A stretch of 64,000 bases of DNA from Macrostomum lignano (Eukaryota): positions 250,528 to 314,527 of the forward strand of contig NIVC01000864.1 of the NCBI GenBank assembly GCA_002269645.1. Reading direction: 5' to 3'. The translations under genes were made by a program, and so were the position numbers. The notes beneath the pieces were generated by a model. The model ran no database searches. It had not been told where the DNA came from and worked only from the letters and a program-made list of their open reading frames with translations. How positions within the stretch are numbered: position 1 is the stretch's first letter; each line of letters begins with the position of its first letter. Positions 1 through 64,000 of this stretch are shown in pieces.

Positions 1-114
1 TATAAATATCCAGAGGAGGGGCACAGAGGAAGGCATTCATGCCTTCAAAAGGAGTAGAGGGTGGAGCGCCCATAGTCCAACCAGTTTAAGTATTCCAGTT
101 TCCAGTACTCAAGT

Positions 115-930
115 AGCTCCCGTTCCTGGTGATGGAAGATTAACTTTTTCACGCTATCACCCACCAGCTCCAAGGTAATGAGCTTCAATCATGCCCATCT
201 ACTATGCGTCAATTTTTTGCCGAACGTTTGGCATTGTTACTTCAAGACTACCCTGAATTTGTTGCATCATACGAGACGACAGTGGAACAAATTGTGGCTG
301 AAACTCGTTCTGATGGTGTGTATGTGCATGATTTAGTTTCAACGTTCATACATCGTGTTCTTAACGTCAATTATAAGATCTATCAGCGAGATGATGTCAA
401 CCGCAAAACGCTTCGCTTGATTCAGACAGGACACACCGCTACTCGGTCATCTGTCACTACTCTTCGTCTCCTTTACGATCGGCACAGTAAGCATTACGAA
501 TCCCTACGTATTTTAGACCAGCAACCAGTCGAGATTTCTGGCATTCTGATGCATCAAGTCAGCGTTCTGGTATTGAAGAGGTTAGGCGCGAGAAATATCA
601 GCCCATGACTGCGGGCTGATGCAGACGTCATGCAGACAATGTGGTGCACTGCTTTGGCGCATGGAGACGCGAAACTTCTGCTGTGCCAAAGGCAAGTTAA
701 ATTGCCTACTCGGACAGTGTCCCCGTTCCTAGCTGATCTTTAAACGGGGCGACATGTGATGAGCTATGAGTTTCTTGCTAACATCAGGAGTTACAACTCT
801 GTGCTACACCTTACATCACTGGGTGCAAAGTTGAGACTGGTGCCGGGATGGAATCCCATCATAACGTGAAGGTAGAATTGTTGCAGCTGCTGCAGACACT
901 GCTTCACGAATGCAATGGATACATACATTT
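115..930 (+). pseudogene. Helitron remnant: OTU deubiquitinase-like domain followed by Rep/helicase N-terminal Cys-rich region
   Basis: VPGDG...FHAITHQLQG...HYESL fits an OTU fold, with a frameshift/stop at the catalytic Cys. From 601: CRQCGALLWRMETRNFCCAKGK, FLANIRSYNSVLHLTSLGA and LQTLLHECNGYIHF, matching Helitron N-terminal motifs; stops and frameshifts present. Confidence 0.75.
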
Positions 931-1379
931 TATGGATACATAAAACCTTTTTCTATGAAAAAAGATGAGGTCCGTGAGATTTAATATCTTAAATCTGTGT
1001 GTCTTAATTGCAATGGTAAGTAACTTACAGACAAGTTCAATCTTAACAAACCAGCTGGAATAAATGAGTTTTTTAACTGTTGGTTAAAGTCCTTCGAAGA
1101 GGGTTGTAAGATGCTAGTTTTCCTACTAACTTTCATCTATCGTTTTTCAACTCTATTATGGCTTTCTAGCCATAGAACTATTGCCGATAAAGCGTATTTT
1201 AAAAGCGTATTTTCTGCCTTCTATGGCTCAAGGACGAGTACAGGCCCGAGAGCAAATTTAGCGGCTTCACTTTGAGCAACTTTGCATACAAAGCCCCAGC
1301 TACGAGCTACAAAATAGCTAGTTGATTTATCAATTAGAAAATCAGTTAACCATCAAAATTTTGTCAGTCAAGAAAAACA

Positions 1380-2525
1380 ATGCGGTTAAAAAAAAGCAAC
1401 TCAAACTTCTTGAAAGTTCTTCTAGCTGCTATCTGCATCCCGCTGAGTGCATCCAGCAAACTGCAGCTCACTGATGCCGGCTACTATCGGAACATGCTGA
1501 TTGTGGTGGAAGTGCCAGCAAATGGTTCGATTCCTGAGCTGCACTATTCTCAACTACTTCAAACTTTGCGGGTAAGCCATAAGGCATATTTTTACCGTAA
1601 ATACATAATACCAGGGGCGTCACCATGGAAAGGGGACCAGAGGGACCCACCACCCTACTTTGTGACCCGTTATGGAAATCAATAGTTTTACTCCAGGGGC
1701 CCCAAAATATAGCGTCTGCCGTCCCAGAATGTGTGCCTGCATGCTTGTGGTGCCAAAACGAGGAATTTAGTCCTGTGGAATTCTACCTGTAGAATTTCCC
1801 CCACCATAAAATCCATGGCGACGCTCCGGAATAACACTAAACTACTTGCTTTACCTCGCCCCAGACTGTCTTCCAAAGTGTCTCGGACATGATTGCGGAA
1901 CTCACTGAGCCAGTCGGACGCCGTTTGAGCTTCAGCGACGTCAGCGTGCTGGTGCCGAATCAGCTGGGTCGCCAACTCGCCAAGATCAGCTCAGAAATGG
2001 TTCAACTGCACCAGGCCACCTGGGAACGACGAGACCATGCCGATTTTCACGTCTCACCGGACTTTTACCCGGCCGACGATGGGCCAGTTTGGGAGAAGCC
2101 TGCCTGCGGAAAGCCAGCCAAGAAGATTATGCTGGCGGCTGAAAGTCTGTTCAACCACACAAGTACTAATGCATAAGCAGTATTTGTATGCGAACCACTC
2201 ACTGTTACGCCCTCTCTATTAAATGCAACCCAATTCCACCACTCAAATATCAAAACTGATGTGTTACCCGAACCGTTCCTCCCATGCAGTTGCCCGAGCT
2301 CTGACACTGCACTTCTCGCAATACCGCTGGGGGCTGTACATCGAAGCCCCTCTAGCCGGCCCGACGTATAAAGTACTGACACCAGAGGGTGAAGCGCGTC
2401 ATCGAGTCTCCTCCTGCAGCCCGGACATTCGGACAAACCTGTTAATAGCCAGCGGACCGGGCAGCGGACTCCCCTGCGACTTCAGCGACACCGCTGTATT
2501 CCGAACCTGTTTAACCTCTGAATAC
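1380..2525 (+). pseudogene. CLCA-like gene copy A, 5' part only (exons 1380-1571, 1865-2162, 2290-~2525)
   Basis: Signal peptide plus KLQLTDAGYY, RRLSFSDVSVLVP, HADFHVS...CGKPAKKI and FSQYRWGLYIE follow the CLCA N-terminal domain. GT/AG sites are phase-compatible. Exon 3 runs directly into the CLCA 3'-flank repeat. Confidence 0.8.
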
Positions 2526-2660
2526 CCAGTGATTTATGATTATTCGTACTGCAATCAAACCAAATTAGTATTCTCAAGCCTGACCCACCATTCATTCAAT
2601 GCATTCAATCCGCTGATAATTAATCTTAATTTCTAAGCCAGCCCAGTCAGTGTACTTAAT
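2525..2660 (+). repeat. CLCA-cluster 3'-flank segment, also at ~41890-42010 (+) and ~59245-59375 (-)
   Basis: The shared string cctgacccaccattcattcaatgcattcaatccgct with flanks is seen at all three sites. Confidence 0.75.
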
Positions 2661-2869
2661 TGCTTTGATATCGCAAATCCAATTGCTGTCAAATTGTTTT
2701 ATTCTCCGATCATAAAGCTCGAATTATTAGCGTGGACGCCATCATTATCTGTTTTTGTACTGGTTTCAGTGTTGGAGCCAAACTGCCCCCCCAATCCCCC
2801 CCAATTCTCGTCAACTCCGATTAGCTGTAAATTTTCGAGCTGCGGTATTGGCATGACTAATGACTAAAT

Positions 2870-3168
2870 ATTTCGTTATGAATTTGTGCATGATGGGCAA
2901 GCGCTCAGATTGATACGAGCGTAAAATTACAAATACACTGTGCAGATATACTGGAAATCAGCTGATCAATTTGTTCCAAAAGCACTACAACAGTTGGCCT
3001 TTTGTTAAAATAATGCCTTCTGTGACCTGAAAGTAAAGTACTTTCAGAGGAAAATTGGTGAGTTACACAGTATTGACTTCCTTGATTTAATGATCTTTAC
3101 ATTATGAATAGCAAATATAGCAATGAGATTCTCCCCCAAATACACAACTATAGCAATGAGATTCTCCC
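2870..3168 (-). repeat. Dispersed module (end of 32-bp satellite plus conserved tail)
   Basis: Reverse complement matches 23100-23350. The core aaattgatcagctgatt...ctgcacag recurs at ~20408, ~23274 and ~58853. Confidence 0.7.
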
Positions 3169-3454
3169 ATCGGTTAGTTCGCACCATCGCTTTTTGTCCT
3201 TAGTGACTAGCTTAGAAGACACACTCGAGGCTAGAATATAGACAAGACCGTTAGACAAACTGCTGGACACGTTAGCAGCGGAAATGGCAATCACTGCTAT
3301 CCACATTTCAGGTACATTGAGAGCCATATACTGGCTGTAGATGTTCACCGAAGATTGGTTGGTGACAGCCATTTCCGGACAGGAGTAATACATGTAGCCG
3401 TTTAAATCGGTGCAGTTGCCTCCTGTTTCCATGTAGTGAAGACTGTAGACAGGC
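3168..3454 (-). pseudogene. CLCA-like copy B, remainder of the last exon (left of the Maverick)
   Basis: PVYSLHYMETGGNCT...CPEMAVTNQSS...IAISAANVSS is paralogous to the last exons of C, D and E; truncated by satellite sequence. Confidence 0.85.
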
Positions 3455-3499
3455 AGTAGTAGGCATTGGGGGGCTTTTGGGACAAAATTTTTCACCTCC

Positions 3500-3860
3500 T
3501 CCATAATCTCATTAAATCCATCCATAATATCCCCAACAGAATCAGAAAAAAAGGGGGTCCTACTTGCTCCGAAAACGTCATCCATAATCCACCTAAATCC
3601 ATCCATATTATCCCTGAAGAAAAAAAGGGGGGTCGCACTCGCTCACAAAACGTCCTCCATAATCCACCTAAATCCATCCATATTATCCCTGAAGAAAAAA
3701 ATTGGGTCGCACTTACTCCGAAAACGTCATCCATAATCCTTCTAAATCCATCCATATTATCCCCGACAGAATCAGTGCATAACAGGTGTCCTACTCGCTT
3801 AAAAAACGTCCTCCGTAGTCCACCCAAACCCATACATAATCCACTAACATCCACCCGGAA
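3500..3860. repeat. ~75-80 bp tandem repeat, ~4.5 units, inside the left TIR
   Basis: Recurring ccataatccacctaaatccatccatattatccc...aaaacgtc unit. Confidence 0.85.
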
Positions 3861-3995
3861 ACAATCAGAAAATAATCTGCATTCTTCTCCCCACGGGGCC
3901 CACATTCAATTTGCAATTCGCAACGCATCCCAAAGACTTTAAATTATCAGCGCAGGGTCCTTACCCATTGAAAAAAATCTAAATTCTCAATAAAA

Positions 3996-4238
3996 ATGTT
4001 TCCAGTTGTCTCTCCGGGTTCTTATTATACTCAGCCCCATCCATTGTACAAATCCAAGTACCGATGCAAACTTGAATGCAGCGAGTACATGAGAAAATAT
4101 TGGCCTGGTGTTGATTTCAATGTCCCGAATACTAATCTAGCACTTAAATCTCACTGGTTTTATAAGTACATGTATGGAGTAGTCATTAACGATTACGACA
4201 GCTACTATAACTTTGCTGAAATCATTAGACAGTTGTAG
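3996..4238 (+). CDS. 80-aa Tyr-rich ORF inside the TIR, unknown function
   Basis: Open and non-repetitive; has the same AAAAATG start context as the other element genes. Its last ~15 codons are preserved in the right TIR. Confidence 0.5.
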   Translation: MFPVVSPGSYYTQPHPLYKSKYRCKLECSEYMRKYWPGVDFNVPNTNLALKSHWFYKYMYGVVINDYDSYYNFAEIIRQL

Positions 4239-4282
4239 TTTTTTTTTAGTTTAGTTTAGTTTTTTTTCTCAATGATCAACGT

Positions 4283-4712
4283 CAAAATCATGTGCAACAT
4301 AAAGTGACTCTTATTGGTTACATTAATTTGACGAACGTTCGTAAAAATCATGTGCAGCATAAAACGGCTCGTACTGGTTACATTTGTAAGCGATAGTAGC
4401 TTACTGATAGTAAAGCTATTTGAACATGGCGCGAATTCCTCACATGGTGGACTAGAAAATGTCGCCATGTGCAAGGGCGCATAAATAGCAGTTCCACTCA
4501 GCTGGCTAGAAGTGGAGCCGACCTCGCGTGGCTATGACTGACTGACGAGGGCAAAAAAGCCCAAAATCGGTCTCAGTCTGCCCCGCATGGTTCGATTCCC
4601 ACTGATAACATTAATTTGACGAACTTTCGTAAAAATCATGTGCAGCATAAAGCGGCTCTCAGTGGTTACATGATTTTTACGAACGTTCGTGAAAATCATG
4701 TGCAGCATAGAG
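4283..4712. repeat. Subterminal ~60-bp repeats with palindromic core
   Basis: The cattaatttgACGAACGTTCGTaaaaatcatgtgcagcata unit recurs. 4668-4701 is a near-perfect 34-bp palindrome. Confidence 0.75.
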
Positions 4713-4890
4713 AAAAAAGCTTGCCCAGCTCAAAGATTCCTTAACTAGCTCAAAGTATCCCTCGCCTAGCTTCACAAACGCCCATTTAGTTCCTTGTTTA
4801 AACCCCCAGCCTTCTCAACCCCCAGCTCTTTCAGCAGTCAGCCTAGTTCTTTACTTGGCGCGTGCAATACAAAGCCCACCCCGCCCTCGG

Positions 4891-5930
4891 CAACAACAAA
4901 CAACAACAAAATACGCGGCCCCGCATGCAAAGTCAGTTAGAGCAGGGCGCGTCAGATGGCGCGCCGCAGAGCCTGGGAGCGAACGAAATCCGCTCCGTTG
5001 GCAGTGTCGGGCGCCCCCAGCGTCGCACAGCAGGCAGTCCACGTATCGACGGGTTCGGGCCTGACCCCGCCTGAACGGGCCCTGCAAGGAGAGCAGCAGG
5101 ACGTCCTGAACAGGTTGGGGGCAGTAGCCCTCGGCCCGGATCACGTGGCCCGCCAGTTGGAGTCGCCGTCGGCGCAGGATGGTGGACGGGCGCTGCAGCT
5201 TGGCTCGATCGTACAGGGCCTCGGTCCCGACGCTATCGTCAGCTCGAAAGGCCGCACGGAGCAGCCCTGAGTGCGCCGAGTCCAGCTGCCACTCCAGCGT
5301 AGCCGTCAGCGTCCACATCTCGGCGTTGTAGAGCAGGACGGTTTCGACCACCGCCTGCCACAGCCGAGCCCTCTGGCGGTCGGGCAGCGCTTCGGACTGG
5401 AGGACGGCTCGGATCGAACGAAACGCCGCACAGGCAAGTCCTCTGCGCCGCCGGAGGTCTTCTTCCACGTGGGGCACCAGACCGCCGAGGTAGGTGAACC
5501 GCTGGCAGCGTGCGAGCCTGGTCGTCTGCCCGTCTGCGCCGCGGCATGTCAGGTCTGCTGGGATGTCGGCCGGCACAGTCAGCACCTCGGTCTTTAGCGT
5601 GTTGACAACCAGACCGACGCTCGATGCTACCTCCACCAACCTGTCGATCTGGCGCTGGGCGCCTCCAACAGACGAGGACAGGAGGGCGAGGTCGTCGGCG
5701 TAGCCAAGCACGCTTAGGCGCTTTTCGCCGTGGCGGCGACCGATGCGTCTGCGCAGCAGGAAGCCGTCATTAGCCGAGGGGAGTGCGGTCCGAAGCACCC
5801 AGTCCAGGAGCAGCACGAAGAGGAACGGCGCCAAAGTGTCTCCCTGCAGAACTCCTGATGAAGTGTCGGACAGGTCAGACAGGCCGTCCGCCGTCACCAC
5901 AGCAGCTCGAGTATCGCAGCCCTCGGCGCA
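4891..5930 (-). mobile_element. 5'-truncated RTE-clade non-LTR retrotransposon inserted in the Maverick
   Basis: GVLQGDTLAPFLF, LGYADDLALL, FTYLG and LLYNAEMWTLT motifs; (TTG)n-type 3' tail at 4891-4910. Confidence 0.9.
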
Positions 5931-6277
5931 AACCCCCAACCCCAACTTTGTCTTACCAAAAACAACGCCTTGATTTCCTAGCAATCGACTCACGAAATCC
6001 ACTGGAAGTCCCTATATTGTCTAGTCTCCTAAGCATTTCTTTGTCCCACCGATTCTTCTCCTCAGGAAAATCTCTATATTTAACGTCATGCCACATGCAG
6101 ACAGAGTCTAGCTTGTTCACAGGCTCATGTCCGGGATTTGGGTTGTTGTTTTTATCCAATTGTATTTCAAGTGGATTCAAAGGCCCACAATATTTGTACC
6201 CGGGAACTGTCCAGCCTTTGTTTGGATGAGGAAGCTTTTCTATCAGTCCATGTGAATCTATTTTACCACCAGAGCAT
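5931..6277 (-). pseudogene. Parvovirus-VP1u-like phospholipase A2 (PLA2-like) gene of the Maverick
   Basis: PGYKYCGPLNPL...EPVNKLDSVCMWHDVKY (Ca-loop and HD motif) and C-terminal KTKLGLG; frameshifts near the start and end. Confidence 0.8.
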
Positions 6278-6321
6278 TATTTTAAATTAAAATTATATTT
6301 AAAATTTTCTTTTTTTTTAAA

Positions 6322-7359
6322 ATGACAGATCAGAAACTAAAAAAACGCAACTACAGCGACAAAGGATTCTTTGTAGGAAAAAATGCAGACACCAAACTCG
6401 CAGAACTAAGTAAGGAACCAAAAGCTAAAGTAGAGAAGTGGCTCTCTAAGCAAGCAGTCTACCAAGTCTATTTCCCACCTGTTCAATTTACAAGACCTCA
6501 CTTTAACATCTATAAACCCAATGAGGCACACCAAGCAGACTTATTGTTTCTCCCCAATGACTCGGGTTACAAGTATGCTCTCACAGTTATAGACATTGCC
6601 TCCCGCTATAAGGAAGCGAGACCACTGAAAACAAAGAAGTCAGAAGCAGTTGCAGCCGCACTCCAAGATATTTATAAAAACTCACCCCTTAGTTACCCCC
6701 AAATCTTTATGACCGGCCCGGGTAAAGAATTCATGGGTGCAGTGAAATCACTTCTACATAAGTATGACGCAACAGTTCGCTACGGAAGAACTGAGCTACA
6801 CAGAGACCAGGCTTTTGTGGAAAGATTCAATTTAACTCTAGCCAAGAGGCTATTCACAAAGCAGACAGCTGAAGAGCTGAAACTAAAAAGTGGCCAGTAC
6901 TATACAAAATAGACAGAAAGACTCCTCACTGTTATAGAGCAACTTAACAATGAAGTCACACGCATGACTGGATTGAAACCGTCCCATGCAATTAAACAAG
7001 ACACTGTCGAACTTAAGGCATCTCACAGAACAGACAACAACACGACAACCCCACACAACACGCACAACACAAAACACACCTCAAACTACCCTAAGCTTCC
7101 AGGAGTTGAATCACCATACATACTGACAAGCTCTGAGTTTCTACGCTTTTTATATCTACCTGGAGAGCTAGAGAAGGACACTAAAAGAAGAGCTACAGAT
7201 CCATACTTCAGCCTCGATGTACATAAAATAGACAGACATTTTACCTCCAACTCTGGAGACTACTACTTTTTATCTCAGGCGTTTAACCCTAAATCCCCCA
7301 CACGGTCATTCAATAGAGCTGAACTCCTAGTGATACCAGCCGACACAGAAATTAATTAA
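6322..7359 (+). pseudogene. int: Retroviral-type DDE integrase of the Maverick
   Basis: HQADLLFL, FMTGPGKEF, QAFVERFN and RRATDP motifs. In-frame TAG at 6910-6912 where Trp is expected. The second catalytic Asp appears as Gly. Confidence 0.92.
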
Positions 7360-7375
7360 AATATTAAAATAAAAA

Positions 7376-7816
7376 ATGACAAAGATTGGAACCAGAACCA
7401 TCAATAAACTCAATAAAATCATTGAATCAAAGAAACCAGGTCTTATATCAATTAAAGGAGTCAAAGTTAAGGTTGATCCCACGAAGCAAATAGTTCAATG
7501 TAATGAGCAAAGACACAGCATCACAGATGAAAAGTCAGGAGGAATCCTACCATTAGCAGCTCTTATCCCAATCATTGCAGGCGCTGTAAGTGCCGCAGGT
7601 GGTGTAGCTGGAGCTGTAGCAACTGCCGTTAAAGCTGGTAATGATAGAGCCCACCAGCTAGAATTGCAAAAGATCGCAAGAGACAAAGGTATAACAATTA
7701 AGGCAGGAGATGGCTACCCCGATTTTGATGATCGTGATGATTCTGTAAGCAAGTCTGACATTGTCAAAGCCATCATGACACTGCACAATGCTGGGTTTAC
7801 AATAATGCGCATGTGA
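7376..7816 (+). CDS. Adenovirus pX/mu-like small hydrophobic core or membrane-active protein
   Basis: GGILPLAALIPIIAGAVSAAGG resembles the adenoviral pX motif GGFLPALIPIIAAAIGA (recalled, not searched). The ORF is intact. Confidence 0.6.
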   Translation: MTKIGTRTINKLNKIIESKKPGLISIKGVKVKVDPTKQIVQCNEQRHSITDEKSGGILPLAALIPIIAGAVSAAGGVAGAVATAVKAGNDRAHQLELQKIARDKGITIKAGDGYPDFDDRDDSVSKSDIVKAIMTLHNAGFTIMRM

Positions 7817-7939
7817 TGAGGTTTAAAACCCCACTTTATCCAGCTTCATAAACCTAACGTTACTGATGGGATGTAGAAACAGTTCAACTTTTCTATCAGG
7901 GTGGTCACCCTCAAAATGTTTTTTTATTTTAGAGACAAA

Positions 7940-10900
7940 ATGCCAAAAGCCAATCCAGCAAAAGATTTAGTCAACAAATATTTTTCAAAAGGCGTCTCAT
8001 TTCAAGACAAAAGTAATTTACTAAGAGAAGCATGCAAGCAAAAGTTTAACACCGACCCTGGTCACCTGGGAAGCTATCAAAAACAGTTGGAAATCATCAA
8101 TCAATTAGAATCCAACCAGTATGCGCCTATGAAAAATCCTGCAAAGGAACACCAAGAGAAGAGTCGCAACTTAGTTAATAAATACGAAACTCTCACTGGT
8201 GAAAAAGCAAAGTACCCACAAAATAAGCAGGAACAAAAGAAATTAGAGCAATTAATCCATTTAAAGGAGTCGGAGCTTGCCATTGAAGAGATTAATTTTG
8301 CACAGAGGAAGTTTACAGAACATTACATAGAGTACACAATCCCAATTAAGGATACCACCGCAAACATCTACGAATATAAAGACAGCATCCAATCAGTTGT
8401 TGATCACACACTCAAAACACGCAAGACCTTTAAACTACAGATATCATTCAAGATTGGTTTTATATGCCTGCAAAACCCACTGAGCATCTCGAGTATTACA
8501 TGACAACAAAGGCAAAGCCATTCACCCCTACAGACACACTGGATCCTTTCCTTCAAGAAGTCACTAAGAAAATTGAAGCGTTTACATCCAGAGGTTCCGG
8601 ATGGGTCGTAGGAGGGATTCAAAGAGCGACTGTCATGGTCATGAAATATGACCCACTAAAAGCCTCCTCTTATATAGAGCTCCCGCAAAAGCTATCTGGC
8701 AAAAAAGCTTGCATAAATGTTAAAAATAAAGACAATTGCTGTGCCCTATGGGCAGTTCTTTCTGCACTTTTTCATGATAGTGTCCCTCACCACCCCGAAA
8801 GAACCTCAAATTATCAAAATTATTTCAACTACTATCTCATCGAATGCGAAAAGAAGGGAATCAGGTTTGACAAAGGAGGCTTGGCGATCTCTCAAATTCC
8901 AAAGCTAGAAGAAGTGTTTAATAACAAAATTCGAATCACAGTCTTTGAATGGAATGAAAAAACTGAGAAAGTTCAACCGGTCAGATGTAGCAAAGACGTT
9001 TTAGATCCTGAGGGGAAAAGGCGGACTGAAGTGGATCTTCTAGTGATTGGTAATTTACTAGAGGAGGCTCACTATGTTTGGATTAAAGATCTTTCAAGAC
9101 TCATTCACAAGCAGTTGAATAATCATCACGAGGCTGTTGCCATCTGCCGCTTGTGCCTTAAGCATTACAGTGGACCTGAACGCTTTGAAAAACTAACAGA
9201 GCATGAATTATCATGTGAGGATCACCCCACCAACTGCTCTCTTCCTTCAGCTGAAGAGAAGTATCTCCGGTTTAAGAACTATCACAAGATGGAGAAGCTC
9301 CCATTTGTTGTATATGCTGATTTCGAATGCTCAATCATGCCAGAGACTCAAAAACAAACTCAAACTCAAAAACAAAATCAAGCTCAAAAACAAAATCAAA
9401 CTAAAAAACATGTCCCCAATTCAGTAGCATATGCCTTTATTACCGTTACAAAAGGACTTGTTGAGTATAATTATTTCTTTGGAGAGCAGTGTGTGGAGCA
9501 GTTTATTGCCAGAATGTTAGAGTTGCAAAGAGTGATTAGCACCCTTCAACCTGTTCCAATAACTATGTCTGAGGAGGATGAAAGCAATTTCCTATCAGCA
9601 ACTCATTGCCACATCTGCAGGAAACAGTTAACTTGCTCTGATATTAAAAACCCCACCGTTAGGGACCATTGCCACTATACTGGGAAATTTAGAGGTGCAG
9701 CGCATAACACCTGTAATCTAAAGCTAAAATCAAACATTTATGATCTAACGATATTTTGTCACAACGCAAAGAACTATGACATGCATTTAATAGTTGAAAA
9801 AATCGGCATGATTCCAGACATACACCTTGATTGCATCGCAGAGAACAAAGAGAAGTTTAAGTGTGTTGATATTAAGTAGGATAATTCAGGTAAAGGTAAA
9901 ATAAGACTGAAGGATTCATATCAATTTCTAGCTGCCAGTCTAGACGCACTAAGTAAGAATATAAAAGATGAACAATGTACATATACAAAGATATTTACAG
10001 GTGATAACCAAGAAGCATTTAAACTCCTGAGAACCAAAGGCTTCTACCCCTATGAGAATATTACTGGTTATCATGTTTTTGAAGAGGGACTGCCGCCACA
10101 GGAGAAGTTCTTTTCAAAGCTAACAAACTCTGGAATCTCTGACAAAGACTATGAGCACGCGAAGCATGTCTATAATTACTTTAATTGTCAAAACTTCTTC
10201 CAATATCACCTGCTTTACCTCTACACAGATGTGTTTCTGCTGGCTGATGTGTTTGAAACCTTCAGATACACCTGGTACACAGCATATGGCCTCGATCCAG
10301 CACATTATGTGTCTCTGCCCGCCACTAGCTGGGAATCTTTGCTTAAAATGAAATGGGATCAAGACCCAGATTGGTACATTGAACTTCTTACAGACATTGA
10401 TATGTACAATTTTGTCGAATCGTCAAAGCGAGGGGGGATCTCAATTTGCACCCATAGATATGCAAAAGCAAACAATCCCTACATTGAATCTTACAATAAG
10501 GAGCAGCCCTCAAACTACATTACTTACTTGGACGCTAATAATCTCTACGGGTGGGCGATGAGTCAAGATCTTCCAGTTAGAGATTTTCGATGGCTACCCT
10601 TATCAGAACTAAAGTGGGACTTTTCATTGGCTGCCATTTATGAGGTTGATGTTTACATTCCACCAGAGCTTCACGACTATTTCTCTGACTTTCCACCCTT
10701 CCCAGAGAACATCAAGTGCCCGAAAATAATCGAAACTCCCAATGGAACTTGGCACCTGTCAGGAACAGAAAAAGAACATACAGAGAAACTAACACAGAAT
10801 CTAAACAACAAGACACGTTACAAAATTCATTACAAACTGCTTCAGTATTTTATCTCACTTGGTTGCAGGGTCACCAAAGTTCACAGGGCTCTTACATTTA

Positions 10901-11755
10901 CAGAGGAAGCGTGGATGAAACCCTACATTGATAAGAACAACCAGTTTAGGACCAAAGCAACCAACGACTTTGACAAGGACCTCTTTAAGTTGGCCAACAA
11001 CTCTGTCTATGGCAAGACTCTTGAGAATGAGCGGAAAAGAACAAACCTGAAGCTTGTTACCTCATTCAAAGAACTCCATATCTTTAATAGCTACTTAGGT
11101 GTGATCATATTTTACAAAACCAAAGTGACGCTGCGCAAGCCGATCTATACAGGTGTCACTGTTCTCGACGAATCAAAACGTCTGATGTACCAGTTCTTCT
11201 ATGGCATGAAGCAGCAGTACAAGGATAAAATGAAACTCTTGTACACTGACACGGATAGTTTTATTATGGACATTCAAACAGAAGACATTTATCAGGACAT
11301 GCTGCAGCAAAAAGATTTGTTTGACTTGTCTGAGTATGATGAATCTTGCAGGACACAGAATGGCGATCAAGTGTTTGACGCCACTAACAAGAAAGTGATT
11401 GGGAAAAATGAAGGACGAGATTGCTGGTGACATAATCACTGAATTCATTGGTTTGAGAGCAGAATCCTTTTTTGTAAAATGTGAGTCGTCAGACCCAATT
11501 AAAAAATCAAAGGGAATTCCGAAACACGTGGTTAGGAAGGAACTTAATGAAGCTGAATACAGAGACGCCTTGAATTGCAACAAAAAGACATCACATGAGT
11601 TCTCAAAGCTACAATCTAAAAACCATATTATTCACACAATTCAGCATAAGAAGATTGGACTGCCAGGTGCAGATAACAAGAGATTCATTTTTGATGACAA
11701 CATTAACAGTCTACCGTTCGGGCACTGGAGATTAGGTTCGGGCACTGGAGTTTAG
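7940..11755 (+). pseudogene. polB: Protein-primed family B DNA polymerase with endonuclease VII-type insert
   Basis: YADFE, FCHNAKNYD, YLDANNLYGWAM, KLANNSVYGK and YTDTDS motifs; RDHCHYTGKFRGAAHNTCNL insert. Frameshift at ~8465, stop at 9877-9879, frameshift in an A-run at ~11405. Confidence 0.95.
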
Positions 11756-11794
11756 ATTTAGGTTTAAGAGAAAGTTTAATAAACCTCATAAAAA

Positions 11795-12195
11795 ATGACA
11801 ACAAATAACTTTCTTGAAGATTTGGCTATCGAACTGGAAATCCCAAACTTTAGAGGAATATTTATGAGGGACACTCTGCCTGATTTTCCTCTAAGAAAAG
11901 AATGCGGCATCATGAACTTTGACACCACCGATAAGCCAGCATCTCATTGGGTTTGCTGGGTGATTGACCCCGATCGCAAGCACAAGTGTTATTATTTCGA
12001 TAGCTATGGGACGGCAGTACCAGAAGAGCTAAGAAATTATATGAAGGGAAAAAGTAATAAAAAAATTACCACTCAGACTTTATTCTCCAAGGTCTTAGCA
12101 GTGATATTTGCGGTGAGCTGTGCATGACTGTTCTGTATGCAATGACCAAAACACGAAAGACCTACAAGGAAATTATCCGTACCTGTGTTTCATAA
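11795..12195 (+). pseudogene. Adenain-like cysteine protease
   Basis: SHWVC, YFDSYG and, after a frameshift at ~12070, LQGLSSDICGELC (His/Asp/Gln/Cys). Confidence 0.88.
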
Positions 12196-12235
12196 GGGTT
12201 CATTGTGCTTTTCTTGCCGCATTTCTTGCCGAATT

Positions 12236-12898
12236 TCATTCCGCATAATGTTGAAGAACTTTCTCGAGTTCATTTCTCAGCTGACTCATGTCATCAGTAC
12301 CGACCATGTTCAAGTTCATTCGAATTGATTGTTCATAAAGATCCTGAATGGTTTTGAACTCATCCTCTGAAATGAACTTATCCTCGATTGCCCTTGAAAT
12401 GTACCCTATGATTGATGTGTGCACCCCTTTCTCTTTTACTTGCTTCTCCTGTAGCTGCTTTAGTTTTTTTCGCCTGTTTCGCGCTAATGCTCCAGTAATT
12501 GCTGAAATAAGTCCACATGCAGCACCCACAGAACCGAGCGGGATTGCGATTGGAATTGTAATGGCTGGCAACGTTGAGACAGCTGCAGCAGACCCAGTTA
12601 GAACAGACACAGATCCGAGAGTAATATTACTGTAGTCGAAAAATTTACAGTGAGCATTGTAGCGCTTAATTTTCTTTGTGTTGTTGAAAATCTTTTTTTC
12701 AAGATCATCTCGCATTTTTTGAATCTCCACCAGTCGAAACTGCTGAGAGTTACATGAAATGATGGGGTAGAGTTTTTGCTGCTCATACTGAGGTGCACTA
12801 GGAGCTGTGGGAGCTGTGGGAGCATTCGGTGCCATTGGGTTTGGTGCTGTCGGTGTTTTAGGTTCAGACTGATCGTATAGAGTATTTTGTTGGGCCAT
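12236..12898 (-). CDS. Maverick PW-type ('gasderminX'-like) hydrophobic hairpin protein
   Basis: LYP...FRL.EI, two hydrophobic segments and ISRAIED.FISEDEF fit this Maverick accessory family; ORF intact. Confidence 0.65.
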   Translation of the reverse strand: MAQQNTLYDQSEPKTPTAPNPMAPNAPTAPTAPSAPQYEQQKLYPIISCNSQQFRLVEIQKMRDDLEKKIFNNTKKIKRYNAHCKFFDYSNITLGSVSVLTGSAAAVSTLPAITIPIAIPLGSVGAACGLISAITGALARNRRKKLKQLQEKQVKEKGVHTSIIGYISRAIEDKFISEDEFKTIQDLYEQSIRMNLNMVGTDDMSQLRNELEKVLQHYAE

Positions 12899-12930
12899 TT
12901 TTTCCCTAGAAAAAATAAAAAATTATAAAA

Positions 12931-13662
12931 CTACCCGCTTGAAATGACCGGACGAGCAGTAGATTCTGCTTCATCAATAGCAATATCACGAAGATTGAGT
13001 GTTCTCTCCAGACGATCAAGCCTCCTTAGTATTTTACCCCAAGAGCTATACATTCCGTTTAGATAGCTACTGTGTGATCCATCGTTTCTCTCTAATGCTT
13101 CAAGTCTTTCATTTATTCTCACATGCAATCGAGAATAAGTAATCAGCCGTTCAATTCTGTCACCTGTTAACTGAGTCCGGAACTCTTCTAAATGCCTCAC
13201 TTCAACTGTGTTGGTTGCGATGTTTTCTTTAATTCTATCATGCAATGCTGTTGACTGGTTCATGAACTCTTCTAAATTATTCACTTTAGCTGTGTTTGTG
13301 AAAACGCCTGCTTCAAGAATACGCATCCGTCTATCAGTGGAACTTCCCAGAAGATTAACTGACGATCTCAAGCCGTTGATTAGCGAGACTATCGAAGTTA
13401 TTTCTGACCTTAGTTCATTAGTTGCGCTTAACAACGGCACATAAAGCTTATCACTTTCAAACTTCTGTCTAGCTACTTTAAGCCTGAGATCTTCCATGTT
13501 CATTTGCAACTGGTGCATGGAGCGCTCTAGGGCTTTCAGTCTGTTTTTATTCAGTTTGATCTCTGGGATCTCTTCATCAGTGTTAATGTAGCGCTTGTCA
13601 AGGAAGGAAGTTGTGAGAGTGTTGTTGCCTGTAGTTGACTCACCTGCAAAATTTACTGACAT
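12931..13662 (-). CDS. Coiled-coil protein, possible fibre/spike
   Basis: Intact 243-aa heptad-rich ORF starting MSVNFAG with AAAAATG context; function inferred only. Confidence 0.55.
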   Translation of the reverse strand: MSVNFAGESTTGNNTLTTSFLDKRYINTDEEIPEIKLNKNRLKALERSMHQLQMNMEDLRLKVARQKFESDKLYVPLLSATNELRSEITSIVSLINGLRSSVNLLGSSTDRRMRILEAGVFTNTAKVNNLEEFMNQSTALHDRIKENIATNTVEVRHLEEFRTQLTGDRIERLITYSRLHVRINERLEALERNDGSHSSYLNGMYSSWGKILRRLDRLERTLNLRDIAIDEAESTARPVISSG

Positions 13663-13678
13663 TTTTTAAAATGAAAAA

Positions 13679-13935
13679 TTAAATTAAAATTCTTTTCTCC
13701 TTATTAATCATGACAAACTGATAGGGTTGGTTCCACTTTTCATAGCATATGTTAGCAAATTCCTCCTGTGATATTGTTCTGTTAGAGTTCTTTGCTGGAT
13801 ATGTAATGTGAGCTGGGGCAATGACCTCATTATAAAACCGTTTCAGTCGATCCTGTGGTATGGTTGGGAAAAGGAGAATCAAATTACAGTTACCTCTAAT
13901 TGTTTTATTTGGCAGTTCAAACCAGTTTTGGGCAA
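13679..13935 (-). pseudogene. C-terminal remnant of A32/FtsK-like packaging ATPase
   Basis: IAQNWFELPNKTIRGNCNLILLF and WNQPYQFVMIN fit the Maverick ATPase C-half; no Walker A/B region seen. Confidence 0.7.
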
Positions 13936-13940
13936 TGGTT

Positions 13941-14984
13941 GGTTATTCGTAAGTGAGACTTTAGGATAATAGTCCGGCTCATCCGTCCCAGATCGCCACC
14001 TGAGAGGCAGATGCCGCAAAGGGAGGGACGAACGAAGCAAAGATTTCCGTCATGAGCCGGACTATTATCCTAAAGTTTCACTTACGAATAACCGAATTGT
14101 CGAATTTCAGTGGGGCCATAGACAAAAAGGGCATCGAAAGGAGAGAGGGGTTACCGAGGAGAGAGAGACATAAAGACTGAGGTGGTTTACTGGAGTTTGG
14201 GCCATAGACAACGAAGTTGCAAACAGGCTGGGGGTTAAGAGGGTGGAAAGGAAGGAGATGTGGAGAGAAAGAGAGAATAAAACGTAAATAGCTACATTCG
14301 CTTGGCCATGGAGAACCAGACGTCATATCCAATCAACTGGGGCAATCTGCCTGTCGAAAGTTTAGCCAACGTATCTAGCAGCGAACTCAATTGGATCTCA
14401 AGACTTTCCACATCTCAGAAGGACATGAAGGATAACGAAGACTTTTGAACTTCTTGCACTTTCTTGAGACCTGGAATCGGCTGGGCATTCGATGAGCGAG
14501 ATCATGGCTATCACGGGTCAAAAGTCCGAGAGCACGGTCCGGCGCTACCTGGCAGTTAAACGGGACAAGTCCCTGCAACAATGCAGCGATGCAGTGTCGC
14601 GTGCGTTGAACATGGGACAAAGCGCCGCGACCCACGGTCAAGTAACAATGCCTGCTGACATCAGCATCCAAAGTTCCATCGTGCAAGAAGCAGTGAGCGT
14701 GTCTGATGGTCGTCAGATGAACGGTCGGAATATCTTTATTATGAACAACTACACTTTCAACAATTGCAATCTGTAATGGTCTTCGGCACTATGACAATTG
14801 CGCCATATTGATACTGCACAATTAACTTTCCATAGCGCTAATCTTTTGTTGTTGGTGTTTGCTGTTTTGTTCTAAAAATAAGCGTCCATTATCCCGAGTT
14901 TGAAATCATTATCCTGAAGTTTAAGTGAAAAAATAAATAAATGTGCTCATGGTTTAACCATAGACGATTGCATTATCCTAAAGG
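13941..14984 (+). mobile_element. Internally deleted Crypton-like tyrosine-recombinase element nested in the Maverick
   Basis: LESAGHSMSEIMAITGQKSESTVRRY resembles the Crypton YR C-terminal box. 42-bp inverted repeat at 13941-13982/14052-14093. ctttaggataat is mirrored at 14972-14983. Confidence 0.55.
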
Positions 14985-15563
14985 CTGATTTTTGACAATG
15001 TCTATGTCCCTATCGAGAGCAAAGGTAACAAGATCTTTGTAATTTTTGAACTGAATTTTTGACGAGGGGGGTTGCAGATCTCTAGTCATGTAATTAAGTA
15101 AAGTTTTAGTGTGGGGGATTCTTTTAGTTTCTGCGCCTTTATTGATTGAAATATTTTCCGTTGTCAATTCAATGTTGTAATCCACCGGTTCTCCGGTAAT
15201 TTTTTTTCGCCAGGCGCTAATTCCAAAAATATATTTTCCATCATCCGTCACGGGGCCAAAAAAGTTATCCGTCACTTTCATCTGCACTGGTTTTCCTGGT
15301 TGCTGAGGCTGTGGTTGTCCCGGTGAAGATGGGATTTTACTCAATGTGTTTTGCAACTGGCTCTCTTGAATATCATCAATTGCTTCCTTCACAGTGTCGA
15401 TGTTTTTCTTCGCTTCTGTGTATCCGGGTTTGTGAAATTCGGTGGCTGCTTGGACGAATTCATTGTAAGATTGTTGTTCTTTGTTGATTAGTCCGGTAAC
15501 TCGTTTCTCTGCCTGCGCCAGCTTTTCTAGTTCAGAGATATGATATGAACTTTTCCGCTTCAT
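14973..15563 (-). CDS. Maverick hypothetical protein, probably 3'-truncated by the insertion
   Basis: Divergent from the MCP; EFHKP and DNFFG...GKYIFG motifs. The stop codon lies in the insertion-related motif. Confidence 0.55.
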   Translation of the reverse strand: MKRKSSYHISELEKLAQAEKRVTGLINKEQQSYNEFVQAATEFHKPGYTEAKKNIDTVKEAIDDIQESQLQNTLSKIPSSPGQPQPQQPGKPVQMKVTDNFFGPVTDDGKYIFGISAWRKKITGEPVDYNIELTTENISINKGAETKRIPHTKTLLNYMTRDLQPPSSKIQFKNYKDLVTFALDRDIDIVKNQPLG

Positions 15564-15591
15564 TTTTAAATATTTTTTCTTTTGTTGAAAA

Positions 15592-16887
15592 ATGAATGAT
15601 CCCCTGACACCGGTTTTCTATAAGATTAACAAACCTATTTTGAGTGATGACAGCACTATTAAAGCGACACAAGTTAGAGTTCAGAGTCACGAGAACCAGA
15701 ATGAAACTAATCTTGGTCCTGGCCAAACACTGACTTTCACATACAATGGTTGTTCGTCATTGGTCAGTGTCCACAGTCTAAGAAGTGGATTCTACATGAC
15801 TTTCCAATTCAAGACAAAAGGCGGAGACGATGCTGCTCATGCCAATGACGATAAGCACAATGCAAATGTGGCATTGATCAGTAACTTCTGGGGGTACATG
15901 TTCAAAGAGTTTAGCGTGTCGAATGGAAGCACAGAGTTGGAAAGAATAGCAAACTTTGGTGTGGTCTATGATACCCAGTGCTTGATTGAGAACCCGGATT
16001 TTATTCAGATGGGGAGCGGTGCTGGATTCATCCCCAATGAGCAGACAGAAGATGAGAATGACCCCGGTTACAAAAAGAGAAAGGAGAGATACAATTACCC
16101 TCTCGTGGCTGCAACTGATGCTGCAAGGAATGCACTGTATAGGTCCGTAGACATTTTTGTGCCGTTAAGATTTATGAGCGGTTTCTGTAATAGTTTTAAT
16201 CGACTGACAAGCAATTTTAGCTACACATTTAGACTGACTAGAGATGATCGGAACAGAGGAATTTTGTCAGGGGCCGATTATACATCGATGGAGATTAAGC
16301 TTACTGGAGTGGAGCTGTACTTAGAAATTATTGAGCCCAAGACTGCACTCAAAGCTGAATACTTGAAGGCGATTGAGAAAGACATTGATGTTGCTTATAC
16401 AGCTTATATGTGCAGAGATGAGCGGAATGACGCAAGACACAATATCTGCATTAAAGAGGGCTCCTGTAGCAATCCAAGGTACATTATTGTCACTATGAGG
16501 AATACGACTAATGTAGGTAGATATTTTCATGGAAACGTTCGATCTGTCTAGCATGAAATCAGTGATAATTTATACCCTGCATTGCCACAGAATGGAGATT
16601 TCCCAGAGAACAAGATTAGTAAATTTTACAATGAACTGTCAGACCTGGCTGTCAAAGAGAATAACGGTATTGTTTTGACAACCTTGCAGTATAAAAAACT
16701 ATATCCAATATTTGGTGTTGATGTGACTGCTAGACAAATGCCTACAGACAATAGCCCTGTTAACATTGTGACTAATATCGAGCGGAAAGAATTTTGTGCC
16801 GCAACGGCTGTTGATCTGTTTATTATCTACGCGTTTGAAAGGAAAATCAAGGTCAATATGATCAATAACTCGTCTAGTAAAGTTTGA
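15592..16887 (+). pseudogene. Major capsid protein (double jelly-roll)
   Basis: DDSTIK...NLGPGQ, NFWGYMF, VPLRFMSGFCNSF and YPIFGVDVT patterns; single in-frame TAG at 16549-16551. Confidence 0.85.
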
Positions 16888-16907
16888 ATAATTTTTTTTC
16901 AATAAAA

Positions 16908-17774
16908 ATGGAAGCCATAGCCGAAAGACTAAACAACATTGTTTCACACTCTAAGGAGAGCATTCCTATTACAATAACCGGGCGAATTAATGACTCAAAC
17001 GGGATATTTGTTGAAAAATTAGAGCAGACGATTCGCCTGGATCCAGGTGCTAATTACCATGTCTATCTTAACAACTTCACTGGTTGGTCAAACGTTCCCA
17101 ATGTGACGGCAGCAAATAATAAGTTTCATTACAAATGGAAAGGAGCAGCAGCAGATCCTGTGGCATTCCCTGTGAGCACGCAAAGTGTGGATACCTACAA
17201 TTACTTTCTAGAAAACGTCTTTACTAAAAGAGGCCATTTTGAGACACCTGATGCGAGTAAGCCAGATAAAAAACTGTTCCCTGTCAAACTAACCTATGAT
17301 CTCACTGTAATGAGAGTGGTCATGCAAGTTCACAAAGATGCGGATGTTGAGTTTAAAGATGACACTTGGTATAGGGAACTGGGATTCGAGAAGACAGTTT
17401 ATAAGGCAGAATCCGCGGCGCGGACCGCCACTCAAGCGTCGGGGGCCGTTAGAATGGCCCGGGAAAATGTAAGCGGTTTGTTCTTAGCACCCAATATTGC
17501 AGACATTGTAAAGGGTTTGAATATTCTAATCAGAAGTAATCTTAGTCTTGATTGGGTATTTAAGGGAAAGCGAACTAATATTTTATACAACATCTCCAAC
17601 TCTGTAGCTGGAGGACAGATGCTGGTAGAGAAACCAAATCCCATGAAAAGAGTTGTATTGAGTAATAAGGAGATTCACGAGATTGTGCTACAGTTTGAGA
17701 CTGAAGATGGGGTGGGTGTTGATTTCAACGGTGAAGAGTTTGTATAACTGACGTTGATCATTGAGAGAATGTGA
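16908..17774 (+). pseudogene. Minor capsid (penton) protein
   Basis: TIRLDPGANYHVYL, NILIRSNL and GVDFNGEEFV*LTLIIERM; premature in-frame TAA at 17745-17747. Confidence 0.8.
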
Positions 17775-17865
17775 GAAAAAAAACTACAACTGTCTAATGA
17801 TTTCAGCAAAGTTATAGTAGCTGTCGTAAAAAATTTGTCCCAAAAGCCCCCTCATGCCTACTACT
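17749..17865 (-). repeat. Right TIR of the Maverick, with ~700-bp internal deletion
   Basis: The outer 38 bp are joined directly to the equivalent of left position 4193. Confidence 0.85.
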
Positions 17866-18713
17866 ACAGGCACTTCTGTTGGCGGTAATTTTGATGCTCA
17901 TAAGCGTCAGAGTGCAGCAGATATTTGGAAAACTGTCTACTCTTTGAACCGGATTGTGTGTTTGGTCACTTTGTGGCGTGAAGAATAAATGTTTCTGTAC
18001 AATTCATATGTCAGCTTGTATTTCAACAATCAGCAGAGCTGCTGCAAGCGTTACACCTACCTTCTTTAGGCGGGAGTAGACCAGACGGATCTTCGACTGC
18101 AGGATTCCATTTGATTTCAAATATTTTGCTCGCGTCATTTACGTTACTTTCATAGATATCCATAACTTTTTCAGGAATAACACGACGTCTGTCAAAGTTG
18201 GTGTCCTCCGCTTGAACAGTCAAAGTGTTGATACGAGTTTGCATTCGGAACGGGTGCGTGATAAACACAGTGACAGCGTATTGACCAGCTTTCTGTACTG
18301 CATAGAGGGGTATTATGGCGCTGTATGCTTGTTTATCTGTACGAAGAAAATGTGAGTAATACGAGTTTTAAATCGTTATTTGAGAGTAGCAGGTTTAATA
18401 CAGATACTGAATGTTTAGTCTTTACTCACTGCGACGTTGTTGGAATATACAAAATCGAGCCACAATTCTGTGTCGCCTGATTTGAAAACTGCGTGCATGC
18501 GATACTGAATTTTGGGATCTAGTAGCAGATTCACACGGACATCGATTGAAGTCATACTTGACCATTTTCACATAGTTTGGTTTCACTTTAATGGTAGAAT
18601 CTTCAGGAAACCAGAATAGCGAATTTCCGGTTAAAACTAGCTGAGCTTGTGAGGCCGCCTGTCTGCGAATCCGGCGTGCGAGACCGCAGGTTCGCCAGCG
18701 TCCACTTTCCGCT
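17866..18713 (-). pseudogene. CLCA-like copy B (exons 18713-18430, 18336-18061, last exon from 17875)
   Basis: SGKWTL, VKPNYVKMVKYD and IKWNPAVEDPSGLL are paralogous to C, D and E. Small frameshifting deletions are present, and the last exon continues at 3454. Confidence 0.88.
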
Positions 18714-18834
18714 CTGTTGGAGTGGCGGGTTTGAGGCAAGGCGATTTCTATTGGTTTAAGTCTAAAAGTTTATGTAATTATGGGTCTTAGTAATTACCAA
18801 CTGCCTTAATAATTTATTTCTATTTTTGGCTCAG

Positions 18835-19110
18835 GACTACGAGGTCTGCCTGCAGCTGCACAATTTTCTGCTGGCCACTCTGCAGCGCCTCGGCTTTGAG
18901 ATCAACTGGGCCAAGACTCAGAGCCCAGCCACTTCGGTCACTTTCCTGGGTATGCAGATCGACACATTGACTTGAGAAGATAGACGGCCTTCGAGAACTT
19001 CTCCAGGACTGCGCCAAGTCAAAGAGCCTGCAAAAACCGAACTGGTTCTGCAAAGTTGCCAAACCCACAAAGGCCCTGCTCCGCGCGCTGCTGGAGATAA
19101 CCATCGCTAT
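18835..19110 (+). mobile_element. DIRS/Ngaro-like reverse transcriptase fragment
   Basis: LQRLGFEINWAKTQSPATSVTFLGMQIDT then EKIDGLRELL, with stop/frameshift. Confidence 0.62.
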
Positions 19111-19186
19111 TCCTGAGCAGCATCATCGAGACCAAATTGATCAGGTTATTGATCAGGACCAAGGCCTCATGCTCTCTTCCTCATGA

Positions 19187-19982
19187 ACCTCATGGAGCAT
19201 GCAGAATCCCATACTGCTGCAGGACCTCATGGAGCATGCAGAATCCCATACTGCTGCAGGACCTCATGGAGCATGCAGAATCCCATACTGCTGCAGGACC
19301 TCATGGAGCATGCAGAATCCCATACTGCTGCAGGACCTCATGGAGCATGCAGAATCCCATACTGCTGCAAGACCTCATGGAGCATACAGAATCCCATACT
19401 GCTGCAGGACCTCATGGAGCATGCAGAATCCCATACTGCTGCAGGACCTCATGGAGCATGCAGAATCCCATACTGCTGCAGGACCTCATGGATCATGCAG
19501 AATCCCATACTGCTGCAGGACCCCATGGAGCATGCAGAACCCCATACTGCTGCAGGACCTCATGGAGCATGCAGAATCCCATACTGCTGCAGGACCTCAT
19601 GGAGCATGCAGAATCCCATACTGCTGCAGGACCTCATGGAGCATGCAGAATCCCATACTGCTGCAGGACCCCATGGAGCATGCAGAATCCCATACTGCTG
19701 CAGGACCTCATGGAGCATGCAGAATCCCATACTGCTGCAGGACCCCATGGAGCATGCAGAATCCCATACTGCTGCAGGACCCCATGGAGCATGCAGAATC
19801 CCATACTGCTGCAGGACCTCATGGAGCATACAGAATCCCATACTGCTGCAGGACCTCATGGAGCATGCAGAATCCCATACTGCTGCAGGACCCCATGGAG
19901 CATGCAGAATCCCATACTGCTGCAGGACCCCATGGAGCATACAGAATCCCATACTGCTGCAGGACCCCATGGAGCATGCAGA
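19187..19982 (+). repeat. 37-bp satellite, ~21.5 units
   Basis: Unit ctcatggagcatgcagaatcccatactgctgcaggac. Confidence 0.97.
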
Positions 19983-20350
19983 TGAATTTCAGCCAGATCT
20001 GCCTCATAGTCTACATTTCGATTTAAGTAAATAGGTGAAGGCAGGAGAAAATGAAATTCACTAGGAGTACCTTCAGCATGTTGACTGATGATGACAATAT
20101 TCTTCACATTACGATTGAACAAATAATGACCGTTGCATCAACCAGCTAAACTTTCTTAAGTCTTTGTCGTCTACCCAGCCAGTCGAGTCGTAGCCGGCCC
20201 ACATGACCAGATAGCGAATTTCCCCTTCCGCTTCTCAGTCTTTAGGGACTTCTCGATCACATACAGCCACTGCGAGTCCGGGACAGCCTGCAGCTCGTGC
20301 TCATGGAGAGCCCTCGAATCCCAACATGCCTTTAATCTTGTAGGGATATG
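19975..20350 (-). mobile_element. Remnant of a second, different Maverick (integrase chromodomain followed by penton N-terminus)
   Basis: HEHELQAV...LYVIEKSLKTEKRKG and RYLVMWAGYDS..WV (chromodomain), then TPSEFHFLLPSPIYLNRNVDYEADLAEIHL (penton start); frameshifted. Confidence 0.62.
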
Positions 20351-20629
20351 CTTTGGAGCTTTGGATGTCACCGTGTACTCTTCCTCGCTCCAATTGGCTT
20401 CGTACCAAATTGATCAGCTTATTTCCAGCATTTTCTGCACAGTTCATTTGCAATTTTATCATTCAATTTTGATTGTAAATAAATTGCGTGTAATATGCAA
20501 GCTATTACAAAGCAAAAGTGGTTGGAGATCAAATAAAAATAATTAGAGCAGATCATAAATCGAAGACGAATTTTGATTAGGGATTTATGAATTGATTCTG
20601 GTTTGATTTGATTCTGGAAGAAAAGAATG

Positions 20630-21657
20630 GAGCTGATTTAAAGTGAATCATTTAATTTGCATGGCGGAGAATGTGAGGGAGAATCAGAGCTGATTTAAAG
20701 TGAATCATGTAATTTGCATGGCGGAGAATGTGAGGGAGAATCAGAGCTGATTTAAAGTGAATCATGTAATTTGCATGGCGGAGAATGTGAGGGAGAATCA
20801 GAGCTGATTTAAAGTGAATCATGTAATTTGCATGGCGGAGAATGTGAGGGAGAATCAGAGCTGATTTAAAGAGAATCATGTAATTTGCATGGCGGAGAAT
20901 GTAAGGGAGAATCAGAGCTGATTTAAAGAGAATCATGTAATTTGCATGGCGGAGAATGTGAGGGAGAATCAGAGCTGATTTAAAGTGAATCATGTAATTT
21001 GCATGGCGGAGAATGTGAGGGAGAATCAGAGCTGATTTAAAGTGAATCATGTAATTTGCATGGCGGAGAATGTGAGGGAGAATCAGAGCTGATTTAAAGA
21101 GAATCATGTAATTTGCATGGTGGAGAATGTGAGGGAGAATCAGAGCTGATTTAAAGTGAATCATGTAATTTGCATGGCGGAGAATGTGAGGGAGAATCAG
21201 AACGGATTTAAAGAGAATCATGTAATTTGCATGGCGGAGAATGCGAGGGAGAATCAGAGCTGATTTAAAGTGAATCATGTAATTTGCATGGCGGAGAATG
21301 TGAGGGAGAATCAGAGCTGATTTAAAGTGAATCATGTAATTTGCATGGCGGAGAATGTGAGGGAGAATCAGAGCTGATTTAAAGTGAATCATGTAATTTG
21401 CATGGCGGAGAATGTGAGGGAGAATCAGAGCTGATTTAAAGTGAATCATGTAATTTGCATGGCGGAGAATGTGAGGGAGAATCAGAGCTGATTTAAAGAG
21501 AATCATGTAATTTGCATGGCGGAGAATGTGAGGGAGAATCAGAGCTGATTTAAAGTGAATCATGTAATTTGCATGGCGGAGAATGTGAGGGAGAATCAGA
21601 GCTGATTTAAAGAGAATCATGTAATTTGCATGGCGGAGAATGTGAGGCAGAATTAGC
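20630..21657. repeat. 57-bp satellite, ~18 units
   Basis: Unit gctgatttaaagtgaatcatgtaatttgcatggcggagaatgtgagggagaatcaga. Confidence 0.97.
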
Positions 21658-21792
21658 AATGGTAAAAAAGCTCACAAATCAGATTGCTGTGTTCGCTGCA
21701 GTAAATTCAATGCTGATGAAGAATTAGTCAAGTCCGAGTCAGTTTCCAAAACCGAAGCTTCCAATTAGCTTTTGTTACCAAAAAGTCGAGGC

Positions 21793-22202
21793 TCACACTT
21801 CATACACTGCGACTTCAGCAAACTTTATCGCCTTCGTGCTGCCCCCGTTCTGAGGGCTGATCCTGAAGAATCTCACATTTGAAGTTGCGCAAGTGATGTG
21901 CGCATGCAAGTGCATTCCGTCAAAGTACAAAATGTTGTAGTTGTAGCAAGTCTTTCTGAACGCGTTTCCATCGGGCTCGGTGCCGTACACGCTGATTTCG
22001 ATTCGAGACAAGGACCTTGCCTCCTGTTCGTTTTGAAACCAAACAATAAATCCTTTGATCTCAACAGCACTGCTGAAGTTGAACTGCAGATGAGAATCGC
22101 TAGAATTTGGGTCATCGGTAACGGATGCAGATGTGACCATGCTGCCATCCACTGCGTTCGTGCAGTCGGAAGCATTCGTGCCGCATGCGAAAGTCAGCCT
22201 AC
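21793..22202 (-). CDS. Terminal exon encoding a discoidin/F5-8 type C or F-type-lectin-like domain
   Basis: NAVDG...HLQFNF...IKGFIVW...HITC...VRFFRI...FAEVAVY pattern; acceptor cacatttcag at 22203-22212; no upstream exon identified. Confidence 0.6.
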
Positions 22203-22270
22203 CTGAAATGTGACAATTGAATGAGGCAGCGTTGTGTGAAAATGCATCGCACATCTGGCGATAGTCGCGG

Positions 22271-23150
22271 ATTGGGGAGAATCTCATTGCTATTGTGGTG
22301 GATTTGGGGAGAATCTCATTGCTATAGTGGCGGATTTGGGGAGAATCTCATTGCTATAGTGGTGGATTTGGGGAGAATCTCATTGCTATAGTGGTGGATT
22401 TGGGGAGAATCTCATTGCTATAGTGGCGGATTTGGGGAGAATCTCATTGCTATAGTGGTGGATTTGGGAATAATCTCATTGCCATAGTGGTTGGTGGATT
22501 TGGGGAGAATCTCATTGCCATAGTGGTTGGTGGATTTGGGGAGAATCTCATTGCTATAGTGGCGGATTTGGGGAGAATCTCATTGCTATAGTGGTGGATT
22601 TGGGAATAATCTCATTGCCATAGTGGTTGGTGGATTTGGCGAGAATTTAATTGCCATAGTGGTTGGTGGATTTGGGGAGAATCTCATTGCTATAGTGGTT
22701 CTTGGAATTGGGGAGAATCTCATTGCTATAGTGGTGTGGATTTGGGGAGAATCTCATTGCCATAGTGGTTGGTGGATTTGGCGAGAATCTAATTTCCATA
22801 GTGGTTGGTGGATTTGGGGAGAATCTCATTGCTATAGTGGTGGATTTGGGAATAATCTCATTGCCATAGTGGTTGGTGGATTTGGGGAGAATCTCATTGC
22901 TATAGTGGTGGATTTGGGAATAATCTCATTGCCATAGTGGTTGGTGGATTTGGGGAGAATCTCATTGCCATAGTGGTTGGTGGATTTGGCGAGAATCTAA
23001 TTGCCATAGTGGTTGGTGGATTTGGGGAGAATCTCATTGCTATAGTGGTTCTTGGAATTGGGGAGAATCTAATTGCCATAGTGGTTCTTGGAATTAGGGA
23101 GAACCTCATTGCTATAGTTGTGTATTTGGGGAGAATCTCATTGCTATATT
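22271..23150. repeat. 32/36-bp satellite
   Basis: Unit ggatttggggagaatctcattgctatagtggt, with +4-nt variants. Confidence 0.95.
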
Positions 23151-23507
23151 TGCTATTCATAATGTTAAGATCATTAAATCAAGACTTGCAATAGCATAAT
23201 TAAGGACTTTTCTTTCAGGTCACAGAAGGCAATATTTTAACTAAAGGCCATTTTGTTGTAGTGCGCTTGGAACAAATTGATCAGCTGATTTCCAGTATTT
23301 CTGCACAGTGTATTTGTAATTTTATCAATCTGAGCGCTTGCCCATCATGCGCAAATTCATACCACGGAACACGGAAAGAGAATTTTCCAGAAAACAAATT
23401 CAAGGCTACTTGCCAAAATTAAATGAGGAGGAGTGTTTATTTAGCGAGTTTCCAAGCCCAGAGACGACAAGGCATCTCCCAGGTCGCTGCTGACTGGAAC
23501 TGCTAGC

Positions 23508-26262
23508 TCACTGGATCAGCCACTGCTGTGCAGATACCGTGAGGACAGCCAGAGAGCAGACGGCTCCAGCACTGAACCACGCCAGATCCAGCTTTAGTTG
23601 AGCCGGCGTCAAGTTTCGTGACGACGACTTGGCCATGGAATTGGTCTTGTTCGGGTCGTTCGCCAAAGTTTGCGCCACGGTCCGGTGCATGTGTGAAGTC
23701 AATGTGCTGGCCGTAGTGGAAGGGAGTAGGCCTAATTGCTTTTCGTCTTCAGCGGCCAAGGGCTTCTTATCTTGAATGTACAATCTATCGATAGACACAC
23801 TGGACACGTTTGCAGCGGATATGGCAATCACTTTTATAAACATCGGAGGTTCATTGAGAGCCATATACTGATTGTAGATGTTCAACGAAGATTGGTTGGT
23901 GACAGCCAGTTCCGGACAGGAGTAATATCCGTTTACAGCGGTGCAGTTTCCACCTGTTTCTCTGTAGCGAAGACTGTAGACAGGCACATCTGTTGGAGGC
24001 AATTCGGATGAACATAGCGTTAAAAAGAGTGAAATGTGCATGACAGCTGTGCAACAAATACTCGTATTTGGGGCACTGTTTACTCTTTGAACCAGATGCC
24101 AAAGTGTGTTTTGGTTTTATGAAAAAATATTTTTCAATAAAATTCACATTTCAGCTTGTACTTTAGCAGAGCTGCTTCAAGCGTTACACCTACCTGCTTT
24201 AGGCGGGAGTAGACCAGACGGATCTTTAACTGGATTCCATTTGATCACAATTATTTTACTCGCATAATCTTTTCTGCTTATATAGATCGCCATGCTTGGC
24301 TCAGGAACAATACGACGTCTGTCAAAGTTGGGGTCTTCCGCCTGAACAGTCAAGGTGCCGCCAGACAATTGCATTCGGAACGGGGACGTGATAAACACAT
24401 CGACAGCGTATTGACGAGCTTTCTGTACTGCATAGAGTGGTACCATGGCACTGTATGCTCCTCTATCTGTACAAATGAAGTATGAGCAATATGCCTCTTA
24501 AATCGTTGTTTAACAACAATAGTTTTTGTAAAGCTGCTACTGAATTTTTAGTCTTAAATTAAATCGAGCCACTTCCTTGTTGCTTGCTGTGACAACTGCG
24601 TACATTTGATACTTGTGTTGAATCTGGGATCTTGGTAACAGATTCACGAAGACACCGATTCGAGTATCATACTTGACCATTGTCACATTATTTGGCTTCA
24701 CCCTGCACGTAGTATCTCTGGGCAGTAAGGCAAATTGGCTTCCTGTGATAACTATAGTCATTGTTGAGGCCGCCTGTCTGCGAATCCGGCGAGAGAGACC
24801 GACTGCGAGATTCGCCAGCGTCCACTTTCCGCTCTGTTGGAGTGGCGGGTTTGAGGTGAGGCGATTTCTATTGGTTTAAGCCTAAAAGTTAAATAGTCTT
24901 AGTCTTAGTAATTAACTGCTCTAATAATTATTTCTATTTTTGGCTTATCTGCTCCTGAAAAAGCATATTTAAATTGTAGTGAATGTTAAAAGTCAGTTTG
25001 AGTGCAACACACTGTTACAGTAGCTGTTAATATTTCACATTCTTCTGCGTTCTACTTTTGCCGTCGTAAAGTAATCCCTCCAGCAAGCTAGAGCAGTGGC
25101 TCATAATGCAAGTAAATTGGCTCAACTGACCTCTACCTCAGCGTCAGGAATTTGCACCGTCACGGATCCGACTGCAGCATCGACTGTGCAAATGGCGCTG
25201 CTGCCATCAGAGCAATTGAAAGTCCTACCGCTCGGCGACCGAAGCATGAGGCGCAGAGAGCCAACCTTGGCGGGATCGCTTGGCAGAAACAGCGAGAAGA
25301 CGAGGTTGCTGCGAGCACTGAAGTTGAATTCCACCGGATACCGTAGGTCAGAGGGAACTTGCCTCGAATCCAGCTGTGGGAACAAGGAACAGTTCGTACG
25401 GAGTCAAACTAAGATGGAAGACAATCGGAATGCAACCAGTGCACTAACTAAGCGCATTTGATTTATTTAGTACCTTAACTATACACAACACTAAAAATAG
25501 TTTGTCGCTTGAGTAGGTTATGTGACTGATTTCAGAAGAATCCCGTTGAGCATTTTTCATAATGCTGCAGGACCTCATCGGAGCTCTAATCTCACCCATT
25601 TCTCCCCTATCTCTATATCACCTCAATCACCTCACCTCACCTCTATATCACATAATTTTCGTTGGAATAATAACAATAGCGACTGTAAACAGTGAAAGGC
25701 TGCTTATTGCTAGTGTTAAGAAGACACTTTATTTGCTTCAATAATTAAGTAACTACGTAACTAGTAACGCATTACTACGTTTCGGCTTTCACGTCCCCTG
25801 AGAATTTTATCCCACGGTCAACAGCAGAATTAAAACCCTTATTCAGACAAAAAGAATTTGGCTGTTGGCGACGAATACAATAATAGATGGTGAATGAAGC
25901 GAAAAGTAATAATTTTTTGTCGAGCAAGCTTCACAATAGAATTCACCCCAACTCACGACGAGGGTCTTGTTCACGCCAGCGAGACCAGACTGTAGTGAGG
26001 TGAACTCCAGTATTAGTTTGGACGCTGCAAGCTTGCTGTTGACCGGACTATATAGCTTGCGAACGCCCGTGACGTCGGCAAGAAGCGACATCCGCATGTC
26101 CGCACTGTCACCGAACCGAATGGTGTCGACTCTAAGGCTCGTGTTAGATATCGCATCGATGGTAGAGTTCAGCTTGCTGCTGCAGCCTTCCTGACCATCT
26201 GAGACCAAAAGTATCTGACCCGTCGATCGATTAGTTGGGCTTGTTGGGTCCTCACCTAGCAG
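23508..26262 (-). pseudogene. CLCA-like copy C, 3' half (second vWA exon to C-terminus)
   Basis: Near-identical to copy E in exons and introns. The donor after ...VARFN is deleted at ~24555. The 5' half is replaced by the MACPF gene at 26293. Confidence 0.85.
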
Positions 26263-27841
26263 CTGGGTGATTTGATTGAGAAGTAGGGGATTCCTCCTTG
26301 ATCTTCGACGCTAGTTTGGGTGAACTCGGATTGGCTTGAGCTCTGAGATAGCTGGTTTTTCTGGATTATTGTGCTGACACGATTCTTTTCGGATTGTGCT
26401 GATGAGCTTTGATGTTCAGACTTTATCTGTCCGCCATAAAAAGGAGTGCTAACTTTGCTTATTGTCTGCAGGTGCCTGGACTGCAGTGACGCAAACATTG
26501 ACTGGAACTCTGTCTCGGCGATGCTGGCAAACTCCGCCACAGACTTTACTTTGTTCATCTTCGAAGTCTTTGTGATCTTCAACTGGCCGCCAAACTTTCC
26601 AGACCGAATAAAGTGCGTGCCCCAGCGAAGCAGGAAGTTCTGGTACTTGACGTCAGCGCCAACCGAGTAGTAGGACTCCGGCAAGCTCATGTAGTCCTTG
26701 AGATCAGCCAAGTTGATGTCTTGCGGCTTCATATCATCCAGAGTGATCTCGTACATGATGACGCTGACATACATGATGGCGAAAAGGTATTAGAAGCCCC
26801 CTGCCGCATATTGGAACTCTCAGTCTGAACATTTTCCGAGGCCGATTCACCAGATTTTACCGAGGACGATTCGCCTTAACCGGTCGCACTTGAAGCAGAG
26901 GAAATGCCAAAAAAGCTGACAGTTGCTGAAACGGAAGTGCTGTGCTTGCTGGCCTCACTGCGAAATAGATTCCTCTGTTTTGACAGGCCGGCCTTCTCTC
27001 TGATGTAGTTCATGTACTCCCCTCCAGACTGGAAGGACTTGGTCTCTGCCGTAGTCTCAAAGATGCCGAACACGTTCATCGAGTCGGGAACGTCTTTGTT
27101 TTGGAAGCTGGCCTTGTTGGAGCAGTAACGCTGCACTAGGCTGGCCCTGCGGCTCTCGATTTTGTAGAAGCCGCGACCGTCGAAGCCTACGCCCACGTAG
27201 GCGGCGGCTTCCAGGAGGTTCGGGCAGCGTGTCCCTGAGCAGCGAGCTTGCTGGAGTTGCAGGGACTACTTTTTGAATAGAATTGAACCGTGCAGCCGTT
27301 CATCAGCATCGGACCCACTCCCTTCGGATATAGGTACACCGGTACTTTCTCGTCCGTCATTTGCGGTATTTTGTTCGCCGGCCCGCTCAAAGTCTCCGTC
27401 ATCACCCATCCCGGAGGCTGGTAGTTTCCGAGTCCGTTAAAGCCCTGATCCGCCTTGCAGGCTGATGGAGCGAGTTCCCGCCTTCTGTGGTTGGAGGGAC
27501 CAGTCTTTGACCATTTTATTCATCGATTCCTGGGTGATGAGCGGATTCGGTGCGGTGCCGACAGACTTCATCATCTCGTTGAGCGTTTGTTCGTTCTGTT
27601 TTCTCAAATTGACCAAGCTGGTGATCAAATTGCCGCCGCCGCCACCAGCGCCGCCGCCACCGCCGCCGCCGCCGTTCAAGACTTTGTCTACAAGCGAGCT
27701 TACGACAGAGTTAATGGCAGCGTCTCTGGCTACGGTCATGATGGCAGCCTTGGATAGAAAGGGCGCCAACGCGACCGGCAAAGCCACAGCTGAGCAGAGC
27801 GACACCGCCAGCAATGCGAATGCAGCAGCGAGATGCCTCAT
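26256..27841 (-). pseudogene. Secreted MACPF pore-forming protein (perivitellin-2 67-kDa-subunit-like), frameshifted and 3'-truncated
   Basis: Signal peptide; CPNLLEAAAYVGVGFDGRG; MACPF signature YQNFLLRWGTHFIRSGKFGG; ends at the ...QGG motif. About 3 frameshifts plus a TAA at 26876. Confidence 0.85.
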
Positions 27842-27999
27842 GCTGATTGAGTATTCAACTTGGTCTCTGAGACTGCAGTCGGTCTGCTCGATGAGCTAGC
27901 TGTGCTTCAGTAGAAATCCCAAGTCTGCAATGTGGGCGTAGGTTTATCTGTTCATACATATGCCTTGTGCTTGCAGTGTTAAATAAAAACAGACATCAA

Positions 28000-30290
28000 C
28001 AAGCTTGCACCATGGGTCGGTAACCCAGGTGCATTCCGTGTGGGTAGCAATGCGGGCAACATCTCATAAAGTATGCCCTCCTACAATGAAGGTGAAGTTG
28101 AAGGAGAGATCGGGAAAGAGTTGGGGGACGGAGGGGAGAGACATTGGAGAACTCGGGGGAAGGAAGACAATGAGATGGCTTAGAGAATGGGATCGGGATG
28201 GGGAGTTGGAGGGAAAATCGAGAGACAGAAGAGAAAAGATACGTGAGATATTGGAAAGATACGGGGAAGATATGGTAGGGAGATGGAAGAGAAATGCAAG
28301 AAAGATGGGAAGAGATGAGGGAGATGAGAGAGAAATGGGCGAAAAAATGAGTGAGAGATGGGAACAGAATGGGAGAATGGGAGATTCGAGAGAGATGGGA
28401 GATATGGAGTAATAATGGGGAGTGTTGAAGGAGAGATAGGAGATAGAAGATAGAAGGATAGGAGAGATGGGTGAAATTTGGAGAGATGAGAGAGATGGGG
28501 GAGATTGGAGGGATAGAGTAAAGATCGAGAAAAAAATGGGAGAGAGAAAGGGGAAGAGATGGTATAGATGGGGAAGAGTTTGGGTCCCTACTCTTGCCAA
28601 GAATTTTGTCCAGGTTTTGTTTGATTGACTCGTTTTGGTTAACTCTATTTCAAATAGACATCGATTGAAACTGCCGAGTGGATGCCTCTATTCTTTGACT
28701 GTGTCTTTTACACGGGATAGTATAACGAAAGTGCCGTGTTCTATAGGACAAATGTAAGGGGATAGTAAGACGAAAGAATGCCGAAAAGAGATGAAAGAGA
28801 GAATGGGAAAGAGATGGGGAAGAGATGGGAGAGAGATGAGAGAGAGAATGGTGGAGGTAGGGTAGAGAGGTGGAGTGATAAAGAAAGATAAGAAGGGATG
28901 TCAGAGAGATGAGGAAGTGATGCCAGAGAGACGGGAAAGAGATGGGAAAGAGAATATATAGGTGGAGACGAGAAACTGAGGAGAGATGGGAGAGAGAATA
29001 GGTAGGATCACGATTCCCTGCAAACAAATTTCTAACTTGGGGGATCGTATTACGAAATTGATAAAAGCCCAAGTTTCGTTATCCGATTCCTTTTTATACA
29101 TTTCCTCCATTTAAATGATCGTATAACGAAAGTGAATATAGACGTCCCTACTCTTGCCAAGAATTTTGTCCAGGTTTTGTTTGATTGCCTCGTTTTGGTT
29201 AACTCTATTTCAAATAGACATCGATTGAAACTGCCGAGTCGATGCCTCTATTCTTTGACTGCGTCTTTTACGGGAGAGATGGGAAAGAGATGGGAAAGAG
29301 AATATATAGGTGGAGACGAGAAACTGAGGAGAGATGGGAGAGAGAATATATAGGTGGAGACGTGAAACTGAGGAGAGATGGGAGAGAGAATAGGAAGGAG
29401 TTATGGGCAAAAGAAGGGAAAGAGATAGAAAGGATGGAAGAGAGATAGACGAGAGAAGGAGAAGAGATGGAGAAGAGATCGGGAAAAGATGGGGAAGAGA
29501 TAGGATAGGGAATATGAGAAGGGGCGGAGAGATACATGTAAAATAGAGAATGAGAGAGAATGACAAAGATGGGGAAGAGATGGGAGAGAGAAGCGAAAAA
29601 GATGAGAGAGAAGGAGCGAAATGGGGGAGACGGGGGGAGATGGGGAAAAGATGGCAAGAGATTAGCACGAAATGGGAGAGAGATGGCGAGAGATTGGGGA
29701 GAGACGGGGATGGATGGGAGGGTTGATGGGGAGATAAGAGAGATAATTAGAGAGATGGAAGAGAGAATAAGAGAGAGATTAGAAAGAGATGGGAAATAAG
29801 GAAAGATGGGAGAGTTTGGGAAAGATGGGGAAAAGATGGGAGAGAGAATAGGAGAGAGATTAGGAAGATATTCGAAGAAAATCGGTTGAGCCGTTTTTTC
29901 TCTAATCGATCACAGAGATATATACCTACCGACAAACCATTTTTAGTATTTGGATGCTAAAGAGATGGGGAAGAGATGGCAGAGAGATTATGGAAGAGAC
30001 TGGGAAGAGATGGGGAGAGGTTGTGGAGAGTTGAGGGAGAGATAAGCAAGAGATGAGAGAGAGATGCCAGAGAGGTACCAGAGAGGTGGGGAAGTGATGG
30101 GGAAAATAGGGTTGAGAATAGGAGAGAGATGGGGAAGAGTTGGGACAGATGGGAGAGAGTTTGGGGAGGGATGCGGATGCGGGATGCGGAAGAGACAGAC
30201 AGAAGGAACTAGCACTGACTTGCAATTTGCATCCTGACCTGTCAGGGTCAGTCAGGTAGCAGGAGAAAGGAAGCCATAAAAATGTCAAGA
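28000..30290. repeat. GA-rich low-complexity tract with an internal ~125-bp direct duplication
   Basis: gagagatggg variants throughout; gtccctactcttgccaag...tctttta occurs at ~28585-28710 and ~29144-29270. Confidence 0.9.
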
Positions 30291-30706
30291 GAGCTAGTTA
30301 GCAGACTTACCAATTCTCAGAGATCAAGCCGAGTGATCCAACAGGCAGAACTATTTCAGCAGATGAGCTCAACAGATGTAACAAATTTATTCCTTAGCAA
30401 CTCAACTCACGGTATGTGTGAAATTTGCAGGTACTGCTGGGGGCTCTGCTTTTATCCTGTCTGAAATGCCAGACCGTCTATGGGTCTATGAGTGTTTGCA
30501 GTCTGTGGGAAAAAACTCTTCAACTGAGCTTGCTTAAAGTGCAAGTCAAGCGGCTTCGCCTGGGTATTGCAAAAACAATTGAAATATAAAGTGTGCGGTC
30601 CCGCTTGCTTTGCTTTCCATGGCACTGAAAGCTCGCGAGTTTTGCTTCAGAGAGTGTGCAAGGGATGGTGATCCCCTGGAGTCGTTGGCGCTCCTGCACT
30701 CTGCAT

Positions 30707-32070
30707 GTCCTGCAGCAGTATGGGATTCTGTATGCTCAATGAGGTCCTGCAGCAGTATGGGATTCTGCATGCTCCATGAGGTCCTGCAGCAGTATGGGAT
30801 TCTGTATGCTCCATGAGGTCCTGCAGCAGTATGGGATTCTGTATGCTCCATGAGGTCCTGCAGCAGTATGGGATTCTGTATGCTCCATGAGGTCTTGCAG
30901 CAGTATGGGATTCTGTATGCTCCATGAGGTCCTGCAGCAGTATGGGATTCTGTATGCTCCATGAGGTCTTGCAGCAGTATGGGATTCTGTATGCTCCATG
31001 AGGTCCTGCAGCAGTATGGGATTCTGTATGCTCCATGAGGTCTTGCAGCAGTATGGGATTCTGTATGCTCCATGAGGTCCTGCAGCAGTATGGGATTCTG
31101 TATGCTTCATGAGGTCCTGCAGCAGTATGGGATTCTGTATGCTTCATGAGGTCCTGCAGCAGTATGGGATTCTGTATGCTCCATGAGGTCTTGCAGCAGT
31201 ATGGGATTCTGTATGCTCCATGAGGTCTTGCAGCAGTATGGGATTCTGTATGCTCCATGAGGTCCTGCAGCAGTATGGGATTTTGTATGCTCCATGAGGT
31301 CCTGCAGCAGTATGGGATTCTGTATGCTCCATGAGGTCCTGCAGCAGTATGGGATTCTGTATGCTCCATGAGGTCCTGCAGCAGTATGGGATTCTGTATG
31401 CTTCATGAGGTCCTGCAGCAGTATGGGATTCTGTATGCTCCATGAGGTCCTGCAGCAGTATGGGATTCTGTATGCTCTATGAGGTCCTGCAGCAGTATGG
31501 GATTCTGCATGCTCCATGAGGTCCTGCAGCAGTATGGGATTCTGCATGCTCCATGAGGTCCTGCAGCAGTATGGGATTCTGTATGCTCCATGAGGTCCTG
31601 CAGCAGTATGGGATTCTGTATGCTCCATGAGGTCCTGCAGCAGTATGGGATTCTGCATGCTCCATGAGGTCCTGCAGCAGTATGGGATTCTGCATGCTCC
31701 ATGAGGTCCTGCAGCAGTATGGGATTCTGCATGCTCCATGAGGTCCTGCAGCAGTATGGGATTCTGTATGCTCCATGAGGTCTTGCAGCAGTATGGGATT
31801 CTGCATGCTCCATGAGGTCTTGCAGCAGTATGGGATTCTGTATGCTCCATGAGGTCCTGCAGCAGTATGAAATTCTGCATGCTCCATGAGGTCCTGCAGC
31901 AGTATGGGATTCTGCATGCTCCATGAGGTCCTGCAGCAGTATGGGATTCTGCATGCTCCATGGGGTCCTGCAGCAGTATGGGATTCTGCATTCTCTCTGC
32001 AGGTCCTGCCGCAGTATGGAATTCTGCATGCACCATGGGATTCTGCATCAACCGTGGGTTTCTGCATCAT
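30707..32070 (-). repeat. 37-bp satellite, ~37 units, inverted relative to 19187-19982
   Basis: Reverse complement of the same unit; copies degenerate at the right edge. Confidence 0.97.
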
Positions 32071-32954
32071 AAGATTCTGAACAATTAGATTGGGAGCACA
32101 AGAATTTCCCGCACACTGTAATTCCTAAAGGTCCGAAGAAGGGTCCGGGAAAGGTCCATTGTGGAGGGTCCGGAGCGTCGAAATAACGGACCATGAAAGG
32201 TCCGTATTTTGATGGGTCCGTATTGTAAAGTCCGTATTGCAAGGTCCGTATTTTGAAAGGTCCGTATTTTGAAAGGTCCCTATTGCAAAGTCCATATTTT
32301 TCAGATGTCCGCATTATGGGTCCGAAATATAAAAACGATTACACCCCAAAATGTATTCACTTGATCTGCAAGACACAAAATACCCACTATTATAGGTATG
32401 AATTTTATGAATTTCCTTACCTGTAAAATTGTTCCCAATTACATTATGTGAGGCATACAATGTTGTCAGTCATTGCTCAATTTAAGAAAAGTAAGAAGTG
32501 AAGCATTCGTAATCAACAATTGCATGTTTATGAAGGATGTTAACCAATTTAAAGTATTTTTTATGGTATATAAAGATTGATCCTAAAATATTTATTGTTG
32601 TAGTACAAAAACAGTGGTAATAATAATATTTAGTAATTATTTGTTGCACATTACACATTGCGAATAAGTGTTTGCTTTGGTCACTCAAAGAGTGAAGTTG
32701 AATATACAGACTAAAAAGCACAAACTAAATACACAGGGCAATAAATAAGCAGCCAACATCGCCGTGACCCTCTGATGACAGATAACACTCTATGATTATG
32801 ATTGTGAATATGAAAATAAATATTGTGATTGTGATTAGGCTTGTGATTACGATTAATTCACAGTCATATTCAATCGTACTAACATGAAAATGAATATAAT
32901 TATTATAAAAATGAAAATGATTACAATAGTCATGTCTAGGCGTTATAAAATCAT

Positions 32955-34676
32955 CTAACGAAGTGCATCCAAAATAGCTACTGCAGCCTTGCGGACGGCT
33001 TTCTTGCGAAGGCCCGACAGCACTTCGATTACCTCCAGAAACGCCTCTAGGGCAGGGAGGTGCTGGAGGTTGAACGCGATGAAGACAATTACAAATGCAA
33101 TTATCGAGTCAGTAACACTGTCGAATGGGATGCTCGCACCGTTGACGAAAACGCCGCACCATTTTCCATCCTCTGTCAGAATTCTGACTGGCAGTGCGTC
33201 GCGAAGAATAATAGACGGGTCGACTCGCAACCGACCGAGAAGAAGAAAGACAGCCACAGGCAGCTTGTCCTCCTCTGAAACAACTGGCAATTCCACATAA
33301 TCCTTGCACAGCTTGAAATTTTTTAGCAACTGCCTTTTACTGTACACAAGCAACAAGGCGTTAATAATCCTGCTTCTCATTTCCGATGGACTTGGTGGAA
33401 GTACATAGTCAGTTTTGCTTCTGTTGTATGTCTGGATCATGAGATACGCCTCCTGCTGCAGTACTGCGATGTTTACCAGTGGCGCATATAAGGCAATTTC
33501 GTCACTAACCGTCAAATCTTGGCACCGCAATATTCGAATCGGAAACAGAGCCTGCATTTCGTTGAGAACGTCTGATATTGAAGAGTCATGATGAGTCTCG
33601 TTCAATCTCGTTCGACGAGCTTCGTGTGACGGTGGTACATCGGTATCGAACTCGCCGAAGTCAACGCTCTTCGCCATTGCACTGCCAGCATCGTCTGCAT
33701 CACTATCATCATCGCCTTCTTCTTCGATCAGATCTTCGTCGTCGTTGATACGCTGCTTGTTGGCTCTTTTAGCACGTGAAGCTATAATTTCATTGTCGTC
33801 ATCATCTTCCTGGCCTTCAACTTCCTTGTACTGCCGTTTATGCCTTTGGCTCACAGTAACCGCACTTGGGCCTGCAGCAGCTGCAGCAGCATTTGGTAGA
33901 ATTATACGCCGATGACCAAGTCGACCATGCTTCCGTCGCATCTCCTGAACCGTTGGGCTGCTCTTGTCGACAAAGTCGCCAACGAACCGGAGCTCTTTGA
34001 AACGCCGAATAAGCTTTTGGCGCCAAAAGCTTGAGCTCCCACTTAATGAGGTGTCCTTCAGTCCAGGATACGAAGTTACTATGGAAGTGCACACATCTGT
34101 TATCTGGCTAGATGACAGGTATGGTTCATTTGGCGACAGATAGTTCAAACAGATGTGATCGACGATGAATTTAAGGAACTTGTTGACAAACGTCGCGTTC
34201 ATTTTTAAATCGGAACCCTTTTCGGGGTGCATTCGTAGATCACGAAGGGCGTTGGCGAGATCGTCCATTCGTGGAAGCGAGTACACTTCGGGCCATGGAA
34301 GTGTAGTTGCAGCCGTAGCTGCTACAGCTGGATTTGGACTCAGAGCCTGTGTGCCTCGACTCGGTGTTGTGGCAATCTCGACATTGCGTATTTCGCTTTG
34401 CTGCTTTGGTGTAGTTGAAGGTTCTACAGGGCATGCACCGCAGCTTGGAAGCAACTCTCCAGAAAGAAGGAAGTACACAGTTCTACATTCCTTTGCCACC
34501 TCCGATATTAAATCATCGTCGTCGATTTCGAAACCGTCAGAAGTGACAATGCGAACATTTTCAACATCTGCAATGTCCAATTTTAAACAACCTTTGATGC
34601 GAAGGTCCGCCAAGGTCAGGCCAGAAGCTGGAAGGAGCTTCTTGCGCTCCTCTGAGCCGTTGCAGATTCGAAGCAT
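32955..34676 (-). CDS. EnSpm ORF2 (SAMD3-like) with an N-terminal CIDE-N/ubiquitin-fold-like domain
   Basis: Intact 573 aa. IVTSYPGLKD...FWRQKLIRRFKELR is typical of animal EnSpm ORF2. The N-terminus (RKKLLPAS.LTL...IVTSDGFEIDD) resembles CIDE-N. Confidence 0.7.
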   Translation of the reverse strand: MLRICNGSEERKKLLPASGLTLADLRIKGCLKLDIADVENVRIVTSDGFEIDDDDLISEVAKECRTVYFLLSGELLPSCGACPVEPSTTPKQQSEIRNVEIATTPSRGTQALSPNPAVAATAATTLPWPEVYSLPRMDDLANALRDLRMHPEKGSDLKMNATFVNKFLKFIVDHICLNYLSPNEPYLSSSQITDVCTSIVTSYPGLKDTSLSGSSSFWRQKLIRRFKELRFVGDFVDKSSPTVQEMRRKHGRLGHRRIILPNAAAAAAGPSAVTVSQRHKRQYKEVEGQEDDDDNEIIASRAKRANKQRINDDEDLIEEEGDDDSDADDAGSAMAKSVDFGEFDTDVPPSHEARRTRLNETHHDSSISDVLNEMQALFPIRILRCQDLTVSDEIALYAPLVNIAVLQQEAYLMIQTYNRSKTDYVLPPSPSEMRSRIINALLLVYSKRQLLKNFKLCKDYVELPVVSEEDKLPVAVFLLLGRLRVDPSIILRDALPVRILTEDGKWCGVFVNGASIPFDSVTDSIIAFVIVFIAFNLQHLPALEAFLEVIEVLSGLRKKAVRKAAVAILDALR

Positions 34677-34759
34677 GAATTAGGTATGATGTGCACAACC
34701 TCAATCAGAATACATCTGGTAAGACACAGATAAAATGAATTTATAAAGCCAAGGAATTC

Positions 34760-35360
34760 TTGTTCATTATGATTTTTCGGCTTTTGTCCTTGGCTTGACT
34801 TAATGTAGTAGTAGTAGTAGTAGTAGTAGTTAATTGGCTTGGGCAAGTAGTGCCCGTTATGTTAATAGAGTGTATTTAATTAGATATGAATAACTTAGTG
34901 TTAACAAAAGTTGTCAATAATGGACAATACAATTTAAACAGTAGAAGTTTTTGCATTAGATCAATGCCTTTAAGTTGCTGTGAGATGGCTTTCTTCCAAG
35001 GATCAATTGGATTGTCATTGTTGTTAAAGAGACTAGTGGTAGTAGAGTTAGCTTTAAATAAGTTTTAACCAGAAAAGGAGGTACCTTTTCTTAATGATTT
35101 CAGAAATAGGAAGAATGTTGAGTTCATTGAGTATGACTTTATTGCTTGTATGTATGCTCTGGTAGATTAAGAATTTAAGGAGAGACTTATAGAATTTCAA
35201 TTGAATATTATCCAGATCCTTAATTTTTGATTGCCTGGCCAGTGGACCCCATACCTTGCAGCCATAAGTAATGACTGTGACAACAAAATGTTTAGTGTTT
35301 TTATGATGTTTTTGTTTTTTTGTTGCTTTTTTCTGAACAATCTTCACTCTTCAATACTAA
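34760..35360 (-). mobile_element. 3' fragment of a non-LTR retrotransposon inside the EnSpm
   Basis: ITYGCKVWG...IQLKFYKSLL...NELNILP...FWLKL; (CTA)n tract at 34805-34830. Confidence 0.65.
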
Positions 35361-35652
35361 AAGCTGAAGCTTCAACAAGCTTAGACAGAGGATGAACCCA
35401 TTTTAGGCAAGAAATGGTTCGAAAACCTGCACCATCTACATAGAACTAGCCTAGTCAAGGAAGGGCAAGCCGACCTATCATAAAAAGGTTAGACACCTAT
35501 AGGCCAGAAATCTATGTAAGGTGGAGAGCACAGTTCCTTGTGCTAGAGGCAAGGTGGCCCTTGTAATAATTTGTTATTTTATGAAGTGCAAGTGTATGCC
35601 ATATTGTTATATGCTTAAATTTATCTAAAATGATACCCACTAAGATTGTAGA

Positions 35653-38208
35653 TTATTGATCAATGTTTTGGCAATGTAGCATTGGATAATATTTTAAAGA
35701 AAGAAAAAGTTTCCCTTGATACATTAAAAATGGAATTGGCTGATGAAAAAAGTGCTGAGTAGGTTCAATAAATACTAAATGGTCATTATTCACAGTGCAT
35801 ATAAAACTGCTATAATGACAAGAAAATTTAGCATTCACTTTTTTACAAATAATTATCCACTTGTTGGAAAGTTGAATAATATGGCTAATTAATGCTAAAG
35901 CAATTCCAGTTGGTTCTAAAATTGGCAAACAATAACGGTAATTTAATGTTGGAGTCCGATATACAAACCCCTGATATTTTAGTTCATTAGTAGAAAGACA
36001 AATAGTGCCAATAATTGAGTCTGTATCTAAATTCATGTTGTTGCATAACTCAGTTTGTTCATCTATTGTCAATAGCATATTTAAGCTAATAGGATTTATA
36101 TTATGGCTCTTAATTGTACCTGGTTCATAGTGCTTAATGATAAGTGCCTTTTGAATTTGATATTGTTTTGCACATGTATAGGCAGGATTTTTGAAATTTC
36201 TTGCATGCCTGTTTATATTCTTAAGCAATTGATGATGAGCTTCACCTCGCATACACCATAAGTATTTAAGACCACTATAATAATGATAAAATTCAGGATA
36301 GTGACATATATAATGCAATTTACATTTATATTTAGGATTGAAGCCCGTGTTTCTATATATTAATTCTAATTGGCCAGAAATAAGAGATTGAAAATATTCT
36401 AAGTTTATGCTACTATCATATGGGGACAAAATTATGTCAAGAAACTGCCTGTGACAATTAAATAATATCCAAATATCATCATCCAACTCAAACAAATGTC
36501 CAAATAAAAGTCCAAAGTATTGTAGAATAACAATTATTTGATTAGAAGTACATGGTAGATGATAATTTTGTAAGTGATATTTATTTATTGTAGGAATACT
36601 GACTTCTTTAATCAAATTTAGTTGTTTGTTTATATAGTCTATACTAATATTATGATTTTGAATAATACTTAATAGAATAATACATATAACAACATGAGAA
36701 AACCCTTCAAACACATCATGCATTATATCAGGGGGGAAAAAATATTGAAAGTTAATATATGCTACACTTCTAAACACAGATGGTGAAATTAAACCATTAC
36801 TTAAGGATTTAAAATCTTCAATATATGATGAATTATCTCGATATTCAAATAGGAATAATGTACTTATAATTCTTCTAATCTAATGCTACAAAGCTGTTTA
36901 TAACCTATAAAACAAAATCTACAAATATAACCACTTGAAAACCAAGTTTGCATACCTAACATTCTATGTATTGATAAATTATCCCCAGTCATGAAAGCAG
37001 CAATAACAGGCATTTTTATCAAATTACTTATTTGAAATTCTTCAAAGTAAAGCTCATTCAGCTCTCTAATTAATGGAAATAAACAAAACTGTAAACCTTT
37101 CTTTTTAACATTTGAATCATTAAATACTGTTAAAAGAAAATATAAGTCTGAAGATGAACTAAGATATTCAGGGAAATTAAGAATAGTAAAGTATACTACA
37201 CATAATTTATGTTTTGTTTTGGCAGACCCAATAGGATTACATATTTCAATTTCATCTGAATAAAGTTTTATGAATATACCATTCTTATTTGTTAACAATG
37301 GACTAATATGTTCTTCAAAATAAGTAGACTTGAAAAAAAAATTTTCTTTGTTGGTTGCATTTAAATAAGAATTTAATAATATACTTAAGCAATGTCTCAT
37401 TTTTTATAATAGAACTAAGTGTTTCTTTTATTGGAATATATAGAATTTTTAATTTTGATTCTTCATCTATGATTTCAATGGGCTCAACAAAATTAAACTT
37501 GTTTTGTAAAATTTCAAATATTTTTTTATTACTTAATAGATGCTCTAATGAAAGGTCAATCATTTCTTGCAAATTTAATTTATTTTTATAAGAATTATAG
37601 CTGTTAACTATTGAAGGACATTCTTCTTTTAAAAATTGCTCAAATAACAAAAAATAGTCATCAGCAAACTTCAATACTATTTCCTTAACAAGTTCACATA
37701 ATTGATTAGATTTGCTTTTAGGAATTAAAAAGAAATGTCTAGACTTTAGATAAAAGTAAACAAAATTTTCAGCAAGATGTTTTCTTGTATTTTCACATAA
37801 AAAATCACTAGACATTTCAAATTCAGGGTCTTTTTTTTCATTTTCAACTTGGTTACAAATAGTAGATAATATGGCTATATCTATAGGCACAGCTTGCAAT
37901 TCATTTTCTAAAGGGTTTCCTAATAAGTCTAGAGTAGGGTTATTATGAACACAATTTGGCTGTAGAACTTGGTCTTGGGAAAAATTATCAACAACACTGT
38001 TTTTGTGCATACGATAGGCATGTGCTTGTAATCCTTCAATTGTAACACTAATATGGTAACATCCCCTAACTGGACATAAAAAATTGCTATTCCCAAAAGA
38101 ATGGTATAGTTTTATATGACTTATAAGCTTAAATAAATCCTTGTGTGTATGAAGACATATACTACATTGAAATAGTTTTGAAATTACATTTTCATCTCCA
38201 TTTAACAT
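35653..38208 (-). pseudogene. EnSpm transposase (C2H2 N-terminus), two frameshifts
   Basis: LYSDEIEICNPIG, GDNLSIH, CRFC, PPDIMHDVFEG, KLHYICHY and WCMRGEAHHQ motifs. Breaks at ~37330 (A-run) and ~36870. Confidence 0.88.
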
Positions 38209-39585
38209 ATCCTGGACAGTGGATAAGCCTACTAAATTCGTCGTTGTGGAATGGACAACGCGTAAAAACGTTTAAAAAGCACTAATTTTTAGGTTTGATC
38301 AGAACGAATTGCACGCAACAATCTAAATGTTCGAAGTTAGTAGAGTGAAACAAAAGTTCCCAACATATTTTTGATCTGTGTTAGAAATGCGCTTGTACCT
38401 GTTAAAAGGAATACAATATATAATTCCTTTAATTTAAGGCATTTAGAGCTTTCGATTGATGCAATTACATTTGACGGATAATTTTATTTGTGTTTTTATG
38501 CGGCAAAAAATACGGTGGTATAAAACCTAAATTTATTTCCAGTCCGATTTTCTCTATAAAATCTCGCGTGTGCTTAAAAAAATATCATTTGAGGGCACTT
38601 GAAAAAATTTCATTCGTTTTCTCTGACCAAAAAAATCGGACCTTCAGACATGAAGGTCCGCCTTCAGGCATGAAGGTCCGCATTATGCAATTCGGACCTT
38701 ATCCGGACCCATAAGATTTACAGTGCAGACGAATTTCCCCGCCGAGATTTTATCGCAGTGCAAATTTTCCCACGAGCGAATTGCATGCCGAGTTTTTTCC
38801 CGCCGAGCTTTGCCCGCAATGCTTTTTTCCTGCAGCGCATTTAGCCACACGGCAGATTTTGTTTGCATTACCTTCCCATAAAGTAAGTATTAATAAAGAG
38901 ATTTACACGATCAAAACGTTTTGATAGTAGTTAGTAACTGCAAATCAAATGCATATTCTTGGGGGGAAGCAATGCAGACAAAATCTAGCTGCGAAATGCG
39001 CAGGGAAATTCCTCGGTGGGAAAAAACTCGGCTGGAAATTCGCTCGCGGGCCATTCTCATGGACCCATTAGATTAGCATGAAAAAATTTAATTAAAAGTT
39101 TCACTTAAAGAGAAAACAGTGGCTTTAAAATCAATAAGATATTATTACCAAGAATTACTGATTTAAAAAACAACAAAAAGGGTTAAAGAAAAACAGCGAT
39201 TAATAAAAGTACATCTTGACATTTTTTAGCTCTTTCACTACGAAATTTGCTCTCTGCTTTGACATTTGCCTCCCAAAATACAACTTGAACCTGTTTTCTA
39301 AGCCTGACCGCCCTCAGGCCCAAAGACTATTTGCCGCTTACTGCCGCTCGAGCCGCCCTGTTTTGGAGTTTGGTCTAAATGTAGTCGCTGCATAAGTCTC
39401 TATTTTATACAACATTCAAATTAATGCACGAAGCTTAAAGCCGGCAGCTCAGCAGAGCTCAGCAGAGATCGAGAGGAGCGGCTTCGCTTCGAGTTGAGTT
39501 GCCTGCCAGCCCCAGTTCATCTCTTGCAGAGCCAACGCTCAGCATAAAATTTCTGTCAACTTTTATCTGCACAGAATCCTTAAAA

Positions 39586-41662
39586 ATGAGGCTAAAAAAC
39601 GTCAGCACAATCTTCATGACTTTTCTGGCTGCTTTTTGCATCCAGCTCGATGCGTCAAGCAAACTGCATCTCGCTGATGACGGCTACTATAACGACTTGC
39701 TAGTCTTTGTGCAAATATCTGCAGACGGCAACGTGCATGACAAGCAGCTGGATTCGAGGCAAGTTCCCTTTGACCTGCGGTATCCGGTGGAATTCGACGT
39801 CAGCGCTCGCAGCAACCTCGTTTTCTCGCTGTTTCTGCCAAGCGATCCCGCCAAGGTTGGCTCTCTGCGCCTCATGCTTCGGTCGCCGAGCGGTAGGACT
39901 TTCAATTGCTCTGGTGGCAGCAGCGCCATTTGCACAGTCGATGCTGCAGTCGGATCCGTGACGGTGCAAATTCCTGACGCTGAGGTAGAGGTGAGTTTAG
40001 CCAAATACGTGCATTGTGAGCCAATGTTCTCGCTTGCTGGAGGGGTTACTTTACGACGGCAAAAGTAGAACGCAGAAGAAAGTGAAATATTAACAGCTAC
40101 TGTAACAGTGTGTTGCACTCAAACTGACTTTTAACATTCACTACAATTTAAATATGCTTTTTCAGGAGCAGATAAGCCAAAAATAGAAATAATTATTAGG
40201 GCAGATAATTACTAAGACTAAGACTATTAAACTTTTAGGCTTAAACCAATAGAAATCGCCTTGCCTCAAACCCGCCACTCCAACAGAGCGGAAAGTGGAC
40301 GCTGGCGAACCTCGCAGTCGGTCTCTCTCGCCGGATTCGCAGACAGGCGGCCTCAAACATGCATGTAGTTATCACTGGAAACCCGTATCACTTTTTTCCT
40401 AAAAATTCTATCATTAAAGTGAAACCAAACAAAGTGAAAATGGTCAAGTATGATACTTCAATCAGTGTTGTCGTGCATCTATTACCAAGACCCCTAACTC
40501 GGCATCAGCTGTACGCAGATGTCAAATCGGGCAACACAGAAGTGGCTCGATTTTGTCTACTCGAACAACACGGCAGTGAGTTAAGACTAAACATTTAATA
40601 GCTCGATTTAAATGTTAGTCTCAAACACCGCATATATCCCACATTTGCTTCGTACAGATTCTGGAACATTTATTGCCAAGGTACCTCTCTATGCAGTACA
40701 GAAAGCTGGCCAGTATCATGTCAATGTGCATATCACGCACCCCTACTCATCTGAACGGTCTGCCGGCACTTTGACTGTTCAGGCGGAGGACCCCAACTTT
40801 GACAGACGTCGTATTGTGCCTGAAACAGTTACGGGGATCTATAAAAGTAACTTGAATAACGCTAGCAAAAAATTTGAGATCAAATGGAATCCAGTCGAAG
40901 ATCCGTCTGGTCTACTCACGCCTAAAGCAGGTAGGTGTAACGCTTGCAGCAGCTCTGCTGAATGTTGAAATACAAGCTGAAATATGAATTGTGCAGAAAT
41001 TTTGTTCAAGCCACTAAGTTACCAAATACACAATCCGGTTCAAAGAGTAAACAGTTTCTCAAATATCTGCTGCACAGCCGTCATGCAAATTTCACTGACT
41101 CTGACGCTTATGAGCATTCAAATTACCTCCAACAGAAGTGCCTCTCTACAGCATTCGCTACGAAAAATCAGGGGACAGCTGCACCACTTCAAAGGGCCGT
41201 AGCTATTACTTCTGTCCGGAACTGGCTGTCACCAACCAATCTTCGGCGAACATCTACAACCAGTATATAGCTCTGAATGAGCCTCTAATGCGGGTATCAG
41301 TGATTGCCATTTCCGCTGCAAACGTGTCCAGTTTTTCTAGCAAATATTTGCATATTCATGCCAGGACGATATCGGATTATCTGCCGGTCGATGTTGACAA
41401 AAAGCAATGGTGCGGACTCAACACTACGACGAGCACATCGACCCCGCACAACTCTCTCGACCCGACAGTAACGCAAAGTTTAACGAATGACCCGAACAAG
41501 GCCAAGTCAACAGTCGACTCCACGACCAAGTCGTCGCCACGAAACTCGACGCAGGCGAAATCGTCGGCTCAACTAAATGTGGATTTGTCGTGGCTCAGTG
41601 CGGGAACCGTCTGCTCTCTGGCTGTCCTCACGGTATCCGCACAGCAGTGGCTGATCCAGTGA
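39586..41662 (+). CDS. Internally deleted 'mini-CLCA' copy D, 497 aa predicted (exons 39586-39990, 40287-40575, 40658-40930, 41136-41662)
   Basis: All splice sites are canonical and phase-compatible, with no stops. Signal exon is fused in frame to the post-vWA exon at CAGCTG 39745-39750. AATAAA at 41729. Confidence 0.8.
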
Positions 41663-41728
41663 GCTCGCAGTTCCAGTCAGCAGCGATACGGGAGATGCCT
41701 TGCCGGCTCTGGGCTTGGAAACTCGCTG

Positions 41729-41734
41729 AATAAA
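41729..41734 (+). promoter_or_regulatory. Candidate polyadenylation signal of copy D
   Basis: AATAAA 67 nt after the stop codon. Confidence 0.55.
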
Positions 41735-42189
41735 GACTCCCCGTAATATCATTTTGGCAATTAGCTTTGAATTCCTCCTCCAGAAAATGCTCTTTCCGTT
41801 CCTCTGCTCGGATTTTTCAGAGACTGACGCAAATTATTAGAGTAAAAAGTACCAATAGGAAGTAGATAAACTGTATCCCGCCCCTGTTTACCCTGTGATT
41901 TACGATTATCTGTACTGAAATTAAACCTCACGCCTGACCCACCATTCATTCAATGCATTCAATCCGCTCTTAATTAATCATAATTCCTAAGCCAACCGAG
42001 TCAGAGTGTATACTGTACTATACTAAATATTTTTATGTATTTGTACATGGTTGACAAGCGCTCAGAATGATAAAAGTACAAATACATTATTCCCTCACGA
42101 AGATCCTGCAGAGTCACAAGAGCTCCTTCTGACACGACCTCTTCATGCTCCAGCTGCAGGTGCACGGCGTCACTTGGAGGGTCTTGGGC

Positions 42190-43690
42190 AGCAAAACTCA
42201 GGCGAGACAAGGCATCTGCATCTACCATCAGTCTTCCCGGCACATGCTCCACCTCGTAGTCAAAAGCAGATAGCCGCAGGACCCAGCGAGTTAGTCTTGC
42301 CGACACTGTTTTAGGGAGATTTTTGCTGGGATTAAAGATGTACTTCAGTGGCTCGTGTTCAGTCTGGAGCGTGAACCTCTTCCCCAGAAGCATCTCGCGA
42401 GCTCGCTCCACCGCCCAGACAATCGCCAGCGCCTCCCTCTCAATGTTGGAGTAGTTGGCTAGTAGCGTTGGAGTAATGTTGGAGTAGTAGTACTTGTAGG
42501 TGGAGTGATCTGGCTTACCGAGAGCTCTGTCGAGACCTCGCGCTCGAGGAATTTGCTCCGGTCCTCCTGGTTGCCGAGGCCGGCGATGAGACGCATTTTG
42601 ATCAGCTGCTTAGCTGGATCAACAATATCGCCCTTCAGCTTCTCGAATTCGCAGACCACCGCCTGCTCTCGAAGTCGGGCAGCGAAGCCGGCTACTGTCT
42701 TGCCCTCTCCTTGGCGCATGGACATGAAAGCCGCTCGCTCGCCAATCTGCAGCCTCTTATTGGGTTCCAGAAACCGCACGAGGCACTCCTTGATTTCCGC
42801 CCACTTCATCTGCGAGAGCGGTTTGGGCGCGACCAGCTGCTTCACTTTGATGAGCTGTGCCACGCCAATGCAGCCAAGGAAGGCATCGGTCAACGCCAGA
42901 TTGCCGGCTGTGTCATCAGTGCGATCGGTGTCCTTCACTCTTTTTGACCGCGCCTGGGCGTCAAAGACTTTGGTCCATGCCTGCAACTCCTCAATGCTGT
43001 TTAGGGGCAACGGGTCCCGTAGCTTTATGGACATCCGATGATCCTGCTTGCGACGCCAAAATGTTAGAATGAACAAGTCGGTAGCCGATAGATTGCGAGG
43101 CGAGAAAACGAACGTGCCAAGTGCACCGTCCAACATCGTCGGACTCCTACTCCGGGTGGCCTGAGGCGATCCAGGTGCCAGACCGAACTGCGGAAAGTGT
43201 CCTGTCCTGCGGGTTATGAGAGCGGTGTTCGCCAGGAACGGTGTGCCTCGGACGCTAGTGTCGGACAATGCGCCGGAGTTCAAGTCAGAGAAAATGTCCC
43301 AGTGGCTGCGCAGCATCGGGTGCCAGGATCTGCACACTCCGCCGTACCATCCGGCTTCGAACGGTCAGGCAGAAAGGCTAGTGAGGATCATCAAGGATGG
43401 ACTCAAGGCGTGAACGAAAATGGTGCCGTTCGACCACTTCCTAAAATGTTAGAATGAACAAGTGGGTAGCCGATAGATTGCGAGGCGAGACAACGAACGT
43501 GCCAAGCGCACCGTCCAACATCGATAAAATTTATTGTAAGCGAGCAACAATATCAGCCACCCCAACCCCAGAGCTAAAACAGCCACAGCGTACATTGAAG
43601 ATACACACGCACGCACGGAGTTAAAATGACAAACGCAACTGCATGGAATAAAAACAACCCCAACCCCCAAGCACGAGACCCAACAAGGAA
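42190..43690. mobile_element. Scrambled Ty3/Gypsy fragments: RNase H (-), gag (-), PBS/LTR end, integrase core (+)
   Basis: ARLTRW...DADALSRL; ERAAFMSMRQ...LREQAVVCEF; LVSDNAPEF...PYHPASNGQAER. TGGCGTCGCAAGCAGGAT next to ...CTAACA. ~80-bp direct repeat at ~43055 and ~43444. Confidence 0.82.
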
Positions 43691-44564
43691 TTGGACGGGA
43701 CTTAAGCAATTCGTGGACCCCAGCCACTAAGCAACTGCTCCGGCGGGAGCATTTGATGCGCATTCGCCAGCACCTGCTGTTATCAGATCCGGCAGATGCT
43801 GTTCTGTGGGCTCTCGTGCTGACGGACTGGTTCGGCATGTTGTGTTTCGATAATCTGTGCGCCCGCAAGAAAACGGGTGAATCGGCGAGCGCGATCATGA
43901 TCTCTGATGTCAAGTTCAGCCGCGCTGGTGTTACCATCTATGTAGCTAGCTCGTTCAAAGACTGTAGTTCGGTGAGCGTGTTCACACCATCCAGGTCCTG
44001 GTCATGGGCCCAAGGGGGGTCCGCCACCGCCTGCATCGTCTGTTTGGCAAAATCGGACTGGAAGCTTCCGGCGTGGTGGAGCAACATTTGATTTTGATGC
44101 TGGGCAGAGCGTGGACCACATCAAACTGCTGGGAGATTGGCGCAGCTCGGCAGTTTAGCGGTAAATCTCTGATGGCAATGCCGGTAACCTCGCGGCCCGT
44201 CGTTCTATGTCTGCTCGCCTTGGCTCCTATGGCTCCTATCTTTTGCTTCCTCTCTCCTCTGACTCGCCTGCTATTTTGGAGTTTGGGGTTGCTCCCCTGT
44301 TCGTTGCTTTGTGCTCGCTGTCCTCCACGTTCTGCTGTTCTGTCTTCGTCACTTGCCTAACCCCTAAGATAAATACACGAGTCTCGGTTTGTAAGCCGGA
44401 ACATTTGCTAGTACGCTCGTATTGACAAACTACGCGTTTTCAAGTCTTCATAGTAATCACGAAAGGACGACAGTTTATTCATTGACGAAAGATTCGAAAG
44501 AGCGCGTGGTGAGTTGCATTGCCGAATATTTTTACGGTGAGTTTTCAAGTCTCTCTTCTTTAAC

Positions 44565-46055
44565 TCACAACTGAGCCGGTCCGCAGTTTCCACACCAGAA
44601 AGGGCCGGTTTTCGTTGAACTTTAGTATGACATTTTTATCCGCTTCATGCGTCCGGCCAGATTTTTAAGAGTGGACCAGATCCTGGGCTCGTAGCCGTTC
44701 TCAAGGAGGAATTTGTTCCAGCGGTCCCGTCTCTCCGCTTCCAGGCTCGAGTTGATTTGCGCTTGTAGGTCCGCAATACTAGGGTCCGACGGGTTTAAGT
44801 CCAAGTGGCGGCAGGTTCGCATTGGAGTACCGCAGGGCAGCGCCATCAGCCCGCTCCTTTTCGCCTTTTATCTGGCTAAGGCTCCTGTGCACATCAATCC
44901 GACTACTAAGCTAATCGGCTACGCTGACGATCTTACCGTTGCCGCCTCGTCCCCAAGCTGCAATTCCATTGAACAACAACTGGATCACTATCTCGCTGAA
45001 CTCGCTCCGTTCCTCGAGTCGCGCAAGCTCCAGAGTTCTACATCAAAGTGTACGGCCACTCTGTTCAGTCCAGACCAGCGCGAATACTTCTGCCAGCTTA
45101 ATGTCTTCATCAACGGCTCTCCACTGCCACAGGCCGTCCATCCAAAAACTCTGGGCGTGACCTTCGACCCAAACTCTCCTTTGCGAGACACGTCTCCATC
45201 TTTGCGGAGAAAACCCAGAAAAGAAATAGCCTGCTACGCTGCCTCGCCGGCTCATCGTGCTGCTGTTGCAAGGAACTTTTGCTGACACCTTTAAAGCTCT
45301 TGGCAGAAGTCTGCTCGACTACGCTGCGCCGGTCTGGGGCCCATCATCTCGAACTCGTCCTGGACTCGGCTTCAATCGGTCCAGAATGCAGCAATTCGCA
45401 GCATCACCGGCTGCACAGCCCTTACCTCTGAAGTGAATCTACACAGTGAAGTTCAGTTGCTTACCGTCCGCCAACACAACCGGCTCCTTTCGCTCCAGTT
45501 CAAGCACCGCACCAGACGCCCGGAACATTCATGCCACCATCTTTCCTGTCTCCCACCTCTGCGTAGACTCATGAAAGCCTCCATCTTCACTGCTGAGCAT
45601 TTTAACGCCGATTGGGTGCCGGTTCCAGCCCCGGATGTCCTTGACGCTGGCTGCAGCCTGGTATCGCGCCAAGAGGGCCCAACCCACGCAGCCAGTACAG
45701 GCCATGCTGGACAGTTTTCCACCGAACCGCGTCATTCGTGCACAACGACCTAAAATTCACCGCTCCAAAGTTCGCCTCCCCCGCCGTGTGCGGTGCACGC
45801 TGGCGCAGCTTCGCTCCGGTTTCTTCCCGCTTCTTCGCGACTTTCAGTCGAGGATCAACCCTGGCGTCGCCGCGGTTCGTCCTGCTTGCGGCGGCCTTGA
45901 GCCCCAAACGGTGGCCCACCTCTTCAACTGCCCTGCGCCTATCTGACGCAGCTTTGTCCGAGTGACTTATGGACTAACCCGATCGAGACGTGCACCTTTC
46001 TGGAGTCAGCCGCCCTCGGCGGGCTGGGACCCCGGTCGTAGGTTAACACACACAC
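44565..46055 (+). mobile_element. I-group (Ingi/Vingi-like) LINE with inverted 5' segment, copy 1
   Basis: VPQGSAISPLLF, GYADDL, C-terminal CxxC...HLFNCP and (CA)n tail; 44565-44795 is inverted. Confidence 0.85.
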
Positions 46056-47420
46056 GTCTCAAAGGTCAAGCTTCAACCGGCGGTCATCGTCAGCTATCTG
46101 AGACTAAGACCGCAGCGATCATTTTCACCAGCAGGACCAAGTGGCAGATTCGGCCGCTCACGCTTTACGGAAGGGAAATCCCCTTCTGCAAGCAGACTAA
46201 ATGTATTACTCTGGACCACAAGCTGAACTGGTCACCCCACGTTTAAGCAAAAGCTAAAGAAGGTCCTCGCAGTCCTCGCGCAACTTCGCAGGGCTGTCGG
46301 CACCACCTGGGGGCTCACCCCCAAGCGCTTCTGGTGGATCTACACTGCAATGGTTAGGCCTGCTATCTCGTATGGCGGCCTAATCTGGGCTAGCACCCTG
46401 CAGATGAAGACCTGTCTAGAGGCCCTTAGGAGAGCGCAAGGGCACGCATGTCGCACGATCATGAGCGCCCCTCCGTCTGCTCCATACGATGGCCTCAACG
46501 CCTTCCTCAACATTCTTCCGCTGGACATCTTTGTCCGCAAGGAAGCGGCTAAGACTGCCCGCCGTCTAATTGACACTGGCATTCGTATCCTGCCCCATAG
46601 GACCATGGCTAAGCGCAAGCTCCTGCCCCACGCCGACCTCTGCCTCAAAGACTTAAGAGACGGCGGCGGGCTCCACGTCTTATCTGACGGTGAACCCCGC
46701 ACTCTCAACCTCTTTCAGCGCTACAAGGTCACCATCCCCTCTAGGGATGCTGCCAATGACCACAGGAATTTCCAGGAGGGCCATTGCTACACGGACGGAT
46801 CCATCAAAGACGGCCGCGCCGGCTTTGGGGTCTGCATCATCATCAACGGCCGCTTCATTGCCACGCATGCTCAGCACACTAGCAGACTCTCCACGGTCTT
46901 CCAGAACGAAGTCCTTGCTATCAGCTCTTGCGCTGCAGAGCTGAACGCAAAGGGTACGAGAGGAGAGACTATTGTCATCCACTCCGATAGCCAGGCCCTT
47001 TGCTACACCACAACGAACTCCCGGACAGTTGCCGACTGCGTCCGGCATCTCAACCTCCTGGCCAGTAGCAATACTGTCAGGCTGAAGTGGATCCCAGGGC
47101 ACGCAGGGTTTCCGGGGAACGAGCTGGCGGACACCATCGTCAAGAGGGGCGGCTCTGGCTCTTTCTTTGGCCCTGCCCCCTTGGTCCCTATGCCCTCGAC
47201 AGTCATCAATCGTCAGATCACCCAAAACTGCCGGCAATCCCGTGCCGCGGTTCCTCGCCCGTCTCGCAGGCTCAGAAACGTTCTTCTGAACCAAAATCGG
47301 AAGGATATTCGAGCCCTTGTCGTGACCCTTACCGGCCATGTCTACCTCGCCAGACACTCCTTCCTCCGAGGCGACCTCGAGAGCGAACTTTGCCCTTTTT
47401 GCGAGTACGACAATGAAGAT
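46056..47420 (+). mobile_element. LOA/R1-like LINE remnant: 36 bp of ORF1 joined to RT C-terminus and RNase H
   Basis: TWGLTPK...MVRPAISYG, YTDGS, VFQNEVLAI, HSDSQA and WIPGHAGFPGNELAD motifs. Confidence 0.85.
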
Positions 47421-49747
47421 GCTCTGCTCAGCTCAGCACTCTTATTCTCTCCCTCCAATCTCTCCCCATCTCTGTCAAGGACTACTCAAGTAACATATAC
47501 TCGTATATGGGACGCTACACTCGAACTCTATGGTAAATGTCGCCGAAAACTACACTACAGAGATAGGAGGTTTCAATTTTTTCATCACAAAAATTGTTAT
47601 TGCTTTTGATAGGAGAAAGACCCAATGTTCATCTTTCGATATGTTGTGCCTTCCTTATAGCTCTATTGAGATTCATAAAGCTTATTTATTTATAGTGTAT
47701 TTTTCGGCGAAAAGCCTCTGACTTTTCTGCAGCTCAAAAGAGCGCCGTTTCTAATTTCATTTGACCTGCCTGATGAGATACCAAATTTGCTGCAAAGGCA
47801 AGCAAAGTACGCTGTGGTCTATCGAGGAGACAGGTGGTTTGCCACTGAGCCAGGAAGCCATCTTGCTCACTTGTATGACGGTTGCCAATTGGGCAACTAC
47901 AAGCTTGAAGAGCGGAAGAGCAAACCAAAAATCTGCATTTGGAACATTATCCTCACCTATGAGAACAACACGGGCTTTTTCTACATTGACCACTGTTGTA
48001 TCCCTGCAGCCCCCGGCCCGGCAGTAGGGTGGTCCTACAGGGTACAGTACAATCGGGTCCTTGCTAAGCCTGCGCGCGGGCGCTAGGGCGAGCACTTCCC
48101 CTGACAGTCTCGGGCGTCAGGACGCTCCCACGCAGCCTTTCCACGCGTCGGGACGCAGTGGTGCGGGCCGCCTTCAGCGAGGCGTTGGGACGCACTGGCT
48201 GGCGTAGAGGCGTAGAGGCGTACGGTAGGTATCCTACTGCCGTATCAACCCCAACTAGCTGAGTCGGCGTCCGGACACACGGACTCTCTGCCCCCCTAGG
48301 CAACCGAAAGAAAGAAGACAGGACGCGCACTTACTTAGTTGGCAGCTGTCGCTCAGGGCTCAGGAAGATGGCCTTCTTTGGTGTATTTCTTTATCAAAGG
48401 GGGTCTGTATAACTTGGGCTGTAGATAGCTCTGACAAAAACTGAATTCACAGAGAGGGAACAGTCGAGACGCGCACCGCTCCAACCCGCCGCGAGCGATG
48501 TTAAATAGCACACGCCCGCGGAGGGGGGAGGGCCATGCGCTCTCAACTCCACCACCCCACCAACCCCCCAGCCAACCCCCCCCCCCGGGGACGGCCACCA
48601 AGCCCGCCGCCGGCTCAGCCAATCACTACGCGACTGGCTGGCCGCGACCAATCGCCACGCGGGGCGAGCAAACAAATGCCAAAACTTAAGCCTCTGGCTG
48701 CGGCAACGCAAAAAGGGGGTGAATAACAAAAACTGTAAACAACTAGTTGAGGGGTGACTCAGCCCGCTGGGGCTAGGTGCACAGGCACCGCAGAAGTGCA
48801 CAACACAACACCCCGCCTCCCAACAAAAGGAAGAAGCTCATACGAGCCAGTAACGCTGATTACAGAAACAAATGACAACGAATGACACCACAGCTGCACA
48901 ACCTGCACCGCACATGGGCAAGGGGTTCAAAGCCTGCTTGACCTACATGACTGAAACCACGCGTACATGAAATAAAACAAACAGATGAACCAATGATGAC
49001 AAAAGAAATTAACGTTTGATGCCGCAAAAATTTGACCATTGACGACGCAACAAGATTTATGGAATTCCGACACCAATGATTTCACGATGAACGACGCAAA
49101 AGGGTTTAATGATAAAGGATCAGAGCTAGTCACCGATCTCCACCGCACCGTCCCTCTGCACATCCCTGCCGAGTCGGCTGCCCTTTCTCGTCCCTGCGCC
49201 GTTGACTCTCGACACCTGGCCTGGGTCCGGGGTTCCCGCGCCGGCGTCGGTGTAACCAGATTTCAAGCTTCTGTCCGGTGACCGCTTGGCGTCCGCTGGA
49301 ACCCGTTTGGCCTGGGACTATCAGCTCAGTGGAGCACGCCGCTGCTGCTCACCCGGCCGCCGCTATGGCTGCCCATTCTGGACGGCCAAGTGCTCGCCAG
49401 CCGTGCACCTCCCGCCTCCAGTCTCCCGGCTGCCTCTCTACCTAACCCTCATACCACCCGTACGGTAACCCATCCGCATACGACTAATCCGAAAAATACG
49501 ATACACCCAACCCCCGCACCAGGGACAGGGAAACGAACAACCGGACACGCCCGACAGGGCCTGCACCCCCAGCCCAACCCACACTCACACCCTACTAGCA
49601 CTCGCACGCCACCACTCGAGCACAACAGCGCAGCAGCGCCTGGACCTGGCCCGCACCTAGCAGCTCGAACCGAGGGATCACCACCTTCCGCATCACTCGA
49701 GCTGCTCGCTTTAAACATTCGCGTTTCCAACCGCTCCGACGACCGCG

Positions 49748-50577
49748 TCAATTGGACCACGTCACTGAAATGTCCCGGCGCAGAAACTTGAGCACTTGAA
49801 GTGTCACCGCCGTCAGATAACGCCTCGGCTCTTCTCGCCGCACCCTAAACAGGTCAGCCAACTCCTCAAACACGTTCACGATCTCTTCCTCCTCGCCCTT
49901 CAGCAATGCCGTTCTCAGACTCCGGTGCAGCTCCACAAATCTCGTTGTGCTCGGTAGCGGTAGCTCCTCCATCTCGACTGTCGTCGCCCCGACCGGTACC
50001 AGCTTCCAAGCCTCGACATCCGGCAGGTCCTCCCCGTCTGTCTCCATCTCTCCGACCTGGTCTGTTTCGTCGTCGCTGATAATGATGCAGTAGCCGCTGT
50101 CTGGCGCATAGCTTCGCTCGAATGACTGACGAAAACCCTGCTCCTCGGCCTCCCAGCCGGGCGGCCGACTTCCGTCGCTGACGACCGACTCACTGTCGGT
50201 ATCCCCGGGTTCGTCGTCTCCACGGAAGGCGTCCGCATCCGACTGCTCGTCCTCACTCGGCATGTCCTCATCTTCCAGCCTGATCGCTTCCAGGATGTCC
50301 TCTGGCACGGGAATGTCTGACGGGGGTTGAACCTGTCTAGCCAACTCTACCGCCGCGCTGAACGAGATTGACGAATCACCGTACATGTCATACAACCACC
50401 GCCGAAATGGGCAACCGAGAATTTCATACGCGACGTTGAGGGCTTTGCATTTCTCTTCTGCGAATGCCCGGTCCGGGTGCTTGTCCGGGTGATACTTCAG
50501 GGCTTGCCGCCGATAGGCTCTCTTGATTGCAGTTGCCTCCACCCCTGGTCGATCTCCAGTTCGTCGTACAAGGACAT
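49748..50577 (-). CDS. J-domain (Hsp40-type) protein with acidic linker and helical LEDGF-IBD/TFIIS-N-like tail, directly 3' of Gypsy pol
   Basis: MSLYDELEIDQG + VEATAIKRAYRRQALKYHPDK...AYEILG...RRWLYD; HPD is intact. The ATG at 50577 needs one extra G in a G-run at ~50545. No introns. Confidence 0.8.
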
Positions 50578-50812
50578 CTATGGAGTGCCGTTTCTTGCCG
50601 TTAAAATCGCATTTTCCGCTACTAAACCTGGTCCGTGTGCCTGCCGACTCATCCACCCGCTACAACCACCTAACCGCCGACAACCCCCAACCCGTTCAGA
50701 ACCTCAGCCGATCCGGCGGTCGCCTGTGCCGAGTCGGATATCTCCTGGTGGTTAGAGTCTCCGCTGCGGCCGCTTCTAGTCCTTCCCATTCTTCTGGTGG
50801 ATCAGGTCCTTC

Positions 50813-52864
50813 TCATTCTTCCGGCAGGCCACTTTGAGGCGACTCCGAGCTTCTCACGCTACCACCGACCTCGTTCTCCAGTCCTTGCTCGACCTCCGCT
50901 GGTGGTGGTCGACCACGTCGGCCTACCTGCTCAGCTTCCTCCTCTTCATCTTCTTGGCTCTGCACGTCCTCTGTCACCGCACCTCCTTCCTCCTGGCTCG
51001 CTTCGTTCGCCGCTGACCTCGACTTCTTAAAAGGCGACAGGTTGTTGAAATGTACTCTTTTGGTCTTCCTTGGATTAGCCGGATTCTGAACTTCGTACAC
51101 GGTCTCGGAAATCTTCCGCACCACTTCAACTGGTCCCTTCCAATCGACCCGGAACTTGTTCCACGTACTTTCCTGTCGTAATAGTCTTTCTGCAACTTCT
51201 GGTATGTGCCGGTCGCTTGTCGCACTGCTTCATGTGCTTGATGGAGGTGCTTTCTCAAGCCGGCCACGTACATTGACTCGTCCAGCGGCTCTTGTGGTGC
51301 TTTGTAAGCTACATCCAGTGGTAATCGCATCTCTTGGCCGTGCAGGAGGAAGTACGGTGTGTAGCCAGTGCCGCGATGCACACTTGAACGGTACGCCATC
51401 AAGGCTGAGTCGATTAGTTCATCCCATTTGTGTGACTCTGCTCCCTCAGCGATGTAGCTTCGCAGTACTGACTTCAACGTCTGATTGAACTTCTCCACCT
51501 GCCCATTTCCACTTGGATGGTAGGCCGTGGTTCTGGTTTTCTGGATTTTCAGAAGCGTGCACAGCTCTCGCATTACTCGAGACTCGAAGTTCCGCTCTTG
51601 GTCACTGTGAATCGAACTCGGGCAACCGTAGATACTAACCCAGTGCCCAAATATAGCGCGCGCGCCTGTTGATGCTCGTTGGTTGCGGATTGGGATCGCT
51701 GCCGGCCATTTAGTGAACGCATCCTGCAGCGTTAAGATGTACTGATGACCTCTGGCACTCCTTGGCAACGGCCCGACAATGTCCACCATCACTCTCTCAA
51801 AAGGTTCGCCCGTTCGAATCGGCTCCAGTGGAGCTCTAGCCTTCTTCGCCAACTTCGAGCGGCCGCAGACTTCGCAGCTCCTTACGCACTCGGCGATCTC
51901 GCGGCTGATCCCGGGTCTCCAGAACCGTGCAAGGACCTTTCGCTTTGTTTTCTGCAGGCCGAAATGGCCGCCCGCCACGCCACTATGACAGTCGATCACA
52001 ATCCTCTGCAGCAGACACTGTGGTAGCACAATCTGGTCCGCGCCTTTCCACCTCCGCACCAATATTCCGCCGTCCACCTTGAGCAGCTCGCACTGCGCCA
52101 TGAGCGCTCTGCCCCCTGGGGTCCATCTCAGCTTCTCGCTCACGCTCTCATTTCCGCTGACCAGCTCTTTCATCCATCGAATCTCGTCTTCCGCGTCCTG
52201 CGCTTTTACCAGTTCATGTCGCTCGTCAGCCACATTCAGCGCACTCACACCATTTGAGATCACTGGTGCAAAATCTGAGCAGGATGGACATTCTAGGAAG
52301 CCTGCATGTCGCCGGGTCTGCCGTCTTGACAACGAATCCGCATTTCCATGACAGAGCCCGCTGCGATGCACCACGTAGTAGTCGAATTCTGCCAGCTTCT
52401 CCAGCCACCTAGCACACTGACCTTCCGGATCCTTCAGATTGTGAATCCACTTCAAGTTGCTGTGATCCGTTCGCAAGCAAAATCTTCTTCCAGCCAGATA
52501 GTACCGATACTTGACCATGAACGTCACCACTGCCAGCAGCTCTACTCTGGTCGTGCAATAGTTCCGCTCTGCCGATGACAACGATCTTGAGCCATACGCG
52601 ATAACCTTCTCACTTCCGTCCACTTGCTTCTGAGACAACACGGCGCCAACGCCAATAGATGAGCTCGCATCCGTGTCGAGAATGAACTCGCCGGCCTCGG
52701 GTCCAAAATCCGGAAACGCCATCACGTCTGTACTCGTCAGCCGCGCTTTCAAGTCCCGGAACGATCGCTCTTCGTCCGGTCCCCACTCAAACTCGACACC
52801 TTTGCGAGTCAACCTGAGCAGCGGCTCGGCAACACTCGAGAAGTATTTGATAAATCGGCGATAA
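50813..52864 (-). mobile_element. pol: Ty3/Gypsy pol 3' half (RT thumb, RNase H, HHCC-DDE integrase, GPY/F tail)
   Basis: YYRRFI, FILDTDAS, NADSLSR, GHFG...CEVC, VDIVGP, HSDQ, GQVEKFN and WKGP motifs; small deletion/frameshift at ~51165. Confidence 0.93.
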
Positions 52865-52866
52865 TA

Positions 52867-53835
52867 CTTCGGGTGTGTCATAAGTAATGTCACTGATGTG
52901 AAAACAGACGAACTTGCAATCGCAGATGAACAAAACTGTACCACTCAACAATATAGAGTCCCCCAATATCAATCACCCTCTGGCGGTGCTCATACAGCTT
53001 GTCCACCTCAGCCTGCAGGTGTTTTTCCTCCAACTGCCATAACCAGTGCAACGCAGCCTGTTTTACCTCTTCATGGTTTGCGAAACTCTTCTTGGAAAAG
53101 TCAGCCTTCAGCCATTTGAACAGGAATCTCTTGCAAAAGTTGAAGTCTGGGCTGTAGGGACTGTCAGAGCAGATTCACTCGCCGCACAGGCAGAAAATTC
53201 GAAACAGCCTTCAGATGTGCAGCCGTGCGGTGTCCATCTGCCACAGAACTTCGTCCCGGTGACATGGATTTGACCGGAGAGTGCGCCAGAGGTCTCCAGT
53301 GTGCCGGACAAAGTCGATAAAATACTGGCCATCGACCTTGATGTTCGGTGGAGTTGTGCAGATGGAGACTCGTTTGTTTGGCGTGAAGGCTACCAGCAGC
53401 ATGGTCTTCTTGTCCAAGATGGACTTCCTAGTCACCATCGGCCTGGAGTCCCCAGCTCCCAGCCAGCAGCGATTGTCTGCCTTGCTGCCCTTGCCATCCA
53501 GGTGGAGCCAGCTTTCATCCTCAGCAACCAGGCAGTTTAGGATGTCATTCAAGCCCCGGCTGCTAAACACCTTGCGGATCTGCTTGGTGCAGGCGTCATG
53601 TCGAGATTCATGATGATTTTTGTTCGCTGCATAGACGGTTTTTCATCGCGTTGCACTTGCTAAATCTGCTTGGCGTATTCTTGCGATAGCTTGGGCCATA
53701 AACAACCTATGCACGTCTCAAATGCACTGCTATTGCTTCACTAAGTATACTTTGCAGCTACACTACCCACAAGTCCATGTGCCTACATATTTTAGACAGA
53801 GGCCTGCAGTGACATTACTTATGACACACCCGAAG
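52867..53835 (-). mobile_element. Internally deleted mariner/Tc1-family element (969 bp)
   Basis: 29-bp TIRs CTTCGGGTGTGTCATAAGTAATGTCACTG, each flanked by TA; EDESW, QMD.AR and SPYSPDF motifs. Confidence 0.9.
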
Positions 53836-53837
53836 TA

Positions 53838-55065
53838 TATACAGTCTACGACCAGAATTTTTGTACGAGCAAATCGTGCGGCTGTTAGAAATTTTGCATG
53901 GCCTCGGTGGAACAGCCGTAGCCATAATCTGCGACAATCATTTCACTAATCAAAGCTGTTTCCGAAGATTTCAGCGGGAGAGTGACTCACAACCATGGAA
54001 GGCAGTAAATCCAGTAAACAAGAATAAACCTTTGTTTCTACTATACGACAGTGTTCATTTGATGAAGAATATTCGCAACAACTGGTACACCCAATCGCAC
54101 AGACAACTTGAGTTCCAGTCAATATCAGACAGCGGAGTAACTAGTATAGCTAAATGGAATGATATTATTGAAATTGAGGAGCGATCGCGTGGTCACGTAG
54201 TTCGACCAACTACGCTCAGTCCGGTGTCTTGCCACCCGTCACCATTGGAACGACAGAAAGTTTCACTAGTGCTTGATGTGTTCAATGATAAAACGGTTGC
54301 TGCTCTTCGTTTGAATAATCGTCTTGAAACAGCGGATTTCGTTGAAAGTGTACTAAAATTCTGGAAAATCGTAAACTGCAAGTCGCCATCTGCATACGTC
54401 CTACTTAATGACAAATATAGAGAGCCAATTAAGTCAAACGAGTGCTACTTGGTGAGTTTGTTAATAATTAACAACTGTTAGATGAATATGCACACCTTTG
54501 TTTTTTATTAAAATCGACAGTGATTGTACTAAACCTTTCAGGTGAATGCCAGTCGGACCGACTCGAGGGAGAGTTTTCCATTTATCGTCAAGGTCATGGA
54601 GGCTGCTATTACATATCAGTGGATCAGATTATGGCTAGTGCTCGCCTCCGCCGCATGCAGCTCTATGCGCAGCTTCAAGCTTCGCCACCAGATCACTCGC
54701 CATCCGCATGTTGTCAGCATGATGTCACCGATGAAGAGACTGTCAGTTTTGACGAGCTAAGTTTATCCGTTGCTCGAATTTCTACCGAAGAAAAAGCCTC
54801 TCTTTACTACATTTGTGGCTACGTTTCACACAAAGAAAATTTGCCTGACCGAACAATTGCAACAAGTTTGCCTGGTCTGGATACTTCCACTGCTTGTAGT
54901 GAGTTCACCACGCTTGTATCTCGAGGGAAACTGAGCCATCCGCCTGAATGGTTAGTTGTCTTTGCCTGCTTCTGTTATGCCCATTCTATTGGTTCTGGGC
55001 AGCGTTGTGTTAACAGTTCCGTGCTTGTATTTGAAAAAATCTTCGAAAAATTTTTTTATGTTTAA
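53838..55065 (+). pseudogene. P-element/THAP9-like transposase remnant
   Basis: AIICDN, LYDSVHLMKNIRNNW, ERQKVSLVLDVF and QSDRLEGEFSIYRQ.HGG motifs. Confidence 0.85.
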
Positions 55066-55128
55066 CTGGACCGAGATCTGCTGCGTGGAGTGTCTCGAAG
55101 ACTGGCCAACTCCATCTATAAAGGCATG

Positions 55129-55213
55129 GGGCCCGTTCTATAAAGCCAGCGTAAGATAAGATCGTTCGACGTACGATCGAACTTACGCTACGACAGCTTT
55201 ATAGTACGACCCC
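55129..55213. mobile_element. 85-bp hairpin MITE (PIF/Harbinger-like)
   Basis: TIR GGGCCCGTTCTATAAAGC / GGGGTCGTACTATAAAGC, internal agcgtaag/cttacgct pairing, 3-bp TSD ATG. Confidence 0.65.
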
Positions 55214-55558
55214 ATGGTGCGCAGAGATTCCGAGACGTCCAGACAATCAACCACCGTTTGCTCTCGCCAAATCCGCAAACTGAAGCCTAGCTGAATGTTT
55301 CTTTCAAACACCTGCATATTTTCAAACTTTGTTATAGCCATCTATGTTTTCCTTATACAGTTATGTACGGAGTTTTCCGATTCGTTGCATATCGTACTTT
55401 TCAATTGTCATTTATAATTCTTATGCTGGGAATATTTGCATATATTTATTGTTTGTATAACTGTAAAATAATTATTATAGCGCAAAACTTTTATAATTAT
55501 CTATCACTTAGTACTTGCTTCTTTATCCAAAAGGCTTATTAAAAAACCATAGACACAG

Positions 55559-56197
55559 CTAAAGCAAACGGCCTTTTCTAGAATTTCTGCCATTCGCGAG
55601 TGCAGCGTCCTGAGTTGTTAAGTAGTCCTTGGCCTCGGCATGCTTGGCTTCATCAGCTTTCCGCTCCTCGCAACGGAGGATCGTCAGCTCAGTCAGACCA
55701 ATGTGGATTGTGGACTTAGGCGGTAGGCGCTTAGCCCAGTCGTCGGAGAGCCCTAGGATCACCGTAGCCCCCTTCTCCTTGCGGGAAGTGGCGTGGTACA
55801 GGAGCCCTTTGACTTCGAGGTCAGGGTGCAGCTTCAGCAAGATTTGCCTAAGCTGATCTCCGGACTTAATGGCACTGCCGGCCGGGATCCAGACGCGAAA
55901 GCGCTGGGTCTTTTGTCGCTCGCCCTTGCTGGCGAAGACGAGCTTGCCGAGCTTCTTGGGCCAGTTCAGCTTTGGCAGAAGCTCGCGTAGATTGCGGCTG
56001 CTCTCCTCCGAGTTGCACCAGATGAAGATGCAGCCGTCGGTCTTGACAGACTTGACCACGCTCACGGGGCGGCCTGCCAGGAGCTGGTTAATGAGCGCAG
56101 TATCAATGGTGCGCCAGGCACTGTCGAGCTCGTCTGCCGTGAGGTCTTGCTCTTCCCCGAAGACGATGACCGCCGGTTGGAGCTTGACCTTTGAGAC
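55559..56197 (-). mobile_element. LOA/R1-like ORF1 fragment, host of LINE copy 2
   Basis: Open frame VSKVKLQPAVIVFGEE...RFRVWIP...; its first 36 bp match 46056-46091. Confidence 0.55.
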
Positions 56198-58295
56198 GTG
56201 TGTGTTAACCTACGACCGGGGTCCCAGCCCGCCGAGGGCGGCCGACTCCAGAAAGGTGCACTTCTCTATCAGGTTAGTCCATAAGTCACTCGGACAAAGC
56301 TGCGTCAGATAGGCGCAGGGCAGTTGAAGAGGTGGGCCACCGTTTGGGGCTCAAGGCCGCCGCAATCAGGACAAACCGCGGCGACGCCAGGGTTGAGCCT
56401 CGAATAAAAAAAAGTCTCGGAGAAACGGGCAGAAACCGGAGCGAAGCTGCGCCAGCGTGCACCGCACACGGCGGGGAGGCGAACTTCGGAGCGGTGGATC
56501 TCAGATCGTTGCGCACGAATGACGCGGTTCGGTGGCAAACTGTCCAGCATGGCCTATAGTGCCTGCGTGTGTTGGGCCCGCTTGGCGCGATACCAGGCTG
56601 CAGCCAGCGTCAAGGACATCCGGGGCTGGAACCGAACCCAATCGGCGTTAAAATGCTCAGCAGTGAAGATGGAGGCTTTCATGAGTCTACGCAGAGGTGG
56701 GAGACAGGAAAGATGGTGGCATGGATGTTCCGGGCGTCTGGTGCGGAGCTTGAACTGGAGCGAAAGGAGCTGGTTGTGTTGGCGGACGGTGAGCAACTGA
56801 ACTTCACTGTGTAGATCCGTTTCAGAGGTAAGGGCTGTGCAGCCGGTGATGCTGCGACTCGCCGCATTCTCGACCGATTGAAGCCGAGTCCAGGACGAGT
56901 TCGAGATGATGGGCCCCAGACCGGCGCAGCGTTGTCGAGCAGACTTCTGCCAAGAGCTTTAAAGGTGTCAGCAAAAGTTCCTTGCAGCAGCCCAGGATGA
57001 GGCGGCGAGGCAACGTAGCAGGCTGTTTCTTTTCCGAGTTTTCTCCACAAAGATGGAGACGTGTCTCGCGAAGGAGAGTTTGGGGTCGAAGTCACGCCCA
57101 GAGTTTTCGGATGGAGGACCTGCGGCAGTGGGGAGCCGTTTATGAAGACATTAAGCTGGCAGAAGTATTCGCGCTGGTCTGGACTGAACAGAGTGGCCGT
57201 ACACTTTGATGTAGAACTCTGGAGCTTGCGCGACTCGAGGAACGGAGCGAGTTCAGCGAGATAGTGATTCAGTTGTTGTTCAATGGAATTGCAGCTTGGG
57301 GACGAGGCGGCAACGGTAAGATCGTCAGCGTAGCCGATTAGCTTAGTAGTCGGATTGATGGGCACGGGAGCCTTAGCCAGATAAAAGGCGAAAAGAAGCG
57401 GGCTGATGGCGCTGCCCTGTGGTACTTCAATGCGAACCTGCCGCCACTTGGACTTAGAGTCTCGCATGAAGGTCCGGGCTTGTCGTCCAAGAATATAGTT
57501 GGCGAGCCAGGCCTTAACAGAGTTCGGAAGATCCGATTCGGCGAGGTCGGAGAGTAATTTGTAATGGTCAACGCAGTCAAACGCCATCCGAAGGTCGATC
57601 GCGCCAACGCCGGTCCTGGCCGGGGGTTTCGACAGGCAGAATCCCGAGCAAATCTGCTCGACCAGTTGGCAGAGGGCGGTCATGGTTGAGTGGTGCGGGC
57701 GGAAGCCATGTTGCCAGGCAGGAAGCTGAAGATGGTCAGTCAGAAGCGGTAGCAGGATCTTCTCCAAGATTTTGGCGAGCGGCGACAGGAAGGAGATCGG
57801 GCGGTACGACGCGCCATCGTCCTGCGGTTTGCCATCTTTCAGAAGGGGACAGATTAAGGACTTCTTCCAGACCGCAGGGATCTCGATACCCTCCGCACCA
57901 ATAACCCGTCGGACCCGTCGGACCTACAAGCGCAAATCAATTCGAGCCTCGAAGCGGAGAAACGGGACCGCTGGAACAAATTCCTCCTTGAGAACGGCAA
58001 CCAGCCCAGGATCTGGTCCACTTTTAAAAAGCTGGCCAGACGCCCGAACGCAGATAAAATGTCATACTAAAGTTCAACGAAAAACCGGCCCTTTCTGGTG
58101 CCGAAACTGCGGACCGGCTCAATTGTCAGTTCACGAGGCCGCGCCTTCACTGCTCCAACCCGCAGATGCGTGTCGTCCGTCGACGTATTAAGGCCCTACC
58201 TCGCGCCGCCGGAGACGCTCCTGTCTGTTCGGCCGATGGCATCGAGCATGCCATCAAGCGGTCCAAGCTCTCCAAAGCCATCAGCCCGGACGGAA
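56198..58295 (-). mobile_element. I-group (Ingi/Vingi-like) LINE with inverted 5' segment, copy 2
   Basis: QHGFRP, DLRMAFDCV, PQGS and YADD motifs. 57903-58295 codes the pre-RT region (AIKRSKLSKAISPDG) on the opposite strand. Confidence 0.88.
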
Positions 58296-58305
58296 CCCCC
58301 CTATT

Positions 58306-58545
58306 GAGAGTCAGCCTGTCTCAGAAATCCCCATTGAGAGACAGTCTGTCTCAGAAATCCCCATTGAGAGTCAGTCTGTCTCAGAAATCCCCATTGAGAG
58401 TCAGTCTGTCTCAGAAATCCCCATTGAGAGTCAGTCTGTCTCAAAAATCTCCATTGAGAGTCAGTCTGTCTCAGAAATCCCCATTGAGAGTCAGTCTGTC
58501 TCAGAAATCCCCATTGAGTCAGTCTGTCTCAGAAATCCCTATTGA
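58306..58545. repeat. 30-bp tandem repeat, ~8 units
   Basis: Unit gagagtcagtctgtctcagaaatccccatt. Confidence 0.95.
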
Positions 58546-59568
58546 ACTGCCCGAGCGGCTGACTAAGCCGCCGTGTGCCGAAAGCCCCCAGCCTCAGCGC
58601 TTGGGAGAACACGGGTGCCGAATTACGAGGCCTGAGTCGTGAAAGTAACTATTTTATTTTTAGTACGAACTACATAGTAGCTAATACAACAAGGCAGAAG
58701 CTAAAGTTATTTATTTATTCACACTATTTACGAGCTTAAGCATAAGGTACGGAAAAGTCAAGACTTTTAATCACCGATTTCATTAGAAAGTACCTTAAAA
58801 TCACAGACAGGCATTGCACAAACAAAAGCCAATTGTTTAAATGCGTTTGGAACAAATTGATCAGCTGATTTCTAGTATTTTCTGCACAGTGTATTTGTAA
58901 TTTTATTATTCTGAGCGCTTGCGCATCATGCTCAAATTGATACTGAAAGATTTAGCTATAATCACTAGTCATGCCAATATCGCAGTTATAAATTTTACAT
59001 CTAAACAGAGTTGGTGAGAATTAGCAGGTTTCTTTTGTCTGATTAAAACTATTTGATTAGAAACAAAAATACCATTGAATACTGTCACTCTATCTACTCA
59101 CATTTTGGAGAATTCGGCTCATACACTGAAGCCAGTGCAAAAACAGATAATGATGGCGTCCACGCTATTAATTCGAGTTTTAGGATATGAGAAATAACAA
59201 TTCGACAGTAATTGGACTTGCGATATCAAAGCAATTTAATACTCGTACACTGACTGGGTTGGCTTAGAAATTTAGATTAATTGTGAGCGGATTGAATGCA
59301 TTGAGCGAATGGTGGGTCAGGCTTGAGAATACTAATTTGGTTTGATTGCAGTACAGATAATCGTAAATCACAGGTTAAACAGGGGCGGGATACAGCTTAG
59401 CTACTTATTGTTGATAGTTCTGACTAAAAAATCCGAGCAGAGGAACGGAAAGAGCATTTTCTAGAAAACAAATTCAAGGCTACTTGCCAAAATTAAATGA
59501 GAAGGAGTGTTTATTTAGCGAGTTTCCAAGCCCAGATCTCCAAGATCGCTGGTGATTGAACTGCGAGC

Positions 59569-62500
59569 TCACTGGATCAGCCACTGCTGTGCAGATACCG
59601 TGAGGACAGCCAGAGAGCAGACGGCTCCAGCACTGAGCCACGCCAGATCCATCTTTAGTTGAGCCGACGATTTCGTCTGCGTCGAGTTTCGTGACGACGA
59701 CTTGGCCGTGGAATTGGTCTTGTTCGGGTCATTTGCCAAAGTTTGCGCCACGGTCCGGTGGACGTGCGAAGTCAATTGTTTGGTGGTCTGCGTATGATGT
59801 ACAATATGTACATTGCGTATGGGCATACTGAACTTATGGTTTGTCACGCTGGTCAATGTTCTGGCCATAGTGGAAGGGAGTAGGCCTAATCGCTTTTCGT
59901 CTTCAGCGGCCAAGGGCTTCTCATCTTGAATGTACAATCTATCGATAGACACACTGGACACGTTTGCAGCGGATATGGCAATCACTTTTATAAACATCGG
60001 AGGTTCATTGAGAGCCATATACTGATTGTAGATGTTCAACGAAGATTGGTTGGTGACAGCCAGTTCCGGACAGGAGTAATATCCGTTTACAGCGGTGCAG
60101 TTTCCACCTGTTTCTCTGTAGCGAAGACTGTAGACAGGCACATCTGTTGGAGTCAATTCGGATGAACATGAGCGTTAAAAAGAGTGAAATGTGCATGACA
60201 GCTGTGCAACAAATACTCGTATTTGGGGCACTGTTTGCTCTTTGAACCAGATGCCAAAATGTGTTTTGGTTTTATGAAAAAATATTTTTCAATAAAATTC
60301 ACATTTCAGCTTGTACTTTAGCAGAGCTGCTTCAAGCGTTACACCTACCTGCTTTAGGCGGGAGTAGACCAGACGGATCTTTAACTGGATTCCATTTGAT
60401 CTCAATTATTTTACTCGCATAATCTTTTCTGCTTATATAGATCGCCATGCTTGGCTTAGGAACAATACGACGTCTGTCAAAGTTGGGGTCTTCCGCCTGA
60501 ACAGTCAAGGTGCCGCCAGACAATTGCATTTGGAACGGGAACGTGATAAACACATCGACAGCGTATTGACGAGCTTTCTGTACTGCATAGAGTGGTACCA
60601 TGGCACTGTATGCTCCTCTATCTGTACAAATGAAGTATGAGCAATATGCCTTTTAAATCGCTGTTTAACAACAATAGTTTTTGTAAAGCTGCTACTGAAT
60701 TTTTAGTCTTCACTTACTGTAATATTGTTCAGATAGATTAAATCGAGCCACTTCCTTGTTGCTTGCTGTGACAACTGCGTATATCTGATACTTGTGTTGA
60801 ATCTGAGATCTTGGTAACAGGTTCACGAAGACACCGATTCGAGTATCATACTTGACCATTGTCACATTATTTGGCTTCACCCTACACGTAGTATCTCTGG
60901 GCAGTAAGGCAAATTGTCTTCCTGTGATAACTATAGTCATTGTTGAGGCCGCCTGTCTGCGAATCCGGCGTGCGAGACCGACTGCGAGATTCGTTAGCGT
61001 CCACTTTCCGCTCTGTTGGAGTGGCGGGTTACTATTGTTTGGGAATCCTTAAAGTTGACGGTTCTTAGTACTCGTAATTAACTGCCTAAACTATACCCCC
61101 CATTTCGAATTTTTTGCTCCTGAAAGAGCATATTTAGAATTTAGTAACACACTGTTACAGTAGCTGTTAAAATATTGGCTTTTTGCTTTGGCACGTAAAT
61201 TGGCTCAACTGACCTCTACCTCTGCGTCAGGAATTTGCATTGTCACGGATCCGACTGCAACATCAACTGTACAAACGGCACTGCTGCCTCCAGAGCAATT
61301 GAAAGTCCTACCGCTCGGCGACCGAAACATGAGGCGCAGAGAGCCAACCTTGGCGGGATCGCTTGGCAGAAACAGCGAGAAGACGAGGTTGCTGCGAGTA
61401 CTGACGTCGAATTCCACCGGATACCGCAGGTCAGAGGGAACTTGCCTCGAATCCAGCTGTGGGAACAAGGAACAGTTCGTACGGAGTCAAACTAAGATGG
61501 AAGACAATCGGAATGCAACCAGTGCACTACCTAAGCGCATTTGATTTATTTAGTAACTTAACTAGACACAACACTAAAAATAGTTTGTCGCTTAAGTAGG
61601 TTATGTGACTGATTTCAGAAGAATCCCGTTGAGCATATTTTCATAATGCTGCAGGATCTCATTGGAGCTCTAATCTCACCCATTTCTCCCCTATCTCTAT
61701 ATCATCTCTCCTCCATCTCTCCCTCGCGTATTTTCCATCTTTTGCATCCTCTCTCCTTTATTTTACTTATCAATTTAAAATTTAAACTTTCATTTTTAAT
61801 TTCGACCGATACTTGGTAAGCAAAATAAAGGTAGATCAAAATGAGAGCTAAAGCTCAAAGAGGGTCCTGATATCTTAGCCTGATATAATAGCTGGCTTTC
61901 AGAGTTTTTACGTTACGTTAAAACATCATTTACGTTGGGATAATAACAATAGCGACTGTAAAAAGTGAAAGGCTGCTTATTGCTAGTGTTAAGAAGACAC
62001 TTTATTTGCTTCAATAATTAAGTAACATAATGCATTACTACGTTTTGGCTTTCACGGCCCCCTGAGAATTTTATCCCACGGTCAACAGCAGACTTAAACC
62101 CTTACTCAGACAAAAAGAATTTGGCTGTTGTCGATGAATACAATAATAGATGGTGAAAGAAGCGAAAAGTAATAAATTTTTGTCGAGCAAGCTTCACAAT
62201 AGAATTCACCCCAACTCACGACGACGGTCTTGTTCACGCCAGCGAGACCAGACTGTAGTGAGGTGAACTCCAGTATTAGTTTGGACGCTGCAAGCTTGCT
62301 GTCGACCGGACTATATAGCTTGCGACCGTCCGTGACGTCGGCAAGAAGCGACATCCGCATGTCCGCACTGTCACCGAACCGAATGGTGTCGACTCTGAGG
62401 CTCGTTTTCGATATCGCATCGATGGTAGAGTTCAGCTTGCTGCTGCAGCCTTCCTGACCATCTGAGACCAAAAGTATCTGACCACTCGATCGATGAGTTG

Positions 62501-63624
62501 GACTTGTTACGTTCTCACCTAGCAGCTGGGTGATTTGATTGAGAAGTAGGGGATTCAGTCAGTGGTACCTGACCTGGACTATGGCTTGACTAAGAATCTG
62601 ACTGTGCGTAAATCTGTTAAATGACCAAATCACTGACCTTCATAGCCTCTTGAACAGCTCCACCGATGCAGGTGCTTCCTCCGGCAGTCAGTTTCGAGAC
62701 GGATTGCATCAGCTGACGTCGAACAGCCGGTGAGTCAACCAGGATGAAATTTTGCAGCACAGTGGGTCCGCTAGTAAAGCTGATCAGGGCGCACTCTGAC
62801 CCGGTCTTCAGAGTGAAGGCAATGTAATTGTTCACTGCATTAATCAAATTTTGCATTCGGTTGTCCTGAATGGGTCCAAAATGAGTTAGAATGAGTTATT
62901 GGTGGATAGTAATCTTTGTGTACTTTTGAAATTGACTTTTTAATTGAATAAATATAGTCACCTCTTTTGAGCATGTCATTATGAAAAAACTCTTCCACTT
63001 GATCCCAAAAATTTGAAAAGGTTACAAAGTTACAAAGAGCAGAGCATGGAAAGGAAGTGATGCAACTGAGACAAACCAAGCGGCTTCTCACCGAACGCAT
63101 GCTACTCGATGTATCCATGACGATCACAACACGGTCTCTTTTGGGTTCAACCACTAGACGAAAGTTGAACTTTGAGTTCACTATAGTAGCAGAGCTGATA
63201 GGCCGTAGAAAATCCTCGTGGTCTCTGATGACCTCCGCAGCGCTGCGTGCATTGCAAAATTTGTTGAGTAAGTTGTCGGCATCCTTGTTGTGCCTGTGCC
63301 TGGGGTCGGAGACCTTAAAGTCCGCATCGCAGAAGCGGGTCACTCCGGCGCTGTAGGGCTCGAACAGGAACGAGGCAACGTTGGAGTACGCAGGCTCGGT
63401 CACCACGATTTTGCAGTTGGGTTCGCCGAATTTGCAGCTGCGTCCGGTTTGATTGCCGCTGGCCACTTCCAGCTTCACCTGCAGGTCCGGGTTGCAGGAA
63501 GAGAGCCTGGGAAGAACTCTGTTATACGAATCCTTGCTCTTCTGTATCGGGTTACTCAATGGGTCTTCGCTGAACAGGCCCCAGCGGAACTGCGAAAAGT
63601 ACAGAGCCATAGTCCTGGCCACCG
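59569..63624 (-). CDS. CLCA: CLCA-like copy E (CLCA domain, vWA, beta-rich/FN3-like region, S/T stalk, hydrophobic tail); 5' exons beyond the window
   Basis: RWGLFSE, HN.DADNLLN.FC..RS, VMDTSSSM (MIDAS), GGSTCIG and VSDG motifs. The seven visible exons are phase-compatible and lack stops. Confidence 0.88.
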
Positions 63625-63811
63625 CTGTGGGATGTGCGGATCAGGGTGGAGCCGTGGCAGCAATGGGGAAAAGCGTGGCTTGTTAAAGTTGAGGGACTTT
63701 TTTAACTCAATCAAGTTTCTTAATTGTTTTGTCTCGACATGAAAATATTTGAAGAAAAAAATGTTAGCTGGCTCATACTTTTCCGCTTCAGTTCTTTTAT
63801 TCATGGCCGAC

Positions 63812-64000
63812 CGACCAGCCTGTCGATCTGGTGCTGGGCGCCTTCAACGGACGAGGACAGGAGGGCGAGGTCGTCGGCGTAGCCAAGCACGCTTAGGCGC
63901 TTTTCGTCGTGGCGTCTGCGCAGCAGGAAGCCGTCATTAGCCGAGGTGAGTGCGGTCTAAAGCACCAGTTCAGCAGCAGCAGCGAAGAGGAACGGCGCTA
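63812..64000 (-). mobile_element. Second copy of the RTE element, in a CLCA-E intron
   Basis: Close match to 5635-5830 (LGYADDLALL region). Confidence 0.85.

Follow-up and report, generated by a model that had tools for sequence, protein, structure and literature searches.

A small family of domain-deleted CLCA-like genes in Macrostomum lignano with a shared deletion junction and an open reading frame in every copy

The window, by which we mean the whole 64,000-nucleotide stretch of Macrostomum lignano DNA analyzed here (contig NIVC01000864.1, positions 250,528 to 314,527), contains CLCA-like copies that we label A to E. The gene under study, copy D, is the mini-CLCA copy of the window and lies on the forward strand at 39586-41662 (290113-292189 of the contig). 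Its four exons (39586-39990, 40287-40575, 40658-40930 and 41136-41662) have AG/GT boundaries throughout, its introns are all of the GT..AG type, and the spliced open reading frame of 1494 nt encodes 497 amino acids without an internal stop. The proximal upstream region and 5'UTR (39465..39585) come from the full-length CLCA-like parent and align to the full-length relatives F and L004. The 5' part of exon 1 (39586..39744) carries the start codon, a predicted signal peptide (hydrophobic residues 5-23) and the first 53 residues of the CLCA N-terminus, and is 93% identical to residues 28-80 of the paralogue P0024. It is followed by a deletion junction (39745..39746), where the BLAST segments overlap in a 2-bp microhomology, CA, that is present in both parental sequences. 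The 3' part of the exon, exon 1b (39747..39990), consists of the last G of a former acceptor AG and of the former post-vWA exon; it encodes residues 54-135 and shares 93-95% amino acid identity with copies C and E. Exon 2 (40287..40575, residues 136-231) includes a conserved RRIRR|QA site at 40329-40349, exon 3 (40658..40930, residues 232-322) encodes a predicted beta-sandwich, and exon 4 (41136..41662, residues 323-497) encodes the last beta-sandwich, a Ser/Thr/Pro-rich stalk (41369-41578) and a putative C-terminal hydrophobic anchor (41585-41641), ending with the stop codon at 41660-41662. An AATAAA polyadenylation signal (41729..41734) lies 67 nt 3' of the stop, in a flank that is 96% conserved in the paralogue L1.

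The product of D is identical over its full length (100%) to PAA75763.1 (hypothetical protein BOX15_Mlig029287g1, M. lignano), and mini-CLCA products are thus already in GenBank as hypothetical proteins. The splicing confirmed an earlier note on the window, which had described four in-frame exons giving 497 residues without stops and followed by AATAAA. The GenBank annotation of the Mlig_3_7 assembly was built from StringTie/TACO assemblies of RNA-seq data and a de novo transcriptome, and not ab initio (PMC5730564). Since the annotated coding sequence equals our spliced model exactly, it provides indirect evidence that D is transcribed and that its splice sites are used. Searches of full-text literature and supplements returned no expression data for Mlig029287, Mlig010296, Mlig016394, Mlig013914 or Mlig016365.

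The remaining CLCA-like copies differ in completeness. Copy A (1380..2489, forward strand; P0015, PAA75759.1) belongs to a divergent lineage and is a 5' fragment with CLCA_N exons only, and copy B (~17866..18831, reverse strand) is an isolated two-exon tail fragment. Copy C (23371..26280, reverse strand) is a 5'-truncated pseudogene that comprises the last vWA exon and the tail; it lacks the 5' half of the gene, and a 24-bp deletion removed its exon-2 donor. That A, B and C are broken, as had been noted, is therefore correct for all of them. The coding divergence between C and E is 3.3%, and C carries one disabling deletion besides the 5' truncation and no stops; as a yardstick of decay for the mini genes it is only partly informative. 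Copy E (59569..63625, reverse strand; matching P0004 and P0024) is a CLCA-like gene of the full-length type that is intact up to the contig end. As window position 64000 is the end of NIVC01000864.1, E is cut by the assembly and not by biology, and only a C-terminal piece of 275 aa (PAA75764.1) is annotated for it in GenBank. The intact full-length relative that we refer to as F is Mlig013914.g1, at locus L005.

Several repeats and unrelated reading frames surround these copies. Two inverted arrays of a 37-bp satellite, at 19187-19982 (21.5 copies) and 30707-32037 (35.9 copies), bracket about 10.7 kb that contains copy C, and 3' of this copy are a 57-bp satellite and a tandem repeat of 36 bp (20630-21653 and 22272-23148). 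Between D and E (46350-57767) and close to copy A (4851-6002), coding remnants of retrotransposons (RNase H, RT_RNaseH, integrase and RVT_1) point to elements of the LTR type. The long open reading frames at 8464-9879 and 15592-16551, both on the forward strand, gave weak, sub-threshold Pfam matches to Endonuclease VII and double-jelly-roll-like families, and may be remnants of a large DNA element. Just upstream of D lie two intronless annotated reading frames on the reverse strand: one at 32955-34676, of 573 aa here and 572 aa in GenBank, with a borderline N-terminal CIDE-N match, and one at 35653-36777, with no Pfam match. The segment 28001-30000 has a very strong purine/G skew (GC skew 0.60, AT skew 0.30) and includes a short AG-rich tandem repeat at 29286-29392.

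Alignment of the mini protein to P0024 (PAA49495.1), a full-length E-type paralogue with Pfam matches to CLCA at residues 57-333 and VWA at 357-522, revealed what D has lost. Residues 1-53 of the mini correspond to residues 28-80 of P0024 (93% identity), and residues 55-497 correspond to 549-1009 (64% identity over 472 aligned columns). The 468 residues in between (81-548) are absent; the VWA domain lies wholly within them, and about the first 24 residues of the CLCA_N match are kept. A Pfam search of the 497-aa product gave no PF08434 match at E<=1 and no VWA or fn3 match, and the sub-threshold RibLong and PAAT-like matches were noise only. The alignment and the Pfam search thus bear out the earlier description of D as an intact CLCA derivative without the protease and vWA domains. 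A profile with full-length rows matched the human CLCA1 VWA structure 6PYO (E=4e-18) in a search of PDB, so the parents are genuine CLCA-like proteins; this search matched the vWA domain of the full-length rows only, and the tail had no match in it. The intron positions and phases of D are identical to those of the full-length E and F, and the remaining parts are homologous; D descends from CLCA genes. A HMMER profile search against 1.84 billion representative proteins returned nine hits, all from M. lignano, and found no homologue of the tail elsewhere.

The HExxH motif is absent from the mini and from the CLCA_N region of all seven flatworm paralogues that carry this region. Full-length paralogues without it are P0005-7, P0009, P0012, P0015, P0016 and P0020, as well as E in the window (~63.1-63.6 kb), and the CLCA_N segment before the conserved RWG reads LYFSQF (LYFSQFRWG) in the full-length paralogues. 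Judged by these residues, the "protease" domain of the M. lignano-clade CLCAs appears to have been catalytically dead before the deletion.

The predicted features of the product are those of a surface or secreted protein. Its hydropathy profile has a signal-like segment at residues 5-23 and a hydrophobic segment at 473-491 that is preceded by a Ser-rich region and followed by six residues only. At the level of motifs, this C-terminal segment resembles a GPI signal and would serve as the anchor. Residues 401-470 are 41% Ser/Thr/Pro, and the product has seven N-x-S/T sequons. The retention of a signal peptide, stalk and anchor, proposed earlier, is thus borne out as predictions from hydropathy and composition. 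A single R-x-R-R site, RRIRR|QA at residues 150-156 (40329-40349), is invariant in the minis, E and F, and the divergent P0016 (34% identical) carries RRFRR|QA at the same site. In the AlphaFold2 (AF2) model the site falls in a linker of low pLDDT; it may be a convertase-type processing site, possibly replacing CLCA self-cleavage. The model, built from a 9-sequence alignment, had a mean pLDDT of 56, with residues 175-400 all-beta at a pLDDT of 65-90; a model from a 4-sequence alignment (pLDDT 31.8) was discarded. Foldseek searches against PDB returned contactin FN1-FN3, cytokine-receptor FN3 pairs and SiiE BIg (E 1.7e-9 to 1e-6, whole-chain TM 0.15-0.2). Together, AF2 and Foldseek support, at moderate confidence, the "beta-rich/FN3-like" character that had been assigned to this region.

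D is not the only gene of its kind. Two further minis of 493 and 485 aa (PAA57396.1 and PAA57394.1) are annotated head-to-head, 11 kb apart, on NIVC01002494.1, and the loci L006 and L007 encode the same domain-deleted architecture. The junction AAGCAGCTGGAT is identical at D, L001, L002, L006 and L007, that is, at five assembled loci on four contigs with the same intron positions. D, L1 and L2 represent three sequence types that are 85-87% identical pairwise across the gene, with an exon divergence of 10-11%. L007 duplicates L002 at 100% identity, owing to redundancy of the assembly, and L006 is 97.6% identical to L002. As the junction is common to three diverged types, the deletion occurred once, before the duplications, and is neither unique nor recent; the view of D as a one-off new gene of this window was not borne out. 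Intron positions, splice sites and the AATAAA are conserved across the mini copies, none of which has a stop codon. The 57-bp and 36-bp repeats found 3' of copy C also flank the minis on NIVC01002494.1 (L001, 6.3-8.2 kb and 13.5-20.2 kb), with a 57-bp array of more than 6 kb. Their presence beside both copy C and these minis implies that the duplicated units have their 3' flank in common.

We then asked what the three types reveal about selection. Pairwise dN/dS values among D, L1 and L2 were 0.59-0.71 by NG86, with upper bounds of the bootstrap confidence intervals at 0.85-1.00, 0.75-0.94 by ML, and 0.75-0.97 overall by ML/YN00. Exon 1b (residues 54-135) was the most constrained segment (dN/dS ~0.25-0.3), and exons 2-4 gave 0.6-1.0 (NG86), 0.9-1.35 (ML) and 0.9-1.4 (ML/YN00). 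As far as substitutions go, the ML/YN00 values, both overall and for exons 2-4, are indistinguishable from neutrality. The full-length E and F have the same pattern as the minis (omega ~0.8-1.0), indicating that the tail evolves fast throughout the family and that dN/dS does not single out the minis. The evidence from the reading frame was stronger: among D, L1 and L2, 8/8 exon indels were multiples of three vs 3/19 in introns (Fisher p=7e-5). The introns hold 16 out-of-frame indels in 583 bp, and the exon indel density is about six-fold lower. In simulations that placed 75-80 substitutions at random, the frame stayed open in 6-7% of the trials per lineage. Selection on the minis finds support in the state of the reading frame, and is not clear from dN/dS. 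The earlier suggestion that the gene may be kept by selection agrees with these signs of a preserved frame, with all eight exon indels in frame, and is equivocal for dN/dS (0.6-0.7 by NG86, 0.75-0.95 by ML). The dN/dS ratio, which had been proposed as a check, came out at 0.6-0.95 pairwise and ~1 in exons 2-4, the same as between the full-length paralogues.

Sequence exchange between copies complicates these estimates. D 39745-40316 is 95-98% identical to copy C (25376-24800), after which the identity drops to ~78%. This tract looks like gene conversion or recombination between inverted neighbors 13 kb apart, with copy C as the likely conversion partner of exon 1b and intron 1 of D. L006 is a mosaic of D and L2, and in the 5' region all copies, the full-length ones included, share 96-100% identity. 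Owing to such conversion mosaics, the lineages are not independent; the mosaics violate the assumptions of both the dN/dS and the simulation tests, and conversion, with full-length copies and pseudogene C among those involved, could help to keep reading frames open without selection on the mini itself.

The strongest rival explanation builds on this point: the minis would be young, functionless relics, in essence transcribed pseudogenes, whose reading frames are open by chance and by conversion from full-length paralogues that are themselves under selection. The clear conversion tracts between D and C and in L006 are what such a history would leave. So are an ML dN/dS of 0.75-0.97 overall and ~1 in exons 2-4, and the setting of D in a region rich in transposable elements and satellites that holds several broken copies. 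However, the equally high dN/dS of E and F means that a high value is no mark of a dead copy in this family, and copy C, which is nearest to D as a conversion partner, is a broken gene itself. Three diverged types have remained without stops, their exon indels are all in frame against the 16 out-of-frame indels in the introns, and all splice sites and the AATAAA are conserved. We consider it unlikely that the minis are relics.

A more adaptive version of a functional family carries, in our view, comparably low odds. Here the minis would form a lineage-specific surface family under diversifying selection, freed from CLCA_N and vWA for a role in recognition, adhesion or as decoys. The same tentative proposal would set the variable beta-sandwich exons 2-4 (dN/dS ~1 or more) against a conserved first module and anchor. 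If it is true, the minis may function in reproduction, in adhesion of the epidermis or in immunity, or may act as decoys for C-terminal fragments that stem from full-length CLCAs, and they would constitute a natural experiment on the CLCA C-terminal part alone.

The origin of the shortened gene could be traced at nucleotide resolution. D reads CAGCTG at 39745-39750, and the splice acceptor of copies C and E (cccacag|CTGGAT) falls within the same hexamer; on the minus strand, the exon begins at 25373 in C and at 61456 in E. Sequence reading confirmed the earlier note on both counts. The DNA homology of D to C and E starts exactly at 39745, and upstream of this position D matches exon 1 of full-length paralogues. 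As the 5' end of E lies beyond the contig, L004 and L005 served as left-hand parents for breakpoint mapping. Over 39465-39746, D shares 96.5% identity with F in the upstream region and in exon 1 (L005 4116-4396), and from 39745 onward D matches F from 12460, so that the interval absent from D spans ~8.06 kb in F. The full-length exon 1 extends beyond the breakpoint by 27 nt (L004) to 36 nt (copy A); across the breakpoint, L004 reads ...GAGAAGCA|CTATGCTCATCTACTTCATGTGCTGCAG|gtgagg. The left parent reads AAGCA|CTATGC and the right parent cccaCA|GCTGGAT, and the parental overlap at the join is CA only (2 bp). In our own calculation, a random-join model gives an overlap of at least 2 bp with a probability of ~0.16, and the overlap would be compatible with any end-joining route. 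The join created a new codon, Gln54, from the CA of a parental His codon and the G of the acceptor AG.

CAGCTG as a hexamer microhomology was ruled out: the left parent reads AAGCACTAT, and the hexamer derives almost wholly from the right parent. Thus, the deletion proposed earlier stood, with its breakpoints now mapped to the nucleotide, and the microhomology attributed to it shrank to the CA common to both parents. Likewise, the joining of a "signal exon" to the post-vWA exon proved right, but not as a whole exon, since the full-length exon 1 runs 27-36 nt further. Overall, the loss of CLCA_N and vWA by one genomic deletion, from exon 1 to the post-vWA exon, is well supported by the parental alignments. 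Just past the junction, at about 10160-10195 of L001, L1 reads CAGCTGGATTTGAGGCAGCTGGATCC, with a second CAGCTGGAT, and is 15 nt (5 aa) shorter than D there, which points to a secondary rearrangement beside the original join.

The position of the breaks bears on an alternative in which no DNA deletion took place and an exon-skipping cDNA was reinserted or used as a template for conversion. The 3' break lies at the post-vWA exon's acceptor, 1-3 nt within the intron, and a breakpoint within 3 nt of a splice acceptor is what such an RNA-mediated fusion would predict. The 5' break, however, lies inside exon 1, at AAGCA|CTAT, where the sequence has no GT and the exon-1 donor is still 27-36 nt further downstream; all three downstream introns are kept, and the product retains at least one base of the intron, the G of the acceptor AG. 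With three introns retained and a 5' break that is not a donor, we rejected this origin as highly improbable. A mis-join or collapse of CLCA paralogues during assembly, to which the highly redundant and repeat-rich nature of Mlig_3_7 (PMC5730564), the 100% duplication of L002 as L007 and the end of the window at a contig end might lend credence, is scarcely conceivable given that three types with a divergence of 13-15% over the gene, spread over four contigs, have the same junction, each type with an exactly matching RNA-derived gene model.

Our preferred reading, to which we assign a probability of about 0.7, is that D belongs to a small, M. lignano-specific family of domain-deleted CLCAs that arose by a deletion of ~8 kb, followed by duplication and conversion, and that encodes an anchored surface product. 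The ancestor would have been a full-length gene with a signal peptide, CLCA_N, vWA, a beta-sandwich tail, a stalk and an anchor. A single ~8 kb deletion fused exon 1 at codon 53/54 with the 3'-terminal bases of the intron that precedes the post-vWA exon; the fusion was in frame, gave rise to a new Gln codon and has a 2-bp overlap, as is typical of end joining. From its parent, the shortened gene kept the promoter-proximal region, the signal peptide, the three downstream introns and the poly(A) signal; it was then duplicated and has exchanged sequence with its paralogues by gene conversion. We infer a product that enters the secretory pathway and carries some three FN3/Ig-like beta-sandwich modules on a stalk rich in Ser and Thr, with a GPI-like C-terminal anchor to hold it at the cell surface and a possible cut at RRIRR|QA. 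Such a protein would most likely be a fast-evolving module for binding or adhesion at the surface, or else a partner or decoy of the C-terminal fragments of its full-length paralogues. In short, we regard the mini-CLCA family as real and probably functional.

The function of the C-terminal portion of CLCA proteins is poorly understood. A duplicated and apparently maintained gene that encodes this portion with a signal peptide and an anchor shows that the portion can persist as a protein of its own, and the minis offer a handle, in M. lignano, on how it acts without the vWA and protease-like domains. The locus also provides a clean, nucleotide-resolved case in which an in-frame deletion from an exon to an intron boundary, followed by duplication and gene conversion, yielded a new architecture. 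Otherwise the event is an ordinary one, in a fast-evolving, lineage-restricted cluster of a highly duplicated genome.

Metazoan CLCA proteins, such as human CLCA1, CLCA2 and CLCA4, combine a zincin-like CLCA_N domain, a vWA domain and a beta-rich/FN3 C-terminal part. The mini descends from this family; its first 53 residues and its whole 443-aa tail are homologous to the full-length M. lignano CLCA-like paralogues, and it resembles the family in its predicted surface or secreted topology with a C-terminal anchor. CLCA2 has a transmembrane anchor, and CLCA4 a GPI anchor. Unlike these proteins, the mini has neither CLCA_N nor vWA, the two defining domains, and outside M. lignano no sequence similar to its tail was detected. 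According to two published accounts (PMC11231702, PMC10669480), CLCA1 engages TMEM16A through the vWA/MIDAS surface and CLCA_N is a self-cleaving metalloprotease; with both domains absent, the mini can act neither through vWA/MIDAS nor through CLCA_N. Loss of the active site has precedent, as CLCA lineages repeatedly lost it by substitution of HExxH in CLCA_N (Lenart et al. 2013, PMC3650047), a study that makes no mention of flatworms. The full-length flatworm paralogues, which read LYFSQFRWG and have no HExxH in CLCA_N, would fit this pattern. The two cases differ in that the former are point substitutions in an intact domain, whereas the mini lost the whole domain.

A counterpart of the mini in vertebrates is the C-terminal cleavage fragment of CLCA proteins, as the mini corresponds approximately to the part C-terminal to vWA. 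Its RRIRR|QA, a putative cleavage site, lies where processing would release an anchored C-terminal fragment. The mini differs from this fragment in being encoded by a gene and not produced by autoproteolysis, and its motif is convertase-like and not one of zincin self-cleavage. Truncated CLCA genes are also found in mammals; these, such as human CLCA3P, keep N-terminal parts and are regarded as pseudogenes or as sources of truncated secreted products. The mini and CLCA3P have in common the partial loss of the canonical architecture. In contrast to CLCA3P, the mini keeps only the C-terminal part and the signal peptide, and it has been duplicated.

What the first reader, a model, noticed from the sequence alone, without database searches (positions are those of the whole stretch)
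49748..52864. Gypsy pol followed by an extra ORF: J-domain plus LEDGF-IBD-like tail
Seen: an intronless, GC-rich ORF starts 236 bp after the integrase stop on the same strand, in the position where env or other extra ORFs sit. It has a canonical J-domain (HPD intact) and an acidic linker. Its C-terminus RFVELHRSLRTAL...VNVFEELADL...LKFLRR resembles the LEDGF/p75 integrase-binding domain as I recall it (RLQRIHAEIKNSL...IEALDELASL...LKKIRR; TFIIS-N helical fold). Established: J-domains recruit Hsp70, and the LEDGF IBD binds lentiviral integrase. Inference: the element may encode its own chaperone or tethering cofactor for the intasome or particle. I know of no such Gypsy accessory protein. One missing G at ~50545 separates the ATG from the J-domain (decay or a homopolymer error).
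Basis: partly seen in the sequence, partly recalled or inferred. Interest (0 to 1): 0.85.

Follow-up and report, generated by a model that had tools for sequence, protein, structure and literature searches.

The report
Retrotransposon carrying its own J-domain gene
A decayed, half-deleted Gypsy-type retrotransposon carries, after its polymerase gene, a gene for an Hsp70-recruiting J-domain protein; this gene is a conserved and apparently undescribed accessory gene of a small retrotransposon lineage best represented in the flatworm Macrostomum lignano, and its tail shows no detectable similarity to LEDGF.

Summary
On the minus strand, a Ty3/Gypsy pol fragment (52863-50696) is followed after 118 nt by a J-domain gene (50577-49595; Pfam DnaJ E=5e-14, HPD present). 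Both genes are broken, and the element lacks its 5' LTR, gag, protease and most of RT.

The gene belongs to the element; it is not a neighbouring host gene or retrocopy. The same J-domain / acidic-linker / basic five-helix protein follows pol in every related locus recovered:
- In M. lignano locus L085 it lies between LTRs that are 99.76% identical.
- In metagenome locus L002 it lies between pol and the polypurine tract.
- The two most distant pol relatives (L086, L088) lack it.
- All eight start codons are preceded by YAG, which suggests a spliced mRNA.

The LEDGF-IBD idea fails. It models confidently as a five-helix bundle (pLDDT 87) but has no significant Pfam, PDB-sequence or Foldseek match. 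The broader idea of a chaperone or tethering cofactor remains open, because the M. lignano orthologue carries a chromodomain.

I found no published description. I rate it a new variant of a known kind (accessory ORFs of LTR retrotransposons), interest about 0.65. Function is inferred.

The parts
50696..52863 (-). pol fragment of a Ty3/Gypsy element: end of RT, RNase H, integrase (zf-H2C2, rve core, p58_C) and an acidic tail ending in RRPPDRLRF. The gene is broken: 5' truncation (about 520 codons of protease/RT missing, plus gag and the 5' LTR), one frameshifting internal deletion and one in-frame stop.
   Evidence: Pfam. tblastn with the natural pol of L002 and L085 covers L002 residues 521-1251 of 1254, with one frame change and one stop. 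The C-terminal motif is shared with L001, L002, L003 and L085.
50578..50695 (-). pol-ORF3 spacer (118 nt). It ends in ...ccatAG directly before the ATG, which looks like a splice acceptor. It contains a GTCGG..CACACGG block shared with L001 and L084.
   Evidence: All eight related ORF3 start codons are preceded by (Y)AG with a 0-1 nt spacer.
49595..50577 (-). ORF3, the J-domain accessory gene (about 327 codons in intact relatives). Broken here: one frameshift and one in-frame stop.
   Evidence: Homologues are P0001, P0027, P0028, P0176/P0033, P0058, P0030 and L085:9953-10933.
50387..50577 (-). J-domain of ORF3 (HPD loop present; helix II basic).
   Evidence: Pfam PF00226 E=4.8e-14. The AF2 model of homologue P0001 matches solved J-domains in Foldseek at probability 1.00.
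49991..50386 (-). Conserved post-J helical block (CPFRRWLYD...AV...IP.PEDI.EA) followed by a disordered acidic, Ser-rich linker.
   Evidence: Alignment. The model has pLDDT<50 over linker residues 109-184. Linker net charge is -9 to -42 across the family.
49598..49990 (-). Family-specific basic C-terminal five-helix domain (motifs LR..LL.G, EPR..L....LQ.L.FLRRDI, GRGRR.W, AG.LL.LL..C.RVV).
   Evidence: AF2 model of the P0001 domain: pLDDT 86.8, pTM 0.81, five helices. Net charge +8 to +18. No Pfam, PDB or Foldseek match.
48822..49594 (-). 3' untranslated region of the element, with a T-rich tract before the polypurine tract, as in L002, L003 and L085.
48811..48821 (-). Polypurine-tract-like run (gggaggcgggg) directly before TGTTG.
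   Evidence: The same arrangement occurs in L002 (gaggaggggga + TGTTGTG) and L085 (ggggacgggag + TGTCATG).
47994..48810 (-). Putative 3' LTR (817 bp, TGTTG...CAACA) with ATTGG/CCAAT boxes and a TATTTAA box. It is inferred: there is no 5' partner in the window.
   Evidence: The termini and length match the LTRs of L002 (79-817, TGTTG...CAACA) and L085 (833 bp). Co-linear similarity to the L002 LTR is weak (E=0.007). No LTR pair in the window.
52864..53838 (.). Neighbour, not part of the element: a non-autonomous DNA transposon with perfect 32-nt terminal inverted repeats (TIRs). It sits exactly where the pol homology stops.

Best explanation
The window holds the 3' half of a dead Ty3/Gypsy LTR retrotransposon. 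It belongs to a small lineage that carries a third gene (ORF3) between pol and the polypurine tract / 3' LTR. The closest named relatives are in the flatworm Macrostomum lignano.

ORF3 encodes an element-borne J-domain protein with three parts:
- an N-terminal J-domain with an HPD loop;
- a long acidic disordered linker;
- a basic five-helix C-terminal domain found only in this family.

Shown: the gene is part of the element; it has been inherited with pol through deep divergence; and its reading frame, HPD motif and C-terminal motifs are kept.

Inferred from the established biochemistry of J-domain proteins: the J-domain docks onto host Hsp70 and triggers its ATPase, while the C-terminal domain chooses the client or place. 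ORF3 would then bring host Hsp70 to some step of the element's own cycle. Candidate steps are particle assembly or uncoating, or remodelling of the integration complex at chromatin. The chromatin option is favoured by the chromodomain inserted in the M. lignano orthologue.

Inferred from a conserved YAG directly before every start codon: ORF3 is translated from a spliced, or spliced-leader trans-spliced, subgenomic RNA, as env genes are.

In this window the gene is inactive: one frameshift, one premature stop, and an element without its 5' half.
For: - J-domain: Pfam E=4.8e-14 with HPD. The model of the intact homologue matches solved J-domains.
- Family: exhaustive HMMER over 1.84 billion representatives found only about 6 proteins with the C-terminal domain, out of 51,243 J-domain hits.
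- Position downstream of pol: L001, L002, L003, L085, L087 and L089.
- Inside the element: L085 LTRs 3649-4481 and 11506-12339 are 99.76% identical and flank gag, pol and ORF3. In L002 the order is LTR end, PBS, gag, pol, ORF3, PPT, LTR start.
- Window: PPT-like run followed by TGTTG...CAACA.
- Co-divergence: identity to the window in an integrase segment versus ORF3 is L001 74%/37%, L002 57%/33%, L085 52%/30%. The relatives without ORF3, L086 and L088, are the most distant in integrase (47% and 45%).
- The L085 ORF3 combines DnaJ, Chromo and the family C-terminal domain.
- YAG precedes the ATG in 8 of 8 loci. A GTGAGT donor-like site lies just 3' of the PBS in L002.
Against: - No functional or expression data of any kind.
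- The client of the C-terminal domain is unknown, and the domain has no recognisable relative.
- The window copy has no 5' LTR, so its 3' LTR is inferred.
- L087, the closest full pol hit in the database search, carries a more divergent ORF3 subtype. This does not fit simple co-divergence.
- The chromodomain occurs in one sublineage only.
- dN/dS could not be measured: the only close pair is identical and the rest are saturated.
- The integrase-J fusion in the M. lignano gene model P0030 may be a gene-prediction artefact. The related locus L003 has separate ORFs.
Confidence: 0.6

Rival explanations
1. One reading: the ORF3 tail is a homologue of the LEDGF/p75 integrase-binding domain (TFIIS-N fold) and binds the element's integrase in the way LEDGF binds lentiviral integrase.
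For: Both are compact bundles of five helices (the LEDGF fold is from general knowledge). The chromodomain in the L085 orthologue and a possible integrase-J fusion model suggest a link with integration.
Against: No PF11467 or PF08711 hit in any of 7 members at E<=10, nor in the full proteins. A profile search of all PDB sequences at E<=10 returns only designed helical bundles and one ribosomal protein. Foldseek with a pLDDT-87 model finds nothing at E<0.7, and no LEDGF or TFIIS chain among the top 50. The domain has about 113 structured residues, longer than the roughly 80-residue IBD I recall from general knowledge.
Confidence: 0.04
2. ORF3 is a passenger: a host DNAJ fragment picked up once and carried along without benefit to the element.
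For: J-domains are ubiquitous host modules, and LTR elements do capture host sequence. The window copy and L003 are decayed.
Against: Open frames of 264-351 codons persist in lineages that share only 30-50% identity. Conservation is concentrated in the J-domain (HPD kept) and the C-terminal motifs, while the linker varies freely. The acceptor-like YAG before the ATG is kept in otherwise unalignable spacers. The C-terminal domain has no host counterpart among 1.84 billion representatives.
Confidence: 0.08
3. ORF3 is a host gene, or a host DnaJ retrocopy, that happens to lie next to a Gypsy fragment in this TE-rich region.
For: The window copy has no LTR pair, and the region is a patchwork of LINE, DNA-transposon and LTR fragments.
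Against: The same pol-ORF3 adjacency is seen in several independent loci from a genome, several sequencing runs and a metagenome. In L085 the ORF lies within the LTR pair.
Confidence: 0.02
4. ORF3 acts on the host rather than on the element's own proteins. For example, it could divert Hsp70 to blunt a silencing or stress pathway, or tie the element's activity to heat stress.
For: Viral J-domain proteins such as the polyomavirus T antigens act on host complexes (general knowledge). Several M. lignano LTR-retrotransposon families are strongly heat-induced through heat-shock elements in their LTRs (PMC12801592).
Against: No heat-shock element (GAAnnTTCnnGAA, either strand) in L085 or in the window's putative LTR. 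That paper does not mention J-domain ORFs. Nothing in the sequence points to a host target.
Confidence: 0.15

Closest known systems
Accessory ORFs of Ty3/Gypsy elements between pol and the 3' LTR (errantivirus env; plant aORFs, PMC7264820; bdelloid rotifer ORF3s, PMC5408684)
   Same: Same position (after pol, before the PPT and 3' LTR), same strand, with an acceptor-like site before the start codon as for spliced env mRNAs. Lineage-restricted and conserved within the lineage.
   Different: The product is a J-domain protein with no signal peptide, transmembrane or fusion features. I found no described aORF with a DnaJ domain.
Polyomavirus large and small T antigens (virus-encoded J-domain proteins; general knowledge)
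   Same: An N-terminal J-domain with HPD, encoded by a mobile genome and joined to a specialised C-terminal part. Expected to recruit host Hsc70.
   Different: A DNA virus. There is no similarity beyond the J-domain. The targets of ORF3 are unknown.
Chromoviruses (Ty3/Gypsy elements with a chromodomain fused to the integrase C-terminus; PMC2864245, PMC3605345)
   Same: The M. lignano orthologue (L085) carries a Pfam-significant chromodomain, the module that chromoviruses are thought to use for choosing chromatin.
   Different: Here the chromodomain sits in a separate ORF3 protein, between a J-domain and the helical domain, not on integrase. It is absent from the window copy and from the five other family proteins scanned with Pfam (P0001, P0027, P0028, P0176, P0058).
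LEDGF/p75 integrase-binding domain and TFIIS N-terminal domains
   Same: A small bundle of five helices.
   Different: No sequence, profile or structural similarity detected. The ORF3 domain is larger and strongly basic.
Cellular class C (type III) J-domain proteins
   Same: A J-domain plus an unrelated targeting domain, without the G/F region, zinc finger or DnaJ_C domain.
   Different: Encoded inside a retrotransposon. The targeting domain was found only next to Gypsy pol genes.

Membership tests
J-domain proteins (DnaJ/Hsp40, PF00226) | Profile match above the curated threshold | tested here: met
   Window ORF 52.6 bits against 27.8, E=4.8e-14. Homologues score 59-69 bits.
J-domain proteins (DnaJ/Hsp40, PF00226) | HPD tripeptide between helices II and III | tested here: met
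   KYHPDK in the window. HPD is present in every family member that includes the J-domain.
J-domain proteins (DnaJ/Hsp40, PF00226) | J-domain fold | tested here: met
   The AF2 model of P0001 matches solved J-domains: Foldseek probability 1.00, rmsd 1-3 A over about 70 residues. Tested on the intact homologue, not on the broken window gene.
J-domain proteins (DnaJ/Hsp40, PF00226) | Stimulation of Hsp70 ATPase | not testable with these tools
   Biochemical property; inferred only.
J-domain proteins (DnaJ/Hsp40, PF00226) | Intact coding sequence in this window | tested here: not met
   One frameshift and one in-frame stop relative to intact homologues.
LEDGF IBD / TFIIS N-terminal domain (PF11467, PF08711) | Profile match to the family | tested here: not met
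   No hit at E<=0.1 for the full proteins, nor at E<=10 for 7 C-terminal domains. No LEDGF or TFIIS chain in the PDB profile search at E<=10.
LEDGF IBD / TFIIS N-terminal domain (PF11467, PF08711) | Structural match to solved IBD/TND structures | tested here: not met
   Foldseek of the pLDDT-86.8 model against PDB: best E=0.73, none with E<=0.001, and no IBD/TND among the top 50.
LEDGF IBD / TFIIS N-terminal domain (PF11467, PF08711) | Binding to integrase | not testable with these tools
Ty3/Gypsy LTR retrotransposon | pol with domain order RT - RNase H - integrase (zf-H2C2, rve) | tested here: met
   (window fragment). (complete in L002 and L085).
Ty3/Gypsy LTR retrotransposon | Pair of LTRs, PBS and PPT | tested here: inconclusive
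   In the window only a PPT-like run and a putative 3' LTR are present, with no 5' LTR or PBS. Met in relatives: L085 has an LTR pair at 99.76% identity, and L002 has the LTR end, a PBS, a PPT and the LTR start.
Accessory ORF of the element (as opposed to a neighbouring gene) | Lies between pol and the PPT / 3' LTR in independent copies | tested here: met
   L085, L002 and L003. The window is consistent.
Chromovirus-like targeting | Chromodomain encoded by the element | tested here: not met
   Absent from the window's ORF3 and pol fragment. Present only in the L085 ORF3 (PF00385, 35.5 bits against 25.1).

The most novel reading that the evidence does not exclude
A lineage of animal Ty3/Gypsy retrotransposons encodes its own Hsp70 co-chaperone. 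The protein would be made from a spliced or trans-spliced subgenomic RNA. Its private C-terminal domain, joined to a chromodomain in one sublineage, would deliver host Hsp70 to the integration complex or to chromatin. This would be a separate-chain counterpart of chromovirus integrase targeting, and the first retroelement-encoded J-domain protein.
Probability: 0.4. Interest if true: 0.8.

Novelty: new variant of a known kind. Interest (0 to 1): 0.65.

Why it matters
LTR retrotransposons and retroviruses are known to depend on host chaperones, but they are not known to carry a J-domain gene of their own. Among mobile genomes, the polyomavirus T antigens are the textbook case.

A conserved, element-encoded J-domain protein would show that recruiting Hsp70 is worth a dedicated gene to a retroelement. 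It would also give a defined handle on which step of the cycle needs the chaperone.

The variant with a chromodomain suggests a new way of coupling chromatin recognition to integration. The gene occurs in M. lignano, a laboratory flatworm with good genome and transcriptome resources whose LTR elements are already under study (PMC12801592). The descriptive tests can therefore be run on existing data.

The C-terminal domain is also an orphan fold candidate.

Tried and rejected
- Metagenome scan with the family alignment: it returned 80 loci, all ordinary DnaJ genes. None carries the C-terminal domain.
- Word-indexed search with the family alignment: swamped by DnaJ. It recovered only three family members.
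- Foldseek with the full-length model: dominated by the J-domain, so the C-terminal domain was modelled and searched separately.
- Heat-shock elements in the LTRs, as a link to the heat-induced M. lignano elements: none in L085 or in the window's putative LTR.
- The conserved RRPPDR(F/Y/L) motif at the end of pol as a possible docking site co-evolving with ORF3: rejected. It is also present in L086, which has no ORF3, and absent from L087 and L089, which have one.
- dN/dS: the only close pair (L003/L090) is identical over 260 codons. Other pairs are too diverged.
- The integrase-J fusion in the M. lignano model P0030 was not used as evidence, because the related locus L003 has separate ORFs.
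- Direct profile-profile comparison with LEDGF/TFIIS-N sequences: not done.
The natural intact homologue P0001 was used for all modelling.
- tRNA and Rfam scans of the window: nothing found.
- The source organism was not identified. The best named pol relatives are from M. lignano at 50-52% identity.
Full report
**What is in the window.** The feature lies on the minus strand.
- An ORF at 52944-50974 carries RT_RNaseH, Integrase_H2C2 and rve. A short overlapping ORF carries Integrase_p58_C.
- Downstream, ORF 50656-49748 (302 aa) matches Pfam DnaJ at E=4.8e-14, covering profile positions 13-63. It has KYHPDK and an acidic stretch.
- An ATG at 50577 opens another frame that encodes MSLYDELEIDQG, the missing first helix. 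One frame change links the two frames (compare P0028 and P0001).

**Boundaries corrected by homology.**
- The only full-length hit in the 5.8-billion-protein index was P0001 (309 aa, 37-40% identical).
The extra stretch is RGRRSGW...IPRFELLGAGQVQALLRCCARVV, which fits the family motifs.
- pol homology likewise runs on to 50696 and ends in RRYPTRHRRPPDRLRF. This motif closes pol in L001, L002, L003 and L085. The spacer is therefore 118 nt.

**State of the window copy.**
- ORF3 has one frameshift and one in-frame stop.
- The pol fragment has one frameshifting internal deletion and one in-frame stop. It lacks about 520 N-terminal codons.
- gag and the 5' LTR are absent.
- pol homology stops exactly at a 975-bp non-autonomous DNA transposon with perfect 32-nt inverted termini, at 52864-53838.

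**Is ORF3 part of the element?** An exhaustive HMMER search of 1.84 billion representatives gave 51,243 J-domain hits. Only a handful share the C-terminal domain:
- P0001, P0027, P0028, P0033/P0176 and P0058;
- residues 497-806 of P0030, a 3375-aa M. lignano gene model (UniRef A0A1I8G8I7).

Every locus that could be fetched shows the gene just after pol:

| Locus | Source | Arrangement |
|---|---|---|
| L001 | Logan run | 246 nt after an integrase tail that is 74% identical to the window's |
| L002 | JGI metagenome contig | 83 nt after pol |
| L003 / L090 | Logan runs | ORF3 downstream of the integrase tail in L003, where its 5' part is decayed; L090 carries the intact gene (the fetched 1.9-kb contig starts only 366 nt upstream) |
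| L087 | Logan run | 100 nt after pol |
| L085, L089 | M. lignano genome | ORF3 after pol |

- L085 settles the question. Its LTRs, 3649-4481 and 11506-12339, are 99.76% identical. They enclose gag (two CCHC fingers), protease, RT-RH-IN and ORF3 (9953-10933), with a purine run directly before the 3' LTR.
- L002 shows the same order: LTR end (...CAACA), an 18-nt PBS starting TGG, gag, pol, ORF3, the purine run gaggaggggga, then TGTTGTG at the contig end. That last stretch matches the 5' LTR start.
- In the window, gggaggcgggg followed by TGTTGTGTTG at 48810, and ...CAACA at 47994, delimit a putative 817-bp 3' LTR. It has ATTGG and TATTTAA boxes like those of L002 and L085, and weak co-linear similarity to the L002 LTR. 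This LTR is inferred, not proven.

**Inheritance.**
- Identity to the window in a 144-residue integrase segment falls in the order L001 74%, L087 58%, L002 57%, L085 52%, L089 48%, L086 47%, L088 45%.
- ORF3 identity follows the same order: L001 37%, L002 33%, L085 30%.
- The two most distant pol relatives, L086 (Actinostola sea anemone) and L088, have no ORF3.
- The simplest reading is a single acquisition at the base of a sublineage. ORF3 then evolved about twice as fast as integrase.
- L087 and L089 carry a more divergent ORF3 subtype. Its C-terminal part aligns only weakly to the family profile (E=0.004). This is a loose end.

**The protein.**
- Across the family, a J-domain runs into a conserved CPFRRWLYD...AV block. 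A variable acidic linker follows (net charge -9 to -42). The protein ends in a basic domain (net +8 to +18) with the motifs EPR..L....LQ.L.FLRRDI and GRGRR.W.
- AlphaFold2 on the natural P0001 domain, with six relatives in the alignment, gives a five-helix bundle with pLDDT 86.8 and pTM 0.81.
- The domain has no significant match anywhere:
  - Pfam on seven members at E<=10;
  - a profile search of all PDB sequences, which returned only designed helical bundles;
  - Foldseek against PDB (best E=0.73) and BFVD (best E=0.86).
- The LEDGF-IBD/TFIIS-N reading therefore fails as a homology claim.
- The M. lignano L085 ORF3 has the same J-domain and the same C-terminal domain (hhalign probability 95%, E=3e-8). 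Between them it carries a Pfam-significant chromodomain (E=9e-9).

**Expression signal.**
- In all eight loci the ORF3 start codon is preceded by YAG with a spacer of 0 or 1 nt: window ccatAG|ATG, L001 tgtAG|ATG, L084 tgcAG|ATG, L085 tacAG|ATG, L090 tgtAG|ATG, L002 gcAGcATG, L087 gtAGgATG, L089 taAGtATG.
- A pyrimidine-rich run often lies upstream, while the spacers are otherwise unalignable.
- Position -3 is usually a pyrimidine, so this is not a Kozak context. It looks like a 3' splice site.
- L002 has GTGAGT just 3' of its PBS.
- I infer a spliced subgenomic mRNA, or spliced-leader trans-splicing, which is common in flatworms (general knowledge). This is untested.

**Mechanism.**
- Shown: a conserved J-domain accessory gene that belongs to the element.
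- Inferred from J-domain biochemistry: recruitment and activation of host Hsp70 at a client chosen by the C-terminal domain.
- The client is unknown. The chromodomain variant points to chromatin and integration. The basic charge of the C-terminal domain would also suit nucleic acid or the acidic integrase tail.
- Rivals are listed separately, with what speaks for and against each: passenger gene, host-directed function, and a chance neighbour.

**Literature.**
- Full-text searches for DnaJ or J-domain together with LTR retrotransposon, Gypsy, ORF3 or chromodomain found no description of such a gene.
- A review of accessory domains does not list it.
- The 2025 catalogue of M. lignano LTR retrotransposons (PMC12801592) mentions neither DnaJ nor chromodomain.
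- The search covers open-access text only.

**Verdict.**
It is wrong on LEDGF homology.
- The copy in the window is a dead fragment.
- I class it as a new variant of a known kind.

Noticed in passing
window 52864-53838: A 975-bp non-autonomous DNA transposon with perfect 32-nt terminal inverted repeats. It holds a transposase-like remnant ORF (53211-53570, minus strand; no Pfam hit). It sits exactly at the point where the Gypsy pol homology ends.
   Followed up: partly
window 40269-46091 and 56162-61030: A large inverted duplication (arms 75-98% identical). It comprises LINE RT/RNase H sequence and CLCA-like host-gene ORFs. The Gypsy fragment lies in the roughly 10-kb centre between the arms. 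This could be a real palindrome or an assembly artefact.
   Followed up: no
window 19187-19982 and 30707-32037; also 20630-21653 and 22272-23148: Satellite arrays. A 37-nt unit (about 21 copies) occurs again as its reverse complement (about 36 copies) 11 kb away. There are also a 57-nt array and a 36-nt array, in a region of strong GC skew.
   Followed up: no
window 58299-58545: A 30-nt tandem repeat (8 copies, 94% matches) read through by an ORF as SLSQKSPLRV repeats.
   Followed up: no
window 42001-43523: Fragments of a different LTR element: RNase H on the minus strand and an rve piece on the plus strand, only 33-38% identical to the J-bearing lineage. An 81-nt direct repeat lies at 43058/43443.
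   Followed up: partly
window 53861-55065: Two plus-strand ORFs beyond the DNA transposon have no Pfam hit. From memory they resemble P-element/THAP9-type transposase. This was not tested.
   Followed up: partly
window 62840-63622 (minus strand): An ORF with a CLCA N-terminal domain (PF08434, E=2.5e-9). This is a metazoan host gene and the only clue to the host within the window. The source organism remains unidentified.
   Followed up: partly
window 36001-38000: An AT-rich trough (GC 26%, against 40-59% elsewhere).
   Followed up: no
L085 9953-10933 (M. lignano NIVC01000975.1): ORF3 combining a J-domain, a chromodomain and the family C-terminal domain, in an element whose LTRs are 99.76% identical. 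This is a young copy. No matching target-site duplication was evident at its ends.
   Followed up: partly
L002 820-837: The 18-nt PBS TGGCGCCCGAACAGGGAC lies 2 nt after the LTR end. As I recall, it is the tRNA-Lys-type primer site. No tRNA comparator was available to test this.
   Followed up: no
window 50578-50695; L001 and L084 spacers: A short block, GTCGG(N)CACACGG, is shared by the pol-ORF3 spacers of the three closest copies, about 70-90 nt before the start codon. Its meaning is unknown.
   Followed up: no
P0030 (UniRef A0A1I8G8I7, M. lignano): A 3375-aa gene model labelled 'J domain-containing protein'. It strings together protease, the integrase tail, the ORF3 protein and unrelated low-complexity sequence, so it is probably a chimeric prediction over a retrotransposon.
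   Followed up: partly
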